A stretch of DNA of 64,000 nt from the IMG/VR virus record IMGVR_UViG_3300037067_023910. One strand, given 5' to 3'. The notes beneath the pieces were generated by a model. That model ran no database searches, was not told where the DNA came from, and saw only the letters and a list, made by a program, of their open reading frames with translations. Below are positions 1-64,000 of the stretch, in pieces (the first letter of the stretch is position 1; each line of letters starts with the position of its first letter). The translations under genes were made by a program, and so were the position numbers. The DNA comes from an uncultured virus (IMG/VR IMGVR_UViG_3300037067_023910). Its lineage: Duplodnaviria > Heunggongvirae > Uroviricota > Caudoviricetes.

Positions 1-456
1 TTGTTGCCTGGAAATGGAGATCATTTTTTCCAACCTGCGGGCCGCTTTGGTCAAAGCTTGTTTCGCGTTCAAGTCCCTTTGCCCTTCATCAAATAAGAGG
101 ATGATAAATTTATATCGTTGTTTGATGCGGGTCAAATCCCGGAGACGGATAATATTAAACGCATGGGCGAAAAACCACGGGGGGGAATAGAGTTTTAATT
201 TGGCCATAAAACTGGCCGGGGCATTGAAAAAGACGATCGCACACCCAAATTTCGCCAGGACCCCAAAAAAAAGCATGATTTCCTTAAACATTTGGGCCGT
301 TTTCCCCGAGCCCCGCCCTCCAAGGTTTAAGATGACCAATGAAGGGAGGTTGGCTAACCGGGCGACCATTTGGAGAAAGATCCCCGACATATTGCTTAAG
401 GTCGGTTTAGGCGACCCATACATCGCCTTTAATAAGTCACCGCCCCCTCCCCACAT
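1..456 (-). CDS. P-loop ATPase, Zot/pI/FtsK-HerA-like morphogenesis or packaging ATPase (3'-truncated by window edge)
   Basis: Manual translation from ATG at 456 (TAATG overlap with upstream stop), open to base 1: MWGGGGDLLK...VILNLGGRGSGKT (Walker A, nt 298-321)...IILLFDEGQRDLNAK (Walker B)...ISISRQ; absent from the ORF track. Confidence 0.85.
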   Translation of the reverse strand, partial: MWGGGGDLLKAMYGSPKPTLSNMSGIFLQMVARLANLPSLVILNLGGRGSGKTAQMFKEIMLFFGVLAKFGCAIVFFNAPASFMAKLKLYSPPWFFAHAFNIIRLRDLTRIKQRYKFIILLFDEGQRDLNAKQALTKAARRLEKMISISRQQ

Positions 457-935
457 TAAATTTCATCTCCTTCTTTTCTTCCGGTTTTCATAAACGACTG
501 CATTAATTGTGACACGAAGAGGTTGTCTTGGAGGACGGTCGTTTTCCCCGTCGCTTCAAGGATTGTGATGTCCAAAATTTCTTGTTTTCGCCCGAAATAT
601 TGACACAATGCGGCATTGACGGCTTTTTTAAAATTCCGAATACACAACCGCATACACCCCCGGTGGGGGCCATATTTTTTCGAACATTCATTAATGATAT
701 CGTCAAGGGCCTGTTGAAGTGGGGAAATCCCTTTTGACATTAACGCGGTGTGGGCTAATAAGTCTTGAAACATCGACAATTGGGAAATCGAGTCTACTCG
801 GGCCGGTTCATATTGCAGTTTGGGTAAGAGGGCTGAAATATATTCAAATTGCTTTTTGGTAATGTCTTGGTTCGTGATTAAGAGATTGACCCCGGCGATG
901 TTCTTAATGTCTTGATTATCATTCCCACCGCCCAT
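456..935 (-). CDS. Hypothetical soluble protein in morphogenesis operon
   Basis: 159-aa ORF translationally coupled to both neighbours. Confidence 0.7.
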   Translation of the reverse strand: MGGGNDNQDIKNIAGVNLLITNQDITKKQFEYISALLPKLQYEPARVDSISQLSMFQDLLAHTALMSKGISPLQQALDDIINECSKKYGPHRGCMRLCIRNFKKAVNAALCQYFGRKQEILDITILEATGKTTVLQDNLFVSQLMQSFMKTGRKEGDEI

Positions 936-936
936 C

Positions 937-1950
937 TTATGGCCCCCTTAAGAAGGTTCGGACCCATGTCCAAAGGGTCGTAATGATAGACATGGTAGTG
1001 GTAGTGGTAGTGGTGGTGGTGGTGTCATCGACCGAGGTTTTCATAAATTGGCCTTTAATGAAAATCCCCAGCACAAATAAGGCAACAAACCACCCGACCA
1101 TCAAGAGGAGAAACTGCCAAATTTTGAGGTTGATCCGGGGTTCTAAATTCGCAAGGGTCGCTTTTTGCCGTTCCATCATTTCCGTAATACCGGTATTGAC
1201 TTGCATGACTTGTTCTTGGAGGTCGCCTTCGAGGTCTTCTTTGGCTTCTTCAAATTTCGCGGCCATGTGTTTGGCCGTAGCGACTTCCCCTTTGGCCAAG
1301 AGGTGGTCAGCTTGCATGTCGACAATGATCCGCTCCAAGACTTCTTCATGAAGTATGCGTAAATCATCAGCTGATAAAGTGGCTTTACTTTCAATGATAG
1401 TGTCTAAAAAGGGGGCCACATCAGCATATGTAAACACGGACACAAAACACGGGACCATCTCCCCATCAAATGGAATATCCCGCATTTTGGCGAACCAAGT
1501 TTTCGCGGCGTCCCCCATCCGTGACACCCCATCAGGGAGGCTGACCCGGAAAGAAAACGACACGAATTCTTTGGAATATTCCCGCCGAGTGACCACTATA
1601 TACCGGGTAAACGGTTCTTCATCACCGTGGGCAAAGGGGACGGGCATTTGAATGATATAGGCCCGATAGTCTTTTAAGTCCATTTTACTGGACTCGGGGA
1701 TTTGAAGGACAATATATCGATCTTGATAATTTTCAGGGGCCGTTTGAAGGCCTTTGACTTCTTCGATTAAATCTTGAACGGCTGTCTCTAAGAAGTCCAC
1801 ATATTCCGCTTCATCGGTCGCGGCCACAGGTTTATCGCTCTCGCCTAAGAGTTTCTGCATGAAAAACTCATTTCGCCGTTGTTGTTTTTTGGTCAAGGCG
1901 ACCGTTGGGGGGAGCGGGGGATTAGGGGGTGTGTTTGTCATTAGGGTCAT
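937..1950 (-). CDS. Membrane-anchored coiled-coil protein with poly-Thr linker
   Basis: Coiled coil (AKFEEAKEDLEGDLQEQV), TM IWQFLLLMVGWFVALFVLGIFI, Thr run, amphipathic C-terminus. Confidence 0.75.
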   Translation of the reverse strand: MTLMTNTPPNPPLPPTVALTKKQQRRNEFFMQKLLGESDKPVAATDEAEYVDFLETAVQDLIEEVKGLQTAPENYQDRYIVLQIPESSKMDLKDYRAYIIQMPVPFAHGDEEPFTRYIVVTRREYSKEFVSFSFRVSLPDGVSRMGDAAKTWFAKMRDIPFDGEMVPCFVSVFTYADVAPFLDTIIESKATLSADDLRILHEEVLERIIVDMQADHLLAKGEVATAKHMAAKFEEAKEDLEGDLQEQVMQVNTGITEMMERQKATLANLEPRINLKIWQFLLLMVGWFVALFVLGIFIKGQFMKTSVDDTTTTTTTTTTMSIITTLWTWVRTFLRGP

Positions 1951-2836
1951 CTCCAGTAGAAGGGGGGGCCGCGGGAGCGGTCGAATTGGAAATAATTGAA
2001 GTCGCTGTTTTTTTTGGCTTCTTTTTCTCTTTTACGTCTGGTCCTGGTGTCTCCGGTCCTGGTGTTTCTGGGATGGACGCTGGGGGCAAGATTATATTTG
2101 TGGGGAGGGGCGAAACGGGTGTTATTGGTTCTTCCGGTCCTTCATTGATCTCGGGTTCTTTCGCCTCATTTTCCATCGGAAGGTTATCTTCAGTGGGGAC
2201 CTCCGGTAGAGGAATGGGGGTGGAAGTGGTGATTATTGGGGGAAATATAACGGGGGCGGAAGGGGGTTGTTGTTGTTGAACATTCCCCTCTATTTGTAGT
2301 GGCTCTGGGGGAAGTTGTTGCACCATAAATGAATTGCTATTATTATTGCTGGGGATGGTCAGTGGGGCCGGAAGGGTCAACGGAGGTAAATTTAATCGGG
2401 CCCGCTGTTCATTCTGATGTTTGTGGAGGGCGGCTAAAATAAGGTCGGGGTCACGTAGATCGTGGCGTTTTTCCAAGACCAATACTAATTCATTTCGATA
2501 CCCCGTTGTATAGGGGATGATCGCCGCGGCGTCCGTAAAGAGCGGGATGGCGACTTTATCGATGATGGGGTAGGTATAGGTCCCCAAGTGTTCTTTATCA
2601 AGCATGGTAAACGATTCGTGATACGTTTCCCCTTCATGGCTTTTGAGGCCTTCATTTTCTTGGCGTAAATTATAGTTCGTGAGGCCTAAAAAGACGAAAA
2701 ACCACACGATAGCGAGCCAGTAAAAGGCAATAAATGGGACCAATAAAATGGAAAATAACATGATAAAGGCCATGGCATTGGTCTGGCCATAGGGCCCCGA
2801 AAATGTAAAGGTCCACCAGTCTCGTAATGATGACAT
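1922..2836 (-). CDS. Membrane protein with Pro-rich disordered C-terminus
   Basis: N-terminal long hydrophobic segment; P/E/T-rich tail. Confidence 0.75.
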   Translation of the reverse strand: MSSLRDWWTFTFSGPYGQTNAMAFIMLFSILLVPFIAFYWLAIVWFFVFLGLTNYNLRQENEGLKSHEGETYHESFTMLDKEHLGTYTYPIIDKVAIPLFTDAAAIIPYTTGYRNELVLVLEKRHDLRDPDLILAALHKHQNEQRARLNLPPLTLPAPLTIPSNNNSNSFMVQQLPPEPLQIEGNVQQQQPPSAPVIFPPIITTSTPIPLPEVPTEDNLPMENEAKEPEINEGPEEPITPVSPLPTNIILPPASIPETPGPETPGPDVKEKKKPKKTATSIISNSTAPAAPPSTGDDPNDKHTP

Positions 2837-2929
2837 TTTTGATTGAAGTCTCCTGTTTGGTTTGTGTTTTGTTGGATTGAGAGAAGAAAAGGGTATAAAA
2901 GGGATAAAAAAAGAGAAAATCTAAGAGAA

Positions 2930-3229
2930 TTAAGGGTGTGGTTCTACGGGCGATTCTTGGGCCTCATAGTTTTCAAATTGTCTGAAGGGGTCAGTATAAT
3001 AATAAAGGCCAAATATCGCCCAAATTATTATGACCCAATAAAATGCAATATATAGGATCAATAACATTGAAAATTCCATGATAAAGGCCATACGATTATA
3101 TTTTGCATAGTAACCGTTAAATGTGAGATCCCACCATTCTAAAAATTTCGAGACGTGTGCAGTTTCGGTCATTAGTTCATAAACACCTCCTTTTTCCAAT
3201 TTTTTTGGAAGTTCATCAATGTGTCCCAA
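2930..3229 (-). CDS. Small membrane protein, paralogous to N-terminus of 1922..2836
   Basis: EWWDLTFNG..MAFIMEFSMLLILYIAFYW versus DWWTFTFSG..MAFIMLFSILLVPFIAFYW. Confidence 0.7.
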   Translation of the reverse strand: MGHIDELPKKLEKGGVYELMTETAHVSKFLEWWDLTFNGYYAKYNRMAFIMEFSMLLILYIAFYWVIIIWAIFGLYYYTDPFRQFENYEAQESPVEPHP

Positions 3230-3660
3230 TTTTTGGAAGTGACTTGATGGCCCCCCATTTTGGTATAAAATTTATTCTGTCGATGTTCGATGTCTTCGCT
3301 CCAAAACCAAGCACCCATGGCAAAAAAGAAGGGGAAACACTTTGCCGTCTTAAACGGGCCGCAATAATGTTTATCATGATAAGAAATCTGCCATTCAGAC
3401 CGGACATTGATACAAGTAAATTCACAGAGAAAAAAAGTATCAAGAAGCCCGACAAAAGTTTCAAAACTCATATCTGGGCGCCAAAAATTTCCCACACATA
3501 ACTCAATATAACAAGGGGATAAAGGCTCTTTTGTATATGCGGTAAAAGCTGCGGGGACCTTTTTTGACCGACGGTGTCTTAATCGCTTTGTGGTGACATA
3601 GACGGGAATTTGGTAACCTTGGTCAATTTCTCGGGCACGGGAAGGCAAAACGTCTATCAT
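3172..3660 (-). CDS. Hypothetical protein
   Basis: 162-aa ORF with ATGA overlap to 3657..3962. Confidence 0.6.
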   Translation of the reverse strand: MIDVLPSRAREIDQGYQIPVYVTTKRLRHRRSKKVPAAFTAYTKEPLSPCYIELCVGNFWRPDMSFETFVGLLDTFFLCEFTCINVRSEWQISYHDKHYCGPFKTAKCFPFFFAMGAWFWSEDIEHRQNKFYTKMGGHQVTSKNWDTLMNFQKNWKKEVFMN

Positions 3661-3962
3661 TTCTGGCCCCCCACACGGACGCGGTGGTTCTTAAAATAGG
3701 CATATAAGACCATCGAGACGGGGACCCAAAATGTGATCCCCGCGATCCAGACCATATATTGGACTGCTACAGGCACTCCCCACCAATAGACAATTTCGGG
3801 GAGGTTTACGGTCGTCCAGCCATAGAGAATTCCCACAAGCAAGATATAACACATCGTGAGGAACATCCAATAGCCGAACTCCATATTGTCAATTTTTTTC
3901 ACGGCCGCTAACGCCGATTTCGATTTTTTGGAAGGTTTGGACGTTGATTTTTTTTTAGCCAT
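3657..3962 (-). CDS. Small two-TM protein with basic N-terminus (candidate virion membrane or matrix protein)
   Basis: MAKKKSTSKPSKKSK followed by two hydrophobic helices; GGTGA RBS. Confidence 0.75.
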   Translation of the reverse strand: MAKKKSTSKPSKKSKSALAAVKKIDNMEFGYWMFLTMCYILLVGILYGWTTVNLPEIVYWWGVPVAVQYMVWIAGITFWVPVSMVLYAYFKNHRVRVGGQK

Positions 3963-3974
3963 AAGTTCACCTGG

Positions 3975-4277
3975 TTATTTTCGTTTCATAATTAAAGACA
4001 CTGACACCGGGATGCAGATCAAAATCACAATAAAGGCAATCAAACACCCTAAAAGACTCAAAGACCCAACAGTCCCAAAGGCCCCAATATCGCCCAACAG
4101 TTCCAATGGGTCTTCGGCGGTGTCCATGTTGGTGAGCATGGTCTTGATGGCTAAAATCTGGTTGACTAAATAGACCGCTGCAAAAACAGCAATGATCCCC
4201 ACGATAATCCCGGCGGTCGGGATCCCCGAAGGTCCGGGGTCGTGGGTAGACTGAATTCGAATAGTTTGTGGTTTCAT
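3975..4277 (-). CDS. Small two-TM hairpin protein (candidate spindle-virus-type capsid or membrane protein)
   Basis: 100 aa, two hydrophobic helices separated by an acidic loop, basic C-terminus KRK. Confidence 0.7.
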   Translation of the reverse strand: MKPQTIRIQSTHDPGPSGIPTAGIIVGIIAVFAAVYLVNQILAIKTMLTNMDTAEDPLELLGDIGAFGTVGSLSLLGCLIAFIVILICIPVSVSLIMKRK

Positions 4278-4588
4278 GGGTGGTTTTGTCTCCGGTTGTT
4301 AAAAAAAATATTTAAAATCGTGAGGCCAATAAAGATCCCGATAACGACGGTCAGAATAAACATCAACATGTTTTCAGCTGCGGTCATCGACTCAATATAG
4401 ACCAATTGGAGCCAAGGGCTGACCCCTGACCGTTCTCCGAAAAAAAGAATGACCATAAAAAAAAACCCGACTACCATCGCCGCCCCTAAATTCATTAAGA
4501 TTTGGCCGGGTTGTAGCTGGGCTTTTGTCCTTTCCCCAAAAGGTTGGGGAGTAAGGCCTTTTCGAGTGTGAGTTTGTTTTTTTGGCAT
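4274..4588 (-). CDS. Small two-TM protein with basic N-terminus
   Basis: 104 aa, two hydrophobic helices. Confidence 0.7.
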   Translation of the reverse strand: MPKKQTHTRKGLTPQPFGERTKAQLQPGQILMNLGAAMVVGFFFMVILFFGERSGVSPWLQLVYIESMTAAENMLMFILTVVIGIFIGLTILNIFFNNRRQNHP

Positions 4589-4593
4589 AGACT

Positions 4594-5232
4594 TTACGCT
4601 CCGATAGCCATTCTTGATGAGAGAGAATCACTGAGCAAGTAGATGAAGATTTTGATTAAGATGAGGACAATGACCAGTTCAATAAACTCGGACGAAAAGA
4701 GATAGAAAAGAAATTCATCAATACTCATAGCGGTAATATCTTCATACCGGGCCATAATAAAGCCATACAACCCAAAAAAGACAATACATGCATAGAGTAA
4801 ACTCCCGACTAAGGCACGGTTAAGTTCTTGGCCCGTCTTGATAATTCCTTCCCAGTAAGCCACAAAACTTCGGGCAATTAGACTCCCCAACACCCCGACC
4901 ATAAGGGACGTCACAAAAATCAAAAAGAATTGCATAAACCCCCGCTCATATTCCACCAGAATAAACCCCATATAAATGATCAAGAAGGTGATTGTGGCGA
5001 AGATTGATTTTAAGACATAATACCCAAACGTTGGCCGTGGGGGAGTCTTATATTTAATGATTTCTTCTTGTTCTTTCGGTATCGGCTGTATAGGCTGGGC
5101 ATGGGTGGGAAGGTCTGCTGTTTTTGCATTTTCATTGGCGTCTTTTCTCCCAGCTCGATGTTTAAAAATTGATTTCCTTTTCTTTGGTTCTTTTGGTTTC
5201 TTTGGTTCTACGTTCACATAAACTAACCGCAT
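4594..5232 (-). CDS. Multi-pass (about 4 TM) membrane protein
   Basis: Likely start MRLVYV at 5232 (TAATG overlap); Lys-rich N-terminus then four hydrophobic helices. Confidence 0.75.
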   Translation of the reverse strand: MRLVYVNVEPKKPKEPKKRKSIFKHRAGRKDANENAKTADLPTHAQPIQPIPKEQEEIIKYKTPPRPTFGYYVLKSIFATITFLIIYMGFILVEYERGFMQFFLIFVTSLMVGVLGSLIARSFVAYWEGIIKTGQELNRALVGSLLYACIVFFGLYGFIMARYEDITAMSIDEFLFYLFSSEFIELVIVLILIKIFIYLLSDSLSSRMAIGA

Positions 5233-5744
5233 TATACTTGACCTCCAAATAGTTGTAAAAAAATGGTATAAAATAACATAAAACTGATGTCGGTACAGAC
5301 CCAAAAACTCATAACTGACGCATGGAGATAAGCCGCATAGGTCGTGATGATTTGGGGCAAGGCGAAGAGATATAAATACCCCCGTTCCAGAATACTCCCA
5401 AAAAAAGAAGTCGATGTCGGGACGGGGATAATCGTTGGATATTCATCGATGATCCGTAAATATGCAACCACAAACCAAAAGCCGAGGTTGACCACTAAGC
5501 CAAAGACCGCTGCATAAAAAATCCGCATCGTTAATTTGCGGTCGGCCATGGCAAAGATCGTAAATAACCGGCTTAATGTCGAAATTAAAAACCCCCCAAA
5601 GATAATGAGGGTCAGGAGGTTTTCGGTCTCCTTTATGACTGTTTCAGTCAAGACCTCTTGAAAGACCCTTTGGACCATGTAAAAAATTAATGTGGAGATG
5701 GCCAAACTAGCTATTAAATATTTTACCAAGTCGTTTAATTTCAT
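5232..5744 (-). CDS. Multi-pass membrane protein
   Basis: Likely start MKLNDL at 5744; 4-5 hydrophobic segments. Confidence 0.75.
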   Translation of the reverse strand: MKLNDLVKYLIASLAISTLIFYMVQRVFQEVLTETVIKETENLLTLIIFGGFLISTLSRLFTIFAMADRKLTMRIFYAAVFGLVVNLGFWFVVAYLRIIDEYPTIIPVPTSTSFFGSILERGYLYLFALPQIITTYAAYLHASVMSFWVCTDISFMLFYTIFLQLFGGQV

Positions 5745-5784
5745 TGCAGTCTTTCCAGGGGTTTTGTTTTTCTTTATAGTGGAC

Positions 5785-5898
5785 TTAAATTCCAGGGGGG
5801 GGATAAAAAAAACTGTGGGATTTGATCGCAAAGTAGCCCAAGACCCCACAGATACCACAGACGACACTTAACCAGAAGAGTTTAAACCAGGTTTTCAT
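5785..5898 (-). CDS. 37-aa single-TM microprotein (below ORF-track cutoff)
   Basis: MKTWFKLFWLSVVCGICGVLGYFAIKSHSFFYPPPGI*, preceded by AAGGAG RBS, fills a gap in the operon. Confidence 0.6.
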   Translation of the reverse strand: MKTWFKLFWLSVVCGICGVLGYFAIKSHSFFYPPPGI

Positions 5899-5925
5899 TG
5901 TGTTTGGCTCCTTCTATACCCGGAT

Positions 5926-6957
5926 TTAACTCCGTTGATTAGTGACCCGCACCCGTCGAGTTTGGGGTAAGGGCCGCTTGGTCGTGCTTAAGTTGATGGT
6001 AATAAGGACAAGAATGATGGCAGTAATGACTCCAAAAAGCCAATATCGGTTATTTCCGGTATTATACCAGGACGTCTGGGTGGTGGTCGTGGTGGTATTG
6101 GTAGTATCACGGTGCAAAGGGCTCCCCGATCCCCCATTGCCCCCAGTATTCCCGGCGGTCGTGGTGGTCGTGTCGACCACACAATCGCCCATCCCGGTAT
6201 AGATCAAATAGACGGCGACATCAAAACCCGACCCGTCTTCGAAATTATTCTCTATTTTACCCGATTCATCACACCATTCGGGCACGAAGTCCCCATACAC
6301 GGCTTCAGCGGCCATGGTATAAGCCCAAGCAAACCCGGCATCGGCATCTATGGCGGTGACCATATATGCGTCCGAAACATTACAATAAATTGACGAATCG
6401 TTTAAAAAGCCGAGAGATCCCGCTTCATTGGGTTCAAGTAAGCCACTGTCTACAAAACCATAATTTCGCTCAATGAGGTCTTGGTATTCAATAAACCATG
6501 TGCAAGAATAGTTCTCATTCGTTGCGGAATTTAATGACATCAACACGACCGTGCAATTCTCGGTGATTATGTCGGTCGGGAAGATGTAGAGCAAATAATA
6601 TGCGGTAATAAACCCGGCTAAATACCATGGCTCCTGTTCCGTCTTGGTGCCTTCTAAAAATTCGGTCGCATTTCCAACGAGGGTTAAAGTCCAGTTATAA
6701 AGGGTTTCCCCTTCCCATTGTTGTAATAAGGACGAATTGATGTCGATATAGGCCCAATTGGTCTGGTTTTCGGCGGCTAATAACGACCCTTCCAAGAGGT
6801 CATAAATATCCTCGGTCGTATCGAATTGTTCGACCCCGAGTTCGGTGGCAAAGGTTATGGCCCCCACTGGTCGGACTAACAGTCCGACCAAGCAACAGAC
6901 CAGCCCTGCAATTTTGATCCCGCGGTATCTATTTGTGTTCATGTTCATAGTGTTCAC
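5926..6957 (-). CDS. Secreted acidic glycoprotein with Thr-rich linker and C-terminal membrane anchor
   Basis: Signal-like N-terminus, many N-x-S/T sequons, two Thr runs, TM YWLFGVITAIILVLITI, basic tail. Confidence 0.8.
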   Translation of the reverse strand: MNTMNMNTNRYRGIKIAGLVCCLVGLLVRPVGAITFATELGVEQFDTTEDIYDLLEGSLLAAENQTNWAYIDINSSLLQQWEGETLYNWTLTLVGNATEFLEGTKTEQEPWYLAGFITAYYLLYIFPTDIITENCTVVLMSLNSATNENYSCTWFIEYQDLIERNYGFVDSGLLEPNEAGSLGFLNDSSIYCNVSDAYMVTAIDADAGFAWAYTMAAEAVYGDFVPEWCDESGKIENNFEDGSGFDVAVYLIYTGMGDCVVDTTTTTAGNTGGNGGSGSPLHRDTTNTTTTTTQTSWYNTGNNRYWLFGVITAIILVLITINLSTTKRPLPQTRRVRVTNQRS

Positions 6958-7773
6958 TTATGATCGTTTTTTAGGCGTAATATTTGAAAAAATGGCAAAA
7001 ATGGCCAACGCCGCAATTCCTAAGACCCAATAGGGGTTATTCGACGCTTGGACCGCAAAGATGTTTAAGACGAAGTGGGCTAAAATATTGGCCGTAGGGT
7101 CCCGCCACCAGACATAAAAGATCCCTAAAATAACCCCCCCTAATGCAACGGAAATCAGCATGGCCGGGTTATTGTAATAATTCTGATGGAGGGCGGTAAA
7201 GAACACGGCTTGAATAAGAATAAACGGGGCCATTTTCCCCACTACACGCCATTTTAACCCATAATATTCTTGGGAAGCCCCCTTCGTTTCCGCTTCATAC
7301 CAAAGTTGGTCAGCTTGGGGCACAAATTTAAAAGCAAAAGTCAAAATCAAGACGCGGAAAAAGACTTCTTCACAAACGGCCCCAAACTCAAAATAAAGGG
7401 CTTGTTCAGTGGTCGAAAAGGTCAACGCTGCTTGAGAAATGAGTTGGGTCGCCATGGACGCCGCTAAAATTATCGCCGCCCGGAGGGCTGTATTCAATTC
7501 AAAAGGCCGTAATTGGTCGAAACTGGGCAAAAAGGGTTGGTGGATCAAAGTTTGGGTGCCCCACCACCCGATAAGGGCAAACATCCCCAACATGAAGGCA
7601 TAATTGGCCCATTCCCGGTCTGTGGGGATGTTGAAATGGACACTAAAAATGACTACCATAATGCCCGCTGCTAATAACACAAGCCCTTGGGCCACTCGCG
7701 TAAAAAGTGGGCGTTGGCTTTGGCTTAGACGACTTTTCAGTTTAAGTGTTTGATTTTTTTGATATTGTGGCAT
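6958..7773 (-). CDS. CPBP (Abi / CAAX type II) intramembrane glutamic protease
   Basis: Motifs EEVFFR, FFTALH and ILAHFVLN in a multi-TM protein. Confidence 0.9.
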   Translation of the reverse strand: MPQYQKNQTLKLKSRLSQSQRPLFTRVAQGLVLLAAGIMVVIFSVHFNIPTDREWANYAFMLGMFALIGWWGTQTLIHQPFLPSFDQLRPFELNTALRAAIILAASMATQLISQAALTFSTTEQALYFEFGAVCEEVFFRVLILTFAFKFVPQADQLWYEAETKGASQEYYGLKWRVVGKMAPFILIQAVFFTALHQNYYNNPAMLISVALGGVILGIFYVWWRDPTANILAHFVLNIFAVQASNNPYWVLGIAALAIFAIFSNITPKKRS

Positions 7774-7782
7774 CGTTGAGTT

Positions 7783-10700
7783 TCACCTGAATAAAAAGAA
7801 CATAATGGCCCCAATCCCTACAAACGCCGAAGCGATAATACTATATGTAAGTTTCGACGTTTTCTTTCGGCTGACAAAGGGTTTGGCGTCACGATAATAA
7901 ATACTCGACTTTCGGACCCCAATTTCGGGCGTGTCACTAATCTTTTCTTTGGTGGTGGGCTCGGCTTGGAGTTGGGACTTCACATTGACATACGCTATCG
8001 CGACCGCGGCTAACAATACCACTGCAAAAATCGCCACCAGAAGGTAATCTTTAATCTCTAACTGGATGTCAGCAGGAGTTACCAAGATCTCTTTTTCATA
8101 CGTCCCGATGGTAATATTCTTGGTCTGCACATCGTCCCATTCATGAAGGGTTTCCCCGGATGTAAGGGACACGACTTTATATTCCACATTTCCCTTGGGA
8201 AGATTGAGGGTCTTGGTCTCTAATGCGGCAAATTGCATTTCTTCAATCTGATTTTGATATTTTAACAGCAAATTAATGTTTTCATCGCGGTAGACGTTGG
8301 CAAAGGTCGTCGCTTCGATTTGATTTTCGATCAGCGTATAATTGTGCCCGACCCCGGTCCAATTTAACAAGTCGGAAAACATCGTCCGTTTGAACAATTC
8401 GGTCAAAAACTCGTTCTGTTCATAGGTCAAACTGATATTGCCCAAAATATTATTCGAATCGAGGACTAAATTGGTCGAGACATTTAACACCGCGGTATAG
8501 ATCGAGTTATTGACTAACAAAACATTCGATTCTAAATCGGCAATTAAGGACGCAATCGAAGAATTCACCAGATTTAGCCGGGTCATGATGTCTAACGAAT
8601 TATTGGTGATGTTGCTGTTCACGATGTTGAACTGGGTCAAAACCTCCAGGTGGTTGGCCCCGATCTCCGATTCAATAAACGTAAAATTCTGGACCATCGT
8701 GGTCTCCATATCGGCAATCGAAGAATTTAATGCTAAAAAACTCATTTGAGAATAAGCATAGATGGTATTGACCGAAGAGTTCAAAAAGTCAAAGGAATTT
8801 TCGCATTGGGTGATTAATACCCCCACCGATGAATTAATATAAGTAAACGAATTTGATGTTAATGTATAAATCGAATTTACTGATGAATTCAGAAATTCAA
8901 AGGTATCTTCAGAATTGACTAATAAGGTTTGAAGCGAAGAATTCATAAATTCAAAAGAATATTCACTCGACAATAAAATATCATCAAAGGTCGTGTTGAA
9001 ATTCTCAAAATTTAATATAATCATCGTTGTTTGATTCCCAATCGCCGAATTCGTGTTGGTAAAATTCAAACTCACATAGGTAAATTGCGTTTCAATTGAT
9101 GAATCTAAATTATTGATATTTTGCAACACTGCAAAGATAGTATTCGTTGAACTGATCAACAAGACATCATCAGACACAAAATTCAATGCATAAGTTACAT
9201 ATTCGGGAGTCCCCGTTTCATTTTTCATTAACACAATTCGATAATAATCGGGATACAACACATTTTTCCCGACTTCATTCGGAGATAACCATTCAGACCA
9301 AAACACAGTTGATCCCGGATAATAGGTCGGATCGCGGGTGATATTATAATGCAGAAAACTGGTCTGTTGGTTGTAAATTTTTAAGGTATATAGTGTGATA
9401 TTAATTGCAACCCAGTTTTCATCCCGGTTCACGGTATGCACAGTTGAACCAACATAGGTATTAAACCGGGAATAAATTGAGATATTCCATGCAGTATCTA
9501 TTTCTCTATAAACCCGATTTTCGTAAATTATGGAAGAATTGATATAAATCTTAAAATTCTCTGAATTCAAGAAATTTCCGCTTTGGTCCGCCAAGGAAAT
9601 AAAACATTCTCTAACATTTGGAGGGGTGTAAATAACATCATTTAAAAGAGACGTGACAGTATCAATTTGCAATGTATTATTATAAGCATCGGATAATCGC
9701 GAGAGATAATTTGCTGTAATATTTGTGAGTATTGACGAATATGGATTGATGGAATAATTCAAAAATCGATCATATGAACTGGTGTGTGTGCTGCGGTAAA
9801 TATAATATCCAGTGGCCCAACTATAATCAATTGCATCATAATAAACTGCAAATCGGGTCGATGTTCCACTTGGATCACCCAAAATCACTTTATCAATACT
9901 GGCAACAACGTTTCTTGATGATGTTTTTGTTGCTAATAAAATAGAATTTTGATAGATTGAATAGGAATTCGTTCCACAATTAAATACAATGCGATAATGA
10001 GCCCATGTATTATCTACATAAGTTCCGATTGTTGACGCTGAACCTGTTGCATTATACCATTCGATATTATTATTTTCGTTAAATCGCATTTGGATGTTAA
10101 CGGTTGGCGTTGAGATTGTATAGAACATAACCCCACCAGCAACAGTATTTGAGACAATATTACACCAAAATTCAATTGTCCCACTTGTTTGTGTCGCAAA
10201 AATGTTTGTGATCCCTCCGTCCCAAACGGATGTTGCATGGTTATAATACGAAACTTTTCGATGACCGCCATTATACGCGACTATTGTTTGAGCCCCAGTC
10301 CAGTCAGTCGGAGTTGTCCCAATAATATCATTATCAAATGAATAGAGCCCTTTGTAATGACCGGATTCTAAAAATAATTCATTTTCAAATTCAAACGCAC
10401 GTTCATTATATAAATCAGACGAATAATTCAATTCGAGATTTCGGTTTGTATAATATTCAGTTGACCAACTTGTGTCCATTGCGTCAACATAAAATTGAGC
10501 AGATACATCGCTCGAACTGAATGAAATATAATTAACCCATGCAGCGGTAAATGCTCCATCCACCACTTTCCCAACACCATTGATATAAATTGAATATGTA
10601 TCACTGGTAGCATTCCATAAATAGCGAATATGAATCCAGTTGACAGTATATGCAGTTAATACTCCAGCAGTATTCATATATCCATCGTTTTGAAATAAAA

Positions 10701-11937
10701 TGTAGTTGATAAACGCTCCATTCGAGAGACCAACGTAAATAGGTTTAGTCGTTTGAAGTGGTTTTATCCAAAATTCGACATTTGATGCATATTGCACAGC
10801 AAATGGCCCGAAATTTGTCGAATGCCACGCAGACGTAAAGGATTGACTATGAAGTATTTTCTGATGTGTCGAATCACCTGCTTCAACGTGTGCAACGACG
10901 TCTCCATCCTTGCTCCATCCCAACGTTGTTGGGTAAACTCCGTTCGGAATCAAATCGAATGATGAAAACCCTTGATAATGTGCATTTTCGAGTAATTCAA
11001 CGTTTATGCGTTCGTTGGCGTTATTTTGAATTTTGAGCGAATTTATCGTGATTGTGCGATATGCGGTAAAATTTTGCATAATCGAATCAGCAAAAATCAG
11101 ATTATTTTCCAAATCATAAATTTGGATTTTATATTGTGGATTTGTGAGTATAACATTTTGCGGGTCAGTTTCAATCCAGTCTAAATCATAACCGCTCACA
11201 GCGAGATAATCGGAATCAGAATAAAGTGGTCGATAACTGTAGATTTTAACTCGAATATTATTTAAATTATAAAATTCGGAGTCAATAATCAAATTAGTTT
11301 TTAATTTATATGTGCAATACATCGCTCCAGTCGCTGACGTCGAGATAAACCCACTCGCATCATAACGAGACCAACCAATTCCATTCGATGGTTCCCGCCA
11401 TCTTATATAAAACGGCTCCATCGGCATCGCTGATGCGGTTGTTATATTCATCAAATAATATGATGTGGACGCTTTCATGCAAAACATCATTCGATTTGAC
11501 GTTGAATTATAATATGAATCGAGAAATTCGTTGTTGCGAAAACGAATTAATTTTGTGGCGGGAAAAACTCCAGTTTGTTCGGTCGCAGTTTCAGCATCAA
11601 ATAAACACGTTCTGTATCCAGTGTTTGGCCCCACGATTAGATGATCGAGATAGGTCGAATAAAATCCATCATCAAACGCTCCTCCAGTCGCATATAAATA
11701 CCCATTAATTGTCCACTGCATTAATCCGGGGTCCCGTTCTGTATTTTCAATAAAAACATGTCTGATGAAAAATCGATCTGGATCGACGGATGTTTCTGGA
11801 TTTGTCGTTGTAGTGGTTATCGTTTCATTTTCAGATGTAGTTTCTAAAATATCAAAATCTTTGAATTGAACTGGAAAATTCACGCAAAATGAGCCTAAGA
11901 TGATGAAAACAAGTAATACAGAATGATAATTTTTCAT
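7783..11937 (-). CDS. Large surface spike or adhesin: signal peptide, two ConA/LamG-like domains, 18-residue-repeat stalk, two C-terminal TMs
   Basis: Duplicated beta-rich unit (SF..G..P..W / EFW / W.H.R....YSIY.N / DA.D.SW...YY), about 12 sequon-bearing 18-mers, two hydrophobic C-terminal helices. Confidence 0.8.
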   Translation of the reverse strand: MKNYHSVLLVFIILGSFCVNFPVQFKDFDILETTSENETITTTTTNPETSVDPDRFFIRHVFIENTERDPGLMQWTINGYLYATGGAFDDGFYSTYLDHLIVGPNTGYRTCLFDAETATEQTGVFPATKLIRFRNNEFLDSYYNSTSNRMMFCMKASTSYYLMNITTASAMPMEPFYIRWREPSNGIGWSRYDASGFISTSATGAMYCTYKLKTNLIIDSEFYNLNNIRVKIYSYRPLYSDSDYLAVSGYDLDWIETDPQNVILTNPQYKIQIYDLENNLIFADSIMQNFTAYRTITINSLKIQNNANERINVELLENAHYQGFSSFDLIPNGVYPTTLGWSKDGDVVAHVEAGDSTHQKILHSQSFTSAWHSTNFGPFAVQYASNVEFWIKPLQTTKPIYVGLSNGAFINYILFQNDGYMNTAGVLTAYTVNWIHIRYLWNATSDTYSIYINGVGKVVDGAFTAAWVNYISFSSSDVSAQFYVDAMDTSWSTEYYTNRNLELNYSSDLYNERAFEFENELFLESGHYKGLYSFDNDIIGTTPTDWTGAQTIVAYNGGHRKVSYYNHATSVWDGGITNIFATQTSGTIEFWCNIVSNTVAGGVMFYTISTPTVNIQMRFNENNNIEWYNATGSASTIGTYVDNTWAHYRIVFNCGTNSYSIYQNSILLATKTSSRNVVASIDKVILGDPSGTSTRFAVYYDAIDYSWATGYYIYRSTHTSSYDRFLNYSINPYSSILTNITANYLSRLSDAYNNTLQIDTVTSLLNDVIYTPPNVRECFISLADQSGNFLNSENFKIYINSSIIYENRVYREIDTAWNISIYSRFNTYVGSTVHTVNRDENWVAINITLYTLKIYNQQTSFLHYNITRDPTYYPGSTVFWSEWLSPNEVGKNVLYPDYYRIVLMKNETGTPEYVTYALNFVSDDVLLISSTNTIFAVLQNINNLDSSIETQFTYVSLNFTNTNSAIGNQTTMIILNFENFNTTFDDILLSSEYSFEFMNSSLQTLLVNSEDTFEFLNSSVNSIYTLTSNSFTYINSSVGVLITQCENSFDFLNSSVNTIYAYSQMSFLALNSSIADMETTMVQNFTFIESEIGANHLEVLTQFNIVNSNITNNSLDIMTRLNLVNSSIASLIADLESNVLLVNNSIYTAVLNVSTNLVLDSNNILGNISLTYEQNEFLTELFKRTMFSDLLNWTGVGHNYTLIENQIEATTFANVYRDENINLLLKYQNQIEEMQFAALETKTLNLPKGNVEYKVVSLTSGETLHEWDDVQTKNITIGTYEKEILVTPADIQLEIKDYLLVAIFAVVLLAAVAIAYVNVKSQLQAEPTTKEKISDTPEIGVRKSSIYYRDAKPFVSRKKTSKLTYSIIASAFVGIGAIMFFLFR

Positions 11938-11969
11938 ATTTTTTTTCCTCCTGAGTGAAGATAAAAAAA

Positions 11970-12764
11970 TTAGTTGAGAGTTAACGGGACCGTCACTCTC
12001 AATGTTATCGCATAGTCCAAATACCCCGTTTTGGTATCGTAATCATAGACGACGTAGGTTTCAAAGCCTTGAACGGTGATCGACCGTCCAGAGCTGGAAG
12101 ATTCTTTATAAGTGCCCCCCGGCGATGAGACCGACACGGTCGAATACCACCGATAATAACACGTCATTGATCCATACAATGAGAAAATGCTTTGACTGAC
12201 ATCTAAGATACTCGTCGATGATTGAAAATACGTCACCGGGCGGAAATCATTTAAGGTCGGTTCTTTACTGTAAATCAAGTCGATGACTAACGGGATGTTG
12301 ACGACCATTTCGATGACCAATGAAGTCGCCGTCTGGGAGACCACGACAAAATCTTCTGCATACATGAACCCCAGCTGGCGCGGAAAGACCGCAATTGGAT
12401 CAATATTCTCGGATTTTTGATATTGACTAAACGAACAGGCGATTTGATAGTCCGTTGACAACACCTCGGCATTGCTGTCCTCGCTCCAATCGGAATTCGT
12501 CTCTTCAGGTATCCAACTGGGGGTTTCACCCGGAGTTTCCGCGACCTCCGATTGGCTCAACTCTTCGGTTTGGTTTTGCCAAGGTGGGGTGTCATCCCCG
12601 GTCGAATTGATGAAAAATTGATCGTTCTGGCCCAAAATATATTCTTCTGGGACTCCTTCCAGTGGATTTTGGGGGGGAGATGGTAAACATGCGATATAAA
12701 TCCCCGCCCCAATCAACCCCACGATTAAAAGGGCCGAAAAAAAGACTTTCGGATTGACGGTCAT
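11970..12764 (-). CDS. N-terminally anchored extracellular beta-rich protein
   Basis: N-terminal TM, acidic/Pro linker, beta-strand-like C-terminal domain. Confidence 0.75.
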   Translation of the reverse strand: MTVNPKVFFSALLIVGLIGAGIYIACLPSPPQNPLEGVPEEYILGQNDQFFINSTGDDTPPWQNQTEELSQSEVAETPGETPSWIPEETNSDWSEDSNAEVLSTDYQIACSFSQYQKSENIDPIAVFPRQLGFMYAEDFVVVSQTATSLVIEMVVNIPLVIDLIYSKEPTLNDFRPVTYFQSSTSILDVSQSIFSLYGSMTCYYRWYSTVSVSSPGGTYKESSSSGRSITVQGFETYVVYDYDTKTGYLDYAITLRVTVPLTLN

Positions 12765-14317
12765 TATGCCACCTTCCTCGGGTTTAACCGCTGGGTGGTT
12801 TGTTCTACCACTTTTCGTTTAGAGATGTTCACGAAAATCACGATCCCAATGACGGCGACAATGGCAATAATGATGTAGATTTTATATTCGGCGAGAAAGT
12901 CAAACCACTCGCCGGGATCCCACCATGGATCACCTGGAGGCTCTGAGATCGAAGCATTTACATCACCCCCGACAACATCATAATAATAATCATCCCCGCC
13001 TTGGTCTGGAGGGGTTATTATATCTTGGCCGGGGGTTGTTGGGGTATAGGTCATCTCATCAACTGCGGTGAAAAGGTCCATCTCGACATAGCATTTTTGT
13101 TTGAAATAATAGTTCGTGATCCCGTAGCCCACACACCACGGAATATCAGTGGTGGTCACGGTCGATGATGCTTTACACGACCCTTGCCCGGGGTATGAAA
13201 CATCAATTTTAATGGTCCCGCGGGTCAAGCTCACAGTCTTAAGATATTTATCAAACCGTCCCCCGATATTACAGCGATAGGTCCCGCTCAATGTCGAGGT
13301 CGGGTTTTGGTTGTTGCCGGCCAGTTGGGTGTTGGTGGATGTCGCCATGGTATTATGAGACCACACTTTTGCTAAATCATACCCGGACGCAGCTGACCAA
13401 CCATAGTTTCCTTCATTTAATACATCTTCGATCGTTTTGGCGGACCCTTCATACGTCTCATAACTATCGATAATGTTTCCGTAGGAATCGTCTTTAATGA
13501 CTTTAGCAGACCCCGACTGAACTGTGCCTGCTGCAAAATGAGGGTCATTTTTAGTGATTGTCCCCACTTCTGCCGGGACTTCTGACGTAGACATTTTGAT
13601 GAGTTGGGAATCGATGCCCACCATTTTATATTGTATGCCGTCAATTATCACGGACTGGCCCTGGTAAGGAACATTAAAGCTGGCCGTTAACCCAATATCA
13701 AAAGTTCCCCCAATGGGGATTTTTTGAATCGCCGCGGTATCAATCGTATATTCAGAATAGGTAATATACAGAGTCTCATCGTAATCGTCTTCTTCGCCAC
13801 AGAGACTTCCAGAAAGACACGAAGCTTCATCAATTTTAAGCCACCATTGATTTTTTTGAGGATAACTTGGTTTTTGGAAAGAATCGGTGTTGTAGGTCGA
13901 ATACCCACAGATCCAATACGACATTTTCACGTGGTATTTATAGAGTTTATTTCCGGCCCCATCGACCCCAACGGCCCCTTCTTTGGCAAAATCAATAAAG
14001 GCGGCGGCCCCCACATCGATCCGGATATTTGGATCACTGGGTTGAGTCGCGGTAATCGAAAAATATTTGTCCCGGAGGTTAGCCCAATTGATGGAATCGA
14101 CCATTGTCGTGGTGATCGTATCTTTATTTTCAGGTAAGGTCGTCCCGGCCTCCGGTGTTGTGCCCGGGGTGGTCGGCGTGGTTGGAGCTGGTGGTGGAGG
14201 TGTTGTGCCAGGTAAGGTGATCGTTGGAAGAGTGAATGCTGCTGTAAATTCCATGCTCACTATGATACTACCGAGCATTGCGATAATGAAAAGAGAAAAA
14301 ATCGGAGTTCGCTTCAC
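12764..14317 (-). CDS. Secreted protein with Pro/Thr linker and C-terminal membrane anchor (candidate envelope protein)
   Basis: Signal peptide, TPPPPAPTTPTTPG linker, Cys-containing ectodomain, TM IYIIIAIVAVIGIVIFV, basic tail. Confidence 0.8.
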   Translation of the reverse strand: MKRTPIFSLFIIAMLGSIIVSMEFTAAFTLPTITLPGTTPPPPAPTTPTTPGTTPEAGTTLPENKDTITTTMVDSINWANLRDKYFSITATQPSDPNIRIDVGAAAFIDFAKEGAVGVDGAGNKLYKYHVKMSYWICGYSTYNTDSFQKPSYPQKNQWWLKIDEASCLSGSLCGEEDDYDETLYITYSEYTIDTAAIQKIPIGGTFDIGLTASFNVPYQGQSVIIDGIQYKMVGIDSQLIKMSTSEVPAEVGTITKNDPHFAAGTVQSGSAKVIKDDSYGNIIDSYETYEGSAKTIEDVLNEGNYGWSAASGYDLAKVWSHNTMATSTNTQLAGNNQNPTSTLSGTYRCNIGGRFDKYLKTVSLTRGTIKIDVSYPGQGSCKASSTVTTTDIPWCVGYGITNYYFKQKCYVEMDLFTAVDEMTYTPTTPGQDIITPPDQGGDDYYYDVVGGDVNASISEPPGDPWWDPGEWFDFLAEYKIYIIIAIVAVIGIVIFVNISKRKVVEQTTQRLNPRKVA

Positions 14318-14331
14318 TGCGAGCCCCCCTT

Positions 14332-15213
14332 TTAGGTTTGCACATCGTATTCAGTTAAGGTCGTGTCCAAATTGCCATAAAAGACATTTAACTCGACCCC
14401 TTCGAATGTGTCACCTAATCCGCTGCTCAAGACTATGTCCACCGTTAAAGGTGCTGCATTGGAAATGTCTGTTGCAAAATAAAAATAGGTTACATTGCCA
14501 TCTACGACTTCATCGTAAGCATCGGCACATGAAACATAGCTCGACGCTGAAGTATCGTTGACTTCAACCCCAATCACGACACAATCATAGAGTAAATTGT
14601 CAACATCGGAGTTTTCAAAATCATAATTATAAGAATCCCAGCCTTCCGGGTAATCTACATCCGTTGTGGTCGGGATTACAGTAATCGTCCATTCGTCATC
14701 GGTCGTGGACGCAAATGTGCTGCCCCCGCCATCGGTTTCATAGGCAATAATGTTAATGTCTGCGGATTGATTCGCTAAATAAACGAGATTTTCACCAGGG
14801 ACTGGGAATACCCATTTACTGGAATACCCTGTCGCGGTAATTTCGAATACTTGGATCAAGTCAGCATCGATATCAAAAGTATCTTCCGCATCGATGGCTT
14901 CAATGGTCTCTGCGGTAAAGTCTGCATAAGTGAGATCGGCGATCTCTTCGGCAGTCATTTCACTAATGTCGACGGTATATTCGGTAGCATTAAAATCTTC
15001 AATTTCAGTGCCACTAAATAGCTCCGTCGCATTAAAACTATAATAATCATAGGTCGGTACGACCGCAGGCTCAACGGGAGCCGGGGTCCACCACCCTAAG
15101 GAATTCCCCAAATAATACCCCCCGATGAAGACCAAGGCAATTGCCATGATCGGAATCACGGGTGATATTTGTCGGGCGGAAGTCGCTTTGCGAGGGGTAG
15201 ATGGTTGACGCAT
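14332..15213 (-). CDS. Highly acidic N-anchored extracellular protein, first gene of the structural operon (candidate major virion protein)
   Basis: Likely start MRQPST at 15213 after AAAGGA (track uses 15264); basic N-terminus, TM, D/E/T-rich ectodomain. Confidence 0.75.
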   Translation of the reverse strand: MRQPSTPRKATSARQISPVIPIMAIALVFIGGYYLGNSLGWWTPAPVEPAVVPTYDYYSFNATELFSGTEIEDFNATEYTVDISEMTAEEIADLTYADFTAETIEAIDAEDTFDIDADLIQVFEITATGYSSKWVFPVPGENLVYLANQSADINIIAYETDGGGSTFASTTDDEWTITVIPTTTDVDYPEGWDSYNYDFENSDVDNLLYDCVVIGVEVNDTSASSYVSCADAYDEVVDGNVTYFYFATDISNAAPLTVDIVLSSGLGDTFEGVELNVFYGNLDTTLTEYDVQT

Positions 15214-15260
15214 TCGATCAAATCCTTTTTCGGTTTTTTGGTGGCTTACGCCACATGAAC

Positions 15261-15373
15261 ACATTTTTGATCAAAAATGTCCCGAAAAAGCAGAAAAAAT
15301 TGATCAAAAATGTTCATTATTTCAGATAACGGGCGGCCTTATATAAACGCGTGTGGCTACAATGTGGCTACAA
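15261..15373 (-). promoter_or_regulatory. Putative promoter and operators of the structural operon
   Basis: Minus-strand TTTATATAA at 15339-15347; perfect 20-bp palindrome ACATTTTTGATCAAAAATGT at 15261-15280 with a partial copy near 15300-15313; tandem TGTGGCTACAA x2 at 15352-15373. Confidence 0.65.
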
Positions 15374-15415
15374 AACGGCCATTTTCAAAACCCCGATCTC
15401 TTGCGAGAAAAGCGA

Positions 15416-15766
15416 TCAATTAATATCTATCATAATTTTAATCCGAATTTTTTTGTGCCCCTTTTGTTTTTTATACTGGGCCTTTAATTGGGTAAAGATT
15501 TCGGAAAAAACCGTTTTCGCTTGAATTTGGTCGCGTGAAAATTCGTCATAATATTGGGTTAATAATTGGAAATCGCCCAGGAAGTCATTGATAATATTCA
15601 TGGAAGATTCTTTCCCGTCTTCGGTGAGGGCGGCTAATTTGGTCAATGTTTCCAAGAACACCCGGACGTGGTCCGAAGACCGGGGGATCTTGAGAAAATT
15701 GCCTTTGAGGTCGCCCTGGACGCGGACCCGGTAAGTGGTATCGTTATTGTTGGTCTCGGTGATCAT
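15416..15766 (-). CDS. Hypothetical protein
   Basis: 116-aa ORF between the candidate origin and the structural promoter. Confidence 0.65.
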   Translation of the reverse strand: MITETNNNDTTYRVRVQGDLKGNFLKIPRSSDHVRVFLETLTKLAALTEDGKESSMNIINDFLGDFQLLTQYYDEFSRDQIQAKTVFSEIFTQLKAQYKKQKGHKKIRIKIMIDIN

Positions 15767-15854
15767 AAAAATCCCTGGAATTAATGGATGGAAAAATTAT
15801 ATATGAGAAGATGGAAAAATTGAAAAAAGGATGATCTTGTCAAGTCTACAATGC

Positions 15855-16200
15855 GTGAACAAGTGAACAACCAGTGAACAAACATTGATCATCGTTTTTC
15901 TTCAATCTGGTGGCAAAAACTTGTCCAGAATGGAGAAAAAGGGTGAAGTGAACAAGTGAACAAAATTTGGGGATCTACGCCTATATATCACATGTGACAT
16001 GTGATGTATTATATGTATTACTACATATGTGTCATTCTATGTTTTCCGTTACACGTGTAACCATATATATCCTAGAACTTGTTCACTTGTTCACTTGTAA
16101 AATATATTTATATATATATATGATCTAGAGGGAAAAAAGGCCATTTAATCGGTGAACGGAAGTTGTTCACTTGGCGTTCACTTGCCCAACTTTTGTTCAC
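15855..16200. repeat. Putative replication origin: converging GTGAACAA repeats around an AT-rich palindromic core
   Basis: GTGAACAA at 15855, 15863, 15874, 15948, 15956; TTGTTCAC at 16079, 16087, 16163, 16193; palindromes TCACATGTGA (15988) and GTTACACGTGTAAC (16048); AT run 16099-16121; directly downstream of the helicase gene. Confidence 0.75.
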
Positions 16201-16304
16201 CAATCTTGTTAGATCTACTTTCTCTGACCAAATGACTAATTGATGAAAAAATCTTAAATCTTGTTTTTTCTCTTCTGGTGATGAAATTGTGTTTAGATTG
16301 GAGT

Positions 16305-19300
16305 TTATTGCTTTCTCGGGGGGTGGGCCAGTTTATATTCGCCGGGGTTGGGGGTAAATAATGTCCCGTCCTTGACCCATTCACCCAAAGCATTTTTAAT
16401 AAAATCGGGTGTCACCCCTTCGGTCGCAGAAAGTGTCTCCCAGAGGTCTTCAAATGTAATCCCTTCTTTGGGAGCCGCAAGCTGCAAATCCCCGATCTTT
16501 CTTTGGACGACATTTAATAAATTCCGCTTTTTCGTCGCCACATTCATAATATCTATTTCGTCAATTTTTTGATTCGACACCCCAGAGGGGGCCTGGCAAT
16601 TAATCACGTCCACGATAATATTATTTTCGCCCTTGGAAGAATTGGAAGATTGAGGTGTTGACACTTTATTTTCGGTTTCCTTAGTCACATAAAGCCCGAC
16701 TTCACCTTGGGAAAAATACAAATTATTATCCGCATCATCAAAAGATTTCCAATCTTCAAAAGGCACCACGACGACCCGCATTCGTTTGAATCGTTTGACC
16801 CCATTCAAAACATAAGCCGTGTTAAAGGAGCCTTCTAAAGTATGGGGAAACGTGGCGATCAGGCGAGATTGAAACATTTTTGAGGTCCATTTAATTTTGC
16901 CATAGCCTTCATATTGAAATTGAATTTCCCGGATATTATTGATATTCCAAGCCCACCCGCGTTTCAAAAGGTCATTATCAGCCTTATCTTTATAGGTTGC
17001 AGTGCCCAATGGTGTTTTGATCCAAGTCGTTTCATCTTGGCGGATCGCTTCAAGCCCATTTAAGGTTAAAACCCCCTCCTTTAGGTAGGAACTTTCCCGG
17101 ATCCGGCCCCGTAAGATTTGGTCTTGCATTAAGGAAAATAAGTCATCGGAAATATAGGACGCGGATTGGTCTAAAATCGGGAGTAAGGGTGCTAAGTCTA
17201 CAGTGATATTGAAGATTTCTTTCATCAACAAAGCCCCAAACCCAAAGATTTGATAGGTCTTATATTTCCGGTTTTTCCGGAGTTTACATAACACAGGAGG
17301 CATGACAATGGACTTTATTTTTGCCCGAATTGTTTCCATGGTCCAATCTTTGGTATGTTCATATAAGAGCCACATTAACCCTCCGACTGGGAATGAATCG
17401 ACGGCATCGCCCCATTCTGGGCGTTCAATCAATTCATCAATAAAGAAAATAATGGTCCGGGTCACAAAATTTGGGTCACAAAACCAGTCAGGGAGGTCAT
17501 TACACGTCAAAGCCAGGGCGGCTAAATAGGCTTTTTGGACAGAAGCGAATTGTTTATTCTCTCCCGCCCCTTTTTTGAACATATATTGGTCTAACGTCAA
17601 ATAAGACTTCAAGACGTCCAAGAATTTGGCGTCAGTATGGGTGATGTCATCTAACCCAACGGGAAAGGTGCTGGAAGCAATATAGGACTCAAATTGGGAC
17701 AAATGTTCCACCGTGCTGGAATTAATAAAAGAAGACCCTTTTTCATGCTTGAGTCCAAACATGACACATAGGATCATTTCAATGAAGGGTGACTTGCCAA
17801 ATTCTCCGGGCCCCTGTAATACCAACAAAGACATCAGCTTAGTGATATTACGGATGACATACGCAAAAGGTGCCTGGATGCCCCAACAAAATAACAATTC
17901 TTTATATTTAATCCCCGTCAAATCATAAATTTTGCGGAATTTTTCAATGACTACGGCTTTATCAAAAGTCTTTTTCATGATCTTATCGACCAGGAAAAAT
18001 AAATCACAGCCCGTTTGTTCTTGGAGCAAGATAATGGCATTGGAAGGTAAACTCCACCCTGACTCAATAAACCCTAACCGGGTTTCAACTAACCCCGTCT
18101 CGTCGGGAAATTGTTCAAAATATTGTTGGAGGGGGTGATTTGCAACGTTAATTGACCGGGACGCCACGGCACATTCCGAATGGATTTTGGCCTTTAAACT
18201 ATCAAACGTCACATCATAAAAGGAATTCACCGTTGTATTTATCCGAATATACCCAATATATCGCCATTGAGAATTTGGGCCTTGCTTGACTTGATACCGG
18301 TGTTCAATTTTCAGTTCAGTCCACCCATACAGTTTTTGGGTGACAGGGTGTTCTTGGACCAGTTTGTCCACAAAAATACCCTTTTCGGGGATTAAATACA
18401 CCCGGGAATCATGTTCCGAAGTAATTTGGTAAGGATAGGTCCCGATGACCGCGATAGAATTAGCTTCAAGGCAATAATCACAAAAACAAGATTCGGCCTT
18501 TTTTCGATTTAATGCTTGGCGGGGCCGGAGGGTAATTATCCCAATAATCGCGACGATGTCCCCGGGTTTCGTGTAGTTGATCAAATAGTCTTGCACTTCG
18601 ACCAACATAATTTCCGGAAAGCCATTTTCGGTCGGATTGACATTTAAACAACTATCATGGACATAGAGTTTTTGAGAAGGGACCTGGACTAAATCTTTTT
18701 GAGTTAATTTCCAATCCCGCGTATTTCGACACGAGCTGTTGGAACATTCCCGAGGGACCACTAAATCTTCTTCATCGGTCTGCAACTCTTTCATAATATT
18801 TCCACAGACCGGGCATTCAAAAGACGCTTCTGTGAGGCGGGGCCGGGCTTTTCCTTGTAAGGTCACAATTCCATTGATTTGGATTAATGTGCCATTTTTG
18901 GACGTCGACTGGAGGTCTTTAATGTGTTTGGCCAATGTGAGGTCATTTTTGGGGGCCGAAAAGACAGGTCGAATTTTTTCCGGGCCATCCTTTTGGCCCC
19001 CGGCGGAAGCCATCATGAGATCAGTAATGACCACTTCGAATTCATGAAAGGCCATTTTGGGGTCTTCGAGGAGATAGGCATAAAGGACCGGATCATATTG
19101 GAGTATATCTTCCAAATCAATCGGAATAAGGGGGTCGGTTTGAGAATAGGCTAAGGCGATCCTTTGTTGATATTTAAAAATGACCTTTTTTTCAATGGTC
19201 GGGGGGTCTGTCGAATTATCGCCCGCTGGTTTGGCGACCTCGACTGTCTCTTCATAATTTTTCAGAAATTCTTCAATAATAGTATAGGGATTATTAGGGG

Positions 19301-19343
19301 TCGTATATGGGGTTTCGACGTCATGAGGTTTTTCACTGGTCAT
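16305..19343 (-). CDS. Chimeric replicative helicase: MCM N-terminal/OB/Zn domain, SF3/DUF927-like ATPase, MCM-type C-terminal winged helix
   Basis: IDLEDILQYDPVL, FECPVCGN..CSNSSC, KPGDIVAIIGI, LEANSI (MCM N-terminus); GPGEFGKS, VGLDD, LTCN, FVTR (ATPase); GTLFTPNPGEYKL (MCM wH). Confidence 0.8.
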   Translation of the reverse strand: MTSEKPHDVETPYTTPNNPYTIIEEFLKNYEETVEVAKPAGDNSTDPPTIEKKVIFKYQQRIALAYSQTDPLIPIDLEDILQYDPVLYAYLLEDPKMAFHEFEVVITDLMMASAGGQKDGPEKIRPVFSAPKNDLTLAKHIKDLQSTSKNGTLIQINGIVTLQGKARPRLTEASFECPVCGNIMKELQTDEEDLVVPRECSNSSCRNTRDWKLTQKDLVQVPSQKLYVHDSCLNVNPTENGFPEIMLVEVQDYLINYTKPGDIVAIIGIITLRPRQALNRKKAESCFCDYCLEANSIAVIGTYPYQITSEHDSRVYLIPEKGIFVDKLVQEHPVTQKLYGWTELKIEHRYQVKQGPNSQWRYIGYIRINTTVNSFYDVTFDSLKAKIHSECAVASRSINVANHPLQQYFEQFPDETGLVETRLGFIESGWSLPSNAIILLQEQTGCDLFFLVDKIMKKTFDKAVVIEKFRKIYDLTGIKYKELLFCWGIQAPFAYVIRNITKLMSLLVLQGPGEFGKSPFIEMILCVMFGLKHEKGSSFINSSTVEHLSQFESYIASSTFPVGLDDITHTDAKFLDVLKSYLTLDQYMFKKGAGENKQFASVQKAYLAALALTCNDLPDWFCDPNFVTRTIIFFIDELIERPEWGDAVDSFPVGGLMWLLYEHTKDWTMETIRAKIKSIVMPPVLCKLRKNRKYKTYQIFGFGALLMKEIFNITVDLAPLLPILDQSASYISDDLFSLMQDQILRGRIRESSYLKEGVLTLNGLEAIRQDETTWIKTPLGTATYKDKADNDLLKRGWAWNINNIREIQFQYEGYGKIKWTSKMFQSRLIATFPHTLEGSFNTAYVLNGVKRFKRMRVVVVPFEDWKSFDDADNNLYFSQGEVGLYVTKETENKVSTPQSSNSSKGENNIIVDVINCQAPSGVSNQKIDEIDIMNVATKKRNLLNVVQRKIGDLQLAAPKEGITFEDLWETLSATEGVTPDFIKNALGEWVKDGTLFTPNPGEYKLAHPPRKQ

Positions 19344-19423
19344 AATTTTTTACCTGGTTTTTGGTCTATTGCGTAATTGGTCGCAAAAAAAGGTTCAAAA
19401 AATGAATGATTGAGAGATTCACA

Positions 19424-19846
19424 TCATTTGATATGTTTTTCGCATGTGAAATGTCCGTTCACTAAAAAGACCGGGCTCTGGTTGCACCGCGTCCGGGGGG
19501 TCTCCCGAGTTTCACAGACCGGGATTAAATTAGTCGATTTCGACCGGGTAATGGTATTTCGCAAAATCGTGAGGATTTTATGCAGAGTCCGCATAGTGCC
19601 TTCCTTATTGTTCATTCCCAGTGTGGTCTTGGCCGAGTCCGCCAAAGCTTCAAGGGTCGTCAATTGATTCCACCCTAACTTCGGTGTTCGTTTTACTACA
19701 TGGACGATGTGGTGGGCAATAGGCTCGGTCAGTCCACAGACCACACAAATAAAATAGGTGTGGTGCCCCAAGGGGTTTTTGTCCCAATACTGGCTTTGGA
19801 CTGCGTGGCAGTAGGGGCATTCTATGACAACTTGTTTAGGTTGCAT
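19424..19846 (-). CDS. Zn-finger protein
   Basis: CPYC...CVVC. Confidence 0.6.
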   Translation of the reverse strand: MQPKQVVIECPYCHAVQSQYWDKNPLGHHTYFICVVCGLTEPIAHHIVHVVKRTPKLGWNQLTTLEALADSAKTTLGMNNKEGTMRTLHKILTILRNTITRSKSTNLIPVCETRETPRTRCNQSPVFLVNGHFTCEKHIK

Positions 19847-20202
19847 AGTATTCGCTCCATTAAAACGCCCCTTTCGGGTGGTTCGGGCACTGAAGATTCG
19901 GGTTCACTCATATAGATACATAGACCTGAATTCGGGATTTTAATATATAATTGGTCACCGCGGAATTCGTGTTCGGCCCGCCAGCATTTGAAGCATTTAT
20001 GGTTTAGAAGTTCCCACCACGACCCGGGAGTTAGAGGGTGTGTAATCACAAAGAATTCAGAATTACTGGTCTGTTTACATTGCTGAAATCGGCATTCATC
20101 ACAACCAACGAAAGTAGGGTCGTCGCGGTTTTCACAATAATCGCAGCGTTCATCATCGGCGAGTTTATCGGCATTGAGTTGAAAATTATTGAATCGGTCC
20201 AT
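19822..20202 (-). CDS. Cys-rich Zn-finger protein
   Basis: CDYC, CDEC, CFKC. Confidence 0.6.
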   Translation of the reverse strand: MDRFNNFQLNADKLADDERCDYCENRDDPTFVGCDECRFQQCKQTSNSEFFVITHPLTPGSWWELLNHKCFKCWRAEHEFRGDQLYIKIPNSGLCIYMSEPESSVPEPPERGVLMERILCNLNKLS

Positions 20203-20450
20203 AATGGTCCCTCTTGGGCTTATTTTGTTTTTCGATAAGATCTATATCGGCTTGCCAATCTATTTCCATAAGTTCTTCATCTTGCCAAGCTTGAAATTCT
20301 CGGGCATATTCTTCCTCGACTTGTAAAATTACTTTGGCCGATTGTCCCAAAGCATAAATCACCCCCATTAATTCTAAATTTTTGACATAAGGGGGTTGAC
20401 AAAACGCTTGAAACAATGCCCGGCACTCGCCAGTGGTCAATGACACAAGA

Positions 20451-20885
20451 TTAAGCCTCCGCGTGGGCAGCATGATAAAAGTCAAAATCACAGATCCATG
20501 CCCGTTGGTCATGCTTCCGAAACGGGACGGGGGGGATCTGTTCCACATGGCTTAACCAGATTAAGGTTAGATATTGGACCTCCCGTTTCGATTCCAGATA
20601 GACTTCGTCAATACAAATTTGGCGGCGGTATTCCGACAACATCTCAAAGGCCCAGTGGCCTTCATAATACTCGACTCGATCGGCCATAGCTTTCAGAGAA
20701 ATAGTCGGGGCCCCAGGTTTTTTGAAATAAATCGTGTCATTGGCAAATAACCGGAAGGTCTTTGGGGTCCGAGGGTAAGGGGCGTATCTTTTCAGTGATG
20801 CCCGGGACTCGATTGGTTTTGTTCCGTTTTTTACGAAATTATACCACGGGTTCTGTAGAATTGCTAAGTGGTCCATGGGGTTCAT
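20451..20885 (-). CDS. ASCH/PUA-like domain protein
   Basis: HLAILQNPWYNFVKNGTKPIESR matches the ASCH GxKxxExR motif. Confidence 0.75.
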   Translation of the reverse strand: MNPMDHLAILQNPWYNFVKNGTKPIESRASLKRYAPYPRTPKTFRLFANDTIYFKKPGAPTISLKAMADRVEYYEGHWAFEMLSEYRRQICIDEVYLESKREVQYLTLIWLSHVEQIPPVPFRKHDQRAWICDFDFYHAAHAEA

Positions 20886-21241
20886 CTCCCTCGGCGGGTT
20901 TGGTGGGCAAAGGTCGCCTTGGTAAGACTATAATTGGCACATGCGTTACAAAAGCCGCAAAAATACCCAAAGAGGGGGCATTGCATAGTTAAGCATGTCC
21001 GGCAGAGATTTTCGCCTCCACAAATGGCAGTTTGAGTTGGTGTTTCCATTTTTATTCGCTTTATTTGTGTGTGGGTATAAAGCCCCCGGAGGGACATCGT
21101 TAAAAAAATGAGATTTAAGACTAAATAGGGCCATTGGGCCGTGGCGGCAAAATAGACCACATTAAAACTATTGGCCACAGTATAACAAACATTGACCCGG
21201 GTGAGGTCACAGATCGGCTTCGCGGTTTCACGGGCCCCCAC
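20882..21241 (-). CDS. Small membrane protein with Cys-rich tail (start uncertain)
   Basis: Hydrophobic helices, CRTC..C..CGFCNAC; the frame stays open and hydrophobic upstream to about 21298. Confidence 0.55.
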   Translation of the reverse strand: MGARETAKPICDLTRVNVCYTVANSFNVVYFAATAQWPYLVLNLIFLTMSLRGLYTHTQIKRIKMETPTQTAICGGENLCRTCLTMQCPLFGYFCGFCNACANYSLTKATFAHQTRRGR

Positions 21242-21266
21242 AATGGAGAAGGCCGTAAAAACCCAA

Positions 21267-21734
21267 CTAAGCCACTGGAGTAGGTAACTCAGGGGGCATC
21301 ACCCGGACATTAGGGTCTGCAATTGCAAATTGAGCATAGCAGTCATCGAAAAAATCGACCTCAAGGGCTAAGGCAGCAAATTTGGCTAAGACTTGCGTCT
21401 TATAAGTGACCATTTGGGCCAGAAATTCCGCCGTTTTGGCTTTACTGTTCACAATGTCTAACATTTCTTTGGTCGACAAGGCAAAGTCCCGGCAGATAAT
21501 ATGGTCGCGGGGGATCGCAAAATAACTGCCAATCTGGGCCTTTACGTCAGGGTGGCGGGTCGTGCAAATATAGACCAATTCCCCCGCGTTGCGGAGTTCC
21601 TTAAAATAACTCAATAAAGGCAATTCATGTTCAACATCTAAGATAAGGTATAAATTGGCCTTATCCGTTTCGGGGTTACAATGGACGAGGGTGTCGTCCA
21701 TATCAAAGACATATACTTTTTTTGAAGGCTTCAT
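21267..21734 (-). CDS. HAD-superfamily phosphatase
   Basis: YVFDMDDTL (motif I), CTTR (II), K, FFDD (IV); likely start MKPSKK at 21734. Confidence 0.8.
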   Translation of the reverse strand: MKPSKKVYVFDMDDTLVHCNPETDKANLYLILDVEHELPLLSYFKELRNAGELVYICTTRHPDVKAQIGSYFAIPRDHIICRDFALSTKEMLDIVNSKAKTAEFLAQMVTYKTQVLAKFAALALEVDFFDDCYAQFAIADPNVRVMPPELPTPVA

Positions 21735-21797
21735 AGGTAATCCATTCCAGAAATGTGAAAAGAAACGAAAAAAACGACAAATTCTAAGCGTCACAGC

Positions 21798-22196
21798 TTA
21801 GGTTTTTTTTAAAATTTTTAACTCAGGGATCCCGGGGATTGTTGTTGGAGTGGTAGTAATCCGGTAAGTCACCCATCGGTCGGGGGTGGGATTCCCCCCC
21901 CGTTGGTAAAAGAGCATACCTTTGACCATGGTAATTTGGAAGGGTATTTTCTCACCCGGGCTGAGAGCCGGGAGTTGAATGGAAAATTCTTCTTCCCCCG
22001 CAGCTAAGGCTTGTCTGGCCCGTAAATTAATTTGTTTTAAATTGTCAAACTCACTTCGGGTTAGTTGAATAGAAGAAGGCTTTTTTTGCGGCCCTTGGTG
22101 ACCCGCCCGGCCTTTAAACGATGGTTTTTGGTGTAATTTCGCTTGTTGCTTGGCCCGTTCCCTGGCCCGGAGTTTTTCTAACTGGCGTTTTTTCAT
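21798..22196 (-). CDS. Basic hypothetical protein
   Basis: 132-aa ORF overlapping the TFB stop codon. Confidence 0.6.
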   Translation of the reverse strand: MKKRQLEKLRARERAKQQAKLHQKPSFKGRAGHQGPQKKPSSIQLTRSEFDNLKQINLRARQALAAGEEEFSIQLPALSPGEKIPFQITMVKGMLFYQRGGNPTPDRWVTYRITTTPTTIPGIPELKILKKT

Positions 22197-23062
22197 AAGG
22201 CTTCCTCTTTCGTTTTTAACCCCTTCAACCCTTGGGGTGGAGCGAACTTCTTAAGGTGGGGTCTAAGGTAGAGATAAAATATGTTCCGAAGACTGAACTC
22301 CTTCACATGGGGGACGAAACTGGCCAACGTGAGCCGCTTCGGTATCTTTAACCATGCCGCCGCAATTCTGTCTGCGGAATAGATAATTGCAAACGCTAAA
22401 TTTCGGGGGTTAACCCCTTTATATTTCGGCAGCACCGTTAATAGGGCATACGCATATTTTCGCACCAATTCCGTATATGGGAGCGACACGGTTTCGACCG
22501 AAAAAAAATGCCCTAATGCGTTTTCGAGATAGTCTTTGACGGTAACAGTCTTAAATTTAGGCATGTGGTCGCGAATAATACGACGAACAGTTGATAGCTT
22601 AAAGTTATGCCCCGTAGTTTTGTATGCCGCTTGGATATGGTCCCAAGTGATGGCCGTATATTTCAGTTCTCGGACTGCCACCCACAACGCCGCGGCCCCA
22701 AATTGGACCATCCAATTTTTTTGGGGGTGGCTGTGGTGGTATAAGTAAATCGCTCGGTCGCGGACGGCTGCTGGGACTTCGAGGAGTTTACAAATTTGGG
22801 CGATCACCAATACCGGGCGGCGAGCTGCTCGGTAGGGGTTGACCACATTATTATCGATCTTTGCTAACCGCCGCCATTTTTGGCTTGAGAGATAATTTAA
22901 ATCCGCCAAGGCGAAGTGAAATGTATTGTCTGCCCGAATCGGGCCGTAATAACTGTATGTAAACTCTTTCTGATAGGGGCGAATAAATTCTTGTTCCCCA
23001 ACGGTGCCACATTGCGTGCACACCTCGAACCCGCTATCTATTATATTGGTATGATTGCACAT
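22193..23062 (-). CDS. tfb: Transcription factor B (TFIIB) homologue 1
   Basis: Zn ribbon CNH...CTQCG, linker KWRRL, two cyclin repeats (AAALWVAVR; GVNPRNLAFAIIY), terminal HTH EFSLRN. Confidence 0.85.
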   Translation of the reverse strand: MCNHTNIIDSGFEVCTQCGTVGEQEFIRPYQKEFTYSYYGPIRADNTFHFALADLNYLSSQKWRRLAKIDNNVVNPYRAARRPVLVIAQICKLLEVPAAVRDRAIYLYHHSHPQKNWMVQFGAAALWVAVRELKYTAITWDHIQAAYKTTGHNFKLSTVRRIIRDHMPKFKTVTVKDYLENALGHFFSVETVSLPYTELVRKYAYALLTVLPKYKGVNPRNLAFAIIYSADRIAAAWLKIPKRLTLASFVPHVKEFSLRNIFYLYLRPHLKKFAPPQGLKGLKTKEEAL

Positions 23063-23088
23063 GTTTTATTTGTCCTGGTCTGTTGTTT

Positions 23089-23379
23089 TCATTTTATATT
23101 TTTCTTGTTTTCTTTTTCTTTCCATTCGGGGTGACATTCAGCAATATGGGCCATAATTCCCGCATGAAGGTCTTGAAATTCGATCGCTTTATCACATTTC
23201 AGACAAAACAAATCATCAATATCGAGGATCTCATCATTAAAAGCTTTCGGAATGTCCCATTCACCCTTTCGTAAAATAGGGTGAATATCACGGGTAATTG
23301 TGACTAAAAAATTCTGTTGAATTATTCTGGCATATTTCATATTTGACCACATTCCACTGCGGTGGCAGTTTTTTATCAA
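23089..23379 (-). CDS. C2H2-like Zn-finger protein
   Basis: CLKC...HIAECH. Confidence 0.55.
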   Translation of the reverse strand: MIKNCHRSGMWSNMKYARIIQQNFLVTITRDIHPILRKGEWDIPKAFNDEILDIDDLFCLKCDKAIEFQDLHAGIMAHIAECHPEWKEKENKKNIK

Positions 23380-23569
23380 ATTTTAGATATAAATGTCATT
23401 ATGGGCGTTCACTGTATTATCACCAGGGGCGGCTAATTGTTCTAATAATTCCTTTTTCGAGACTTCAATTTCATATCGCTTGACCCCAATAAGGATACAA
23501 ACGATCGCTTGTTGATCTTTGAATGCAATGAACAAATGTTTCTCTTCATTTTTCTTTTTTTTTGCCAAA

Positions 23570-24241
23570 TTATTTGTTCTCCTTGCTGGGGATTAAAAAA
23601 GTAGTTAAAGCTTTGAATTTCTTCCATTTTTGGGCTTCTCGCTGCCGTTTATTTTCCGCAGCTTGTTTCGACCATTGTTGAAAGATCTCTTGGTGAGATT
23701 CCGCGTGGTGGTGGCATGGTTTGCAGAGAATTTGTAAATAGTTTAAATCCCAACAGAGATCATAATTTTCGATTGAAAGTAGCGAGACTGGTTTGATATG
23801 GTGAATTTGCACATCTTTATAATACAGAAATTGCCCACACCCTTCACACTGCACAAAATATGAATCGAATGGCCATTCGGGGGATGAATTGATTTTTTCT
23901 GAGACGGTTTCTCTCCAATTGGTTTTTCTCCATTTATCCACAATCACCATTCGACAACTTGGAGAACAAGTCCACATTCCGGATGATCGCTTGCCGTCTT
24001 TTCTTAACATTATTTTTCCACAATTTCGACATACTCGCCGTTTATCGCTCCCATATAAATTATAGACATCAATTGGAATACTCCGCGTCGATAGCCAATC
24101 GTTAATGATCCATTTGTGATAATATTCGGTGTTGTGTTCGTCACATAATAACCGCATTGTTTTCAAATCGGAATTGACCTCCGATGGAAAGAAACTTCGG
24201 CAGATTAGACAATGCTTAAAATACTGGTCCCCTTCGGTCAT
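23570..24241 (-). CDS. HNH endonuclease with N-terminal Zn fingers
   Basis: CEGCG...IHHIKPV...NYLQILCKPCHH. Confidence 0.85.
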   Translation of the reverse strand: MTEGDQYFKHCLICRSFFPSEVNSDLKTMRLLCDEHNTEYYHKWIINDWLSTRSIPIDVYNLYGSDKRRVCRNCGKIMLRKDGKRSSGMWTCSPSCRMVIVDKWRKTNWRETVSEKINSSPEWPFDSYFVQCEGCGQFLYYKDVQIHHIKPVSLLSIENYDLCWDLNYLQILCKPCHHHAESHQEIFQQWSKQAAENKRQREAQKWKKFKALTTFLIPSKENK

Positions 24242-24243
24242 GA

Positions 24244-24513
24244 TTATTCGCCTATTTCAGGTAACTTAAAATCGATCACTTGAGCAATTGGTTCCCGGGT
24301 CTTGGTCTTGCAGCTAAAATACCCTTGGCCTTTTTCTTCGACAAATCGGACGAGACACAGTTTACATAAATGCCACGTTTGCCACCGGCGAACCCCGGAT
24401 TTATAATGCACCACTTGCACTTTTACGGTTCCATACACTTCATTTTTACAACGCGTGATGTGGTGGTCTGTATCTTCATGGACCATTCGGCATGGACGCT
24501 TCATAAGTATCAC
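24244..24513 (-). CDS. Small Cys/His-rich protein
   Basis: 89 aa, CKLC motif, GGTGA RBS. Confidence 0.55.
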   Translation of the reverse strand: MILMKRPCRMVHEDTDHHITRCKNEVYGTVKVQVVHYKSGVRRWQTWHLCKLCLVRFVEEKGQGYFSCKTKTREPIAQVIDFKLPEIGE

Positions 24514-24517
24514 CTCA

Positions 24518-24814
24518 TCATTCTATGGGGGTATAGGGGAGTAACCCCAACCCTTCTTCACAAGCCCTACAAGGTCCGCCTTTTCTTCGGGCGACCTTTA
24601 AATACTCTTTGTATGTAATCACGGAAGAATGTTGAACGTCATAAAGCATTGCTTTCATGATTGCAATCCAATCTTTTTTGGACTCGGCTTCAAAGGGGTC
24701 TGAAAAGGCCCCAATTCCTTGCTTATCATAGTGGACTTCCATGACTTTGTATTTGCCCTTAGGAAATCGCACTAACCGGTAATTCCAATGGGTTAGGTTA
24801 CTCAATTTTCTCAC
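24518..24814 (-). CDS. Conserved viral hypothetical protein
   Basis: WNYRLV...EVHYD motif recalled from phage hypothetical proteins. Confidence 0.55.
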   Translation of the reverse strand: MRKLSNLTHWNYRLVRFPKGKYKVMEVHYDKQGIGAFSDPFEAESKKDWIAIMKAMLYDVQHSSVITYKEYLKVARRKGGPCRACEEGLGLLPYTPIE

Positions 24815-25200
24815 TGTCCTACATCAAATCGGACGATACAGTCCAAACACAGCCATTGATCATTATACCATTCATCGGCTTCTTCGCCGCATTCTTCACA
24901 TGCATGATATGGCAGAAATTGGGCTTCATAGTCCTTCAGTTTTTGTTCTTCTTCACTCATCATCTTCTCTCAATCTTCCTTATTGACGTGAAACAACAAT
25001 TTCACGTCGTTAGGTATTTTTTTTCAAGATATACATTTTTTCACTACACGTGCAAATCGGGTATTGGATATGTACACTATGCGGCTCATGTTTGGTGCAT
25101 TCACAACAATGGGTGAGCGGTTCTAACTTCTTGGCTACTTGTTCCATATAGGCGTCCAAAATAGATACAAAAGTTTCGTCTTCAGTTTTTGTTCCTTTAA

Positions 25201-25695
25201 TTATTCGACTTTTTTGATTTTTGTCCATGCTATATCTTCCTCTTCGCTATTCCAATCTTCAAATGCAGATTCTGAAAGTCGACTCCATTCATCTATGGAA
25301 TCGTTCTCATCATCTTTCATATATTCATCAATCGGCGTGTTAAAATCAGTGGGAACATCCGTTTCTTTTTCAGTAGGTTCATACCAATGGTCGCCCATGC
25401 GTTTGGAGGGGTCAACTATAAGCCTCACGCGGTCAATTATTTCTTTGAGTTGGGGGCTGACTTTGGGATAGGCTTGAATAATATATAAATCGACGGTTAG
25501 GTCGAGAGAAGCAATTGCTTCTTCGATTAGGTCAGAAATGGAAGGGCCTATCGCCATTATGTTCAAATAACTATTTCTTGCGATAAGGAATGGCTTATCG
25601 TAGAATTCGCTGTCATCGCTCTCGACCGAAAGGTATATATCAGCCAATAAAGGGGGGTATTCTTTAGACGTTAGTTTGATTTCCATAGTGTTCAC
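25201..25695 (-). CDS. Antitoxin-like protein (HicB-like segment plus DUF2281-type acidic tail)
   Basis: AIGPSISDLIEEAIASL; C-terminal LSESAFEDWNSEEEDIAW. Confidence 0.45.
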   Translation of the reverse strand: MNTMEIKLTSKEYPPLLADIYLSVESDDSEFYDKPFLIARNSYLNIMAIGPSISDLIEEAIASLDLTVDLYIIQAYPKVSPQLKEIIDRVRLIVDPSKRMGDHWYEPTEKETDVPTDFNTPIDEYMKDDENDSIDEWSRLSESAFEDWNSEEEDIAWTKIKKVE

Positions 25696-25739
25696 TTTTT
25701 TTGATTATACATTGATAAATTGAGAAATTAAGAAAAAAA

Positions 25740-26144
25740 TCATTTATTGTTTGTTTCTTCTTTGATTTGTCCTTCCTTCTTGACTAATTCTTTTAAATGA
25801 TTAAAGGCCCTCAAAGGATCGGCTTTGATATGTTTCAAAAATTTATAATGACGTTTACTTGCTGCGATTAAGGGGTAATCTATAGTGGTAATTGGCCTTC
25901 GCTCCATTTGAGTCAATGACCAATAAGACCGCCCGAGGTTCCTTTCATATCGCTGGACACAAGGGCCACAGACATAATCTTCAAATGGTGTCGCTACATC
26001 ATGATCATAATCATATTCAGAGAGATATGCGACAAAAGTATAGGCCCAATAGGCTTCATTCTTTTTACAGAAAGGACATTTCATTTTTTCGAGCCCCCTA
26101 TAACCCCGTGACCTTCCAACCGAAAGCTTGACAAATGCCTTCAA
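25740..26144 (-). CDS. Zn-finger protein
   Basis: CPFC...CGPC; true start probably MKCPF. Confidence 0.6.
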   Translation of the reverse strand: MKAFVKLSVGRSRGYRGLEKMKCPFCKKNEAYWAYTFVAYLSEYDYDHDVATPFEDYVCGPCVQRYERNLGRSYWSLTQMERRPITTIDYPLIAASKRHYKFLKHIKADPLRAFNHLKELVKKEGQIKEETNNK

Positions 26145-26305
26145 TAATAGTTTTTGCTTGTTCCGATTCTAATAAAACATAATAATCTTTAAAGGCCGTA
26201 CTCATGACCACGGGCAACTTGCCGTCGACTAAGCTGCGGACGTCCAACATTAACGCGGGTTCTATATCGTCGCCGTCTTCGTTTTCTTCAGATATGATCT
26301 TTTTT

Positions 26306-27331
26306 TTAGCCATTTTGTGATCTCTCTTGCTTTTTTTGTGGTGAGACAAATAAATCTAACCGGCATTGTTTTCTGGAAGGGGCAGACTCCTGATTTTTCT
26401 TCACGGGATTCCATGGGGGGGTAATGAGGTATTCTTCGACCTTTTTATTTTGCCCCGTCCCCCCGGTCGTATAGTGGGTGGACACCGTTTCGATATGGCA
26501 CCATTGAAATAACGCTTCAAATTCCGGTTTGATATTCAATGTCAATAAAAAATAATCCGTCCGGGGCAAAGACATCAAGAGGGTATTTAATTCTTCATAC
26601 CGTTCCCAGGGAAAATCTTTGACTTCGTCTTCATACCCTTCTACCCCTAAATAGGGCGGGTCAATAAACCAGACCCGGGTATGGTTTTGGTATTTCAAGG
26701 CAATCTTGAACACCCGGGTAAAATCTTGGCCTAAGACCTCGGTCCGCCGCATGCGTTCCCCGACCCACGTCAAGGGCCGAAAAATGCGGTAGCGAAGGCG
26801 GTTTTTCTCTGTCCGGGGGTCATTTTCAAAATAGGTCATGGTCCGGGCTGTGAGTGACCCCCGGTAGGCCATATTACTATAAAAGAAAAATTGAATGGCG
26901 TGTTGCACCATGAACGCTTTGGAGCCTTCGTCGGCAGTTTGGTCATATAACTCCTGGGCCGCCAAGAGTTTTTGGCGGATTTGAGCGTTTTTTTCCTCAT
27001 TATGGTAGAGGTCGTAGAGACGAAAAAACTCATTTTCATCTTTACATAGGACATTTTGCTGCTCTTCTAATTCGGGAGCGAAACGTTTCCCACAATAATA
27101 AAAATTCGCTAAAAGTGACGCTTTATCATTGATAATCTCTTCAAAGTGGGGTTGTTTTTCAAAATACACCCGGCCCCCCCCAAAAAACGGTTCGACATAC
27201 ATCGAATAGTCTAAGCTGTCGATAATCCCGACCAGTTTTTCAGCCAAATACCGTTTTCCCCCCATACGGACTAAAGGGGGGTGGTTTGGAAACGGCTCAA
27301 TGGGCACATTGCGGTAGGGGTCAATTATCAT
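26306..27331 (-). CDS. Dam-like (D12 class) N6-adenine DNA methyltransferase
   Basis: MGGKRYLA, YVEPFFGGG, IIND, FIDPPY. Confidence 0.92.
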   Translation of the reverse strand: MIIDPYRNVPIEPFPNHPPLVRMGGKRYLAEKLVGIIDSLDYSMYVEPFFGGGRVYFEKQPHFEEIINDKASLLANFYYCGKRFAPELEEQQNVLCKDENEFFRLYDLYHNEEKNAQIRQKLLAAQELYDQTADEGSKAFMVQHAIQFFFYSNMAYRGSLTARTMTYFENDPRTEKNRLRYRIFRPLTWVGERMRRTEVLGQDFTRVFKIALKYQNHTRVWFIDPPYLGVEGYEDEVKDFPWERYEELNTLLMSLPRTDYFLLTLNIKPEFEALFQWCHIETVSTHYTTGGTGQNKKVEEYLITPPWNPVKKNQESAPSRKQCRLDLFVSPQKKQERSQNG

Positions 27332-27339
27332 ATTCTAAT

Positions 27340-27657
27340 TCACGACGTTTGGGGGTAAGAAATTGTAGGGCGGGTTTTATATTCCTTAAATGTTCCGTCC
27401 TCGTTGGGGACGCGGACATAGGTCTCATCGCTGGGCGTATGAACAATTTTAGCTTTTGTATAGTCTATTCTTACACTCGCGGGTTTTTCTTGTACCCCTT
27501 TTTCAGCATCTTGGGCCGCTTGGAGTTCTCGGATTAAAAAATCTCGGATAGCGACCCGGATGAGTTCAGACCGGCTGGGGTAGAGACCCCCTTCACCAGT
27601 CAAGGAGTCGATCTTTTCTAAAAATGGGACAGGTAAATTGACCGTTATAATCTTCAT
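27340..27657 (-). CDS. Ribbon-helix-helix (CopG-like) regulator
   Basis: MKIITVNLP...[17 protein letters not shown]; start 27657 by ATGA overlap. Confidence 0.9.
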
Positions 27658-27869
27658 TGGTGGGTCAAGACCTCCCATTCACGGCTTTTAAGGGCAGAAA
27701 ACTCACTTGGGTCCAGTGATTTGTTCATATCATCTTCTCGATCGAGGAATTGTTTCACCGCGACCCGGGTTGCTTCTGACCGACTGGGGTAATACCCCAT
27801 GTTGACCAATACTTCGATACACGCGAGATATTGGTCTGGAATGTTGAGAGTGACGATTTTTAATCCCAT
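27654..27869 (-). CDS. Ribbon-helix-helix (CopG-like) regulator
   Basis: [11 protein letters not shown]...[17 protein letters not shown]. Confidence 0.9.
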
Positions 27870-27904
27870 AGCTTAACACCTGGTAAAAATGGATAAAAAA
27901 ATAT

Positions 27905-27944
27905 TGCGAGGCCGGGGCGGACTTGCACCACCCTTATCCAGCCT
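27905..27944 (-). ncRNA. tRNA-like minihelix (acceptor stem plus T-arm), element 1
   Basis: AGGCTGG-ATAAG-GGTGG-TGCAAGT-CCGCC-CCGGCCT-CGCA: 7-bp stem, 5-bp stem, 7-nt T-like loop. Confidence 0.55.
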
Positions 27945-27965
27945 TTAAGATATATGAAAAAAGGA

Positions 27966-29093
27966 TTAGAGTTGAATATTTAAATTAGACTCGATGAGTG
28001 GAATTTGTTTGATAGGAAGGTCGGGATAGAGTAATTCCCACTTGATAGTTGGGTTATTAATCGGGCACCATTTACAGCCTTGGTGGTGGTATTCATCGAG
28101 GACAAACAAAATCGTGTAAGCCGTGAGATAGTCGAAAAAGGCACATGTCCATTTAGCATCAAAAAGATGCCCAAACTGACAGTGGGCACAAGGGTAGAGT
28201 TTTAAATGTGGGTATTGATTTAAATCATCTTCGATTTCATCTGAGGGGTCTGAGGGGTCGGATTGTTCTGAGGGAATTAAGGGGGCCCAGTCCTGAGCCG
28301 AAACATTATGGGAATTCAAGGTTTCAATCTGGGCCAGGACATCATGTTCTTTCCGTTGAAGTTTTTCGTGATATTTTCTTGCGGTCCAATATATCCCTAC
28401 AATTACAAGATAAATTATGCCAAGCAATGTACTTGTATCACTGGAAATTACATCGCTAAATTCTCTTCCAGCCATATTAAAATGTGCAATGTTAACTATA
28501 TAAGAAAGGAATTCCATCGCAATGATAAGAGGTATCCCCATTATCAATGCTGCGGCTGCCGCTTCAACAATATTTACATTTGTAATTCGTTTTTTGATTT
28601 TCGCGAATTTGTTTTCATAAAATTCTTCAATGCCGACCCGCATTCTATTCCGTTCATCAGATGGGGTCGCTGGGCCTTGCCCATCAATCATAAGTTCGCG
28701 ATAATACCGGAGGTCGGTCATCATCCGCATATTCGTCATGGGGTCTTGCCCCGATGACAATCGCACCATATAGGCCCCTTGCATCATTCGCAGAGCTTCT
28801 TCATCATTTTCAAGTCGGCTTTTATATTTTTCAATGGCCCAATATGAAACAAGACCCCCAGCCTCGAGAAAACAAAAAACAGCGATTATTCCATCATTCA
28901 TACCCATCACAATACTTACGATAAAAGGAATAAGAATCCCCCAAAAAGATCCACCAATGAGTGGTTCTACATTATCATTGATCTTTTCAAGACGATTATT
29001 TATTTGGGCTAATTTATTATTTATCTCGCCCAATTTATTTACGGTCTCTTCACGGTCACGTTCAATTTCGTTTGTCATGGTCATGGTCATCAC
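27966..29093 (-). CDS. Membrane protein with duplicated coiled-coil/TM-hairpin unit and C-terminal Cys cluster
   Basis: VSYWAIEKYKSRLEND versus GIYWTARKYHEKLQRK; CAHC..C..CKWC. Confidence 0.7.
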   Translation of the reverse strand: MMTMTMTNEIERDREETVNKLGEINNKLAQINNRLEKINDNVEPLIGGSFWGILIPFIVSIVMGMNDGIIAVFCFLEAGGLVSYWAIEKYKSRLENDEEALRMMQGAYMVRLSSGQDPMTNMRMMTDLRYYRELMIDGQGPATPSDERNRMRVGIEEFYENKFAKIKKRITNVNIVEAAAAALIMGIPLIIAMEFLSYIVNIAHFNMAGREFSDVISSDTSTLLGIIYLVIVGIYWTARKYHEKLQRKEHDVLAQIETLNSHNVSAQDWAPLIPSEQSDPSDPSDEIEDDLNQYPHLKLYPCAHCQFGHLFDAKWTCAFFDYLTAYTILFVLDEYHHQGCKWCPINNPTIKWELLYPDLPIKQIPLIESNLNIQL

Positions 29094-29562
29094 CCCAATG
29101 AAATTCCATCAACTTGATACTTTCGATAGGGAGGCAGTCGTGTTTAATCCCCTCACATATTGTGCGTACAGTCTCCCCTTTACAATTACGAAATGGATAT
29201 ATAATGATTGTTTGTGTATTTTCTCTGTTTTCAATTGAAATTTGGACCTTATTGTGGGTCTGCATGTCAAATAACATAAATGATTCGTCCGAGATTCCAT
29301 AACTAATATAGCGGGGCCTTTTGTCGGTAAAATAAACCCTTAAAATAGAACTTAATTCTTGCTCATTTTTTGGGGGATTTAATGTGTTGCCCTTCAGCTT
29401 CATATAAATCGCACATTCTGACGGGAGGATATATCCTTTTCCTGATTTAAGCAATACCGGGGCATTGATAAAATTCTCCACCCGGTCATACAGGTGAAGG
29501 GTATTTTCATTTATCTCCAACAATTTATTTGTTGGGTCTTCGGGTTCGTTTTCGGGTGTCAT
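29062..29562 (-). CDS. Hypothetical protein
   Basis: 166-aa ORF in operon. Confidence 0.65.
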   Translation of the reverse strand: MTPENEPEDPTNKLLEINENTLHLYDRVENFINAPVLLKSGKGYILPSECAIYMKLKGNTLNPPKNEQELSSILRVYFTDKRPRYISYGISDESFMLFDMQTHNKVQISIENRENTQTIIIYPFRNCKGETVRTICEGIKHDCLPIESIKLMEFHWGDDHDHDKRN

Positions 29563-29665
29563 GGTCTATCACTTTCTGGTCTGCAGTGTTTTTCGGCTTC
29601 AAATAGCCTTCTTTTAGTGCCGCGTCGCGGAACCGTTGGGCGGACGTTTGTTTCTTTTTCATTGT

Positions 29666-29875
29666 TTACCTCATTTCCTTGAAAAACTCTTTCATGAGTA
29701 TATAAAACCAGACTAAAATAAATCCAATTGAAAAATAACCCATTAGTCTTCCCCCTTCTCCAAAAAAGAAGAGTATCATTAGGGTGGCGATTCCAACAAT
29801 TCCGACGATTCCAATCATTTTAAATTTATTTTCTGCAGCATTCATTTCTTTTTCTATATCATACATTTTTTTCAC
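29666..29875 (-). CDS. Small two-TM protein
   Basis: 69 aa, hydrophobic hairpin, GTG start. Confidence 0.6.
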   Translation of the reverse strand: MKKMYDIEKEMNAAENKFKMIGIVGIVGIATLMILFFFGEGGRLMGYFSIGFILVWFYILMKEFFKEMR

Positions 29876-29893
29876 CTGATATTTTGAAACATA

Positions 29894-30118
29894 TTAATCA
29901 TTTTTAAAGAAATAACAAAGGAAAGAAGACCAGATTATTATCGCTATTAATATATAGAATAATTTTTTAATATTCTTCATAAAATAACTCCAATCTGGTT
30001 TCCAGAATATTCCGACAAAGAAGATTACGAGAAGACCTACAACAATTATGGGAATTACGAATCGTATTATTAACATTTCAATAGTTTTACGGTCTTGCCT
30101 TTTTTTCATCAATGACAT
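29894..30118 (-). CDS. Small two-TM protein
   Basis: 74 aa, hydrophobic hairpin. Confidence 0.6.
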   Translation of the reverse strand: MSLMKKRQDRKTIEMLIIRFVIPIIVVGLLVIFFVGIFWKPDWSYFMKNIKKLFYILIAIIIWSSFLCYFFKND

Positions 30119-30729
30119 AATTTATAACACCCCCTCTCACAAATGCGGACGACACTTGAAGTGCCGATTTTGATGACTTCTTCTAAAGGGCATTTTAACA
30201 TCTTTGCGGCTTCTTGTTTGTTCGTTGCATACACACCATCGACCCACCATTGATATTCTTCATAATATGAATCTTGACCTTTTTCGCCAAAGGTAATATA
30301 GAAGGCTGGAGTTTGGTGACCCCGGAGGTGGTGTTTGTTTTCAATTAAATTGACCGCGTTTTTATAAGTTTCAACACATTCATCACAAATATACGGTCTT
30401 GTTGACCATAAATAATCCGTCTCACGGGGGTATCGCGTCCGGCCACACCCAATACATTGCTCATGGGCATGGCGGTCATCTTGGTCTTTAAATCCATGAT
30501 ATAATTCCTTTATAGTTATAGGAATAGGTTCTTCTGCTTTAGTGGCTTGTTCCAAGCTCACTGATTTACGTTTTTTTTCTAAAAACTCTAAAACCAGATA
30601 AACCGCCTCTGCCAGAATTAACCATGCAATCCAAGATAATAATATAATCACCCATAAATGCCCAAAAATTAACATAAAAATGCAGAAAATAGGACAGGAT
30701 ATGAGAAAAACTTCCTTTCGTTCGTCCAT
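30109..30729 (-). CDS. Membrane-anchored Zn-finger protein
   Basis: N-terminal TMs, CIGC...CDEC, GAGGTGA RBS. Confidence 0.65.
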   Translation of the reverse strand: MDERKEVFLISCPIFCIFMLIFGHLWVIILLSWIAWLILAEAVYLVLEFLEKKRKSVSLEQATKAEEPIPITIKELYHGFKDQDDRHAHEQCIGCGRTRYPRETDYLWSTRPYICDECVETYKNAVNLIENKHHLRGHQTPAFYITFGEKGQDSYYEEYQWWVDGVYATNKQEAAKMLKCPLEEVIKIGTSSVVRICERGCYKLCH

Positions 30730-30764
30730 ATCGTTTTCACCTCTAAAAGAGCTAAGTCTTGTAT

Positions 30765-31094
30765 TTATTTTTCATCATCGCCTTGAATTTTATATGGAAT
30801 ATTTAATAGCCGTGCAATGGCCATTAACGGTCCAAATACCGCCCAATCACCCCCAAACGAAATTTGTAAGTGCTGATTAGGAGGAAACACTTTCCTTTCC
30901 TGATTCTCTAAATGAGAGATCTCGTAGATAAATTGAATCCAAAAAGGGATAACAAAGAGATTTGCCACATCATGTGTGGTTTCATCATGAAGCATGAGTT
31001 TTTTTATTCCCGTTTCTTGATCTTGATATGATAAATCAACGATTATTTGAGTGTTAGGGGGATGTAGATCAAATTTTAGAATGGCTTGTATCAT
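30765..31094 (-). CDS. Hypothetical protein
   Basis: 109-aa ORF. Confidence 0.55.
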   Translation of the reverse strand: MIQAILKFDLHPPNTQIIVDLSYQDQETGIKKLMLHDETTHDVANLFVIPFWIQFIYEISHLENQERKVFPPNQHLQISFGGDWAVFGPLMAIARLLNIPYKIQGDDEK

Positions 31095-31168
31095 GTTTGG
31101 TCACTATTTCCAATTATATTTTATTTATATTATATCTCCGTGCTAAATAAAGAAAAAAAGACCGGATA

Positions 31169-31966
31169 TTAGGGCTTAATATTTTTACTGATTTCTTCTA
31201 AAAGACCCCTGTAGTGTTGTTTTGCGGGGAGGTTGGGGTTTTCATCGACCGTTTCAAAGAACCACGGCATGTTTGTAGGGAATAGCGGAATTAATGTTTT
31301 TAAATAAGAGTCAGGGAATATTATATGGATTCGTAAGATTTTGTCCTCTATTTTTGGGTATCTCTTATTGAACCATGCATTATCGAAACATGCATTATCT
31401 GGTTTTATCAAACATGATTTCCCCATCGAACTAATAAAAGTTTGTATAATACAGTCTATTAATTTCTCTCGTAAGGAAAGCAAATAAAACCAATATAATA
31501 GAAAGGTATTCCCAGTCCCAGTAGCGTCTTCAAAAATCTGCTTAACTGCTGACAAACATGCAGCCGGGTCGTCTGGATATACATTCATTAAATCGAATAA
31601 TATCTTGTACAACTCAGAATCAACAATCAAAGCCGAATTTTCACTATATTTTTTAGTATATTGCTTTTCAGCTGAAGGTAGTTTTAAATTTGTCATCCAG
31701 TCAAAAAATCGGCGTTCTTCTTGGATATTATCGACCATGTGTAATAAAAAATGGGATTTATCCGTCAACATCAAAAGAAGTTCTTTTTGTTGATCTGTCT
31801 TCTCATTGTTAAATATTGATCCATGATGGGCAATTTCCCTTATTTGCCGTTCGTCAAGATGGGCCACATCATCTAACTCTACGGGGGAGGTGCTAGAAGC
31901 AATGAGTTCTATTAGCTTCCTTTGGCTATTTTCATTGTTTTCGTTTTTGTTTTCCATTTTAATCAC
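31169..31966 (-). CDS. Hypothetical helical protein
   Basis: 265-aa AT-rich ORF. Confidence 0.65.
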   Translation of the reverse strand: MIKMENKNENNENSQRKLIELIASSTSPVELDDVAHLDERQIREIAHHGSIFNNEKTDQQKELLLMLTDKSHFLLHMVDNIQEERRFFDWMTNLKLPSAEKQYTKKYSENSALIVDSELYKILFDLMNVYPDDPAACLSAVKQIFEDATGTGNTFLLYWFYLLSLREKLIDCIIQTFISSMGKSCLIKPDNACFDNAWFNKRYPKIEDKILRIHIIFPDSYLKTLIPLFPTNMPWFFETVDENPNLPAKQHYRGLLEEISKNIKP

Positions 31967-32148
31967 TATATTTTATATTACTTCTGTTCTAAAAAAAGAA
32001 AAAGGGGGTTTTATTGGGGGGACGAATCCTATTGGATTCATTCTTTTTGTCATACATTAACCAATGAACTTAGTGATAGGCGCGTGTCATACAAAAGGAC
32101 CCAATCCCATACGGTCCATTACTTTTGTCATACGGGCGTATCACACAT

Positions 32149-32634
32149 TTAAGGGGTTTTATCGGGGGTTTTTTTCGATCTTTGTGGGTCGCCTTCGTCT
32201 ACGTCTTTTCTTTCGAAGGCGGTTTTAGACACCAATGCGATTATTTCCATTTGAATTCTAATATCTTCCCACGTGAAAGAAAATTCATTTTTCAATGATA
32301 TACATGTCCCACTCATTTTCTCTTTTGGGATTAGTTTCCACCACGATTCCATGCCGAGAATTAAGTCTTTCTTATCTAATAACAATAGACATGGATTTCC
32401 GTTAAATAATGGATTCATGATTCCAAAATCATGGACTAAAACATCACCCAAATAAACAGCTAACCGCGGTTTATCATCATCACCTTCGCGGCATGATTTT
32501 ACAACCGCCAGATGTCCTGATTCTTGAGTTCGAGTTATTTTGCCATATTTGGGGTGTTCGGTATATTTCAGAAGAATTTTCTCAATAACATCGTGCAATT
32601 CTTCTGCCGTATAGACTTTCTGTGTTGTTTCCAT
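32149..32634 (-). CDS. Hypothetical protein, tandem paralog A
   Basis: METTQKVYT...RLAVYLGDV...EFSFTWED shared with 32795..33208. Confidence 0.8.
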   Translation of the reverse strand: METTQKVYTAEELHDVIEKILLKYTEHPKYGKITRTQESGHLAVVKSCREGDDDKPRLAVYLGDVLVHDFGIMNPLFNGNPCLLLLDKKDLILGMESWWKLIPKEKMSGTCISLKNEFSFTWEDIRIQMEIIALVSKTAFERKDVDEGDPQRSKKTPDKTP

Positions 32635-32794
32635 TTATTTTCACTTCAATTTAAACATTTATTCAAATATAAAATAAAAAATAAGAGTATATCCAATTAA
32701 GAACATTCATTTATTTCTTCCAAAAGTTTTTGGGCTATTTGACGTAATATTTTGGCTTTTACATCGTCACAAATCTTGTCATAAATTCTGACAT

Positions 32795-33208
32795 CTATTC
32801 TACTATTTTTTTCATTTGATTTCTAACATCTTCCCAAGTGAAAGAAAATTCATCTTTCAAAGAAATACCTGGCCCTTTCATATATTGTTTCATATATTGT
32901 ATGGGGATAAGGAGGCCCGTTGATTCCATCCCGGTGGTCAATTCATTCTGGTCTAAAAATAAAAGACATTGCATTCCGGCAAATACGGGATGTGTTAATT
33001 CAGGACAGATAAAAACATCACCCAAATAAACTGCTAACCGATATTTATCATTATCACCTTTGCGGCATGATCTTACCACCGCAAGAGATCCTGAAATTTC
33101 AGTTAGCCTTATTTTTCCATATATCGGGTGTTCTGTATATTTCAGAAGAATTTTCTCAATGTCTTCATGCAATTTTTCTACCGTATAGACTTTCTGTGTT
33201 GTTTCCAT
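32795..33208 (-). CDS. Hypothetical protein, tandem paralog B
   Basis: Same motifs; long identical nucleotide stretches with paralog A. Confidence 0.8.
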   Translation of the reverse strand: METTQKVYTVEKLHEDIEKILLKYTEHPIYGKIRLTEISGSLAVVRSCRKGDNDKYRLAVYLGDVFICPELTHPVFAGMQCLLFLDQNELTTGMESTGLLIPIQYMKQYMKGPGISLKDEFSFTWEDVRNQMKKIVE

Positions 33209-33264
33209 TGTTCTTCACTTCATTTTTGAATAAATTTTCTAAAAAAGAGATCAAAAAATAATAA

Positions 33265-33450
33265 TTATTGTTTTATATATTGAACAGCATTTTGCATAGC
33301 TTCAGATGCCGTTTCAACGTAATTTTTCAAATATTTGGTCAATAACAATCCTACAGTTTTAGCAATATTCAACCCCGTTTTTTTAATTGCATCATAAATT
33401 TCGGGGTCAACGTAGGTCGAAATTTGTTTTTTTCCTTTCGGTGCCGACAT
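33265..33450 (-). CDS. Small RHH-like DNA-binding protein
   Basis: KKQISTYVDPEIYDAIKKTGLNIAKTVGLLLTKYL; GAGGTGA RBS. Confidence 0.65.
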   Translation of the reverse strand: MSAPKGKKQISTYVDPEIYDAIKKTGLNIAKTVGLLLTKYLKNYVETASEAMQNAVQYIKQ

Positions 33451-34085
33451 AATTTTTCACCTCTTGTTTTACTCTATTATTGACTCATCCCTTCATCTTG
33501 AATCTTTTTCCCACAAAACGGACAAAATAACAAATAAAAATTTTTAAATCCTTCTCCTTTTGGTTCTTTTGGATCAAAAATCAACCAATCATCATCTAAA
33601 TCGACATTCATCTCTTTAACGAACCGGGCAAATTCATTACATTCAAGTTTATGATTCATTTTCATCACTTCTACCCTATTCACTGTTTTTCAATTATTCG
33701 ATGGCTAAAAAAAATCAAATTGCATCCCATGCTCCCAATTCTTTAAGAAGCCACACCAAGAAGACTGCGATAATTATAAAGAGAAATAATTGGATCAAGA
33801 CGGCCTTCTCATATTTTTTTGCGATTTCAGAACGTTCAATAAGACAGACCATTTTTAACGATTTTAGTTTTTCTTCTAACTTTTTTATATCATCATCTAA
33901 ACGATTGGTCATTGGTTTATTCACTTCCTGATAACATGTGGGGCATTAAAATAGGGCACCCAATGGGTTTTTTTTGATAACAATTGGATTGATCACAATG
34001 AATGCGGCAGAGATAATGTTTCGTTTCTGTATCATAGGACAAGTAGGGACAAACGTTAATAATTGGCATAAGGAGGTCTCCTATT

Positions 34086-34394
34086 TTATCCTGTTATACA
34101 CGTTTCATTGAGACAATAAATGGTCGTGGAATTTATCCAGAACGTTTGATTCACACTACTTGTGGAATTATAGATGATTACCGTCCATTCATTAGTACAA
34201 TTGCAACAAATAATACTATCTTCATCACAATCAGTCATTGTGTCATCAGTTTCATTTTCTGGGCTTTTGGGGGTGTCATCTTGAAAATATTGAACTGTGG
34301 CTTTTTGATACCAAAGACCAATCAAACCACTCAATATTATTGCTGTTGTGACAATCAATGCTATTCCTAATAATTGTTTTTGATAGTTGGTCAT
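34086..34394 (-). CDS. Small N-anchored Cys-rich glycoprotein
   Basis: N-terminal TM, multiple N-x-S/T sequons and Cys. Confidence 0.6.
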   Translation of the reverse strand: MTNYQKQLLGIALIVTTAIILSGLIGLWYQKATVQYFQDDTPKSPENETDDTMTDCDEDSIICCNCTNEWTVIIYNSTSSVNQTFWINSTTIYCLNETCITG

Positions 34395-34777
34395 CGTTTT
34401 TCATCCATCTTCCGCTTCCGTGAGTTCGTGGTTTCCATAGAGTAATTCGATGAGAAATTCATCAATTTGGTGAATTTCTTCTTTAATATCTTTAATTTCT
34501 AATGCTATGTTATTCTTATAACCATTAAAAATGTCAGACATGACATTCTTAAAGGCAGAAGAAATGGGCTTTAATAGGCTCTTACCCTCTGCCAATTTGT
34601 CTTCAATAATCTCTTCAATATTTTCAATCGTGATTCTTTTTTCTTCAATTTCCATTATTTTCACATCATGCTTTTATTAGGCCAACCCTTTTATGAAATC
34701 ATACAGAAATATAAGACAATAAACAACAAAGATAAACAAAAACACTTCCCAACAATTCATATCGCCAAAATATTTGG

Positions 34778-34815
34778 TCATAGGTTTTTCATCATTCATA
34801 GGTTTTTCATCATTC
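34778..34815. repeat. 18-bp tandem duplication within ORF 34677..34886
   Basis: TCATAGGTTTTTCATCAT x2 (NDEKPM x2). Confidence 0.85.
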
Positions 34816-35361
34816 CAATATTTATTTTTTTTTAACTGAATTTTAACTGCAAAAAATAGATTCGTCCCGGGGATTCTGGTTATCAATCACATTGTGACAA
34901 TAAGGGCAGTGAAAAAAGGTAGCGATCCGATTTTTCGGGTTGAGTTGGATTAAGACCAACTTTTGACAGTGGAGGCACGAGATGATTTTGGCACACCACC
35001 CATTAGGCGGGTAATATTCCCCGGTGTGCAGAATGTCTGGCCCTGTTGATGAAGGCCAAATAGATACATGCTCTCTTGTTTTAGCCATGGTCAGACTCAC
35101 TTTCTCATATGAATGTTTTTTGATTCTTCTTTTTCAATTTCGTTCAATAATTCTCCAAGGATCGAATACATTGAATAATGTTCACCTGCTTGAAACGAGC
35201 CTTCTTCTCCATTATGGACAATCTTTAATTCAAAATACCATGTCCGGTCTGCTTTATCGACATTGATATTAAATGACACCGGGAGTTGTTTGGGGTCATA
35301 CTTGCCTGGATTTTCACGAAAATTAATTGACCCTAAATTAAATTCAAGTGGCTCCATTTTG

Positions 35362-35802
35362 TCATTCTCCTGGCAACAAAGGTAAAATCCCGGGTTGTTG
35401 TAACTGGGGGATGATGTTTTCGGCCACCGTCTGGCCATTTTTGAGGACAAAAAACGATAAAAACTCATGGTCCAACGTGGTAATCTCGGACTCAATCGCT
35501 TCTAATTTGGCTTTTAATACCAAGACTAACGCTCGCCAACGTTGGCGGCATGCTTGGTCAAAAGCTTTTTTTAATTGATCGGGTTGTCGTTTAATGTGGG
35601 TAGGCGTATATTCAAAGGCCGATTTTAGGGGGTATTGGACTTGAATTCGCACCGATCGGGTCTGGAGTTTAAATAAAATTTGGGCCTTTTCCCAGTCAAT
35701 GGCAAATTGGGTCGCCCCATACCGTTGAAGGAGTTTTTGGATCTCCATTTGAGACTGATCGATGGAGACGATCGTGTTTTTCGCATAACTCATGGGAATC
35801 AC
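35362..35802 (-). CDS. Conserved phage-type hypothetical protein
   Basis: YAKNT.VS...EIQKLL.RYGA...RQRWRAL.L..KAKLEAIE...EFL, recalled from many phages. Confidence 0.75.
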   Translation of the reverse strand: MIPMSYAKNTIVSIDQSQMEIQKLLQRYGATQFAIDWEKAQILFKLQTRSVRIQVQYPLKSAFEYTPTHIKRQPDQLKKAFDQACRQRWRALVLVLKAKLEAIESEITTLDHEFLSFFVLKNGQTVAENIIPQLQQPGILPLLPGE

Positions 35803-36509
35803 CAGTTACCTTTGATTATTTCGTTTAAGGTTAGGTCGGGGTCTTCGGCTTGTTCTTCAATGGCGAGTTGTTCTTTGGTGGTCAGCCAATAATCATCTTT
35901 TTCGCGGATGGAAAAGTCTTTAATGGTGACATTGCATGTTTTGCATTTAAAGGCAATTTTGGCGTTGCTTCTATCACCCCAAAAACTATCATCAAATTTT
36001 TCCTGGACGAAATGGAATTTCTCGCCCCCGCAAAAGGGGCAGATTTTCAAGTCTTTCAGCCCCATGATTTCATTAATTAATAATAATTTTACTGCTGGGG
36101 GGCAAGCTTCGGTGATTATTCCAGGGCTTGCTTCAATCTGTTCTTTAAAGACCTTCCAGAAAAAGGGATTCTTTAATAAATCGAGGGTGGACAATAATTC
36201 TTCACCTTCTTCGGACAATAAACCAGAACAATCTTCGGAATTGTCTGGGTCAAGGAGCAGATTTATTAATTTCGTTTGGGTCTGTTCTTTGAGGACTCGT
36301 TGTTGAACCCGGTGTTTGTTCCAGAAGTGTAGTTTTAATTGGGGCACTTCTGAGATAAAGAGATGTTCGGTTATGGACTGATAAGCTGGCTGAAGACGAA
36401 TTACCTTCAGCATGGAGTCCGCGGCGTCTTTTGAATGGGCAATCCCCAAGATTTTGGGGGGTATGTCCTTTCTTTCGGTGTTTATTGACATAATAATAAA
36501 ATGTTGCAT
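35799..36509 (-). CDS. Hypothetical protein with Lar-like Zn ribbon
   Basis: LKICPFCGG...CKTC. Confidence 0.6.
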   Translation of the reverse strand: MQHFIIMSINTERKDIPPKILGIAHSKDAADSMLKVIRLQPAYQSITEHLFISEVPQLKLHFWNKHRVQQRVLKEQTQTKLINLLLDPDNSEDCSGLLSEEGEELLSTLDLLKNPFFWKVFKEQIEASPGIITEACPPAVKLLLINEIMGLKDLKICPFCGGEKFHFVQEKFDDSFWGDRSNAKIAFKCKTCNVTIKDFSIREKDDYWLTTKEQLAIEEQAEDPDLTLNEIIKGNW

Positions 36510-36533
36510 AAGTAAATCATTTTCTCCTTTTTG

Positions 36534-36968
36534 CTAATTTGAATCGTTTTCCCACGTCTTATGACCACATTTCGGACAAACCCACGCTTTTAAATTGTGA
36601 AGCAAGTTGCTCTTATCTAAGAGCATTGCCACTTCACAATGCACGTGCTGTGCTGAATCTGTTTTTATCTTCTCAAAAACATGGTTCCATTTTTTGACCT
36701 CAATCTTCCGATCGTGGGCGAACGCCCGGCGGACGACATAATAATTGGCCGATTTTTTGAGATGTTCCGCAGGTTTGAGCAGTTTGGTGGTCGTTTTTGG
36801 AAAGTAATAATGCACACCGCATTTTCCACATTCCAAAAATCGACGCAGTCGTGAGGGCTTAAAATTCATATCGGTATATTCAATCATAACAAAAGTGTGA
36901 TTATTACAATTCGGGCATTTATAAGCAATCATGCCCATGATATAGGGAGGTTTTTTGTGTTTTGGCAT
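36534..36968 (-). CDS. Zn-ribbon protein
   Basis: CPNC, CGKC, CPKC. Confidence 0.65.
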   Translation of the reverse strand: MPKHKKPPYIMGMIAYKCPNCNNHTFVMIEYTDMNFKPSRLRRFLECGKCGVHYYFPKTTTKLLKPAEHLKKSANYYVVRRAFAHDRKIEVKKWNHVFEKIKTDSAQHVHCEVAMLLDKSNLLHNLKAWVCPKCGHKTWENDSN

Positions 36969-37007
36969 ACTTTAATCATTCCTTAATGATAGTCTTTTCA
37001 CTACATA

Positions 37008-37397
37008 TTATATGGTAATATGTGGTGAATATTTTGTGGCATTTTCGTCTTGTCGCTCTTGGATCCCCCACCATGTGACGTCACCGAATAGTTGGACGCC
37101 CAGTTTGGGAGGGAGTGATTCTATCATTGCGGTATACTGGGCTTTAACCCATTCCCTACGAGTACGTTTATTACGTATATAACAACAATCTCGGTCACAA
37201 AAGTTACAATAATAGATCCGATCCAGGTCGGTATACTCATGGAGTTCGTAGTCATATATGGCCCACAAATCGCTTAAGGTCGCATAGAGTGGTTGATTTT
37301 CATAGCGGTGAGACCCCGCGGTCTCATATTGACGTTTCCATTTTTCTTCTTTCTTTTTGCGTTTCTTTTGTTGCCAGTTTCGATACCAGTTTACCAT
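37008..37397 (-). CDS. Hypothetical basic protein
   Basis: 129-aa ORF, CNFC. Confidence 0.55.
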   Translation of the reverse strand: MVNWYRNWQQKKRKKKEEKWKRQYETAGSHRYENQPLYATLSDLWAIYDYELHEYTDLDRIYYCNFCDRDCCYIRNKRTRREWVKAQYTAMIESLPPKLGVQLFGDVTWWGIQERQDENATKYSPHITI

Positions 37398-37405
37398 TTT
37401 TCATT

Positions 37406-37831
37406 TCACTTCTTGAGAGTTGTTTTCTCTATTTTTTTTAATTCGGTCTTATCCTTGACAATTTGGGCCGTCAATGCTTCAATTTCTTGTTGTATCTCTT
37501 CTACGACCCCTTCGTCCTTCATATTTAGTTGATTGAGCCACTTTGTATGGAGGGTGTTTTGTTGGACAAGAAAAAGACGGCGTAATTCCTTTGCGGATTG
37601 AGTTGTATATAGGTCTAAATGGAGAAGCATTTCGGTCACATTATCGGTTGCATATCCATCAAGTAGACAGATGAATTCGGTGATTGAATACCCATAAGTC
37701 TTGCGGCCATCCGGGAGAATGGGTGAAGGGTGTTGGGGACAATAAATTCCAGGGTTTACCCCTTGAAAATGCACCTCAATATAGGTCTGAATCAACGTTT
37801 TTAATTTCCATTTTTTAAACCAGTATAGCAT
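37406..37831 (-). CDS. Hypothetical protein with C-terminal coiled coil
   Basis: 141-aa ORF. Confidence 0.6.
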   Translation of the reverse strand: MLYWFKKWKLKTLIQTYIEVHFQGVNPGIYCPQHPSPILPDGRKTYGYSITEFICLLDGYATDNVTEMLLHLDLYTTQSAKELRRLFLVQQNTLHTKWLNQLNMKDEGVVEEIQQEIEALTAQIVKDKTELKKIEKTTLKK

Positions 37832-37858
37832 CTATTCTATCCCTTCCTGAAAGTTGTC

Positions 37859-38509
37859 TTAACAAATAAAATCGTGATTATTATCGATAAAATAAAAAAG
37901 AGTCTGCGAGATATTGGCCAACGGGAACGCATTATCCCCGACATTTATTTGTTTGACAAGATGCTTTTGTTTGATAAGATACTTGGGGTTGGGGTCAGCA
38001 TTCGTCCATGGTCGAATAAAGAACTTATAAAAATATTGGTGCCCCTTTTCACTTAAAAACAGCTTATCAAAATCATATTCCAAAGTCTCAAAAAAATATT
38101 GGACCGAGACATCTGCATGTTGAGAAGGGTGATTTTCTAACCGCAAAATTCCTTCGACGTGATATTCTTCGTCTAAAAGAAAGGTCTGCTCAAAATTTGC
38201 TTCAATCGTGATATTTTGTGGAAGATCGGCCAAGCACATGGTCAATATGGTTGTGGAAATTAGGTGCTTTTCCACAGGGCGGATTGGGGCCCCTTTCCAT
38301 AGGGTAAAGTTCTGAAGTGCAAAATTGGCGATAATGTCTGGGTGGGAGGTTTTGATTTTGGTTAAAAGAGAAGTAAAAAGGCCCACCTTTCTCTCATTTC
38401 GTTTACTTGGTGACCCCCAAGATTGTATTCCATAAAAGATCCCCATAAACTTCACTCTCTGAATGCTTTCATTTTTATTTCCTTTAATTGAGTTAACATC
38501 TTTTGCCAA
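37859..38509 (-). CDS. Hypothetical protein (true start probably near 38455)
   Basis: About 200-aa ORF, GTGA overlap with the upstream gene. Confidence 0.6.
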   Translation of the reverse strand: MAKDVNSIKGNKNESIQRVKFMGIFYGIQSWGSPSKRNERKVGLFTSLLTKIKTSHPDIIANFALQNFTLWKGAPIRPVEKHLISTTILTMCLADLPQNITIEANFEQTFLLDEEYHVEGILRLENHPSQHADVSVQYFFETLEYDFDKLFLSEKGHQYFYKFFIRPWTNADPNPKYLIKQKHLVKQINVGDNAFPLANISQTLFYFIDNNHDFIC

Positions 38510-39406
38510 GATTCTATTGTTAAAGAAGGAGCATCGAGATTACGGGTAATTATGTCTTCTAAATGGGCAATTTGCTTATCTAATCTCTTCCACTCCGATT
38601 CATTCTTTAATTTATTCATTTTCCCCATATTTAGCTCACCATTCTTGATTATTTCCCAATATGGCCATTTTCTTTTACATCTCTTACAGTAATGGTCAAA
38701 GTCTGACCATCTATTTAGCCAAATTAAAGGTTTCAGGCAAATTGGACATAGTCCATCTCTTCGGAATAAGAAAAAGAGTATTTCCTTCAATTGCTCTATT
38801 ATTTTCATATTTTCCCTTCTTTTTCAACAAGTTGCTTGGAAATAATGGGATACCCTTTCGCATCGAATTCAACCCAATGAGGGTTCTCTGGGAGGTTATA
38901 AACTTTCGTCTGGTCTGTAAAAGTCAAGTCTAAGGTCGGAATATCATTATCATCTGTGTGGAGAGCCCATGTTTTAATTGTTTTACCAATTAACTGATTA
39001 TATTGATTACAGGGGTCATTATGGACAATCGGTTTTTGGGCCGGTTCATTTGGTTTCATTTTTTCTGGGGCCATTAAACATCAACCTTTTGCGGGAAATT
39101 TAAATCTCGGTGAAAAAAATAATCGTCCAATGCATCTTTGAGAGATTCAATAACTCTCTTTGTCGTAGGGTTGACCTGATAAAAGCCTTGATGACGAAAA
39201 TAAATGGAGTCTATCCGGGCCAACCGCCTTTTTAGGACTCTTAAATTTTCACTGGGCGTCAAGTGTCGAAACTGTCTACATGAATATTTACGGGCCCGTT
39301 CTGGGAAAGCGACATTGGTATTACACCCTCCCGAAGGTTGCTTATCTTCATCTAACGCCCAATAATCAAAGAACCAACATTTTTGACAGAGGGAGGGCAT
39401 AAAAAA

Positions 39407-39898
39407 TTAAGCCCCCTTTTTGGGGTTCCACCTACGATCATCAGGAACAATCCCCCTATTCAATAGATCGACTGCGTGTGGTAGGTCTTTTTTAGTAAGT
39501 ATCGCTCCGCAAATTGGACAAATCTGCTTCTTTTCAAAATCATAAACAGATTCTTCTTTACTATTCATTACTGAGAACGAACATGACTCACAATCAAAAG
39601 CATTCCGAAACATATCAACGGTAAATTGTGGATTTTTCGGGGGTCCATGGTATTGATGCCCGGCTCTTTCCCATTCTGCCGTTTTTTGGACTAAGGGGTC
39701 TTCACCAGGGTCAATTGTTATATACAAACACCGGGCCCCATTCCAAGAACTTTTGCCAACCCGGTATTGTATTCCACACTGGGGGCAAGTCCATTTTATG
39801 CTCCATGTGTTTCCCATATATTCTTTCGTCAGTTCGCCTTCGGCAGAACAGAAGAAACATTTCGGTTTTACTTCAACATCTTTAAATATATTGCTCAT
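39407..39898 (-). CDS. Double Zn-ribbon protein
   Basis: CFFC, CPQC, CESC, CPIC. Confidence 0.65.
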   Translation of the reverse strand: MSNIFKDVEVKPKCFFCSAEGELTKEYMGNTWSIKWTCPQCGIQYRVGKSSWNGARCLYITIDPGEDPLVQKTAEWERAGHQYHGPPKNPQFTVDMFRNAFDCESCSFSVMNSKEESVYDFEKKQICPICGAILTKKDLPHAVDLLNRGIVPDDRRWNPKKGA

Positions 39899-40119
39899 CT
39901 TTTTTCCATCCTTTTTTCATCTATTTCTTTTTGGCTTTTTAAACGCCCTTCACTAAGGAGTTGTTTCAAATAACATAATTCCATCATTCGCCCCTTACGG
40001 CGTTGGCGGAAATAATTTCGGTCTTTAAGGGGGTAATGTATAACATCAATTTTAGCGACGGCTTGGAGCCGGGTGTCCAGAAAGGCCAAGATCTCTTCTT
40101 TTGTATATAAGGTCATAAC

Positions 40120-40593
40120 CTATTCTTCCCCCTTCAGTCGCAATTCTTTTCGCACGTCCATGAGGATTCGCCCCAACATATTTTTCCCATTCCCTTTCTT
40201 TCCCAGACCCCAAAAGGAGTCCATCTTGGAGTTTTCGACTAACAATGCCTCATGAGTGTCTAAAAGTTTGTGTAGTAAGTCGCCGTGTTGTTGAAATTTC
40301 GCGGTGACCACCGCCTTCATACGGTCAACTTTCATGGCAGCCCACCCGGGCACAATGTCCCAAGCAAAGATGTTGTGGGCTAAGACAGCTATCAAGTGAG
40401 GTTTGGGGGCGGTCATGGCCCACTCAGCAACCGCTTTGTCTACAAATTTGCCATATTGATAAGCATGTTCTCCGGTCGGAAAGACTCGTCCTTCAAACTC
40501 GACGGGGGCTGGGAATAACATACTTAAAAATCCAAAGTCTCCGGTGGCCCGATAGAAATAAATAACGTTATTGGGCATTAACAATCTTTTCAT
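40120..40593 (-). CDS. NADAR (YbiA-like) family protein
   Basis: IYFY..FGFLS..FPTGEHAYQ..KF..AKFQQH..L..T..LVENS..DSFWG..GKNMLGRILMDVR. Confidence 0.92.
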   Translation of the reverse strand: MKRLLMPNNVIYFYRATGDFGFLSMLFPAPVEFEGRVFPTGEHAYQYGKFVDKAVAEWAMTAPKPHLIAVLAHNIFAWDIVPGWAAMKVDRMKAVVTAKFQQHGDLLHKLLDTHEALLVENSKMDSFWGLGKKGNGKNMLGRILMDVRKELRLKGEE

Positions 40594-41215
40594 CTCCTGG
40601 CTTGGTCTTCATTTTGGCGATAAACGTAGGCTCGTCAACTCGAATAGGTTCATATAAATAAGGGTTTCTTATAGTCTTCTCTGGGGTATTGGGCCATTGA
40701 TTATGGAGTTGGGAAAGATAATATTGGAATCGTTCGGAGATGGGATAAAATACAATCAAATGACAGAATGCATATCGTTGCAAGATGGCCCCAATGTCCT
40801 TACGACGTTTCGCCCATTTGGTTTTAATGATCTTCTGATCAGCAATTGCAAAGATATAATAGCCTTGGCGGTGATGGTGGTCAGCAATCGTGTATCCGAA
40901 GTCATAATTAAGTAATAAAGAAAGATTCAAACCTGGTTTCCATGAGAGAAATTGATAGATCTCATCGGCTAAGACTAATTGATGGTGGGCTTCCAGGTCA
41001 TCCCGATCATAGACATTTTTTATTTCTTTTGTTTTGATCATTTTGCGGATCTCGGCAATTTGTTGCTGATGGAGACCCTGATCACATGGTAATCTATTAT
41101 ATTTACCCTTCCATGAAGATAACTTTACTACTTTTGCATGGTCATCCCTATACCAATAGATATTACAGTTAGGGCATAAATAAACAGTTTTATTATTCAT
41201 CATATCGTTTTTCAC
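40568..41215 (-). CDS. Hypothetical protein
   Basis: 215-aa ORF with CPNC. Confidence 0.6.
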   Translation of the reverse strand: MKNDMMNNKTVYLCPNCNIYWYRDDHAKVVKLSSWKGKYNRLPCDQGLHQQQIAEIRKMIKTKEIKNVYDRDDLEAHHQLVLADEIYQFLSWKPGLNLSLLLNYDFGYTIADHHHRQGYYIFAIADQKIIKTKWAKRRKDIGAILQRYAFCHLIVFYPISERFQYYLSQLHNQWPNTPEKTIRNPYLYEPIRVDEPTFIAKMKTKPGDEKIVNAQ

Positions 41216-41232
41216 CTCGGTTTTATATCGTT

Positions 41233-41961
41233 TTATTTGGCCGGGATATTATAATACGGTCCAAAGACTCGGAGGGCAAACTGACCCTCGGGGGTCATAC
41301 TAATATTCCCATGGCGGGTCTTTTCCACAGCGACAAAGTGCCACCGTTCTAATGGGGTCAAAAAATGGGAATTTAATTTATTGTATAACGCAGAACTACT
41401 ATCGACTTTCCACCCGGAATAGACATCATCTTGATAAAGGTGGGTCATTAAATCTAATAGGTCTTTCTTCTTCATGGTGGTGGTCTGCTGCGTGTGCATC
41501 CAAGTGTCGATCTCGGACAACATTTTAACCAAAGGCACAGGGGGATTTTCGACTTGGACATGGAGAAAGGAAGGTATTTTTTCCTGGGCATACAACTTGG
41601 TGTGAAAATAAAAGGCCGCCATCGTCCCAATGACCCCCAACATGGGCAGCTTGCCATCGCCGAGGTAAAAAAGGAGATATTGGTCAGCCCCGTGTTCGCG
41701 TTGGTAAATAAGGGCAATACACCGGAGGAACGCTTCACAATCGTGAAAATCGACCACATCTTCAAAGAGGTCTTCCTTAGGGTTTTTTAAGGTGGTCTGA
41801 AAATAATCGTGTAATTGAGAATATGCCCCGGGGTCGGTCTCGCCCCCGGTCGCTTTGAGTAAATAGACCCGGTCGGGTTTCATAGAAGGCATTAATTCAA
41901 TAACATTAACCGCAGTCTCGCCCACGGGGATGATATGAATTCGGAGGCCAGACACATTCAA
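41233..41961 (-). CDS. DUF6293/HFX_2341-like regulator (CARF-like Rossmann domain plus winged helix)
   Basis: RIHIIPVG....MKPDRVYLL N-terminus; C-terminal FLTPLERWHFV...ISMTPEG wHTH. Confidence 0.7.
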   Translation of the reverse strand: MNVSGLRIHIIPVGETAVNVIELMPSMKPDRVYLLKATGGETDPGAYSQLHDYFQTTLKNPKEDLFEDVVDFHDCEAFLRCIALIYQREHGADQYLLFYLGDGKLPMLGVIGTMAAFYFHTKLYAQEKIPSFLHVQVENPPVPLVKMLSEIDTWMHTQQTTTMKKKDLLDLMTHLYQDDVYSGWKVDSSSALYNKLNSHFLTPLERWHFVAVEKTRHGNISMTPEGQFALRVFGPYYNIPAK

Positions 41962-42494
41962 TGGCGGTCTCCTCCTGGGGAGATTATTGGAGTTGGGGTC
42001 GGCCAGTCTTTTAGGGGTGAATTCTTAGGCATATATAAGGGGTGGCCCGGTTGGCCGTTTTGAGTGAACCCAAAGACCCATAAGTGGGGGATCAGGTGGT
42101 GTATGTGGGCACCTCGTTCTAAATAGGCCCCATGAATTCCCCAAGCAGCAACGATTCCCGCGGCCCGTTGGGCCATGGTCTGCAAATAATAATCATTGTC
42201 AGGGCCAATCGGGTCTTCCACCGTCTTTAGAATCTGTGGGTGGGGGCTCCGGATTGCAAACAAATTGGTCATAATTAAATGTCCATACCCCCAAGCTTTG
42301 GCAAACCCCACACACCGGCGAATGGTCGGGTCGTCTTTAGATTCATCAGCGGTCGAAGGGTTGAGCCCAATAAACATGACACTCGGGGCGTTTAAATTCC
42401 AGCTCCGGGTCAAGACATACCGAAAAGTGCGGTCGTCAGAAAAGATCGTAGCTAACGGTAATGTTTCCTCGGTAAAAAGTCTCGTTTGTTTCAT
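41958..42494 (-). CDS. DUF1643 family protein
   Basis: RYVLTRSW..MFIGLNPSTAD..DDPTIRRC..NLFA.R..AAWG..P.HPLY; start 42494 by ATGA overlap. Confidence 0.9.
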   Translation of the reverse strand: MKQTRLFTEETLPLATIFSDDRTFRYVLTRSWNLNAPSVMFIGLNPSTADESKDDPTIRRCVGFAKAWGYGHLIMTNLFAIRSPHPQILKTVEDPIGPDNDYYLQTMAQRAAGIVAAWGIHGAYLERGAHIHHLIPHLWVFGFTQNGQPGHPLYMPKNSPLKDWPTPTPIISPGGDRH

Positions 42495-43861
42495 TGTAGA
42501 ACTTCCTTTTTTTCTATACTGGGGATATCTATTTTTGTATTGTTCTGCCATGTGCGTTCCCGGGCGATCTGGTAATAGTCCGGGTTTAGTTCTATCCCCG
42601 CCGCATGGCGTTTCATTTTAAAGGCTTGGAGCATCGTGGTGCCGCTCCCTAAAAACGGGTCAAAGACTATCCCGGGGGTAAATTTCGCCCCACAGCCACA
42701 GTCTGACCAATGGCCCCCGACAATTTCTCGGAGTTCGGTATTGCCGGAATAGGTCGGGTTTTGATAGCCTTCGCGTTTTCCGACCCCTCCGATAGGGGGC
42801 ATCGTCCCCGTTGTTTCCCGTTCAATAATCCAATCCCGGGGTTTGTGGCAATGTTCACAAATATATGCGGGGCACCCGGCGTCAATACACCGCCGGACTA
42901 ATTCTTCCGGAAACACGGCAAAATGTTTCCCGGGAAAACGGGCGGGGTTAATTTCCCAGACAGACCGCATTTGGCGGTTGCGGCCATGGGGGCGTAAATT
43001 TCCCCCGTCTTGGAGGTTGGAAGAGGGACTGAGGTGTTGGTCGTGAATATATATAACCGTTTTCTTCCGGGTGGTCGTTTTTTGGTTACTACCACCGGTC
43101 GGGGGTGATTTGGTGTCTGGGATTAATTGGGTTTGTTTGGGGGGCTTTTTTTGACTATTTCGGTATTTATTGACCGCCCCACCCCACCGGTTGACAGGCC
43201 CAGCGTCTTCTAATTGCAACTTAAAATAATAGTCTGGTTCCTTGGTAAAAAAGAAAATATATTCAAAGTCCGTTGTAAACCGATTTTCGACACTTTCGGG
43301 CATACATTGTTTTTTATACCAAATGATAGTATTTCGCCAAATCCATCCATGGTCGGTCATCGCGACCGCAAACCGAAAGGGGGCACCGACGAGGGATGTC
43401 TTTTTTATATTTGTCGGGGGTTGTTTGTAGAACGGGACGTCTTTGGAATATTGCGACCCTTTTCCCCCGCTCCCCGCATGGGTGTCAGACAAGACGACCC
43501 AACACGACCCAGACTCTTTCAAGAGCCGCTGGACTTGGTCAAAGACCAAGCATAAATTTTCGATGTATTGAGTAATCGACGGTTCATGGCCATTTTCCCC
43601 GTTCCACGCGTGGCAGTGTTCACAAAACCCATTTTGCCAGCTATGGGGACATTCGGGGATCCCGCCCCATATACTCCCCGAAGTTTGGTAGTCTCTTTTG
43701 CCCCAATACGGGGGGCTGGTGATACAAGTATCAATACACGCGTCAGGCCATGTCTTCATAATGTCCAAGTTATGTCCTAAATAAATCTGATCCAGTTGAA
43801 AGGACGGGGGCTCGGGGAGAATTTGGGGTGGAGTGGGAAGGGTGGAAGTCATAAATAACAC
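42491..43861 (-). CDS. Beta-class N4-cytosine/N6-adenine DNA methyltransferase with Zn-ribbon insertions
   Basis: ITSPPYWG, IIWYK, HFAVFPEEL, VFDPFLGSGTT, GIELN. Confidence 0.93.
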   Translation of the reverse strand: MLFMTSTLPTPPQILPEPPSFQLDQIYLGHNLDIMKTWPDACIDTCITSPPYWGKRDYQTSGSIWGGIPECPHSWQNGFCEHCHAWNGENGHEPSITQYIENLCLVFDQVQRLLKESGSCWVVLSDTHAGSGGKGSQYSKDVPFYKQPPTNIKKTSLVGAPFRFAVAMTDHGWIWRNTIIWYKKQCMPESVENRFTTDFEYIFFFTKEPDYYFKLQLEDAGPVNRWGGAVNKYRNSQKKPPKQTQLIPDTKSPPTGGSNQKTTTRKKTVIYIHDQHLSPSSNLQDGGNLRPHGRNRQMRSVWEINPARFPGKHFAVFPEELVRRCIDAGCPAYICEHCHKPRDWIIERETTGTMPPIGGVGKREGYQNPTYSGNTELREIVGGHWSDCGCGAKFTPGIVFDPFLGSGTTMLQAFKMKRHAAGIELNPDYYQIARERTWQNNTKIDIPSIEKKEVLQ

Positions 43862-43941
43862 CTGTGAATGTAAAATAGAATAGTAAAGTAGAATTGAAGG
43901 AAAATGAAAGAAAAAAAGATAATTAAGTTCAAAAAACGGTG

Positions 43942-44235
43942 TTAGTATTCAGTGCTTTCCTTATAGTGACATTTCTCACAAAAAGCGTCATATTTCTGGG
44001 TGTCTTTATTCCAATCCTTCTCAAAACCGTTGGTCTGGCATTGGGGGCATTTTCGGGTCACGTCTTTGATTTGGACGACAATGTTTTCCCGGCGTTTTCC
44101 CTTTTTAGTCGCAAAAAAGATTTGGTATTTGGCGGCACAGTTCTGACACGTAATGTAGACCCAAGAGACTTGGTCGTTGTTAAACAGCGTGTCGACATGA
44201 AACGCAAAACAACCACAGTTACAATTGAAATTCAT
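43942..44235 (-). CDS. Double Zn-ribbon microprotein
   Basis: CNCGC, CQNC, CPQC, CEKC. Confidence 0.6.
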   Translation of the reverse strand: MNFNCNCGCFAFHVDTLFNNDQVSWVYITCQNCAAKYQIFFATKKGKRRENIVVQIKDVTRKCPQCQTNGFEKDWNKDTQKYDAFCEKCHYKESTEY

Positions 44236-44959
44236 GGATTTTTTGCTCCATTATAAGCATTTGGCACTGTTGAAAACACCATATAATCAATGACCGATAT
44301 TCTGCGGTGTCTGGGAGGCGTTCATCGAAGTCTAACAAAAATTCAGTCCCTTTGGTTTTATTTTCACCAAAGACCCCAGTTATTGTTTGGTCTTCGGGAG
44401 GGATGGAAATAATGATGTTAAATTCCCCCCAGTCCCATTCAAGGTCAATGTCCCCATCACGTCCTGGAAAAAGCATTGGTCGACAAATATAGAGGTCAAC
44501 TTTTTCTAAATCGGCCAGAAACCGAAGTAAAAAGACCCGGGCCCGGTCAAAGGTCGTTTTTTGATACGTGGTCGACCCGGGGCCGTTCCATTCAGGTTCC
44601 AGTGCTAAGATCTCTTTTTCTTTGGCTTGGAGCCAATTTAGAAGGTCGGTTATGTCCGTCTTTTTTATCTCCTCTGCCAGGAGACGATCATAACAATTTT
44701 TAAAGTATAGGGCTTGTGTCACCCCCAACAAAAATATTAAGGCGATCGCTATGGCCCAAAAAAACAATTCTATAATCAAGAAGGTTTGATCTAAAGGGTG
44801 ATACATCTTAGGCATTTGGGCATCAATAAAGTTCTTTATGAGAAGAACAAACATTATAAAATCGGCGAGGATAGTAAAGAAGGTCAATGCTTTTAATTTA
44901 GGCGGCATTGTTTTGATAAAATGAATAAATTGTGTAAGTGTTTTTGGCATAATAATCAC
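44219..44959 (-). CDS. Two-TM protein with soluble C-terminal domain
   Basis: Two N-terminal TMs; P..FPG.DGDIDLEW motif. Confidence 0.65.
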   Translation of the reverse strand: MIIMPKTLTQFIHFIKTMPPKLKALTFFTILADFIMFVLLIKNFIDAQMPKMYHPLDQTFLIIELFFWAIAIALIFLLGVTQALYFKNCYDRLLAEEIKKTDITDLLNWLQAKEKEILALEPEWNGPGSTTYQKTTFDRARVFLLRFLADLEKVDLYICRPMLFPGRDGDIDLEWDWGEFNIIISIPPEDQTITGVFGENKTKGTEFLLDFDERLPDTAEYRSLIIWCFQQCQMLIMEQKIHEFQL

Positions 44960-45008
44960 GAATTTTATATCCTTTTGGAAAAAAAACGAACCCTATTATC
45001 CGAATAAA

Positions 45009-45944
45009 TCAATAGGGGAAATATTTATCGTAGAACTCCAACCGGGCCTTCCACGACCGGAGGATCTTCAAGTAATGGTCGGCGTTGACGGACTTGGGTT
45101 TCTGATTTAATAATAATGCCCTGACCCCTTCGTCTAACCCTTGTTCCATCCACCGCGAATTGAGGGCGTCCCGGAACAAATGGGGGTGGGCTTCATTCCG
45201 CCACTTCCGGAGTTGCTTCCGAATGACCCCGGTCGCTAAGGGAAAGAGAAAGTTTTCCTTGGGGCTCAGTTGCTGATATTGCATGACATAGCCTTTCAAG
45301 GTATTTACGAACGACAAGGGGATTGGGTACATATTAGACCCCGTCGTCGCTTTGGTCTGTTTTTCTTGGGTCCAAATAAACCGGTTTTCAAAATCAATCT
45401 TATCAATTTCAATATTGACTACACCCCCGACCCGCATCCCTGTGTAGGCTAAGAGGGCAAAAATGAGGTAATATTGCTCGTTGCGGGTGCGAAAGAAGTT
45501 CAAACAATCGGTGACATCGGCTTTGGAAAAGGGTTCTTCATTCCGCCGGGAACCGGTGTCCCGCATGGGGAGAAAGGCGGGTTCAAACACCACTTCATAA
45601 TTGTATTTGATGGTGTCCCCAACGGCAATGAGGGGCCGGATAATCCAATAAATGAACTGTTTAACGGTGGTGCGGTATTTATTTTTGACCGACAGTTGCC
45701 CTTGGACATGGTCGTTCACATATTGAAAATATTCGCGGAATTGTAACGGGGTCACGTCTAAAATCGAGTGAATGCCTGGGTAATGGGCCACCGACCAGTC
45801 ATAAAAGAACTGGAGTTGAAAGGTCTTCCGGGCCCGGGTGCCGTGATTTTGTTCTGACGAGAGAAAGGTCTTGTAGAGGGCCTGGTCACCGTCAAAAAAG
45901 GGGCGATCATTGGTGTTTCCACCGTCGTTGGTTATTTTGCTCAA
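45009..45944 (-). CDS. int: Tyrosine recombinase/integrase
   Basis: LLAYTGMRVG (R), EK, HPHLFR (HxxR), LLNQ, DHYL (Y). Confidence 0.9.
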   Translation of the reverse strand: MSKITNDGGNTNDRPFFDGDQALYKTFLSSEQNHGTRARKTFQLQFFYDWSVAHYPGIHSILDVTPLQFREYFQYVNDHVQGQLSVKNKYRTTVKQFIYWIIRPLIAVGDTIKYNYEVVFEPAFLPMRDTGSRRNEEPFSKADVTDCLNFFRTRNEQYYLIFALLAYTGMRVGGVVNIEIDKIDFENRFIWTQEKQTKATTGSNMYPIPLSFVNTLKGYVMQYQQLSPKENFLFPLATGVIRKQLRKWRNEAHPHLFRDALNSRWMEQGLDEGVRALLLNQKPKSVNADHYLKILRSWKARLEFYDKYFPY

Positions 45945-46395
45945 TTTTACCCTCTTTTTCCAGTTTTAATAAGATTGGGATGACAATTTCCGCGGCTTGT
46001 TGGACAAATTCAATAATTTGGGTCGTGTATAAGCTACGGGTGCCGAGTTGGTCTAAAATTTTCATTTCGAGGGCCTCATCGGTGATGTTGAGGGCCGCTG
46101 CGTTTTGGACTAACATTTGGCGGTTGATGTCCATGAGGTCACTACGTTTGACCATTAATTCCTGGATATCACGGAGCTCTTGGAGTACCGGGCCCATGTC
46201 GACGTCGAGGGTCTCGGTCTTTTTATGAAAAATATAGTCATTGACTTTGGTGCGGATAAAATCGCACGGGTCCTTATGTTCGGTGTGGGCCGCTTGGGCC
46301 CAGAGGTCAAATTCCGCGGCGGTCAACCGGAGCGAGATGATTTTCGTCCGTTTATCCAATTTGTGTCGTTTCTTGGGCGTTGGGATCTCGGTCAT
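45907..46395 (-). CDS. RHH plus winged-helix DNA-binding protein
   Basis: KIISLRLT...DFIR; C-terminal ILLKLEKEGKI...W; likely start MTEIP at 46395 after GAGGT. Confidence 0.7.
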   Translation of the reverse strand: MTEIPTPKKRHKLDKRTKIISLRLTAAEFDLWAQAAHTEHKDPCDFIRTKVNDYIFHKKTETLDVDMGPVLQELRDIQELMVKRSDLMDINRQMLVQNAAALNITDEALEMKILDQLGTRSLYTTQIIEFVQQAAEIVIPILLKLEKEGKIEQNNQRRWKHQ

Positions 46396-47480
46396 GGGTG
46401 ACCTCTCCGGAAATTGCAGACAGTTGGTCAAAATTAAAGATCGCATTGACTTTTTGGGCTTTAGCTTCAATGGCCGCGTTGATCTTGGCCCAGATCGCTT
46501 CCATTTCGAGCCATTGGTCTGCGATTAATTTGGCTTGTTTGTGTTGTTTGATCGTGTGTTGGGGAGATAAGAACATATATGATGCACTCCTGGGGGATTT
46601 CTCTTGGATTAGTCCCCCTAATTTTTCGAACAATATGTAAAAAAGTTATAAAATTTCTTGGGAAAACGGTTTGTCGGGGTAGTCCCACCGAGGACAGCTG
46701 GTATAAAATTTGTGCGGACATAACTTCCCTGTATAGATGCATATTTTCTTTTTGGGATCATACCGGGGACAGCGTTCCCGCCCCCATAAATTCAAGTGGG
46801 AAGGCATTAACAGTGCCCCCACCCATCTTTCATTCTATGCGACCGCTCTTGGCGGTAGCATTTTTTGGGCGATGCACAGACCATTTGGCCATTGATCTTG
46901 CGTCGGTATTTACAAACGTCTGAAGGCCATTGACACAATTTGGTTTTTGTAGGCATTTCATTCAATCCCATATTCCGCATGTCCTAAACGTTATTTCTTA
47001 GGTTGTTCTCCATAAAACACCCCCATGGGGAGCGACGTATGGTCGATGTGTTTGGCACAGACCACATGCAGCGTTTCTTGAGGAAATTGACCGGTAAACT
47101 TTGCATAATATATATCTCCCTTTTGGAACACATATTGACACGTTTCACACACGACCCGGCCAAAAGCGTCTAACTTTGGTTTATAAACCATTCATCCTTC
47201 ACTTCCTTTCATCAAAGGCTTTGCTTCCAGGATCTTCGACAGTCCAAGTATGTCCGCATGTTAAACAGCGGTAATAGGTGGGGGAACCAAAATAAGCTAA
47301 CCTCATGCCATTAATATGGCTTTTTTCTCCACATTTTGGACAGATCATTGTCTTTCTCACTTTCCTTCTTTTGGATCAAAATCATCACACTGTCGTTCGA
47401 CTTCTGGTTTTGGAACATAAATACGAATATTACAATCGTCACCGTTCCAATTTTCACAATTGATACATTTTACTTTCATT

Positions 47481-47834
47481 TCACTCACTCTTTTTTACAC
47501 GATTGTTATACTGGTTGTAGAGTAATTGGTCTATCATGGGGGCAGTCTGTTCTAAAGCGGTACAAATGATGGGCCAACAGTCCGGGCAGAATTCCAATTC
47601 TTTCAAATTATGCGACGGGGTCAATGAACTGGTATTGACTAAAAACGACGGGGCGGACTTCAGAAAGGTTTCTCGAATGATTTTCCGGCAGCGGTGGCAG
47701 ATAGAACGCCATTCGCGGCATGCCAGACATTTGAGCGACCCGTCTTCGGCGATAAACAATTCTTTGACCGACGAAATGAGGGCTTTACATTGGGCACAAT
47801 ATAATGTCATAATCACTCTCACTCCGCCTTCCAT
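47481..47834 (-). CDS. LIM-like double Zn-finger protein
   Basis: CAQC, CLAC, CHRC, CPDC. Confidence 0.6.
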   Translation of the reverse strand: MEGGVRVIMTLYCAQCKALISSVKELFIAEDGSLKCLACREWRSICHRCRKIIRETFLKSAPSFLVNTSSLTPSHNLKELEFCPDCWPIICTALEQTAPMIDQLLYNQYNNRVKKSE

Positions 47835-48625
47835 AAGACCTTTCGGCCTTCGGGGGTCATTTGACCGAATTCCATTAGGTCTGCGACTTTAATTTCTTCC
47901 CAATCGGTCTTGATACTATATATGTTATTTGTACCATATCGGAACGAACACTCGGACTGATGACAAATAAAACTCTTACCTGAACGAAGTTCAAAATAAA
48001 CCGCGCCAGTCACTTTATTAGTTGGCATAAAATTCATCTCATTTTTTCTTCTCTTTTTTCACTTGCACCCACCCGTCTAAAGACGAGGAAGGTTTGGTCG
48101 GGGGTTGAGACAATGTTCGGGTATTCCGACATTTTTGACACGCCTTACAGACCCCTTCGGTGACATTCGCTTTTTTATCCGGGCAATAACAATAAATCTG
48201 ATACGCTTGAATTACTTCAAGAGATTCTTTACTGGGTTGTTGGGTGTCAATGGAAGTCACGGTCAATTTCCGGATTTTCCACTGGGGGCTGAACCCTTCT
48301 TGGTGTTTATCGCCGTAGGGACAGATCGGCGGGGGGGTCACTCCAAATTGGTGTTGGTCAACGAGAGAATAGCAACATTTTTGACCGCAATTCGGGGTGA
48401 GGCAGTCATATTCTTCTTCCCATTTGGGGGTAGTTTGGTCCGCAGCCATAGGTATCAGTCTTCTTCCCATTCTTTCAATTCGACCACCAACGATTCTAAA
48501 AAGGTATTATAATTCTGTTGTTCGTGGGTGACTGGGTCTCGAAAGCGTGAAAGGGCCAACTGGCGAAGGTAAGCCGGGATTTCGTTTAATCTTGGAATAT
48601 TGATGGTAATTTCATAAGAGACCAT

Positions 48626-49147
48626 TTATGTTCGTCTCCGGGAGCGTTTTTGAACATCTTGGCAATTCGGGGTTAAACACACTTCATGTATGCTCTCGCC
48701 ATTTTTTTTCACACCACAATCTTCAAACACTTCATCTCCGACAGTTCCACATTCATAGTGACTACATCGGTGGCATTGTTTCGTGAGTTTTTTGTTGCAT
48801 ACTTGACAAATTTTAGTATAATAGTTTAAAGGCAGTAATTTTCCACACATACACCGGTGTTTGTCTTGAAAGACCAATTTGTCGCCATTGACGGTAAAGC
48901 GAAAATGGTAGGAATGGGTTAAATTCTTTCTTTTTTGATAGGCAATATAAAATTCATGATAAGCATTTGTAAGGTCATGCAAATTCCAATTAATCTCCCA
49001 GCCAAAATCATTATGGCCCAAATTAAACCGATATGATTTCTGTTCGCATGGTTCGCACAGCCATTGACCCCGCCATTCTCTAAAATTATAGACATGGTCC
49101 CCTTCTGTCCCACAGTTCGCACAAATTCTTCTAAAAGGTGTGGCCAT
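48626..49147 (-). CDS. Multi-Zn-finger protein
   Basis: CANC, CEPC, CMC, CQVC, CHRC. Confidence 0.65.
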   Translation of the reverse strand: MATPFRRICANCGTEGDHVYNFREWRGQWLCEPCEQKSYRFNLGHNDFGWEINWNLHDLTNAYHEFYIAYQKRKNLTHSYHFRFTVNGDKLVFQDKHRCMCGKLLPLNYYTKICQVCNKKLTKQCHRCSHYECGTVGDEVFEDCGVKKNGESIHEVCLTPNCQDVQKRSRRRT

Positions 49148-49149
49148 GT

Positions 49150-49884
49150 TTATTCCTCCCGTCTTGGTCTCAGATATTCGGTGATTTCCCTTTGCCAGAT
49201 CGCTTCTTCTTGGGGGCTCAATGTAAAACCTAATGCCACAACCCGGTCATGGGCTTTTTGAGCGTCTTTATATTCATATCGTTCAATCGTGTAAGGTGAC
49301 ATATCGAGGTCGAATTGAGCAAAGGAAAGGGGGTCGTTCCTCACGGTTGCGGGCGTAATCATTTTGTGGTAAGCATCAAAGGTCGCGGGGATGGGCCAAT
49401 CGAATATCTTCCCTTCTTTATGACCATATAACCGTATAAACCGTTTTTTTTTAAAGGGTTCGCTCAGCCAAGCCAGTTCTTCGCGGTATTCTTTTTCCAA
49501 GGCGGCGAGATTATAGTTACATTGTTGTAGAAGGAGGATGAATTTGATTACCGGGACTTGGCCGATGTCGGTATAATCTTGAAAACAGTCCAAGATCACT
49601 TTCTTCTGCATGTCCATGACAATGAGACCATAGCCGCATGGCACTAACCCACAACTGGGAAAATAGACATTGGTCATGGGGTTTTCAAATTGCTGGTCGA
49701 CCTGGTGCCGGTCATAATCGGCCTTCATGTCAAGCCAGATTTGTAAGAATTCATGAATATGTTGTTTGTTCTCTTCGACGAAACGGACATTGTTCAGCCA
49801 AAATGATATTGGATTCGTCCACCGCTGCATCCGGTATTCCGTGCCGTCGGGTTTCCGGAGCGTGATTGAAATTGTTCCCCCCAT
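49150..49884 (-). CDS. Hypothetical protein
   Basis: 244-aa ORF, AGGAG RBS. Confidence 0.7.
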   Translation of the reverse strand: MGGTISITLRKPDGTEYRMQRWTNPISFWLNNVRFVEENKQHIHEFLQIWLDMKADYDRHQVDQQFENPMTNVYFPSCGLVPCGYGLIVMDMQKKVILDCFQDYTDIGQVPVIKFILLLQQCNYNLAALEKEYREELAWLSEPFKKKRFIRLYGHKEGKIFDWPIPATFDAYHKMITPATVRNDPLSFAQFDLDMSPYTIERYEYKDAQKAHDRVVALGFTLSPQEEAIWQREITEYLRPRREE

Positions 49885-50382
49885 GATATGTTACAACTCC
49901 TTTAAGTACTTTAATTGCACCAGACTTTTCACAATGGACTCTTTCCAGAAGACTTCCGGCGTTGTAATTCTTTGGTCTTTTCTTTGGGGGTCTGGGCTTC
50001 GATTTTTCGGGCAAACTGGGCCCAACAAATTTCTCGCACATGATCTTGATATGTGTTGGTAATTAGTTCCATGAGCATCATTCCTGTGCTATCGTGTTGA
50101 TACCGTTCTTTTCAACATGAACGGCGACCGGGGTAGGAACAGGGACGACATGGTGGAATTGCTCCATGAGGCCCGTGGTAAAGGCTTTTTTCATCACCAT
50201 AATGGCGTCCACCCCATCTTCAGCCATCACATCTAACAATCGGGCATGGGCTTGGAACCGGACGGTGACTTCAAAAACGGACTCGGATTGTGTGGTCCGC
50301 TTTTCGTGAATTTCGACAGTTTCGCTGTGTTTTCCCATGATAATCACTCTTGTAAAATAATATTTGAGATAAAAAACCCCCA

Positions 50383-50553
50383 TCAATGGGACAGGTCTGG
50401 GTTCATTTTGATCAATAATTCTTTCGCTTTTTCTTTGATAATATCATGGATCATAGTCGTTGCGTTTTCATAAACAGTGGCGTAATTTTGGATATATTTT
50501 TCAAAGACCTCATAGACCTTAATTGGGACTTTCAATGTTTTATATTCTGGCAT
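50383..50553 (-). CDS. 56-aa RHH-like protein (below ORF-track cutoff)
   Basis: MPEYKTLKVPIKVYEVFEKYIQNYATVYENATTMIHDIIKEKAKELL... Confidence 0.6.
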   Translation of the reverse strand: MPEYKTLKVPIKVYEVFEKYIQNYATVYENATTMIHDIIKEKAKELLIKMNPDLSH

Positions 50554-50680
50554 AAGAGTTCGTTACCTTCTTTGAAATAGTCGTAAAAAAGATCAAAATA
50601 TTATGAATAAAGATAAAAAACATCGCCCTTTTGAGAAGCAATATATTGGAGCATTTGTTTACTGGCAACGTCTTCATTAA

Positions 50681-52183
50681 TCACACACTTTCAAAGACAT
50701 CCGCCGCTAACTCATTGGTGAGCGAGTCCACGGCAATTAACCGGTCTGAGATGGGCTTGAGGGAATGTTGCACCATCCCAAATTCGGCCCCGATGACGAT
50801 GGTAAAATGAGTAAATCTTAACTGAACTTTCAGGTCCAGGTAGTCCATTTTGACGTGTTCTGAGACATCACTTTCACCATCGGTGATAAAAATGACATCC
50901 CCTTTTTTGAACTCTGCATCGGTCTTGAGGTATTCCATGGCTTTTTCAAGGGGTGGATCAAAAGCAGTCCCCCCGCCGGTGAAATACGACGCTAATTCCA
51001 ACATCGTCTTAAAGGAAAAATGCCCTTTCATGAATTCAAAGATATGCTGGATACTGTGGTCGAACACAATGACAATGGCATTTCGCTTTTCTTTGTGGGC
51101 AATTTCCACTAAGGCCAGGGCGACCCCTTTGGCCCAACAATCGCGATCGCCCCCCATCGACCCCGAGACGTCCAAACAGACCACAATGGGCCCTTTGCCT
51201 TTGGTCTCATTACCAGTAATTTCGTAGGTCAAGAGTTGTTTTTCGGTATATTTGAGGTCAAAGATGACTTCTAACTCGGGTTCGACCAAGAGGGCCGCTT
51301 CCGAAATGAGCAAATGGGCAATGTCGTCGCTCTGGACAATATCGGTAATTTCTTCCATGGCGTGTTTAGACTTTTCTTTTTGCTTCCGAAACGCCAGTCG
51401 CCGCATTCGCCCGGCCATTTGCATGATCTGGCGGATCTTTTTATTTTGAAGAAATGCCTTCTGAAGGGCAAGTCGGTCTTCAAAAGAAACAGGGGCTAAA
51501 GTGCCGGCCCCGGTGCCCCACCCAGATAAGGCTTCATTCTCGAATTCGATGGCATCTAACGCGGTCTGGACTGCGGGGAGGATGACGACTTGTTGAATTT
51601 GTTGTTGGGCCCCTTGACACGCTTGTTGCTGTTGCTGTTGAAGGCCTTTCAATGATTGCTGGAGCATTTGAATTTGTTGTTGTGTTTGGGGCATTGGTTG
51701 TTTTTTTTGGGCTTGTTGTTGTTTTTTAATTTCTTTTTGAAGGTCTTTAATTTGGACATTGGTGTCCTTCATTTGGACAAGGTATTTGTTGATGGCATCT
51801 ATCACGTCTGGATTTTCGTCCACAATGGAAGTGGCAAAGGCGGCGGCAGCTGTGGCACTCGTCACGGGGTCTAAGCGGGTCGAGGCCCGGAGTTGTTCGT
51901 ATTCATTCGATTCCATTGCCAATGCCAAGAGCCCCCGGTTGAGTTGAGCGTCTAATTCCACATTTTCGGGGGGTTGTAATTCTGGGGCATATTTAAACAT
52001 CGCATAAAACGAGTCTTCGAGTAATTCCGGATAGAGGGTATAATTTCCCCCTGACCCTTTGAAGCTGTCCTTTAAGACGGCAGATTGTTTTTTCATTTTT
52101 GCATATTGACTGAAGTCAAAGAGGTCATGCTTCAGATTTTGGCGGTCTAAGAGTGGTTTCCCCGTTTTTCCCATGTAATTCAC
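50681..52183 (-). CDS. VWA-domain protein, ViaA-like partner of the MoxR ATPase
   Basis: MIDAS DVSGS, GGGTAF, FITDGES; Gln-rich coiled-coil insert. Confidence 0.9.
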   Translation of the reverse strand: MNYMGKTGKPLLDRQNLKHDLFDFSQYAKMKKQSAVLKDSFKGSGGNYTLYPELLEDSFYAMFKYAPELQPPENVELDAQLNRGLLALAMESNEYEQLRASTRLDPVTSATAAAAFATSIVDENPDVIDAINKYLVQMKDTNVQIKDLQKEIKKQQQAQKKQPMPQTQQQIQMLQQSLKGLQQQQQQACQGAQQQIQQVVILPAVQTALDAIEFENEALSGWGTGAGTLAPVSFEDRLALQKAFLQNKKIRQIMQMAGRMRRLAFRKQKEKSKHAMEEITDIVQSDDIAHLLISEAALLVEPELEVIFDLKYTEKQLLTYEITGNETKGKGPIVVCLDVSGSMGGDRDCWAKGVALALVEIAHKEKRNAIVIVFDHSIQHIFEFMKGHFSFKTMLELASYFTGGGTAFDPPLEKAMEYLKTDAEFKKGDVIFITDGESDVSEHVKMDYLDLKVQLRFTHFTIVIGAEFGMVQHSLKPISDRLIAVDSLTNELAADVFESV

Positions 52184-52213
52184 CTGGTCTCAATTCGTTC
52201 TGAGGATAAAAAA

Positions 52214-53443
52214 TTAGAACCCCAACAGGGCCACTAAGTCCGGTAATTTGGTCTCGACCATATCTTTGTGGATTTTTTTGATCCGCTGAATGGCTTTCAC
52301 AATCTGGCCCTCGGTTTGTTTGTCAAAGACATTTTTCTCCATGACATCTTGGGCTTCCCTCACGATTTTAATCAATTTGGTCAAGGCTTCTTGGATTTGG
52401 GGCATTTCGTTGGGTTTTTTCGCATCTAAGGTCTTCACACTTTGCTGAATCGAATCGGCTTGACGGATCAGTTGTTGAATATTGGCAATGACGGGATTGA
52501 TGGCCTTGGCGATCAGCATTTTAATGGGGGCAATGTCGGCTTTATTACTCCACAAGATATGTTCCAAGACATACAAATCTTCTTCGATGACTTCATCCCG
52601 CCCATTCAAGACGGCCCGAGCTTTCAAAGCGGTCTGCAACCATTCCCCCGCGAATCGCCGGTCTGAGACTTGGATATTTTCCACTTTGAGGTTCAACCAT
52701 AGCTCGCTTAATTTGGGGAGAATTCGTTTAATTTTGACGTCTTTGACTTTAGCTTGGAGGGCTTTGATCTCTTGAGCAGACAAAATCTCCTCCGGTGGGA
52801 GGGCAAATTTGTTTTCAGTGTTCTCAAGCATCCGGTTAAAATTAGCTTGGTCATGGATATAATCGACATAGAGCCGGAAGATAAAGCGGTCAAAAAATGC
52901 GTCTAATGATCTTTCTTCGGGGGTTAAATTGGTGCTCCCAAAGACGCATTCTAATTCCGTTTTTTTGCCTTGAAAAGTCCGTTCGGCCATCAAGTTTAAA
53001 AGCGTATTGAGAATTGGCGACCCGGCATTAAAAACTTCGTCTAAATAAGCAATCTGAGCTTCAGGCATTCGGTCGACGGTAATTCGACAAAAGACGTCTT
53101 GCTTCAGTTTTTGAATACTGAGGGGGCCAAAGAGTTCATCAGGGGTCGTGAATTTGGTCAAGAGATAAGCAAAATATTTCATCTTCCCGAGAGAATTGCA
53201 TACCGAAGCGATGAGGGCGGTCTTTGCCGTACCCGGGGGGCCGATGAGTAAAATATGATGTTTACAGAGAAGGGCCACAAAAAGGGTCTCGATCACTTCT
53301 TCCCGTTCCACGAAATAGGCGCCGAGTTTCTGCATAATCACATTGGCTTTTTGGATAGCGACCGCTTCATCTGGAGTATAAAAGGAAGAGTTGGCCACCA
53401 CCATGTCCAATGTGGGGATCTGGTTCTGACTGATTGTTGTCAT
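52214..53443 (-). CDS. MoxR-family AAA+ ATPase, RavA-like
   Basis: GPPGTAKT, FTTPDELFGP, YLDEVF, FFDRF, SDRR; likely start MTTIS at 53443. Confidence 0.92.
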   Translation of the reverse strand: MTTISQNQIPTLDMVVANSSFYTPDEAVAIQKANVIMQKLGAYFVEREEVIETLFVALLCKHHILLIGPPGTAKTALIASVCNSLGKMKYFAYLLTKFTTPDELFGPLSIQKLKQDVFCRITVDRMPEAQIAYLDEVFNAGSPILNTLLNLMAERTFQGKKTELECVFGSTNLTPEERSLDAFFDRFIFRLYVDYIHDQANFNRMLENTENKFALPPEEILSAQEIKALQAKVKDVKIKRILPKLSELWLNLKVENIQVSDRRFAGEWLQTALKARAVLNGRDEVIEEDLYVLEHILWSNKADIAPIKMLIAKAINPVIANIQQLIRQADSIQQSVKTLDAKKPNEMPQIQEALTKLIKIVREAQDVMEKNVFDKQTEGQIVKAIQRIKKIHKDMVETKLPDLVALLGF

Positions 53444-53515
53444 AAAAATCACTTGGAATTCGATAAAAATAGAAAAACGAAAAAAATGGAAACACAAAAA
53501 AAGCGTTAGAACACA

Positions 53516-53935
53516 TTACGCTTGAATATTGGTGCCAATTTCATTGGCAAGTTGGGTTAAGCCCTTCTCTTCTTCTTCTTTGTCGGCATCTTTTTCGCCG
53601 TCCCCACCGACTTGTTCCGGAGGGTTAGTTCCTGTTGTCATGGTCGTTTGAGTCGTTTGGGCATCTTTGGCCTTCTTTTTTGCAGCTTGAATGAGAGTCG
53701 TTGCAATGGTCTGTTGGGAATTATCTAAGACCACTAAAATGGGGATACCTTTTGCTAAGGGAAAGTTGAGAAATTCTTTTTCAATCAATTCTTTTGCCCC
53801 GGTGATGGTCATATTCGTGACGATCCCAGTGCCTTGCTGGACTCCTTTAAAGGTAATGGTTTTCTGATTCGTCCCTTTATCGTAATTTTCATTATTGCCA
53901 CTTTTGGCCGGGTAAAGCCCGTATTCTTTCTTCAT
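53516..53935 (-). CDS. Hypothetical protein
   Basis: 139-aa ORF, GAGGTGA RBS. Confidence 0.65.
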   Translation of the reverse strand: MKKEYGLYPAKSGNNENYDKGTNQKTITFKGVQQGTGIVTNMTITGAKELIEKEFLNFPLAKGIPILVVLDNSQQTIATTLIQAAKKKAKDAQTTQTTMTTGTNPPEQVGGDGEKDADKEEEEKGLTQLANEIGTNIQA

Positions 53936-53984
53936 AGGTTTCTATCACCTCTTCCGAAGGTATTGGTTGTGCGTTATAATAACG

Positions 53985-54033
53985 CGAGGCCCTTGCCCGG
54001 ACTCGGACCGGGGGTTCCTCGATCAACAAGGGT
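53985..54033 (-). ncRNA. tRNA-like minihelix (acceptor stem plus T-arm), element 2
   Basis: ACCCTTG-(14 nt)-CCCGG-TCCGAGT-CCGGG-CAAGGGC, directly after a T7 tract. Confidence 0.5.
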
Positions 54034-54045
54034 AAAAAAATGGGA

Positions 54046-55365
54046 TTAAGTCGAATATACGATGTCATTGGGGTCATGGCCCCAATATTGCCACTGTAAG
54101 GCGTCATGGATGGAATGACATTCATCCGGTACGCGTTCGACATAGCGTTTTTCGCTCGAATGATCATGCAGCACTAACGCTTTTCGGCGGAGTTTGTCAA
54201 AGGAGGGGTAAAATTCCACCAGTTGGATCGGGACGCGGCGTTTTAGCCCGGGGGCGTATTCAAACTTCTTTTCAAGGATCGTTTTCTTCTTGATGGCGTC
54301 CCAGATGGCGTCCCACCCATAACATTGAATGACTGCCGCCCTGCGTTCGGTATTTTTTAGGGCCATAATTGCAGAAACAGGGATGGTCGCCCGTTTGGGA
54401 AAAAAGGCCTTGAATTGGTCTTTTGAAAACGCGACCCCATGGACATAATAATCTTCCTGTCCATCGCGAAATTGAATCGCGGCTTCGGTCTCAGAATGCA
54501 GACGATTTTGGGGGTCTCGCAGCCATTTAACTGGAGGCCGCGATAAAAAACACGCACTTGTGCTGACCGTGGAAGCCCAGATTGGTTGCATCAATGCTTT
54601 TAACGTATTAAATTCGGGCGAGTTAATCGAGACCAGTTGGGAATATACATCCAAATCAGCAACGTCACATTCAATATTCCAGTTTGAGAAATTATCTAAC
54701 GATTCATACTTCGTGGTCTCGGTAATGAACTGTGTTTTCTCTTGAAGCATATTAGCATCGGGAATCTGATTTTGAAGCTGGGGATAGATCTGTTCCCAAC
54801 AATGAGTAAGTATTTGTTGGCGAAATGACAAGTATAACTGGTCGTTACCAAATATACTTGGCCAGTCCCTATTTATATCGTGAAAAAAACTGTTTTCGGT
54901 ACGTAGTATTTGAGATGTAGATGAGGCGATGGCCATCCGAGCATGATATTGAGAAGTTCGCTGAACTCCATTCTGTTCGGAGATTTGCTTAGAGACATCA
55001 GATGTTATTTGGATTTGGCACAAAATTTGGTCTCGAATTTGGTGTTGGGTTGGGCCTAAAATGAGTTCTCTAAGGGCTTCTAAAATTCCCTGACTATCTC
55101 CCCACCCAGTCAAACCTTTTCCTCTTAAATTTTTTCTTTTTGAAAAAAGATTTAATGCGACACTCGTCGAAACGGGTGAATCCGTAATAATCACTAAAGG
55201 ATCAGGGTCTACTTGGGGGTATTTCTGGTGGGCGGTCTTATAAAGAAATTGAATATACTGGCGGGCTTTTTGGTCGTCCATTTTGGTGGAATACAATATG
55301 TCAGACCATTTGTGCCGACATTCGTCCAATGCGGTTTCTTGGGCGGGGGACAAACTTTGCAGCAT
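54046..55365 (-). CDS. DUF6745-like protein
   Basis: DSP motif; RLHSETEAAIQFRDG...YYVHGV; NTERRAAVI; ERVP; likely start MLQSL at 55365. Confidence 0.75.
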   Translation of the reverse strand: MLQSLSPAQETALDECRHKWSDILYSTKMDDQKARQYIQFLYKTAHQKYPQVDPDPLVIITDSPVSTSVALNLFSKRKNLRGKGLTGWGDSQGILEALRELILGPTQHQIRDQILCQIQITSDVSKQISEQNGVQRTSQYHARMAIASSTSQILRTENSFFHDINRDWPSIFGNDQLYLSFRQQILTHCWEQIYPQLQNQIPDANMLQEKTQFITETTKYESLDNFSNWNIECDVADLDVYSQLVSINSPEFNTLKALMQPIWASTVSTSACFLSRPPVKWLRDPQNRLHSETEAAIQFRDGQEDYYVHGVAFSKDQFKAFFPKRATIPVSAIMALKNTERRAAVIQCYGWDAIWDAIKKKTILEKKFEYAPGLKRRVPIQLVEFYPSFDKLRRKALVLHDHSSEKRYVERVPDECHSIHDALQWQYWGHDPNDIVYST

Positions 55366-55366
55366 T

Positions 55367-55702
55367 TTAATCCCTGACCTGTTGGATGTCGCCCACTTCA
55401 TCGAGTTCCCGTTTGATCACAACTTGATATTTTCCCTTGGGGACCATTTGGGGTTTATGCCCTTCTGGGTCTCCACAGTGCTGTAGTAAGGTCGGTTCAA
55501 TGACCTCGACAAACATTGCCGCGGGATTGACACTGACTAAGGCGGTCTCGGCCATAAATTGATGATAGTGGCCGGTGCTTTCTCCATAAGCTACGATGTT
55601 ATCTTCTTTCTTATGGGCATTGGCGGGAATTTCGGAGACCGGGACGAGTAAGACATCGCCCTGGCGGCGGATTCCGGGTTTAGACTGATCGTATTTGTTC
55701 AT
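55367..55702 (-). CDS. His-rich 'RQGDV' protein usually paired with DUF6745
   Basis: RQGDVLL..GESTGHYH..H..H..GKY.V..KRE. Confidence 0.75.
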   Translation of the reverse strand: MNKYDQSKPGIRRQGDVLLVPVSEIPANAHKKEDNIVAYGESTGHYHQFMAETALVSVNPAAMFVEVIEPTLLQHCGDPEGHKPQMVPKGKYQVVIKRELDEVGDIQQVRD

Positions 55703-55873
55703 AAGAGATCACTTTTCATAATAGGTTGGGGTATTGTGTTGAATATTTAAAGGGGCACGGCGGCACGCTGGGCCATGGGCCCAGAAAAAGAAGCAATGCT
55801 AACATAAGGATTGTGAACATAGAGTAAGGAGTTATAAAAATGCCGTCGTTGCCCATAATAAGGGGAAAAAAGG

Positions 55874-56779
55874 TTAAGCTGGGGTCGCCCCAGTCAAGTC
55901 AGCTTCTTTTTGTAATAAAATCCACCCTGAAATTTGGACATGGTCTGGGGGGTTCTCAGTGATGAATTTTATTGGAATCCATGCGTCTTTGCTCCAATAT
56001 TTAAAATAAACCTTGTGAGCTCTTTGGGTGCTTTGGGTAATTTTCCCTTCGACATTATACCAGAGATCATTCCCTTCCCCGACGACAGGTAAATTAGACA
56101 CCCACGCAGTGAAGTCTAAGTTCGGGGGCACGGCTGGATTATCATCGAAAGGATACTCTGGGGGCTCGGCATCGGATAAAATTTGTTCCAAATCATTGGG
56201 ATGTAAAGCGGGGGGGGGTTGTTTTAGGGTCGGTGGGGGGGAGTTCGGGGTTGAGTTTGATGGTGTGGTGGGAGGTTTAGGGGTTGTTTTAAGGGCTTCG
56301 GCTTGTGAAATACTTTTTTTAGCCGTAGGAGGGGCATATTTCTCTTTGGGGCTATTTTCATGGTCTGTATCTTCGCCAGTCGGGATTAAAAATGCTTGGA
56401 TTAACGCATATTTCTGGGCCCCCGACATTGCTTTATTGGTCGCTTTATCATACGAATCAATCCCTTCTCCAGGCGTGACCATCGACACACTCGACCCGTC
56501 CGTTGCATAAAAGGTAAATTTGACCAATAGACGACACACGGTCTGAAGTTTTTGATTGCTGGAAGTCACATCTGAATAGTCCGCTTTGACCACTTCGGGA
56601 GCTACAAACACACCATGAGTCCCCAAAATTGAATGGAGTTCATTATAAACATCATCAATCGACCGGTAGTTATATTTCGGGCCTGAGCCTTCCATCTTCC
56701 GGTCTTTTTCTACGCCTTTGATTTCAGCTAAGATTTTACTCATTTGAGTATAGATAAGGGGTTTTAGTTCAGCCGTCAT
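55874..56779 (-). CDS. erf: ERF-family single-strand annealing protein
   Basis: YNYRSIDDV..GEGID..DKATNKAMSGAQKYAL...FLIPT.ED.D. Confidence 0.88.
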   Translation of the reverse strand: MTAELKPLIYTQMSKILAEIKGVEKDRKMEGSGPKYNYRSIDDVYNELHSILGTHGVFVAPEVVKADYSDVTSSNQKLQTVCRLLVKFTFYATDGSSVSMVTPGEGIDSYDKATNKAMSGAQKYALIQAFLIPTGEDTDHENSPKEKYAPPTAKKSISQAEALKTTPKPPTTPSNSTPNSPPPTLKQPPPALHPNDLEQILSDAEPPEYPFDDNPAVPPNLDFTAWVSNLPVVGEGNDLWYNVEGKITQSTQRAHKVYFKYWSKDAWIPIKFITENPPDHVQISGWILLQKEADLTGATPA

Positions 56780-56920
56780 AGAGAATCTCTCCTAAAAAAG
56801 AATTGAACGCCGGTTTATCGGCATTTTCATACAGCGATTTGATTTTTTTGCGTTTTTTCATGGACCGTTTTTCTGCTTTGGGCATGGTGGTCACCTGGTC
56901 TTGATAGTTTGTTTTAAAAG

Positions 56921-56949
56921 AAAAAAGGGGGATATTCGCAGTATCCCCC
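56921..56949 (-). terminator. Hairpin plus U-tract, terminator-like
   Basis: Minus strand GGGGGATA-CTGCGAA-TATCCCCC-TTTTTT. Confidence 0.5.
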
Positions 56950-57069
56950 GAGGTGCCCCCCGTGGGTGTGACCCCACAAATGAGAAGTAGGCTAAAAAAA
57001 AGCCTCATCATGATGAACACATGGTTAGATGTGCGGAGGGAAGGGGGCAGAGATAAGGAAAAAAGGGCG

Positions 57070-57564
57070 TTAATGAAAGAATTGCCATTGCTCATTATCA
57101 ATATCATAATATAGGTGATAGGTATGATATTGGGACGTTTTATCTATTCTCACGAAAAGATTGAGATATCCCCGGTCTTTGAGATGGTTTTCCACTCGGC
57201 TTATTTCAAAGTTCCCCGTATAATATCCCGTATGGTATTTTATCATTACTGACCAAATCTCTTTAAATGATCCCTTTTGTGGCTCGGGAATGTCTTTAAC
57301 TATTTGATCGTGTATAATTTGTTGCTTTGGTAGAATACGATATAACAAAAATATTCGGTTAGGGGGGCATAATGTATCTTTACCTTTCCACCCATCGAAT
57401 GTATAAGGTGCATAATCCCGATTAAATTCTTTTTCGATTGTTGAATCATTCATATACGGTATGTTATCAATTTCCATGACATGCCCTAATTCCGAATTAA
57501 TGAACCCTCGGTCAACGGCATTTTTAATCAGTTTTGGTCCTGGTATTTCTGGTATTTGTTCCAT
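57070..57564 (-). CDS. Hypothetical protein
   Basis: 164-aa ORF. Confidence 0.65.
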   Translation of the reverse strand: MEQIPEIPGPKLIKNAVDRGFINSELGHVMEIDNIPYMNDSTIEKEFNRDYAPYTFDGWKGKDTLCPPNRIFLLYRILPKQQIIHDQIVKDIPEPQKGSFKEIWSVMIKYHTGYYTGNFEISRVENHLKDRGYLNLFVRIDKTSQYHTYHLYYDIDNEQWQFFH

Positions 57565-57967
57565 ATTTGTTCACTTCATATCATACCCATCACACCTGCC
57601 CGCCAAGTCGGACCCAAAGGGTTGTTGCAGGTTTGGGGGTGCATGCCTTGGTCAAAAACAAAAAAAAACATTATAAGGGGTCACAACATCCCTCGTTCAA
57701 TACAAAATGGGGGCACGCCCAACATTGATGGTCGGGGAGGGCCGTAAAGGGGATGACTTGCCCTTCCCGTTCACAATATCTTTGCCCTGTTTGGTTGTTT
57801 TGTAACCCTAATGTATAGAGTTTCTTAAATGCATCTTGTTCCATGGTCAGTCCTCTTTTTCGACCATTTTTTGGACGACGGCTAAAAAAAGGAGCCCTGG
57901 AAGTAAAATTAAACACAAAATAATTACACAGATTGCCGCAAGGGGGTTCATTGGTTGTTCCATAGGA

Positions 57968-58954
57968 TCATCTCGAAGTTATTAATTGATTGATAGGGGT
58001 CGGGGTGCCCATTGGTGATGGGGCGACCCGCAGCATTTTTTCGACCAATAGTTTGATCTGTTTCCATTGGTCTCTGATGGAATAATCTGCCATTCCCACG
58101 AATTGTGGAAAATAATCGAGTTTGATGACCCGTTTTTGGCCCTTTAAGACACTTAAAATATAATCTGTCGCATAACAAATTCCCGCCGCTAAGAGCCGGG
58201 GGTTAACGGCTTTGTGGTAGACTCGTTTTAATCGGGCAGATAACCGGAATGCGACTTGCTCTAAATCGTTGAAATATTGCCCGGGGTCGAGGTTTTTCCA
58301 CCGAAACTGATCCTCAGGAATTTGTTTTAATTTTCCAATGATCCCCGGGAGGTGGTCGTCGACTTGGAGATGTGGGACCGGGAGCCCCACCATGGCTTTT
58401 TGCTGGTTTAAAATGGTGGAATGGAGTGACCCTTTTTCTGTCTTCCGCGAGGAATGGAACGAATTATACAAGGCAAACAAATCGGGGAGGGCGACATAAA
58501 AATGGCCTTCCCTGAGGGCAGTGAGTAAGAACACGACCATTTGGACCGACAAATTCGCCCCGGGCCCATGTTTATGGCGGGTAAAAAATAAAAAGGTCGC
58601 TCGGGCGGTAATGGCTTTGGGGACATTTAACGCCCGTGTTAAGTCATTTAAAACCCGGAGTTGAAGGTAGTGGGGTTGATAATTTTGATTCGTGTTGACA
58701 GCTTCAAGCCGTTTCCATTTTCCAGGCAAATAGGTTTGTCTAAAGTCAAAATAATGAAGGCTTTTAGATAAGTATGAGGTGTATGACATTTTGGTCGGGG
58801 GAATGGCCAAAAACGCCACATTGGTATTATACGTCCGCGATTGGTCTTCATTCCTCTCGTTGGGGACATAAATTAAGTCCGAACCATCATTGACCAGCCC
58901 ACACTCTCGACAGACTTCGAAGCCGTCCGCTATGATATATTTATGGTCGCACAT
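57968..58954 (-). CDS. tfb: Transcription factor B (TFIIB) homologue 2
   Basis: Zn ribbon CDH...CRECG, KWKRL linker, LNVPKAITARA, AVNPRLLAAGICY, terminal HTH DYSIRDQWKQI. Confidence 0.85.
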   Translation of the reverse strand: MCDHKYIIADGFEVCRECGLVNDGSDLIYVPNERNEDQSRTYNTNVAFLAIPPTKMSYTSYLSKSLHYFDFRQTYLPGKWKRLEAVNTNQNYQPHYLQLRVLNDLTRALNVPKAITARATFLFFTRHKHGPGANLSVQMVVFLLTALREGHFYVALPDLFALYNSFHSSRKTEKGSLHSTILNQQKAMVGLPVPHLQVDDHLPGIIGKLKQIPEDQFRWKNLDPGQYFNDLEQVAFRLSARLKRVYHKAVNPRLLAAGICYATDYILSVLKGQKRVIKLDYFPQFVGMADYSIRDQWKQIKLLVEKMLRVAPSPMGTPTPINQLITSR

Positions 58955-59330
58955 GGGGGGTCACTCGGTTTTGGGAGATGGTCGGGGACATATCGCGGTC
59001 ATATTGGGCTTCACTCATTTCATCAGCGATCCCACGGCACGTCGCACATGCCCGTTCTGACCGCCATGCCCAACAAGGATAGGTGTGTTTTTTCTCTTGG
59101 ACCGGGGTATCGGGGTTTGGGACTAAATAATCGGGCTTCACCCGTTTCGGCCAAGAGCCATTTAATTGTTGTTTAAAATCGGGGCGGGGGGGCGAGTTGT
59201 CTTGAACAACCCCCAAAAAGCCACATTGCTGGCATTCCCCTAAGGTCTTGCCCTTTTCTTGGGCAACGGTTATGACCTCGGAGGAACCGCACTGTGAGCA
59301 TTGAATTTGGTTTTCGATTGGGTAATACAT
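58941..59330 (-). CDS. Zn-ribbon protein
   Basis: CSQC...CQQC, CATC. Confidence 0.6.
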   Translation of the reverse strand: MYYPIENQIQCSQCGSSEVITVAQEKGKTLGECQQCGFLGVVQDNSPPRPDFKQQLNGSWPKRVKPDYLVPNPDTPVQEKKHTYPCWAWRSERACATCRGIADEMSEAQYDRDMSPTISQNRVTPHVRP

Positions 59331-59336
59331 AGCGGA

Positions 59337-59798
59337 TCACACTTTCACAGTAAACATCGGGCATAAAAAATTAATCTCTTTGTCTTTGCACTCATAGTGG
59401 CACCGGGCACATGTGATGTCATATATGCTGTATAACCGGGGTGGGGCTAAGGGTAAGGGATTTCCAGTTTTAGAAATTTTGGGATAGGGGTGTTCTAACA
59501 GTGTCGGGACTAACTCTTGGGCACACTCGACACAAAACATGCGGCCCCAAGAGCCTTTATGAGTCGTGGGGTTTTTGAAGTCAAACCCTTGCGGGAAAAA
59601 ATCGACTTGGAGTTCGGCGATATTCATGCAGTTAGGGGTAAAACACTGGGGATAAGGGTTTAAGGCACTTTGGGCCAAGAGAATGATCTCTAATTGACCC
59701 GTCCGCCCTCCTAAGAGTTTTGAAGTTTCCATTTCTAATTGTTGCATGTTATGTCCCCCAAAACTCTTTGGTAAGATCTTCGATAAGATATTTATCAA
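59337..59798 (-). CDS. Cys-rich hypothetical protein
   Basis: CFTPNC, CVEC, CARC. Confidence 0.55.
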   Translation of the reverse strand: MINILSKILPKSFGGHNMQQLEMETSKLLGGRTGQLEIILLAQSALNPYPQCFTPNCMNIAELQVDFFPQGFDFKNPTTHKGSWGRMFCVECAQELVPTLLEHPYPKISKTGNPLPLAPPRLYSIYDITCARCHYECKDKEINFLCPMFTVKV

Positions 59799-60120
59799 AG
59801 TCTGCGGTATTTTTAATGAAATGGGTAAGAAAACTTAACATTTCCTTAGGGCTAAAGTGGGTTTTTTCGCCCGTAAACATATTTCGAGGCATAAAGTCAG
59901 ACAATAATTCAAGTTGAATATTATCACAGACCAGTTCTCGAAGCCGTCGAGTCCAATCGGGGATAGAATAATAATATTGGGTCGTTTCAGGGGTCAAAGC
60001 AACATTCGACAAATATTCAACAGGCATATTGATGTTCAATTTCATGAGACGATGGTTCCGAGCCGATTCTTGGGCGAGTTCCGCCATCGTCATTTGGTCA
60101 TACGGGTTTGTCTTTGCCAT
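59749..60120 (-). CDS. Hypothetical protein, possibly RHH-like
   Basis: MKLNINMPVEYL strand-helix pattern. Confidence 0.55.
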   Translation of the reverse strand: MAKTNPYDQMTMAELAQESARNHRLMKLNINMPVEYLSNVALTPETTQYYYSIPDWTRRLRELVCDNIQLELLSDFMPRNMFTGEKTHFSPKEMLSFLTHFIKNTADFDKYLIEDLTKEFWGT

Positions 60121-60126
60121 ATTCTC

Positions 60127-60543
60127 TCATTCGCTTATCTGTGATTTGAATTCTTGGGGCTGGTATCGCCCGGTCAGAGCGACTTGTTTTAAAATTAATT
60201 TAGACGTAATCTGGCGGTCAGCGGCATACTGGATCTCGCCTTTGGTCAATTCCATCCGACCGTCCACTTTCGTATATTCGATGGTGTGGAACGGTTCGGG
60301 GTCCAGAAAATAATAGGTATTCCGCAGGTCAATGGTGATTTTCTCAAACGCATCTAAGGGCTCATTAAAAATACTAAACGAAGAACAGCACTCGGCATCA
60401 CCCCGGTCTTCCATGATATACCCGGCAATAATGGACTTGTGGCTATATGATTCCTCTTGGAAGACCCGGACATAATCACATGCAATTTTCACCCGGGTCT
60501 CGCCCATATACAGCGACACCAAGCACCGGAACCCCCCGCTCAC
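60127..60543 (-). CDS. Hypothetical protein
   Basis: Probable GTG start overlapping the TGA of 60540..61274. Confidence 0.55.
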   Translation of the reverse strand: MSGGFRCLVSLYMGETRVKIACDYVRVFQEESYSHKSIIAGYIMEDRGDAECCSSFSIFNEPLDAFEKITIDLRNTYYFLDPEPFHTIEYTKVDGRMELTKGEIQYAADRQITSKLILKQVALTGRYQPQEFKSQISE

Positions 60544-61274
60544 GGGTGAGCCCCTCCGGTCTTCTCTTTTGCATTGAACGTGGTAAAACGGAGTTGGATA
60601 ATATCGTTGAAGATCGCCGCTAAGGTTTTGACTGTCGAGGGCCGGGGTTTCGAGGCATAATTGTGGGTGACCCACCCTTCAAACTCCCCCCGCTGCCCTG
60701 ATCCGGTAATTAAAGGGGCAATCAAGGCTTCGGCGTCTTCTTTTTTGATATAGAAGTCCATAAAAGTAGGGTGCGGGGCTAACACCGCCGAAATGGGTAT
60801 GTCGGCAGGGGGAATTTGGGCCATATAGAGTTCTTGGTGGAGCTTGGCCACTTGCACGGTCAATGATTCGAGCCGGGAAGTGAGTTCCAAAGTGGTATTT
60901 TGCCCATTGATTACTAAGTTGTTTAACTCGACAAATTTGGTTTCCAAAGCGAGGACTTCATGGGACTGACTTTTGGTCTCAGAAGTCTCGGGGGAAGTTT
61001 TTTCCACTATTGTGGTCTTGTTCCGGGGTTTTTTGGTGGTTTGTTTCGAGACTGACTTGGACTGACTTTCGGTCTCAGAAGTCTCATCTCCCCTTTGAAG
61101 GGCCTTTGGGGGTTCCAATAGCTTTTGTGGGGATGACCGAGACTCCCCGAGACTCTCAACTGTCTCCTTGTCTTTTAACCCTATTTTAGGAAGCACAGGC
61201 GGAAGCAATGGCGGGGCCGCGATTGCTTGTTGTTTTTGGGCTTGGAGTTTTTTCATTTTATCGCTGAGGCTCAT
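60540..61274 (-). CDS. Low-complexity plus coiled-coil protein with possible C-terminal HTH
   Basis: ETSETESQS/ETSETKSQS repeat, heptad region, PSTVKTLAAIF. Confidence 0.7.
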   Translation of the reverse strand: MSLSDKMKKLQAQKQQAIAAPPLLPPVLPKIGLKDKETVESLGESRSSPQKLLEPPKALQRGDETSETESQSKSVSKQTTKKPRNKTTIVEKTSPETSETKSQSHEVLALETKFVELNNLVINGQNTTLELTSRLESLTVQVAKLHQELYMAQIPPADIPISAVLAPHPTFMDFYIKKEDAEALIAPLITGSGQRGEFEGWVTHNYASKPRPSTVKTLAAIFNDIIQLRFTTFNAKEKTGGAHP

Positions 61275-61588
61275 GGTCCGACCACCTTTTCGATCGCTTC
61301 AATTAATTGAATGTCTTCGTCTGTAAATTGTAGGGCTGCCGTGTCTTGGCGGTTAAAAAATGCATAAAATTGGCCCAATACTTTTTTCAAGTCCATCACC
61401 ATCAAGCGGTCTGCCTTGTCTTCCGGGGCCATGCCCCTGACCGCCCGTTTAATTTGGACCACAGAAGACCGCCCAACACCATCAGAAAAATGTTGGCGGG
61501 TCGCAAAAATGGCATCGTTAATGGTCAAGCCCGGGTTCTTAAGAAAGAGCCCTTCGAGAAAGGCCCGTTTTTCATCCACCATCATCAT
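61271..61588 (-). CDS. Small HTH-like protein
   Basis: NPGLTINDAIFATRQHFSDGVGRSSVVQIK; start at MMMVDE after AAGGTGA. Confidence 0.6.
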   Translation of the reverse strand: MMMVDEKRAFLEGLFLKNPGLTINDAIFATRQHFSDGVGRSSVVQIKRAVRGMAPEDKADRLMVMDLKKVLGQFYAFFNRQDTAALQFTDEDIQLIEAIEKVVGP

Positions 61589-61806
61589 CAAGGTCACCTT
61601 CACAGTGTTCAGCTTCCCACGCTTTCGTGGCAGCCCGAAAATCCTCGATCGTAAAGGTCTCGTCAAAGAGAAGCGATTTCGGGGGCTGTAAGTGGGACAA
61701 CCGTTTTTCGTGTTGTTTCATAAAATCGAGCATTGTCGACATAGGGTGCGGGGGCGGCGGGAGGCCCGCCGTAGTTTCCGCCTATTTCGAAGAGGGAAGA
61801 AAAAAA

Positions 61807-61980
61807 TTAGGCATAGGGGTAGGCCCGTTCTAAACCTAAGAGCCAGTTTAATTGGTGGTCTCGTTTTTGTAAATGGGTCTGGTTGCAGTGGTGGCAGACG
61901 ACCCGGCGGGGGTGCCGGAGGATAAAACTCTCCCCGATAATGGGGTTGCCACATTCTTCGCAAATGATGGGTTTGGGCAT
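61807..61980 (-). CDS. 57-aa Zn-finger microprotein (below ORF-track cutoff)
   Basis: MPKPIICEECG...VVCHHC...; GAGGTGA RBS. Confidence 0.6.
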   Translation of the reverse strand: MPKPIICEECGNPIIGESFILRHPRRVVCHHCNQTHLQKRDHQLNWLLGLERAYPYA

Positions 61981-61982
61981 TG

Positions 61983-62264
61983 TTACGTAGTCACCTCGAG
62001 TAATTTAAAAAACACTAAGGGCCGCCCACACGAATTGGTAGGCCGGGAAAATTTCTTGACCATATTGAAATGCGACAACCGCATTAAGTTGTCATAAACA
62101 GTCGACCAAGGGTAATGGACTGCCTGGGCTAAATCGCGGCGGGTCATTGGCCCGTTTTTCTCCAGTAGTTTTATTAATTCGAGTTGGAGGAGGCTGGGCA
62201 TAAACCCGTTGACCTCGATACAGTGGTCAGTGAGGTGTTGGGTGTGTTTGTCAGACAGGATCAT
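61983..62264 (-). CDS. Winged-helix (TrmB/ArsR-like) regulator
   Basis: LEKNGPMTRRDLAQAVHYPWSTVYDNLMRL...GRPLVFF. Confidence 0.85.
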   Translation of the reverse strand: MILSDKHTQHLTDHCIEVNGFMPSLLQLELIKLLEKNGPMTRRDLAQAVHYPWSTVYDNLMRLSHFNMVKKFSRPTNSCGRPLVFFKLLEVTT

Positions 62265-62709
62265 GGGGGATCTCCTCTGAAATGCGAGTGTTAAGGGCCC
62301 GGCGGGCTGCGGCCCATTTGGCCCGGCGAGCTTTATTATGCCGGGAATCCCTAAACGAGACAAAATGCGGCTGAAAGGCCTGGTGGAGTTTTTGGCCTAA
62401 GGCCCAAATCACGGCGTCCCGCATTAAAAGGTGGTCGGTCGCATGTCCCCATTGAGCGTCCGTTAACGAAATAGCAATTGACTGCGTCCCCCCTTCATGG
62501 TATTGGGTCGCTCCAAAGGAGGGGATGGTGGTCGGTTTATCGGCATCAAGCCACCGTTCAAACAATTGCCGGAAAAATTCGGCCAAGCTTTTGGCATATT
62601 TGGGCCAGACTTGACGCATAAGGGTCAGAATGTCAGTGGGCACCGAAAGGGTTAAGATATTCTTGCCCTTTGGGTCCTCGTTCAATATGTTATCAGTTGT
62701 GGCAGTCAT
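62251..62709 (-). CDS. Tandem RHH-like protein
   Basis: ILTLSVP...SLAEFFRQLFERWL and SIAISLT...LMRDAVIWAL. Confidence 0.6.
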   Translation of the reverse strand: MTATTDNILNEDPKGKNILTLSVPTDILTLMRQVWPKYAKSLAEFFRQLFERWLDADKPTTIPSFGATQYHEGGTQSIAISLTDAQWGHATDHLLMRDAVIWALGQKLHQAFQPHFVSFRDSRHNKARRAKWAAARRALNTRISEEIPHDPV

Positions 62710-62751
62710 ACATAATTACCTTCATTTTTTGATTAAAATCATAAAAAAACG

Positions 62752-63018
62752 TTATTTGCGGTCATACCGACACGCTGGGAGGGTACACCCGGCGTTCGAC
62801 CATGCATCGCATTCGAGACAGCTAATTTTATAGACCGAAAAAGGGGAATCGGTCGTGGCAATTTTTAGGACTTGCCCGGCATTTTTTAATTCAGTCAATG
62901 CCTGGTAAATCGCCGTGTTGATGTCTCTCAATTCATTACTCATTTCAAGGAGACTCAAAGCCCCCCGTTCTCGTAAAAGGGTCAAGATAATGGCTTGTAA
63001 AGGGTTGTCGGACGCCAT
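62752..63018 (-). CDS. Winged-helix protein with Cys-rich tail
   Basis: ILTLLRERGALSLLEMSNEL....IYQALTELKNAGQV. Confidence 0.75.
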   Translation of the reverse strand: MASDNPLQAIILTLLRERGALSLLEMSNELRDINTAIYQALTELKNAGQVLKIATTDSPFSVYKISCLECDAWSNAGCTLPACRYDRK

Positions 63019-63021
63019 GGT

Positions 63022-63984
63022 TCAGACACTCCCATTTTGGACTTGATCTTGTGTCGCTTTCCATCTGAAGTTTTGTTGATGCAAAAGGTCTTGGAGATCT
63101 TGGGATAAAGGGTCAAAGGACGGCTGTTTTATTTTTTTGAGATAGTTCCTTAAACTTAATGGATTCATATTGTTTGACAACTGGAATTTGACAAACAACT
63201 CACAGATAGCCTTTTGAGAGCTTACGGCACAGATTTGAAGATAGACCACCATTCCCGCCAAATAATCAGCCCGAATGGTATTCCTTTTTTTGAAGCATGT
63301 TTTTTCGATGGTTTTTATCATTGCTACCCCCGTCTCACTTGAGAAGGGAAGGTCTGTGAGTTCTGGGTGAAATTCTGTGTCAAAGGTCGCCCTAAATTGC
63401 CGATATAATTGTTGGGCCACTGAACATGCGACCGTCTTGCAAATGACTTTCGGGTCGGTCATAAGGGCTTGTTTTGCTTTGATTATGGCCGCATTGTGCA
63501 AAGTGTGAAAGGCCGAGGGGTGGGTCGTATTTTTGGGCCTACCTTTTGGGTGCTTTTGATAATATATTTTTTGATCAGATGGAGCCATTTTAGCAAAGGG
63601 GAGCGTATTTCCCAGTTCATCAATGGGAGTATTTAACCCCGTGTCCATTATGGTTTCAATGAAAGAAGTCATGAACGAAAATTTAAGGCCCTGGCGAGCG
63701 ATATTCCATTTTATAAAATCTTTCATAGGTATTCTTAAATGGAGAATATGGGAGGGCCCCGAACAAGTGGTAGTTTTAGAAAGGGGATTAAGCAGATCAA
63801 GCACATGATCTATCGTGGTATTTATCACGATTGGGACGAAAGAAGCCAGGGTCGGATAACCATGACTTTGGCAAAGTGTTTCCAATTTGATAAAATTTGT
63901 TTCGGACAAGCGGCAACACATATCCTTCATGTCTGGCCAAGAATCCAATTGGCCCTTCGTTTCACGGATGTTTTTCACAAACAC
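63022..63984 (-). CDS. Putative double-RHH plus TFB-like cyclin/HTH fusion protein
   Basis: RLSETNF..TLASFV and LRIPMKDF..MTSFIETI (RHH-like); RADYLAGMVVYL..SQKAIC..PLSLRNYLKKI (TFB repeat-2-like). Confidence 0.5.
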   Translation of the reverse strand: MFVKNIRETKGQLDSWPDMKDMCCRLSETNFIKLETLCQSHGYPTLASFVPIVINTTIDHVLDLLNPLSKTTTCSGPSHILHLRIPMKDFIKWNIARQGLKFSFMTSFIETIMDTGLNTPIDELGNTLPFAKMAPSDQKIYYQKHPKGRPKNTTHPSAFHTLHNAAIIKAKQALMTDPKVICKTVACSVAQQLYRQFRATFDTEFHPELTDLPFSSETGVAMIKTIEKTCFKKRNTIRADYLAGMVVYLQICAVSSQKAICELFVKFQLSNNMNPLSLRNYLKKIKQPSFDPLSQDLQDLLHQQNFRWKATQDQVQNGSV

Positions 63985-64000
63985 TTTACTCGTCTCCTTT

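Follow-up and report, generated by a model that had tools for sequence, protein, structure and literature searches.

The DNA analysed here, called the window, is a stretch of 64,000 nucleotides whose gene TFB1 encodes a diverged protein of the TFB/TFIIB fold. The features on which the analysis draws are the following.

22193..23062, minus strand: TFB1, diverged TFB/TFIIB-fold protein of 289 aa (ORF, fold match, hhalign, profile bit scores)
22991..23062, minus strand: Zn ribbon variant, TFB1 residues 1-24, with C2, H4, C15 and C18 and the first Cys absent (sequence and predicted strands)
22895..22990, minus strand: degenerate B-reader/B-linker-strand region, residues 25-56 (pLDDT, conserved columns, profile alignment)
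22553..22894, minus strand: B-linker-helix remnant (KWRRLAK) and cyclin repeat 1, residues 57-170 (predicted helices, Pfam)
22244..22552, minus strand: cyclin repeat 2 with G-x-N-P (216-219) and C-terminal HTH, residues 171-273 (structural alignment)
22271..22306, minus strand: putative BRE-recognition helix VKEFSLRNIFYL, residues 253-264 (aligned to canonical VTEVTVRNRYKD)
21798..22196, minus strand: 132-aa ORF of no known family, its ATG overlapping the TFB1 stop (ATGA)
23089..23379, minus strand: 96-aa Zn-finger-like ORF ending 26 nt upstream of TFB1 (sequence)
16305..19343, minus strand: MCM-like helicase of 1012 aa at the end of the co-directional run that contains TFB1 (Pfam MCM_OB 7e-18, MCM_N 8e-6; phrog_10371 DNA helicase)
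15340..15347, minus strand: TTTATATA box, taken for a promoter in an earlier note on this DNA, in the 151-nt gap upstream of gene 14332-15264
45009..45944, minus strand: tyrosine integrase (Pfam Phage_integrase 6e-10, Archaeal phage integrase 4e-6; phrog_1)
57968..58954, minus strand: TFB2, second paralogue (P0020, 328 aa; hmmsearch, BLASTP, model)

The TFB1 ORF starts with ATG, with an in-frame TAA two codons before it, and the same protein (P0021, 100% identical) was called in an independent assembly; an alternative gene call starts at V14 (P0001, 276 aa). Over positions 19000-26000 the window DNA is identical to contigs of two runs, each from a different study, and its source may be one of these studies.

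The architecture that the earlier note gave to TFB1, an N-terminal ribbon, two cyclin repeats and a C-terminal HTH, is borne out by the predicted fold and by hhalign against 12 canonical Asgard TFBs (probability 98%, E 2e-13), whose 249 aligned columns span ribbon to HTH. The cyclin folds, on which that note had staked its reading, are predicted as two tandem repeats matching 1d3u_B and 1ais_B, in a core with pLDDT mostly 80-95 (AF2). The model superposes on the Pyrococcus woesei TFB core 1d3u_B with Z 16.2 and an rmsd of 3.4 Å over 185 aligned positions (residues 71-275; VIA-align) and on 1ais_B with Z 16.1 (VIA-align; TMt 0.70 in Foldseek), and the top Foldseek matches are full-length TFIIB chains of pre-initiation complexes (7o4i_M, E 4.5e-7). 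The Zn ribbon, described earlier as CxH...CxxC, is present as C2-x-H4...C15-x-x-C18-G19, and AF2 builds it from three short strands (6-9, 12-15 and 21-24; block pLDDT ~57-66). Aligned to the canonical CxxC knuckle, its first Cys column is empty because TFB1 begins at the second Cys; the metal ligands predicted from the sequence are C2, H4, C15 and C18. Taken by itself, the sequence signal for a TFB is weak: the Pfam TFIIB repeat (PF00382) matches residues 82-133 with E 0.0036 and 17.7 bits, below the 23.6-bit gathering cut-off, while Zn_Ribbon_TF (PF08271) and the PDB sequence search gave no match at E ≤ 10. Conserved residues occur in the linker helix and repeat 1 (R65, K68, Y108, R131, T139) and in repeat 2 (G216, P219, Y228). 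TFB1 keeps 20/65 canonical conserved columns overall and 6/22 in cyclin repeat 1, and its contact with TBP is therefore not assured.

The B-reader is missing, as had been noted: neither a GPEWRAF-type helix nor an HDKGLST-type strand occurs in the sequence, and of 12 reader and linker-strand columns with a conservation of at least 85% across 18 canonical TFBs, a single one is kept in TFB1. Residues 30-76 align to neither the canonical nor the non-canonical family profile (the latter described below), residues 25-55 have a pLDDT below 50, and the whole region has ~25 residues fewer than its counterpart in each family. The linker listed in the earlier note survives in part, as the B-linker-helix remnant KWRRLAK, which matches canonical RLRKWQRR, but the rest of it is absent; AF2 places a helix at residues 57-94, followed by further helices. 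The reported divergence of the BRE-recognition helix also stands, with KEFSLRNIF in place of canonical TEVTVRNRY. Here E255, S257 (for T) and R259 align to the canonical invariant E298, T300 and R302, giving the conserved E-x-[TS]-x-R recognition-helix pattern, whereas F256, I261 and F262 occupy positions where the canonical protein has V299, R304 and Y305 (P0019 numbering).

The name "TFB 1" implied a second copy, and TFB2 does exist: an hmmsearch of 502 window ORFs with the A1 profile detects it at E 3.2e-40. It has no Pfam TFIIB match at E ≤ 1, and its model matches TFIIB and 1ais_B (TMt 0.75), thus the same fold as TFB1. The two proteins share 25% identity (BLASTP, E 3e-16), unevenly distributed: 13/24 positions in the ribbon, 11/52 in the reader/linker region, 25/94 and 23/75 in the two cyclin repeats, and 5/28 in the HTH. 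The ribbon, with its common MCxH...GFEVCxxCG motif, is the best-conserved part, and the recognition helices differ. To judge from the sequences, a kept ribbon with a diverged HTH would fit selection that preserves a polymerase contact common to both proteins while their DNA reading diverges.

The claim that TFB1 is encoded by an element agrees with the gene content of the window. All 80 scanned ORFs of at least 100 aa lie on the minus strand. Two of them encode DNA methylases, and others an integrase, the MCM-like helicase, an ERF recombinase and an HNH nuclease; the window has no tRNA genes, and no ribosomal or other housekeeping families are among its Pfam matches. The tyrosine integrase marks it as a mobile element. 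Capsid, portal and terminase genes gave no PHROGs match in 81 window ORFs, so the element may be either a virus or a plasmid; the window is probably a mobile element or virus with a host among the Asgard archaea. The tight co-directional run around TFB1 holds an HNH nuclease, a kinase/phosphatase-like ORF and the MCM-like helicase. In the same run, the 132-aa ORF has no Pfam or PHROG match, and the 96-aa Zn-finger-like ORF is one of many small Cys-rich ORFs. The window contains the TTTATATA 8-mer 7 times vs 3.5 expected (8/100 shuffles reach 7), which is no enrichment, and no distinct promoter or BRE motif could be derived de novo from 28 intergenic gaps. A sigma-70 scan, inapplicable to archaea, was used for a palindrome only. 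A search of the ESM Atlas gave no usable match for the ORFs at 14332-15264 and 12764-14317.

Both window proteins score best against a non-canonical side-family of Asgard TFBs. TFB1 reaches 54.0 bits (E 1.2e-17) and TFB2 55.4 bits (E 4.3e-18) against an HMM of 61 Asgard sequences from which the window proteins were left out, compared with 16.1 and 10.6 bits against canonical TFBs (alignment A3, loci L001-L080, for the non-canonical family and A5 for the canonical Asgard TFBs; P0003, a protein of 2029 aa with eight matched stretches and a different architecture, was excluded from all alignments). Like TFB1 and TFB2, the side-family has the same overall architecture without GPEWRAF, and an HTH of the E-[YF]-S-[IVL]-R-[DN] type. 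However, its cellular members are ~335 aa long and have a CxxC first knuckle and a VDGLGSYID motif, features not shared by the window proteins, neither of which has the [VI]-D-G-L-G-S-x-I motif after the ribbon and which are only ~25% identical to them. The missing B-reader had been presented as peculiar to the element. Its absence is real, but GPEWR is absent from the side-family as well, so the loss looks largely inherited.

A search of 301 genomes with TFB1 gave a match in 146, and exactly one match in 143 of these. In 38/69 Asgard loci the side-family gene has a T2SSE-type ATPase neighbour, at a median of ~0.7 kb downstream, and a tailed-virus contig with HK97-type capsid and portal genes (L081) also carries a side-family member (206 bits vs 52). 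Candidate identities for the side-family are arCOG05559 and arCOG01981 (PMC4858521). A quick tree puts both window proteins outside the canonical clade (support 100*), on long branches of 1.95 and 3.74 changes per column. AU tests reject neither TFB1 and TFB2 as one clade (p 0.245) nor the window proteins and canonical TFBs as one clade (p 0.118, lnL difference 19.8), and the pair may hence derive either from one capture and a duplication or from two captures. A word-based homologue search matched TFB1 and the MCM-like protein each only to itself, and scanning IMG/VR with each of TFB1 and TFB2 singly turned up no relative.

The best explanation, to which we give a probability of about one half, is that TFB1 is a working, stripped-down alternative initiation factor, which would bring host RNA polymerase to element promoters but open DNA weakly; its complete TFB architecture fits such a recruiting factor. 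TFB2 is best explained as a stripped-down alternative initiation factor acting in parallel. The two cyclin repeats of TFB1 would bind the host TBP-TATA complex and the N-terminal ribbon would dock the host RNA polymerase, while promoter opening and start-site setting would be weak and reliant on TFE, easily melted promoters or another factor. Weak opening should be expected by analogy with P. furiosus TFB2, for which it is reported. As TFB1 and TFB2 share the docking ribbon and differ in the recognition helix, they may serve two classes of element promoters. Their nearest cellular relatives form a family of unclear role, often encoded beside a secretion-type ATPase gene, so that their original function may have been something other than general initiation. 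The sequence and model data show the fold, the order of the domains, the absent motifs, the second paralogue, the higher side-family scores and the setting on a mobile element; TFB binding to TBP, DNA and RNAP, as well as promoter preference, any timing and the host, we infer.

The stripped-down reader could also point to a competitive inhibitor or host shut-off factor. Such a TFB1 would occupy TBP-promoter complexes or the polymerase dock and, being without reader and linker, could not open DNA, thereby blocking initiation that depends on host TFB. TFB1 has none of the B-reader and linker-strand motifs, mutations in the reader and linker are reported to disrupt promoter opening and activity of P. 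furiosus TFB1 (PMC13502027), and viral inhibition has a precedent in the protein RIP, described as a global inhibitor of host RNA polymerase (PMC9501531). We nevertheless regard inhibition as unlikely. The element, in which no RNA polymerase gene was detected, itself depends on host transcription; a pure blocker needs neither all three modules nor two paralogues that conserve the ribbon; and a divergent reader does not abolish the function of P. furiosus TFB2, according to the available account (PMC13502027).

Doubtful to a similar degree is a specialised co-factor, which would act together with the canonical TFB of the host, in the way of the trans-activator Sulfolobus TFB3 (PMC7289017), or would keep the role of the ATPase-linked side-family. 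The better scores of both proteins against that family and its frequent T2SSE-type neighbour favour this reading, as does the suggestion that TFIIB homologues encoded in T4P-like operons play a separate role related to transcription (PMC4858521). However, the T2SSE ATPase family PF00437 has no match among 80 window ORFs at E ≤ 0.001, and the DGLGS motif of the side-family is absent from the window proteins. Sulfolobus TFB3 is moreover truncated, without a complete cyclin core, unlike TFB1 with its two cyclin repeats and HTH. The very long branches, the sub-threshold Pfam score and the shortened reader region might instead be signs that TFB1 is a captured host gene now decaying or without function. 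This we consider very improbable, given that the 289-aa frame is intact and its fold well predicted, that two paralogues at 25% overall identity keep the ribbon motif, and that TFB1 sits in a tightly packed gene run with an ATGA overlap with the next ORF.

The reading of TFB1 as a recruiting factor can be extended, speculatively and at rather long odds, to a reader-less initiation system. In it, the TFB pair, with one docking ribbon in common and different BRE-reading helices, would direct host RNA polymerase in turn to each of two element promoter classes, for instance replication/early and late, and both proteins would descend from the Asgard-wide non-canonical TFB family. If this is true, the pair would be an archaeal counterpart of the phage sigma-factor cascade, and working it out would also reveal what the non-canonical Asgard family does. 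To our knowledge, no archaeal virus or plasmid encodes an RNA polymerase, and the way in which such elements capture the host enzyme is mostly unexplained; element-borne TFBs are the most direct candidates for it. A natural pair with the same ribbon, different recognition helices and no B-reader in either member offers a clean system for studying TFB promoter choice, and is also suited to asking how much of the reader and linker initiation needs.

Compared with canonical archaeal TFBs (1AIS/1D3U; Asgard alignment A5), TFB1 has the same ribbon, two cyclin repeats and HTH but not the B-reader helix, the linker strand, the first Cys or the RGRSI loop. The functional analogue for a factor that works and opens promoters poorly, likened by description, is P. 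furiosus TFB2, which is reported to support transcription at lower activity, to be deficient in promoter opening, and to be partly rescued by pre-melted templates or TFE-alpha (PMC13502027). It is, however, a cellular paralogue of a euryarchaeon, whereas TFB1 is element-borne. Among predicted viral proteins, the top structural match to TFB1 is the rudivirus vTFB of Saccharolobus solfataricus rod-shaped virus 1 (BFVD A0A6M3VXQ0; E 8.4e-7, TMt 0.56), which is only 16% identical and belongs to a different host phylum and virus type; it is described as a virus-borne TFB of putative function (PMC9501531). Closer to the present element, TFB homologues have already been published for Asgard viruses and capsid-less Asgard MGEs, among them WyrdV1, 10H_0, 7H_42, Ga0114923_10000127, Ga0209976_10000148, JinchiV1, PBV300 and the baiyanviruses, and the viral TFBs were proposed to recruit the host transcription machinery (10.1101/2021.07.29.453957; PMC13700489). 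The accessible parts of these accounts, compared by description, make no mention of the B-reader state, of affinity to the side-family or of two TFB genes per element. What they do describe resembles the window closely: a TFB-fold gene on an Asgard-associated element of 44-85 kb and, for the MGEs, DNA methylases, nucleases and numerous small Zn-finger proteins but no capsid gene that can be recognised. TFB1 and TFB2 are filed as further members of these already known element-borne TFBs.

By sequence alone, the TFB signal of TFB1, a diverged TFB-fold protein, is weak. The Pfam TFIIB repeat matches residues 82-133 only (E 0.0036; 17.7 bits, below the 23.6-bit cut-off), an NCBIfam scan returned no meaningful family, a PDB sequence search no chain at E ≤ 10, a PHROG search no match, and a word-indexed homologue search only the protein itself. 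A phmmer search run exhaustively over 1.84 billion representatives found 15 proteins at E ≤ 0.001, the best non-self match being P0002 (E 1.1e-11, 26% identity); 12 of the 13 matches scanned contain a TFIIB repeat and/or a TFIIB-type Zn ribbon at E ≤ 0.01, and P0003 (2029 aa) was left out of the alignments because its architecture differs. The AlphaFold2 model, computed from a 14-row alignment of phmmer relatives, has a mean pLDDT of 76.4 and a pTM of 0.62; confidence is low only over residues 25-55 and 73-76. In a Foldseek search its top matches are TFIIB chains from yeast and human pre-initiation complexes (7o4i_M, E 4.5e-7), and the Pyrococcus woesei TFB core, 1ais_B, matches with a TMt of 0.70. 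VIA-align superposes model residues 71-275 on the same core in 1d3u_B (Z 16.2, rmsd 3.4 Å, 185 aligned) and gives Z 16.1 for 1ais_B, followed by cyclins at Z of about 12.5-13, which cover a single domain or superpose with a high rmsd. An hhalign comparison of TFB1, TFB2 (its paralogue in the window) and P0002 with 12 canonical TFBs spans 249 columns from ribbon to HTH (98% probability, E 2e-13). The architecture of ribbon, cyclin repeats and HTH proposed in the earlier note is real.

The two genes are:
22193-23062, minus strand: TFB1, 289 aa
57968-58954, minus strand: TFB2 (P0020), 328 aa

The TFB1 ATG lies two codons after an in-frame TAA, so no earlier start is possible. The start is supported by the N-terminus, MCNHTNIIDSGFEVCTQCG, which recurs nearly identically in TFB2 and resembles the ribbon of P0002, the nearest outside relative. 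An independent assembly encodes the same 289-aa product (P0021, 100% identical), and one alternative gene call begins at V14 (P0001, 276 aa). Shine-Dalgarno motifs resembling GGTGA or GAAGTGA stand 6-12 nt before many window start codons (e.g. 53935, 33208, 32634 and 27869); a weak AGGA alone, 13-16 nt upstream, precedes the TFB1 ATG. Small Cys-rich ORFs with CxxC pairs and C2H2-like spacing surround the gene (19822-26144, minus strand; e.g. 23089-23379), and a comparable set adjoins a TFB-like gene on a metagenome contig, L133.

TFB2 was found by searching the profile of the first alignment against 502 stop-to-stop window ORFs (E 3.2e-40). It shares 25% identity with TFB1 (E 3e-16), and a Pfam scan of it gave no TFIIB match at E ≤ 1. 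In its model (pLDDT 70.5) TFIIB is again the top structural match, with a TMt of 0.75 for 1ais_B. Identity between the paralogues is highest in the ribbon (13/24), intermediate in the cyclin repeats (25/94 and 23/75) and lowest in the HTH (5/28).

Both proteins were compared by column with 18 canonical TFBs (P0019 and 17 encoded by five Asgard genomes) and 61 members of a non-canonical Asgard family. At a conservation of at least 85%, the canonical TFBs have 65 columns in common; 20 of these are kept in TFB1 and 18 in TFB2.

Canonical conserved columns kept by the window proteins
Ribbon: 7 columns; TFB1 keeps 5, TFB2 keeps 6
Reader plus linker strand: 12 columns; TFB1 keeps 1, TFB2 keeps 1
Linker helix: 3 columns; TFB1 keeps 2, TFB2 keeps 1
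Cyclin 1: 22 columns; TFB1 keeps 6, TFB2 keeps 4
Cyclin 2: 9 columns; TFB1 keeps 3, TFB2 keeps 4
HTH: 12 columns; TFB1 keeps 3, TFB2 keeps 2

The canonical consensus reads DEGPEWRAF...HDKGLSTIID...RLRKWQRR. TFB1 lacks both of the first two motifs, in agreement with the claim that it has no GPEWR B-reader. The linker that had been described is present in part: KWRRLAK stands for RLRKWQRR, but the linker-strand motif is gone. Residues 30-76 align to neither the canonical nor the non-canonical profile, and about 82 residues were counted between the CxxCG knuckle and the first cyclin helix, versus about 106-107 in the consensus sequences. The first ribbon Cys is also absent, as the chain starts with the second one; the fourth metal ligand may be His4, and the C-x-H first knuckle is common to TFB1, TFB2, P0007 and P0015. 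The recognition helix is diverged, as the earlier note had observed: E255, S257 and R259 correspond to the canonical E, T and R, and the canonical R and Y have become I261 and F262.

The absence of the reader helix looks inherited, given that the consensus of the non-canonical family, which contains VDGLGSYID, also lacks GPEWRAF; in the window proteins the loss goes further, to the linker-strand motif and the first ribbon Cys. On profiles built without them, TFB1 scores 54.0 bits (non-canonical) versus 16.1 (canonical), and TFB2 55.4 versus 10.6. The phylogeny gives a less clear answer. A clade with support of 100 unites the canonical TFBs, the window proteins fall outside it among further orphans on long branches, and TFB1 groups with P0002 (support 89); AU tests reject neither TFB1 and TFB2 as one clade (p 0.245) nor the window proteins and canonical TFBs as one clade (p 0.118).

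A profile search recovered a named relative, P0017, from a Promethearchaeota MAG, and the canonical P0019. Scanning an alignment of five such relatives against one genome per species yielded 185 relatives and 80 retained loci, of which 60 are Asgard-named (Promethearchaeota, Hermod-, Thor-, Odin-, Jord-, Frey-, Baldr-, Borr-, Sif-, Hel- and Hodarchaeota), a share that is no proof of Asgard restriction, the search patterns having been drawn from Asgard-like sequences; 19 are labelled merely "archaeon" or "uncultured archaeon", and one, on a 2.1-kb contig, Thermoplasmatota. Each of five Asgard genomes encodes several canonical TFBs (7-22 repeat-level PF00382 matches), and four also show weak matches, the one checked (G001) being the non-canonical gene at L026. 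Many Asgard genomes hold a paralogue without GPEWR, usually one each: TFB1 matches 146 of 301 genomes of the phylum, 143 of them exactly once. The best of these matches is only 33% identical (E 7e-11), so none of the 301 showed an integrated copy of the element.

In 38 of 69 Asgard loci, the non-canonical gene is followed, at a median distance of 0.7 kb downstream, by a gene of roughly 685 aa, whose representative contains a T2SSE secretion-ATPase domain (E 1.4e-15); other frequent neighbours are Cdc6 (25 loci) and an Arf-like GTPase (23 loci). Makarova et al. described TFIIB homologues within T4P-like operons, which these loci recall, as far as the available text of the sources goes (PMC4858521; PMC13705601). 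A Pfam scan of 80 window ORFs found no T2SSE-type ATPase at E ≤ 0.001. The window encodes a MoxR-type AAA ATPase and VWA protein pair (50681-53497, minus strand; phrog_19600, 263 bits; phrog_24053, 234 bits), and both protein types are listed as T4P-associated in the accessible part of one source (PMC4858521). A further side-family member (206 bits non-canonical versus 52 canonical) occurs on L081, an IMG/VR contig of 20972 bases that is a tailed-virus fragment with capsid and portal genes:
3480-4556, same strand as the portal gene: HK97-type capsid gene
6712-8199, same strand as the capsid gene: portal gene
9887-10993, opposite strand: non-canonical TFB-like gene, 368 aa

No promoter motif beyond single TATA-like boxes was found in the window. 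Two direct copies and an overlapping inverted copy of the 14-mer ACATTTTTGATCAA lie between a TTTATATA box (15340-15347, minus strand) and the ATG at 15264; this arrangement (15261-15347) is operator-like, and allowing up to two mismatches gives 4 occurrences in the window versus 2.5 expected, which is no enrichment. A 538-nt non-coding gap (15767-16304) adjoins the MCM-like gene. AGTGAACA occurs 10 times in the window versus 1.6 expected, a count reached in 0 of 100 shuffles, and seven copies lie in this gap:
15862-15962, plus strand: four copies
16080-16171, minus strand: three copies
The copies flank an AT-rich run and a palindrome with a 12-bp stem (15983-16009), and the gap looks like a replication origin.

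In a TFB, the ribbon is the docking site for RNA polymerase and the core is the TBP-DNA-binding part, whose second repeat recognises the BRE. The conserved ribbon and diverged recognition helices of the paralogues suggest that both make the same polymerase contact and that each has a DNA specificity of its own. The earlier note had offered redirection of host polymerase or dominant-negative inhibition. As inhibitors, the proteins would occupy promoter or polymerase; they could instead be co-factors of a host TFB, act in the role of the side-family, or be relics. Reader and linker extend into the polymerase and have a stabilising effect on the template strand, according to the available part of one study (PMC7289017). 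P. furiosus TFB2, highly divergent in both, still works at lower activity, which TFE-alpha or pre-melted DNA partly restores, as stated in the accessible text (PMC13502027). By analogy with it, TFB1 and TFB2 are read here as putative alternative initiation factors that would recruit host polymerase and open promoters weakly.

The minus strand carries all 80 scanned window ORFs of at least 100 aa. Other features are:
16305-19343, minus strand: MCM-like helicase
23570-24241, minus strand: HNH nuclease
45009-45944, minus strand: tyrosine integrase
55874-56779, minus strand: ERF recombinase
Pfam/PHROG matches: two DNA methylases, an RHH protein, NADAR and DUF1643 proteins, and the MoxR-VWA pair

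The MCM-like protein (1012 aa) matches MCM_N and MCM_OB, with no MCM/AAA ATPase Pfam match at E ≤ 0.001 and no relative in a word-based homologue search. PHROG and other searches of window ORFs found no capsid, portal or terminase, and a search of the window found no tRNA gene. The "enigmatic MGEs" of Asgard archaea measure 44-85 kb and encode a TFB, many Zn-finger proteins, methylases and nucleases, without capsid genes, in the accessible portion of the report (10.1101/2021.07.29.453957). The 81-kb element contig, with its TFBs, methylases and nuclease and no capsid found, is like them; this likeness and the TFB affinities are the two grounds on which the host is probably an Asgard archaeon. 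TFB genes of putative function have already been published on rudiviruses, Asgard viruses and Asgard MGEs; the available parts of that literature make no mention of reader state, of a relationship with the non-canonical family or of a pair of TFBs on one element, and published genome maps may show more. To these known element-borne TFBs, the window makes two modest additions: a paralogue pair and an apparent ancestry in the side-family.

Follow-up and report, generated by a model that had tools for sequence, protein, structure and literature searches.

A GC-rich hairpin with partial resemblance to the top half of a tRNA in an intergenic spacer of a probably Asgard archaeal mobile element

Locus and genomic context

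We analysed a stretch of 64,000 nucleotides (the window) of an 81-kb contig, from the uncultured virus record IMGVR_UViG_3300037067_023910 of IMG/VR, in which all long open reading frames lie on the minus strand. The element under study (E1, Table 1) occupies a non-coding spacer of 96 nt, bounded by the stop codon TAA (27966-27968) of an orphan gene and the ATG (27869) of a gene for a ribbon-helix-helix protein (RHH1). On the coding strand E1 starts 22 nt past the stop and ends 39 nt ahead of the RHH1 start, and the order of the parts is stop, U6 tract, E1 hairpin, 7 nt, U7 and U5 tracts, Shine-Dalgarno and RHH1. An earlier note made from the sequence had placed the hairpin between genes, and its location in a non-coding spacer, of which the window has few, on the transcribed strand was borne out. 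E1 forms a GC-rich island within an AT-rich spacer.

The A/T-rich block ATATTTTTTTATCCATTTTT, whose T7 run begins 7 nt past the E1 stem, is presumably also a TATA-like box; its centre lies about 28 nt ahead of the RHH1 ATG, a spacing that we take to be that of an archaeal promoter. Inside this block lies the recurrent motif TTTTTTATCC (a T-run plus ATCC), which was found five times in the window against 1.3 expected, a number reached in none of 100 shuffles, and the T-ATCC motif present 3' of E1 also occurs at other gene boundaries. Besides, the inverted repeat TGGATAA/TTATCCA has a single match in the window (2 of 100 shuffles contain one) and is a possible operator for the RHH proteins.

Table 1. 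Coordinates of the features discussed in the text
Feature	Position	Strand	Remark
Orphan gene	27966..29093	minus	375 aa; upstream of the spacer; its stop precedes the spacer
T6 run	27957..27962	minus	3 nt past the orphan-gene stop; candidate archaeal U-tract terminator
E1	27909..27944	minus	7-bp outer stem, 5-nt bulge, 5-bp inner stem, 7-nt loop
E1 outer stem	AGGCTGG 27944-27938 with CCGGCCT 27915-27909	minus	7 bp
E1 bulge	ATAAG 27937-27933	minus	
E1 inner stem	GGTGG 27932-27928 with CCGCC 27920-27916	minus	5 bp
E1 loop	TGCAAGT 27927-27921	minus	7 nt
E1 3' tail	CGCA 27908-27905	minus	part of the 8-mer GGCCTCGC (27913-27906), common to E2
Inverted repeat TGGATAA/TTATCCA	27890..27940		7 bp; brackets E1; basis of a competing long-range fold
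A/T-rich block ATATTTTTTTATCCATTTTT	27885..27904	minus	T7 (27901-27895), then T5 (27889-27885); second terminator candidate
Shine-Dalgarno-like AGGTG	27877..27881	minus	7 nt ahead of the RHH1 start codon; read from the sequence
RHH1	27654..27869	minus	71-aa ribbon-helix-helix protein; Pfam RHH_8, RHH_1
RHH2	27340-27678	minus	next after RHH1
D12-class adenine methyltransferase	26306-27331		after RHH2; Pfam MethyltransfD12
Tyrosine integrase	45009-45944		encoded by the element
E2	53985..54033	minus	probable second, looser copy; in another spacer
TAA-TCCCA-T7 ahead of E2	T7 54040-54034	minus	
E2 5' outer strand	ACCCTTG 54033-54027	minus	followed by a 14-nt connector
E2 T-arm-like hairpin	CCCGG TCCGAGT CCGGG 54012-53996	minus	
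E2 3' outer strand	CAAGGGC 53995-53989	minus	
E2 copy of shared GGCCTCGC	53991-53984	minus	

The domains encoded in the window and the relatives of its proteins point to a mobile element of Asgard (Loki-type) archaea, and the host of the element that carries E1 is probably an Asgard archaeon. Archaeal-type domains included MCM_N, MCM_OB, an archaeal-type integrase, TrmB and DUF6293, and the closest relatives of RHH1 in the genomes of 185,579 species were those of Lokiarchaeum, Harpocratesius and Promethearchaeia (40-60% identity). A further RHH1 relative, at 64%, is encoded on a contig of 15.7 kb. No relative of RHH1, of the MoxR-like ATPase or of the 375-aa orphan protein was found in viral contigs; the orphan matched only itself among 5.8 billion clustered proteins, could not be assigned to a family and gave no tblastn match against phages. 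Likewise, blastn of positions 26000-30000 against phages and plasmids returned no match, and the relatives of the methyltransferase share only 25-46% identity, without synteny. An Atlas look-up of the MCM-like protein was set aside at scores below 0.9. The GC profile of the window has no compositional break at E1 or at E2.

Hairpin structure and resemblance to tRNA

The letters and the shape given in the earlier note, in which 5 nt replace the D and anticodon arms of a tRNA between a 7-bp stem and a 5-bp stem with a 7-nt loop, followed by CGCA, were confirmed on the minus strand. All 12 pairs form. Two of them are G.U wobbles (T27940.G27913 and T27930.G27918), a detail absent from that note. 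The tail was described there as near NCCA and is indeed one letter off, but this argument loses weight because the host appears archaeal, and archaeal tRNA genes mostly do not encode the CCA.

Folded alone, E1 adopts the proposed structure as its minimum-energy fold at -17.3 kcal/mol, against -10.6 kcal/mol for the other strand, where the fold is weaker because of the two G.U pairs. The stability itself is ordinary: compared with its own shuffles the 40-mer has a z of -0.95, with 31 of 200 shuffles folding equally well, and among 123 separate 46-nt segments of the minus strand at -15 kcal/mol or lower, about 40 are as stable as the E1 segment (-17.9 kcal/mol) or more so. For the whole 96-nt spacer z is -1.59, and the proposed structure is missing from the best fold; with flanks of at least 20 nt on each side, the proposed pairs drop to probabilities of 0.00-0.16 and another fold is favoured. 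The top-half arrangement, in which a 7-bp stem sits flush on the 5-bp stem of a 7-nt loop, is formed by E1 in isolation and is not favoured in context.

Hairpins of the bare geometry (7 bp, 2-10 nt, 5 bp, 7-nt loop, flush 3' side) number five in the window, against 2.7 per shuffle. When a T-loop with the letters T-N-C-R-A, closed by a G-C pair, was required in addition, three hairpins of the window remained, and E1 alone among these has a flush 7-bp outer stem. Geometry and T-loop letters coincided in 11 of 1000 shuffles, a frequency to be read with the criteria having been fixed after E1 was seen. E1 stands only partly above chance. Several other spacers, at 57638, 55800 and 46798, likewise have a GC-rich hairpin that lies past a T-run and ahead of the following gene.

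Five of six T-loop features are present in E1 (T54, C56, R57, A58 and the G53-C61 pair), the exception being position 55, with G (C in E2) in place of the U of all 26 parsed Loki-type tRNAs. Among 2.9 million viral contigs, the 17-mer forming the T-arm of E1 has two occurrences, each as the T-arm of a phage tRNA of family RF00005 (50.9 and 30.4 bits, with a gathering score of 29). The corresponding 17-mer of E2 has nine viral matches, three of them in the T-arm of RF00005 tRNAs and a fourth in a weakly tRNA-like sequence, whereas a control 17-mer from a coding region, the single control on which this comparison rests, has eight matches and none in a tRNA. Phage tRNAs with the T-loops UGCAAGU or UCCGAGU hence share a 17-nt T-arm identical to that of E1 or E2, but D arm, anticodon arm and variable region are all absent from E1 and E2, whose acceptor strands are unrelated to those of the matched tRNAs. 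Measured against a tRNA gene, a cloverleaf with D, anticodon and T arms as recognised by RF00005 or ARAGORN, E1 falls short: ARAGORN called no tRNA gene in the window, no Rfam family matched at its gathering score, and 27800-28050 did not match a tRNA at E<=10.

Among Rfam families, the spacer came closest to the AdoCbl (cobalamin) riboswitch RF01482, which has in common with it the hairpin GGUGCAAGUCC with a T-loop-type loop; this match scores 16.8 bits (E 0.76) where the family has a gathering score of 50, lacks 28 core positions and was rejected. Inspection by eye showed none of the motifs of a K-turn, an H/ACA or C/D-box RNA or a CRISPR repeat, and these readings were discarded; TYCCGAC was rejected as a window-wide promoter motif (19 occurrences against 17.2 expected).

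Distribution of the hairpin

Another spacer of the same element carries E2, a probable second and looser copy of E1. Its outer stem is flush with 6 bp and it is followed by the palindrome GCGTTATTATAACGC, with no T-run 3' of the hairpin. A second T-arm-like hairpin on the same strand, in a spacer and with an 8-mer shared no more than 25 nt downstream, arose in 3 of 1500 shuffles. Between the two elements, two of the five T-stem pairs differ on both sides, the stems differing in sequence while the loop is retained. The common letters are limited to blocks of 8 and 6, and relative to the tRNA-like folds the shared 8-mer is shifted by 2 nt between E1 and E2. The tRNA-like fold of E2 (-15.4 kcal/mol) is 4.7 kcal/mol worse than its minimum (-20.1 kcal/mol), with pair probabilities of at most 0.17. 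Kinship was not significant by plain local alignment (score 19, reached by 51 of 2000 shuffles); with lenient scoring E2 was the top non-self match to E1, by one point only. MAFFT did not bring E1 and E2 into structural register and a covariance model of E1 did not recover E2.

A covariance search of related genomes had been proposed in the earlier note, and the E1 model found nothing in 151 Asgard genomes. No E1-like hairpin was seen in 29 related loci (7 metagenome, 12 genome and 10 ATPase loci); where RHH1 homologues are present, in 14 related loci, none lies upstream of them, and most of these loci have a different motif, CGACAAAA, at this place. A blastn search of phages with the 61-nt element returned nothing beyond chance-level hits in coding DNA (E>=2). 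The two data sets listed as containing positions 26000-30000 are DNA contigs and no RNA run is among them; none of the pieces listed from the landfill run spans the hairpin. A degenerate E1/E2 pattern searched in viral contigs was abandoned, as its 10 matches, two of them tRNA-Asp 3' ends, are about the estimated chance number.

Identity to a host tRNA 3' end, which according to the earlier note would make E1 an att site, was looked for and not found. The 24-nt 3' half of E1 has no exact match in the genomes of 185,579 species, the 3' halves of E1 and E2 have none in five Asgard genomes at up to three mismatches, and the best identity of E1 to the 26 parsed Loki-type tRNA 3' halves is 16/24. 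Allowing up to one mismatch in 400 Asgard genomes, the E1 17-mer matched at the level of its reversed control, never in a tRNA, and the E2 17-mer matched at control level with one match in a tRNA-Pro having the canonical U55 loop (TTCGAGT). An att site copied from a tRNA was accordingly rejected for the collections searched.

Functional interpretation

We tentatively favour, at less than even confidence, E1 as a strand-specific, GC-rich RNA stem-loop that would belong to a module at the gene boundaries of a mobile element from archaea, probably Asgard, with E2 as its looser second copy. Most transcripts of the upstream orphan gene would end at the U6 tract, while those reading through would form the hairpin and then end at the U7 tract. 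The hairpin would cap and stabilise this read-through 3' end, insulating the unit of the two RHH genes and the methyltransferase gene, which would start anew from the TATA-like A/T block overlapping the U7 tract. The resemblance to a tRNA top half would then be partial and, just as tentatively, no tRNA enzyme would be required.

Archaeal terminators are U-tracts, whose strength grades termination, and act with aCPSF1, as described in PMC8716108; the T6, T7 and T5 runs, each of at least five T soon past a stop on the coding strand, are candidates of this type. Such terminators need no hairpin, and the spacer here has one. Of 28 spacers, 12 had a run of at least five T within 30 nt of the stop, compared with 8.9% of 30-nt windows taken at random. 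Bacterial intrinsic terminators likewise have a GC-rich hairpin upstream of a U-tract, but their U-run lies 0-2 nt from the stem against 7 nt for the T7 run here, and a terminator consensus scan that called 28 terminator-like sites in the window did not call the E1 site. The oligo-T runs on either side of E1 suggest separate transcription units rather than the one long transcript that the earlier note had supposed to be cut ahead of the RHH pair. The lack of conservation outside the element is as expected for a lineage-specific boundary hairpin.

Some features fit a boundary hairpin less well. The sequence of hairpin and then U-tract is not common to both copies, since E2 has no T-run, and efficient termination at the U6 tract would leave the E1 hairpin rarely transcribed. 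A generic hairpin also leaves unexplained why both copies have a 5-bp stem with a G-C closed 7-nt T-N-C-R-A loop, why a flush outer stem of 6-7 bp is possible in both and why both 17-mers, and not the control, are found as phage tRNA T-arms.

The foremost alternative is that E1 is a true tRNA top-half mimic working in an archaeal host, which we consider rather unlikely. RNase P would cut before A27944 and tRNase Z after the discriminator-like C27908, perhaps with the CCA-adding enzyme, so that the upstream message would be parted from the RHH message or receive its 3' end. The mimic first proposed in the earlier note is partly supported by its shape, with the exact 7/5/7 geometry and flush 3' strand, by its strand, by the T-loop letters, whose combination with the geometry is infrequent in shuffles, by the identity to phage tRNA T-arms (none of the eight control matches lies in a tRNA) and by the second T-arm element, with its flush 6-bp outer stem and two T-stem pairs changed on both sides. 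It is weakened by G55 (C55 in E2), by a fold that is not favoured with flanks in E1 and lies above the best fold in E2, by the register shift of the shared 8-mer, by the absence of any ARAGORN or Rfam tRNA call and by the E1 covariance model finding neither E2 nor anything in the Asgard genomes. GC-rich T-arm-like 17-mers may also be frequent enough in phage tRNAs for a match by chance, the comparison having a single control, and a cutting signal is less necessary because U-tracts lie on both sides of E1. The further proposal of that note, a decoy for anticodon nucleases, would be hard to credit for an element having no anticodon arm.

A comparable device has been described in plant mitochondria, where t-elements, which are tRNA-like and not tRNAs, adjoin the 5' or 3' ends of mRNAs and have a proposed role as cis-acting signals to RNase P and/or RNase Z (Forner et al. 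2007, PMC1920247). As outlined there, t-elements lie like E1 between coding regions on the transcribed strand; transcript ends were mapped at them, whereas E1 is described here from its DNA sequence, lies in a probable archaeal mobile element, has acceptor-like and T-arm parts only and carries G55. A bolder claim would make E1 and E2 the first top-half mimics of tRNA seen in a mobile element of Asgard archaea. They would be minimal RNAs of acceptor plus T-arm whose T-loops are non-canonical (G55, C55), and the host RNase P and tRNase Z would cut them so as to punctuate a single-strand gene array or form mRNA 3' ends; we consider this doubtful.

Less probable still is a regulatory site acting at the DNA level, in which the imperfect palindrome and GGCCTCGC before the TATA-like box would form a promoter module bound by a regulator of the element, either the RHH pair or a winged-helix protein. 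The inner stem ends 12 nt (E1) and 13 nt (E2) ahead of an A/T-rich box (TATTTTTTTA and TTATTATAA) and the shared 8-mer takes what we assume to be the BRE position, but the distance from the box to the ATG is unequal (about 28 nt for E1 and 43 nt for E2). RHH repressors usually bind their own promoters, and the repeat TGGATAA/TTATCCA, which lies around E1, extends into the A/T box, with a palindrome also following E2; yet the RHH1-homologue loci have no such hairpin upstream and mostly carry CGACAAAA instead. Moreover, at the DNA level E1 is an imperfect palindrome on account of its two G.U pairs, and stems that differ around a retained loop better fit an RNA or single-strand hairpin than a duplex site for a protein.

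We regard as improbable that E1 is an unselected GC-rich spacer hairpin that acquired tRNA-like dimensions by chance, drawn from very many windows. Its stability is no better than that of shuffles of the same letters, the bare geometry is at chance level and no conservation was seen outside the element; at 11 in 1000 windows, such cases are to be expected in their thousands where hundreds of thousands of windows are scanned. The second T-arm-like spacer hairpin on the same strand with a shared 8-mer argues against this, as do the strand asymmetry of E1 and its position as a GC-rich island in an AT-rich spacer.

Finally, a tRNA gene relic, either an att copy left by integration into a host tRNA gene or a decayed tRNA borne by the element, is very improbable: the 3' portion of a tRNA gene is often present in archaeal integrative elements, this one encodes a tyrosine integrase flanked by E1 and E2 as direct repeats of a sort 26 kb apart, and the T-arm equals real tRNA T-arms, but the tRNA 3'-half searches described above found no source, an att copy would not have the 5' acceptor strand at a mere 5 nt from its T-arm, the integrase is 17 kb away from E1, and E1 and E2 share short blocks only, with no compositional break at either.

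If E1 is a boundary structure only, as in the reading favoured here, the finding is routine and adds to the very thin knowledge of how genes end and start in mobile elements of Asgard archaea. Messages of eukaryotic organelles and some nuclear long RNAs are cut or finished by the tRNA-processing machinery, and MALAT1-mascRNA is a known case of such a tRNA-like device. If E1 is a true mimic, the archaea closest to eukaryotes would harbour mobile elements that borrow tRNA processing to cut or finish their messages, which would extend to archaea a device known from organelles and from MALAT1-mascRNA, and E1 would offer a compact substrate for archaeal RNase P and tRNase Z.

A hairpin ahead of a regulator gene

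The letters claimed in the earlier note for E1, a hairpin shaped like the top half of a tRNA, were every one matched on the minus strand, and that observation is confirmed. All 12 of its pairs form (two as G.U wobbles), and the minimum-energy fold of the isolated element is the proposed structure at -17.3 kcal/mol; as the plus strand of the same stretch reaches -10.6 kcal/mol at best, the structure was assigned to the transcribed strand. E1 occupies a 96-nt spacer that no ORF crosses, between U-tracts and just ahead of a promoter-like box. Of 28 spacers, 12 have a run of at least five T within 30 nt past the stop; in random 30-nt windows from that strand the share is 8.9%. As U-tracts are described as driving archaeal termination (PMC8716108), those flanking E1 suggest that the message of the upstream orphan gene does not run on but probably stops at or near the hairpin. 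The sequence TTTTTTATCC, for which 1.3 occurrences are expected, is present five times, mostly on the coding strand at gene boundaries. The A/T block 3' of E1 is centred about 28 nt ahead of the ATG of RHH1, a ribbon-helix-helix protein. Since an archaeal TATA box stands about 28 nt from the start site, RHH1 may be transcribed from a promoter of its own, with a very short leader. We tentatively prefer to read E1 as an RNA hairpin that is real, lineage-specific and placed at a gene boundary.

Coordinates of E1, its surroundings and the features compared with it
Feature	Position	Strand	Remarks
E1 outer stem, 5' strand	27944-27938	minus	AGGCTGG
E1 bulge	27937-27933	minus	ATAAG
E1 inner stem, 5' strand	27932-27928	minus	GGTGG
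E1 loop	27927-27921	minus	TGCAAGT
E1 inner stem, 3' strand	27920-27916	minus	CCGCC
E1 outer stem, 3' strand	27915-27909	minus	CCGGCCT
E1 tail	27908-27905	minus	CGCA
5' border of E1 spacer	27966-27968	minus	TAA ending 375-aa orphan gene
3' border of E1 spacer	27869	minus	ATG of 71-aa RHH1 gene
T6	27962-27957	minus	after orphan-gene stop and TCC
T7	27901-27895	minus	starts 7 nt past hairpin
T5	27889-27885	minus	after T7 and ATCCA
AGGTG	27881-27877	minus	then RHH1 ATG
TTTTTTATCC sites	2902-2911, 5801-5810, 27891-27900, 52204-52213	minus	
TTTTTTATCC site	48171-48180	plus	
E2	53985-54033	minus	spacer 54045-53936, between 451-aa and 139-aa genes
MCM_N + MCM_OB (Pfam)	16305-19343		in 1012-aa MCM-like helicase protein
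Tyrosine integrase (Pfam)	45009-45944		27.4 bits, cut-off 27; archaeal-phage integrase model also matched
TrmB-type winged helix (Pfam)			found in window
DUF6293_C (Pfam)			found in window
HFX_2341_N (Pfam)			in window, score under cut-off
Loci cited for archaeal look	16305-19343, 45009-45944, 41233-41961, 61983-62363		
Phage tRNAs with non-canonical T-loops	L001:1493-1562, L002:1493-1565, L085:103-175, L086:143-217, L089:103-175		viral contigs
(T)TCCGACAAAA / CGACAAAA motif	L013, L016, L019, L031-L037		matching loci

A probable second copy

A second element, E2, one of the two other T-arm-like hairpins of the window, is a probable, not proven, relative of E1. Both spacers open with TAA-TCC and a T-run, and the two elements share a G/C stem of 5 bp whose loop reads T.C.AGT, the 8-mer GGCCTCGC a few nt past the stem and an A/T box 12-13 nt past it; a same-strand pair of T-arm-like hairpins with a common 8-mer within 25 nt downstream arose in 3 of 1500 shuffles (randomised-sequence controls). 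E2 is followed by the palindrome GCGTTATTATAACGC, and the 139-aa gene after it precedes a MoxR-VWA pair. In the T-stem, E1 and E2 differ at both positions of the two outer pairs (G-C becoming C-G) and at one position of the third. E2, too, can close a flush outer stem of 6 bp (CCCTTG/CAAGGG, with an additional A.C pair), leaving a connector of 14 nt; this tRNA-like fold reaches -15.4 against -20.1 kcal/mol for the best fold, with pair probabilities of at most 0.17, and the position of GGCCTCGC is offset by 2 nt between the tRNA-like folds of E1 and E2. A covariance model of E1 alone did not find E2 at E<=10, and a simple local alignment between the spacers scored within noise. Elsewhere, in a spacer of 171 nt, a GC-rich hairpin with a GGGCCCATGGCCC core (55755-55800, minus strand) has T-runs on one side and, on the other, a TTTAAATA box of textbook appearance that precedes a 111-aa gene; its layout is that of E1 and E2 without the T-arm-like loop.

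Relatives and archaeal setting

Nine metagenome loci carry RHH1 relatives, one of them an identical fragment and one with only 5 nt upstream; an E1-like hairpin was present in none of the seven with at least 100 nt upstream, and at one of the nine (L014) the preceding gene directly adjoins the RHH pair. No T-arm-like hairpin was found at 12 genome loci of RHH1 homologues or at 10 loci (36.6 kb) around ATPase relatives, and a model of E1 had no match in 151 Asgard-phylum genomes. The archaeal RHH1 genome loci have in common, in place of the hairpin, CGACAAAA about 100-130 nt upstream. In the protein set searched, the 375-aa orphan protein had no relative beyond its own contig. The motif (T)TCCGACAAAA / CGACAAAA is conserved in Asgard genomes and metagenome contigs about 100-130 nt before RHH1 homologues and may be an operator or promoter element; the window has only a partial match (TCCCGAC, 28026-28020) and is not enriched in it.

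The minus strand carries all long ORFs of the window, in which no family of capsid, portal or terminase proteins was found. In a scan of 185,579 species (one genome each) with aligned RHH1 homologues, the top match was Candidatus Lokiarchaeum ossiferum (60% identity), followed among the best by Ca. Harpocratesius repetitus, three Promethearchaeia/-ota MAGs and two 'uncultured archaeon' MAGs, with weaker matches in Thermoproteota (three) and bacteria (two). Relatives of the MoxR-like ATPase were found in 17 of 400 Asgard-phylum genomes (best identity 41%). From these relatives and the domains in the table, the window is read as a probable, not proven, mobile element or virus of an Asgard (Loki-type) archaeon. 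Near-identical DNA (26000-30000) is present in groundwater and landfill metagenomes of two studies (runs X1 and X2), and a third metagenome contig, L012, begins within the E1 hairpin and is identical onward; among the pieces listed, one letter only differs from the window.

A polynucleotide-kinase-like protein (phrog_415, E 5e-6) and an HNH endonuclease with zinc ribbon are encoded at 21267-21794 and 23570-24241; the kinase may point to end repair of RNA or DNA. The 538-nt spacer adjoining the MCM-like gene on its downstream side (15767-16304) holds many GTGAACAAGTGAAC-type repeats in both orientations plus AT-rich stretches and is a likely replication origin. A 215-nt direct repeat of 85% identity (32438-32652 / 33012-33226), over the starts of adjacent 161-aa and 137-aa genes, looks like a tandem gene duplication, and a further 86-nt repeat lies at 32240/32805.

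Kinship with tRNAs and other readings

The main rival takes E1 for a genuine mimic of a tRNA top half that RNase P and tRNase Z would cut, and draws on its exact geometry, on the second copy and on T-arm 17-mers (stem, loop, stem) identical to those of phage tRNAs. Among 2.9 million viral contigs the E1 17-mer occurs twice, each time where an RF00005 match (50.9 and 30.4 bits) has its T-arm, and that of E2 nine times (three RF00005 tRNAs at this position, one sub-threshold, the others unscored); a third T-arm-like 17-mer from a coding region, taken as control, occurs eight times, never in an Rfam match. By these matches both T-arm sequences are also used by real phage tRNAs; as support for tRNA kinship the identities are weak, because there was one control and GC-rich T-arms are perhaps densely sampled by phage tRNAs. 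Some Rfam-scored phage tRNAs have G or C at position 55 (T-loops UGCAAGU, UCCGAGU); in the L001 tRNA the anticodon loop is shortened as well, and a Y-RNA-like (YrlA) match in L083 is sub-threshold.

Against the mimic, E1 has G and E2 has C at position 55, where all 26 Loki-type tRNAs parsed (of 31, two genomes) have T; the tRNA-like folds of E2 and, in context, of E1 are not favoured, the shared 8-mer is offset by 2 nt between them, and candidate terminators flank E1. The best identity of its 3' half to those 26 tRNAs is 16/24. Neither ARAGORN nor Rfam called a tRNA; the top Rfam hit, sub-threshold and owing to the T-loop-type hairpin, is an AdoCbl riboswitch. We hold the mimic unlikely, though well worth weighing. 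The further suggestion, that E1 acts as a decoy of anticodon nucleases, is difficult to accept for an element with no anticodon arm. The earlier interpretation is partly supported.

It is improbable that E1 acts instead as duplex DNA, a regulator site upstream of the TATA-like box. Chance is a shade less credible again. The folding energy is not beyond it: the 40-mer has a z of -0.95 and 31 of 200 shuffles fold equally well; the whole spacer has a z of -1.59, and absent from its best fold is the proposed structure, which, with flanks of at least 20 nt per side, is beaten by a rival fold of CUGGAUAAGGG with a U-rich stretch (E1 pair probability 0.00-0.16), and 123 separate 46-nt minus-strand segments reach -15 kcal/mol or better. 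Nor is the shape alone, with five cases in the window against 2.7 per shuffle. Shape and T-loop letters together are partly beyond chance: of three hairpins with a G-C-closed 5-bp stem and T-N-C-R-A-N-N loop, all on the minus strand, E1 only has a flush 7-bp outer stem, and the combination arose in 11 of 1000 shuffles by criteria chosen post hoc, once E1 was known; at about 1% per window, thousands of chance cases are expected over a very large window set.

A tRNA-gene relic or att copy is very unlikely, as the tRNA 3'-end identity that the earlier note had named as pointing to an att site was looked for and was absent in the collections searched, by exact search (24-nt 3' half of E1, species genomes) and by mismatch search (3' halves of E1 and E2, up to three mismatches, five Asgard genomes). 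With up to one mismatch, the 17-mers matched four of 400 Asgard genomes each, against three and five for reversed controls; the E1 matches lie in coding-like DNA, and one E2 match is a tRNA-Pro with canonical loop.

Significance

Of the devices already described, the t-element of plant mitochondria, as presented in PMC1920247, comes closest. Elements of this kind are unmentioned in the Asgard paper searched, and may have been reported elsewhere; there is a minority prospect that E1 is a tRNA top-half mimic and the first of its kind from a mobile element of Asgard archaea. Gene-boundary hairpins are a kind already known, to which E1 as it stands belongs. As a real hairpin at this boundary, it would cap read-through transcripts and insulate the ribbon-helix-helix regulator operon.
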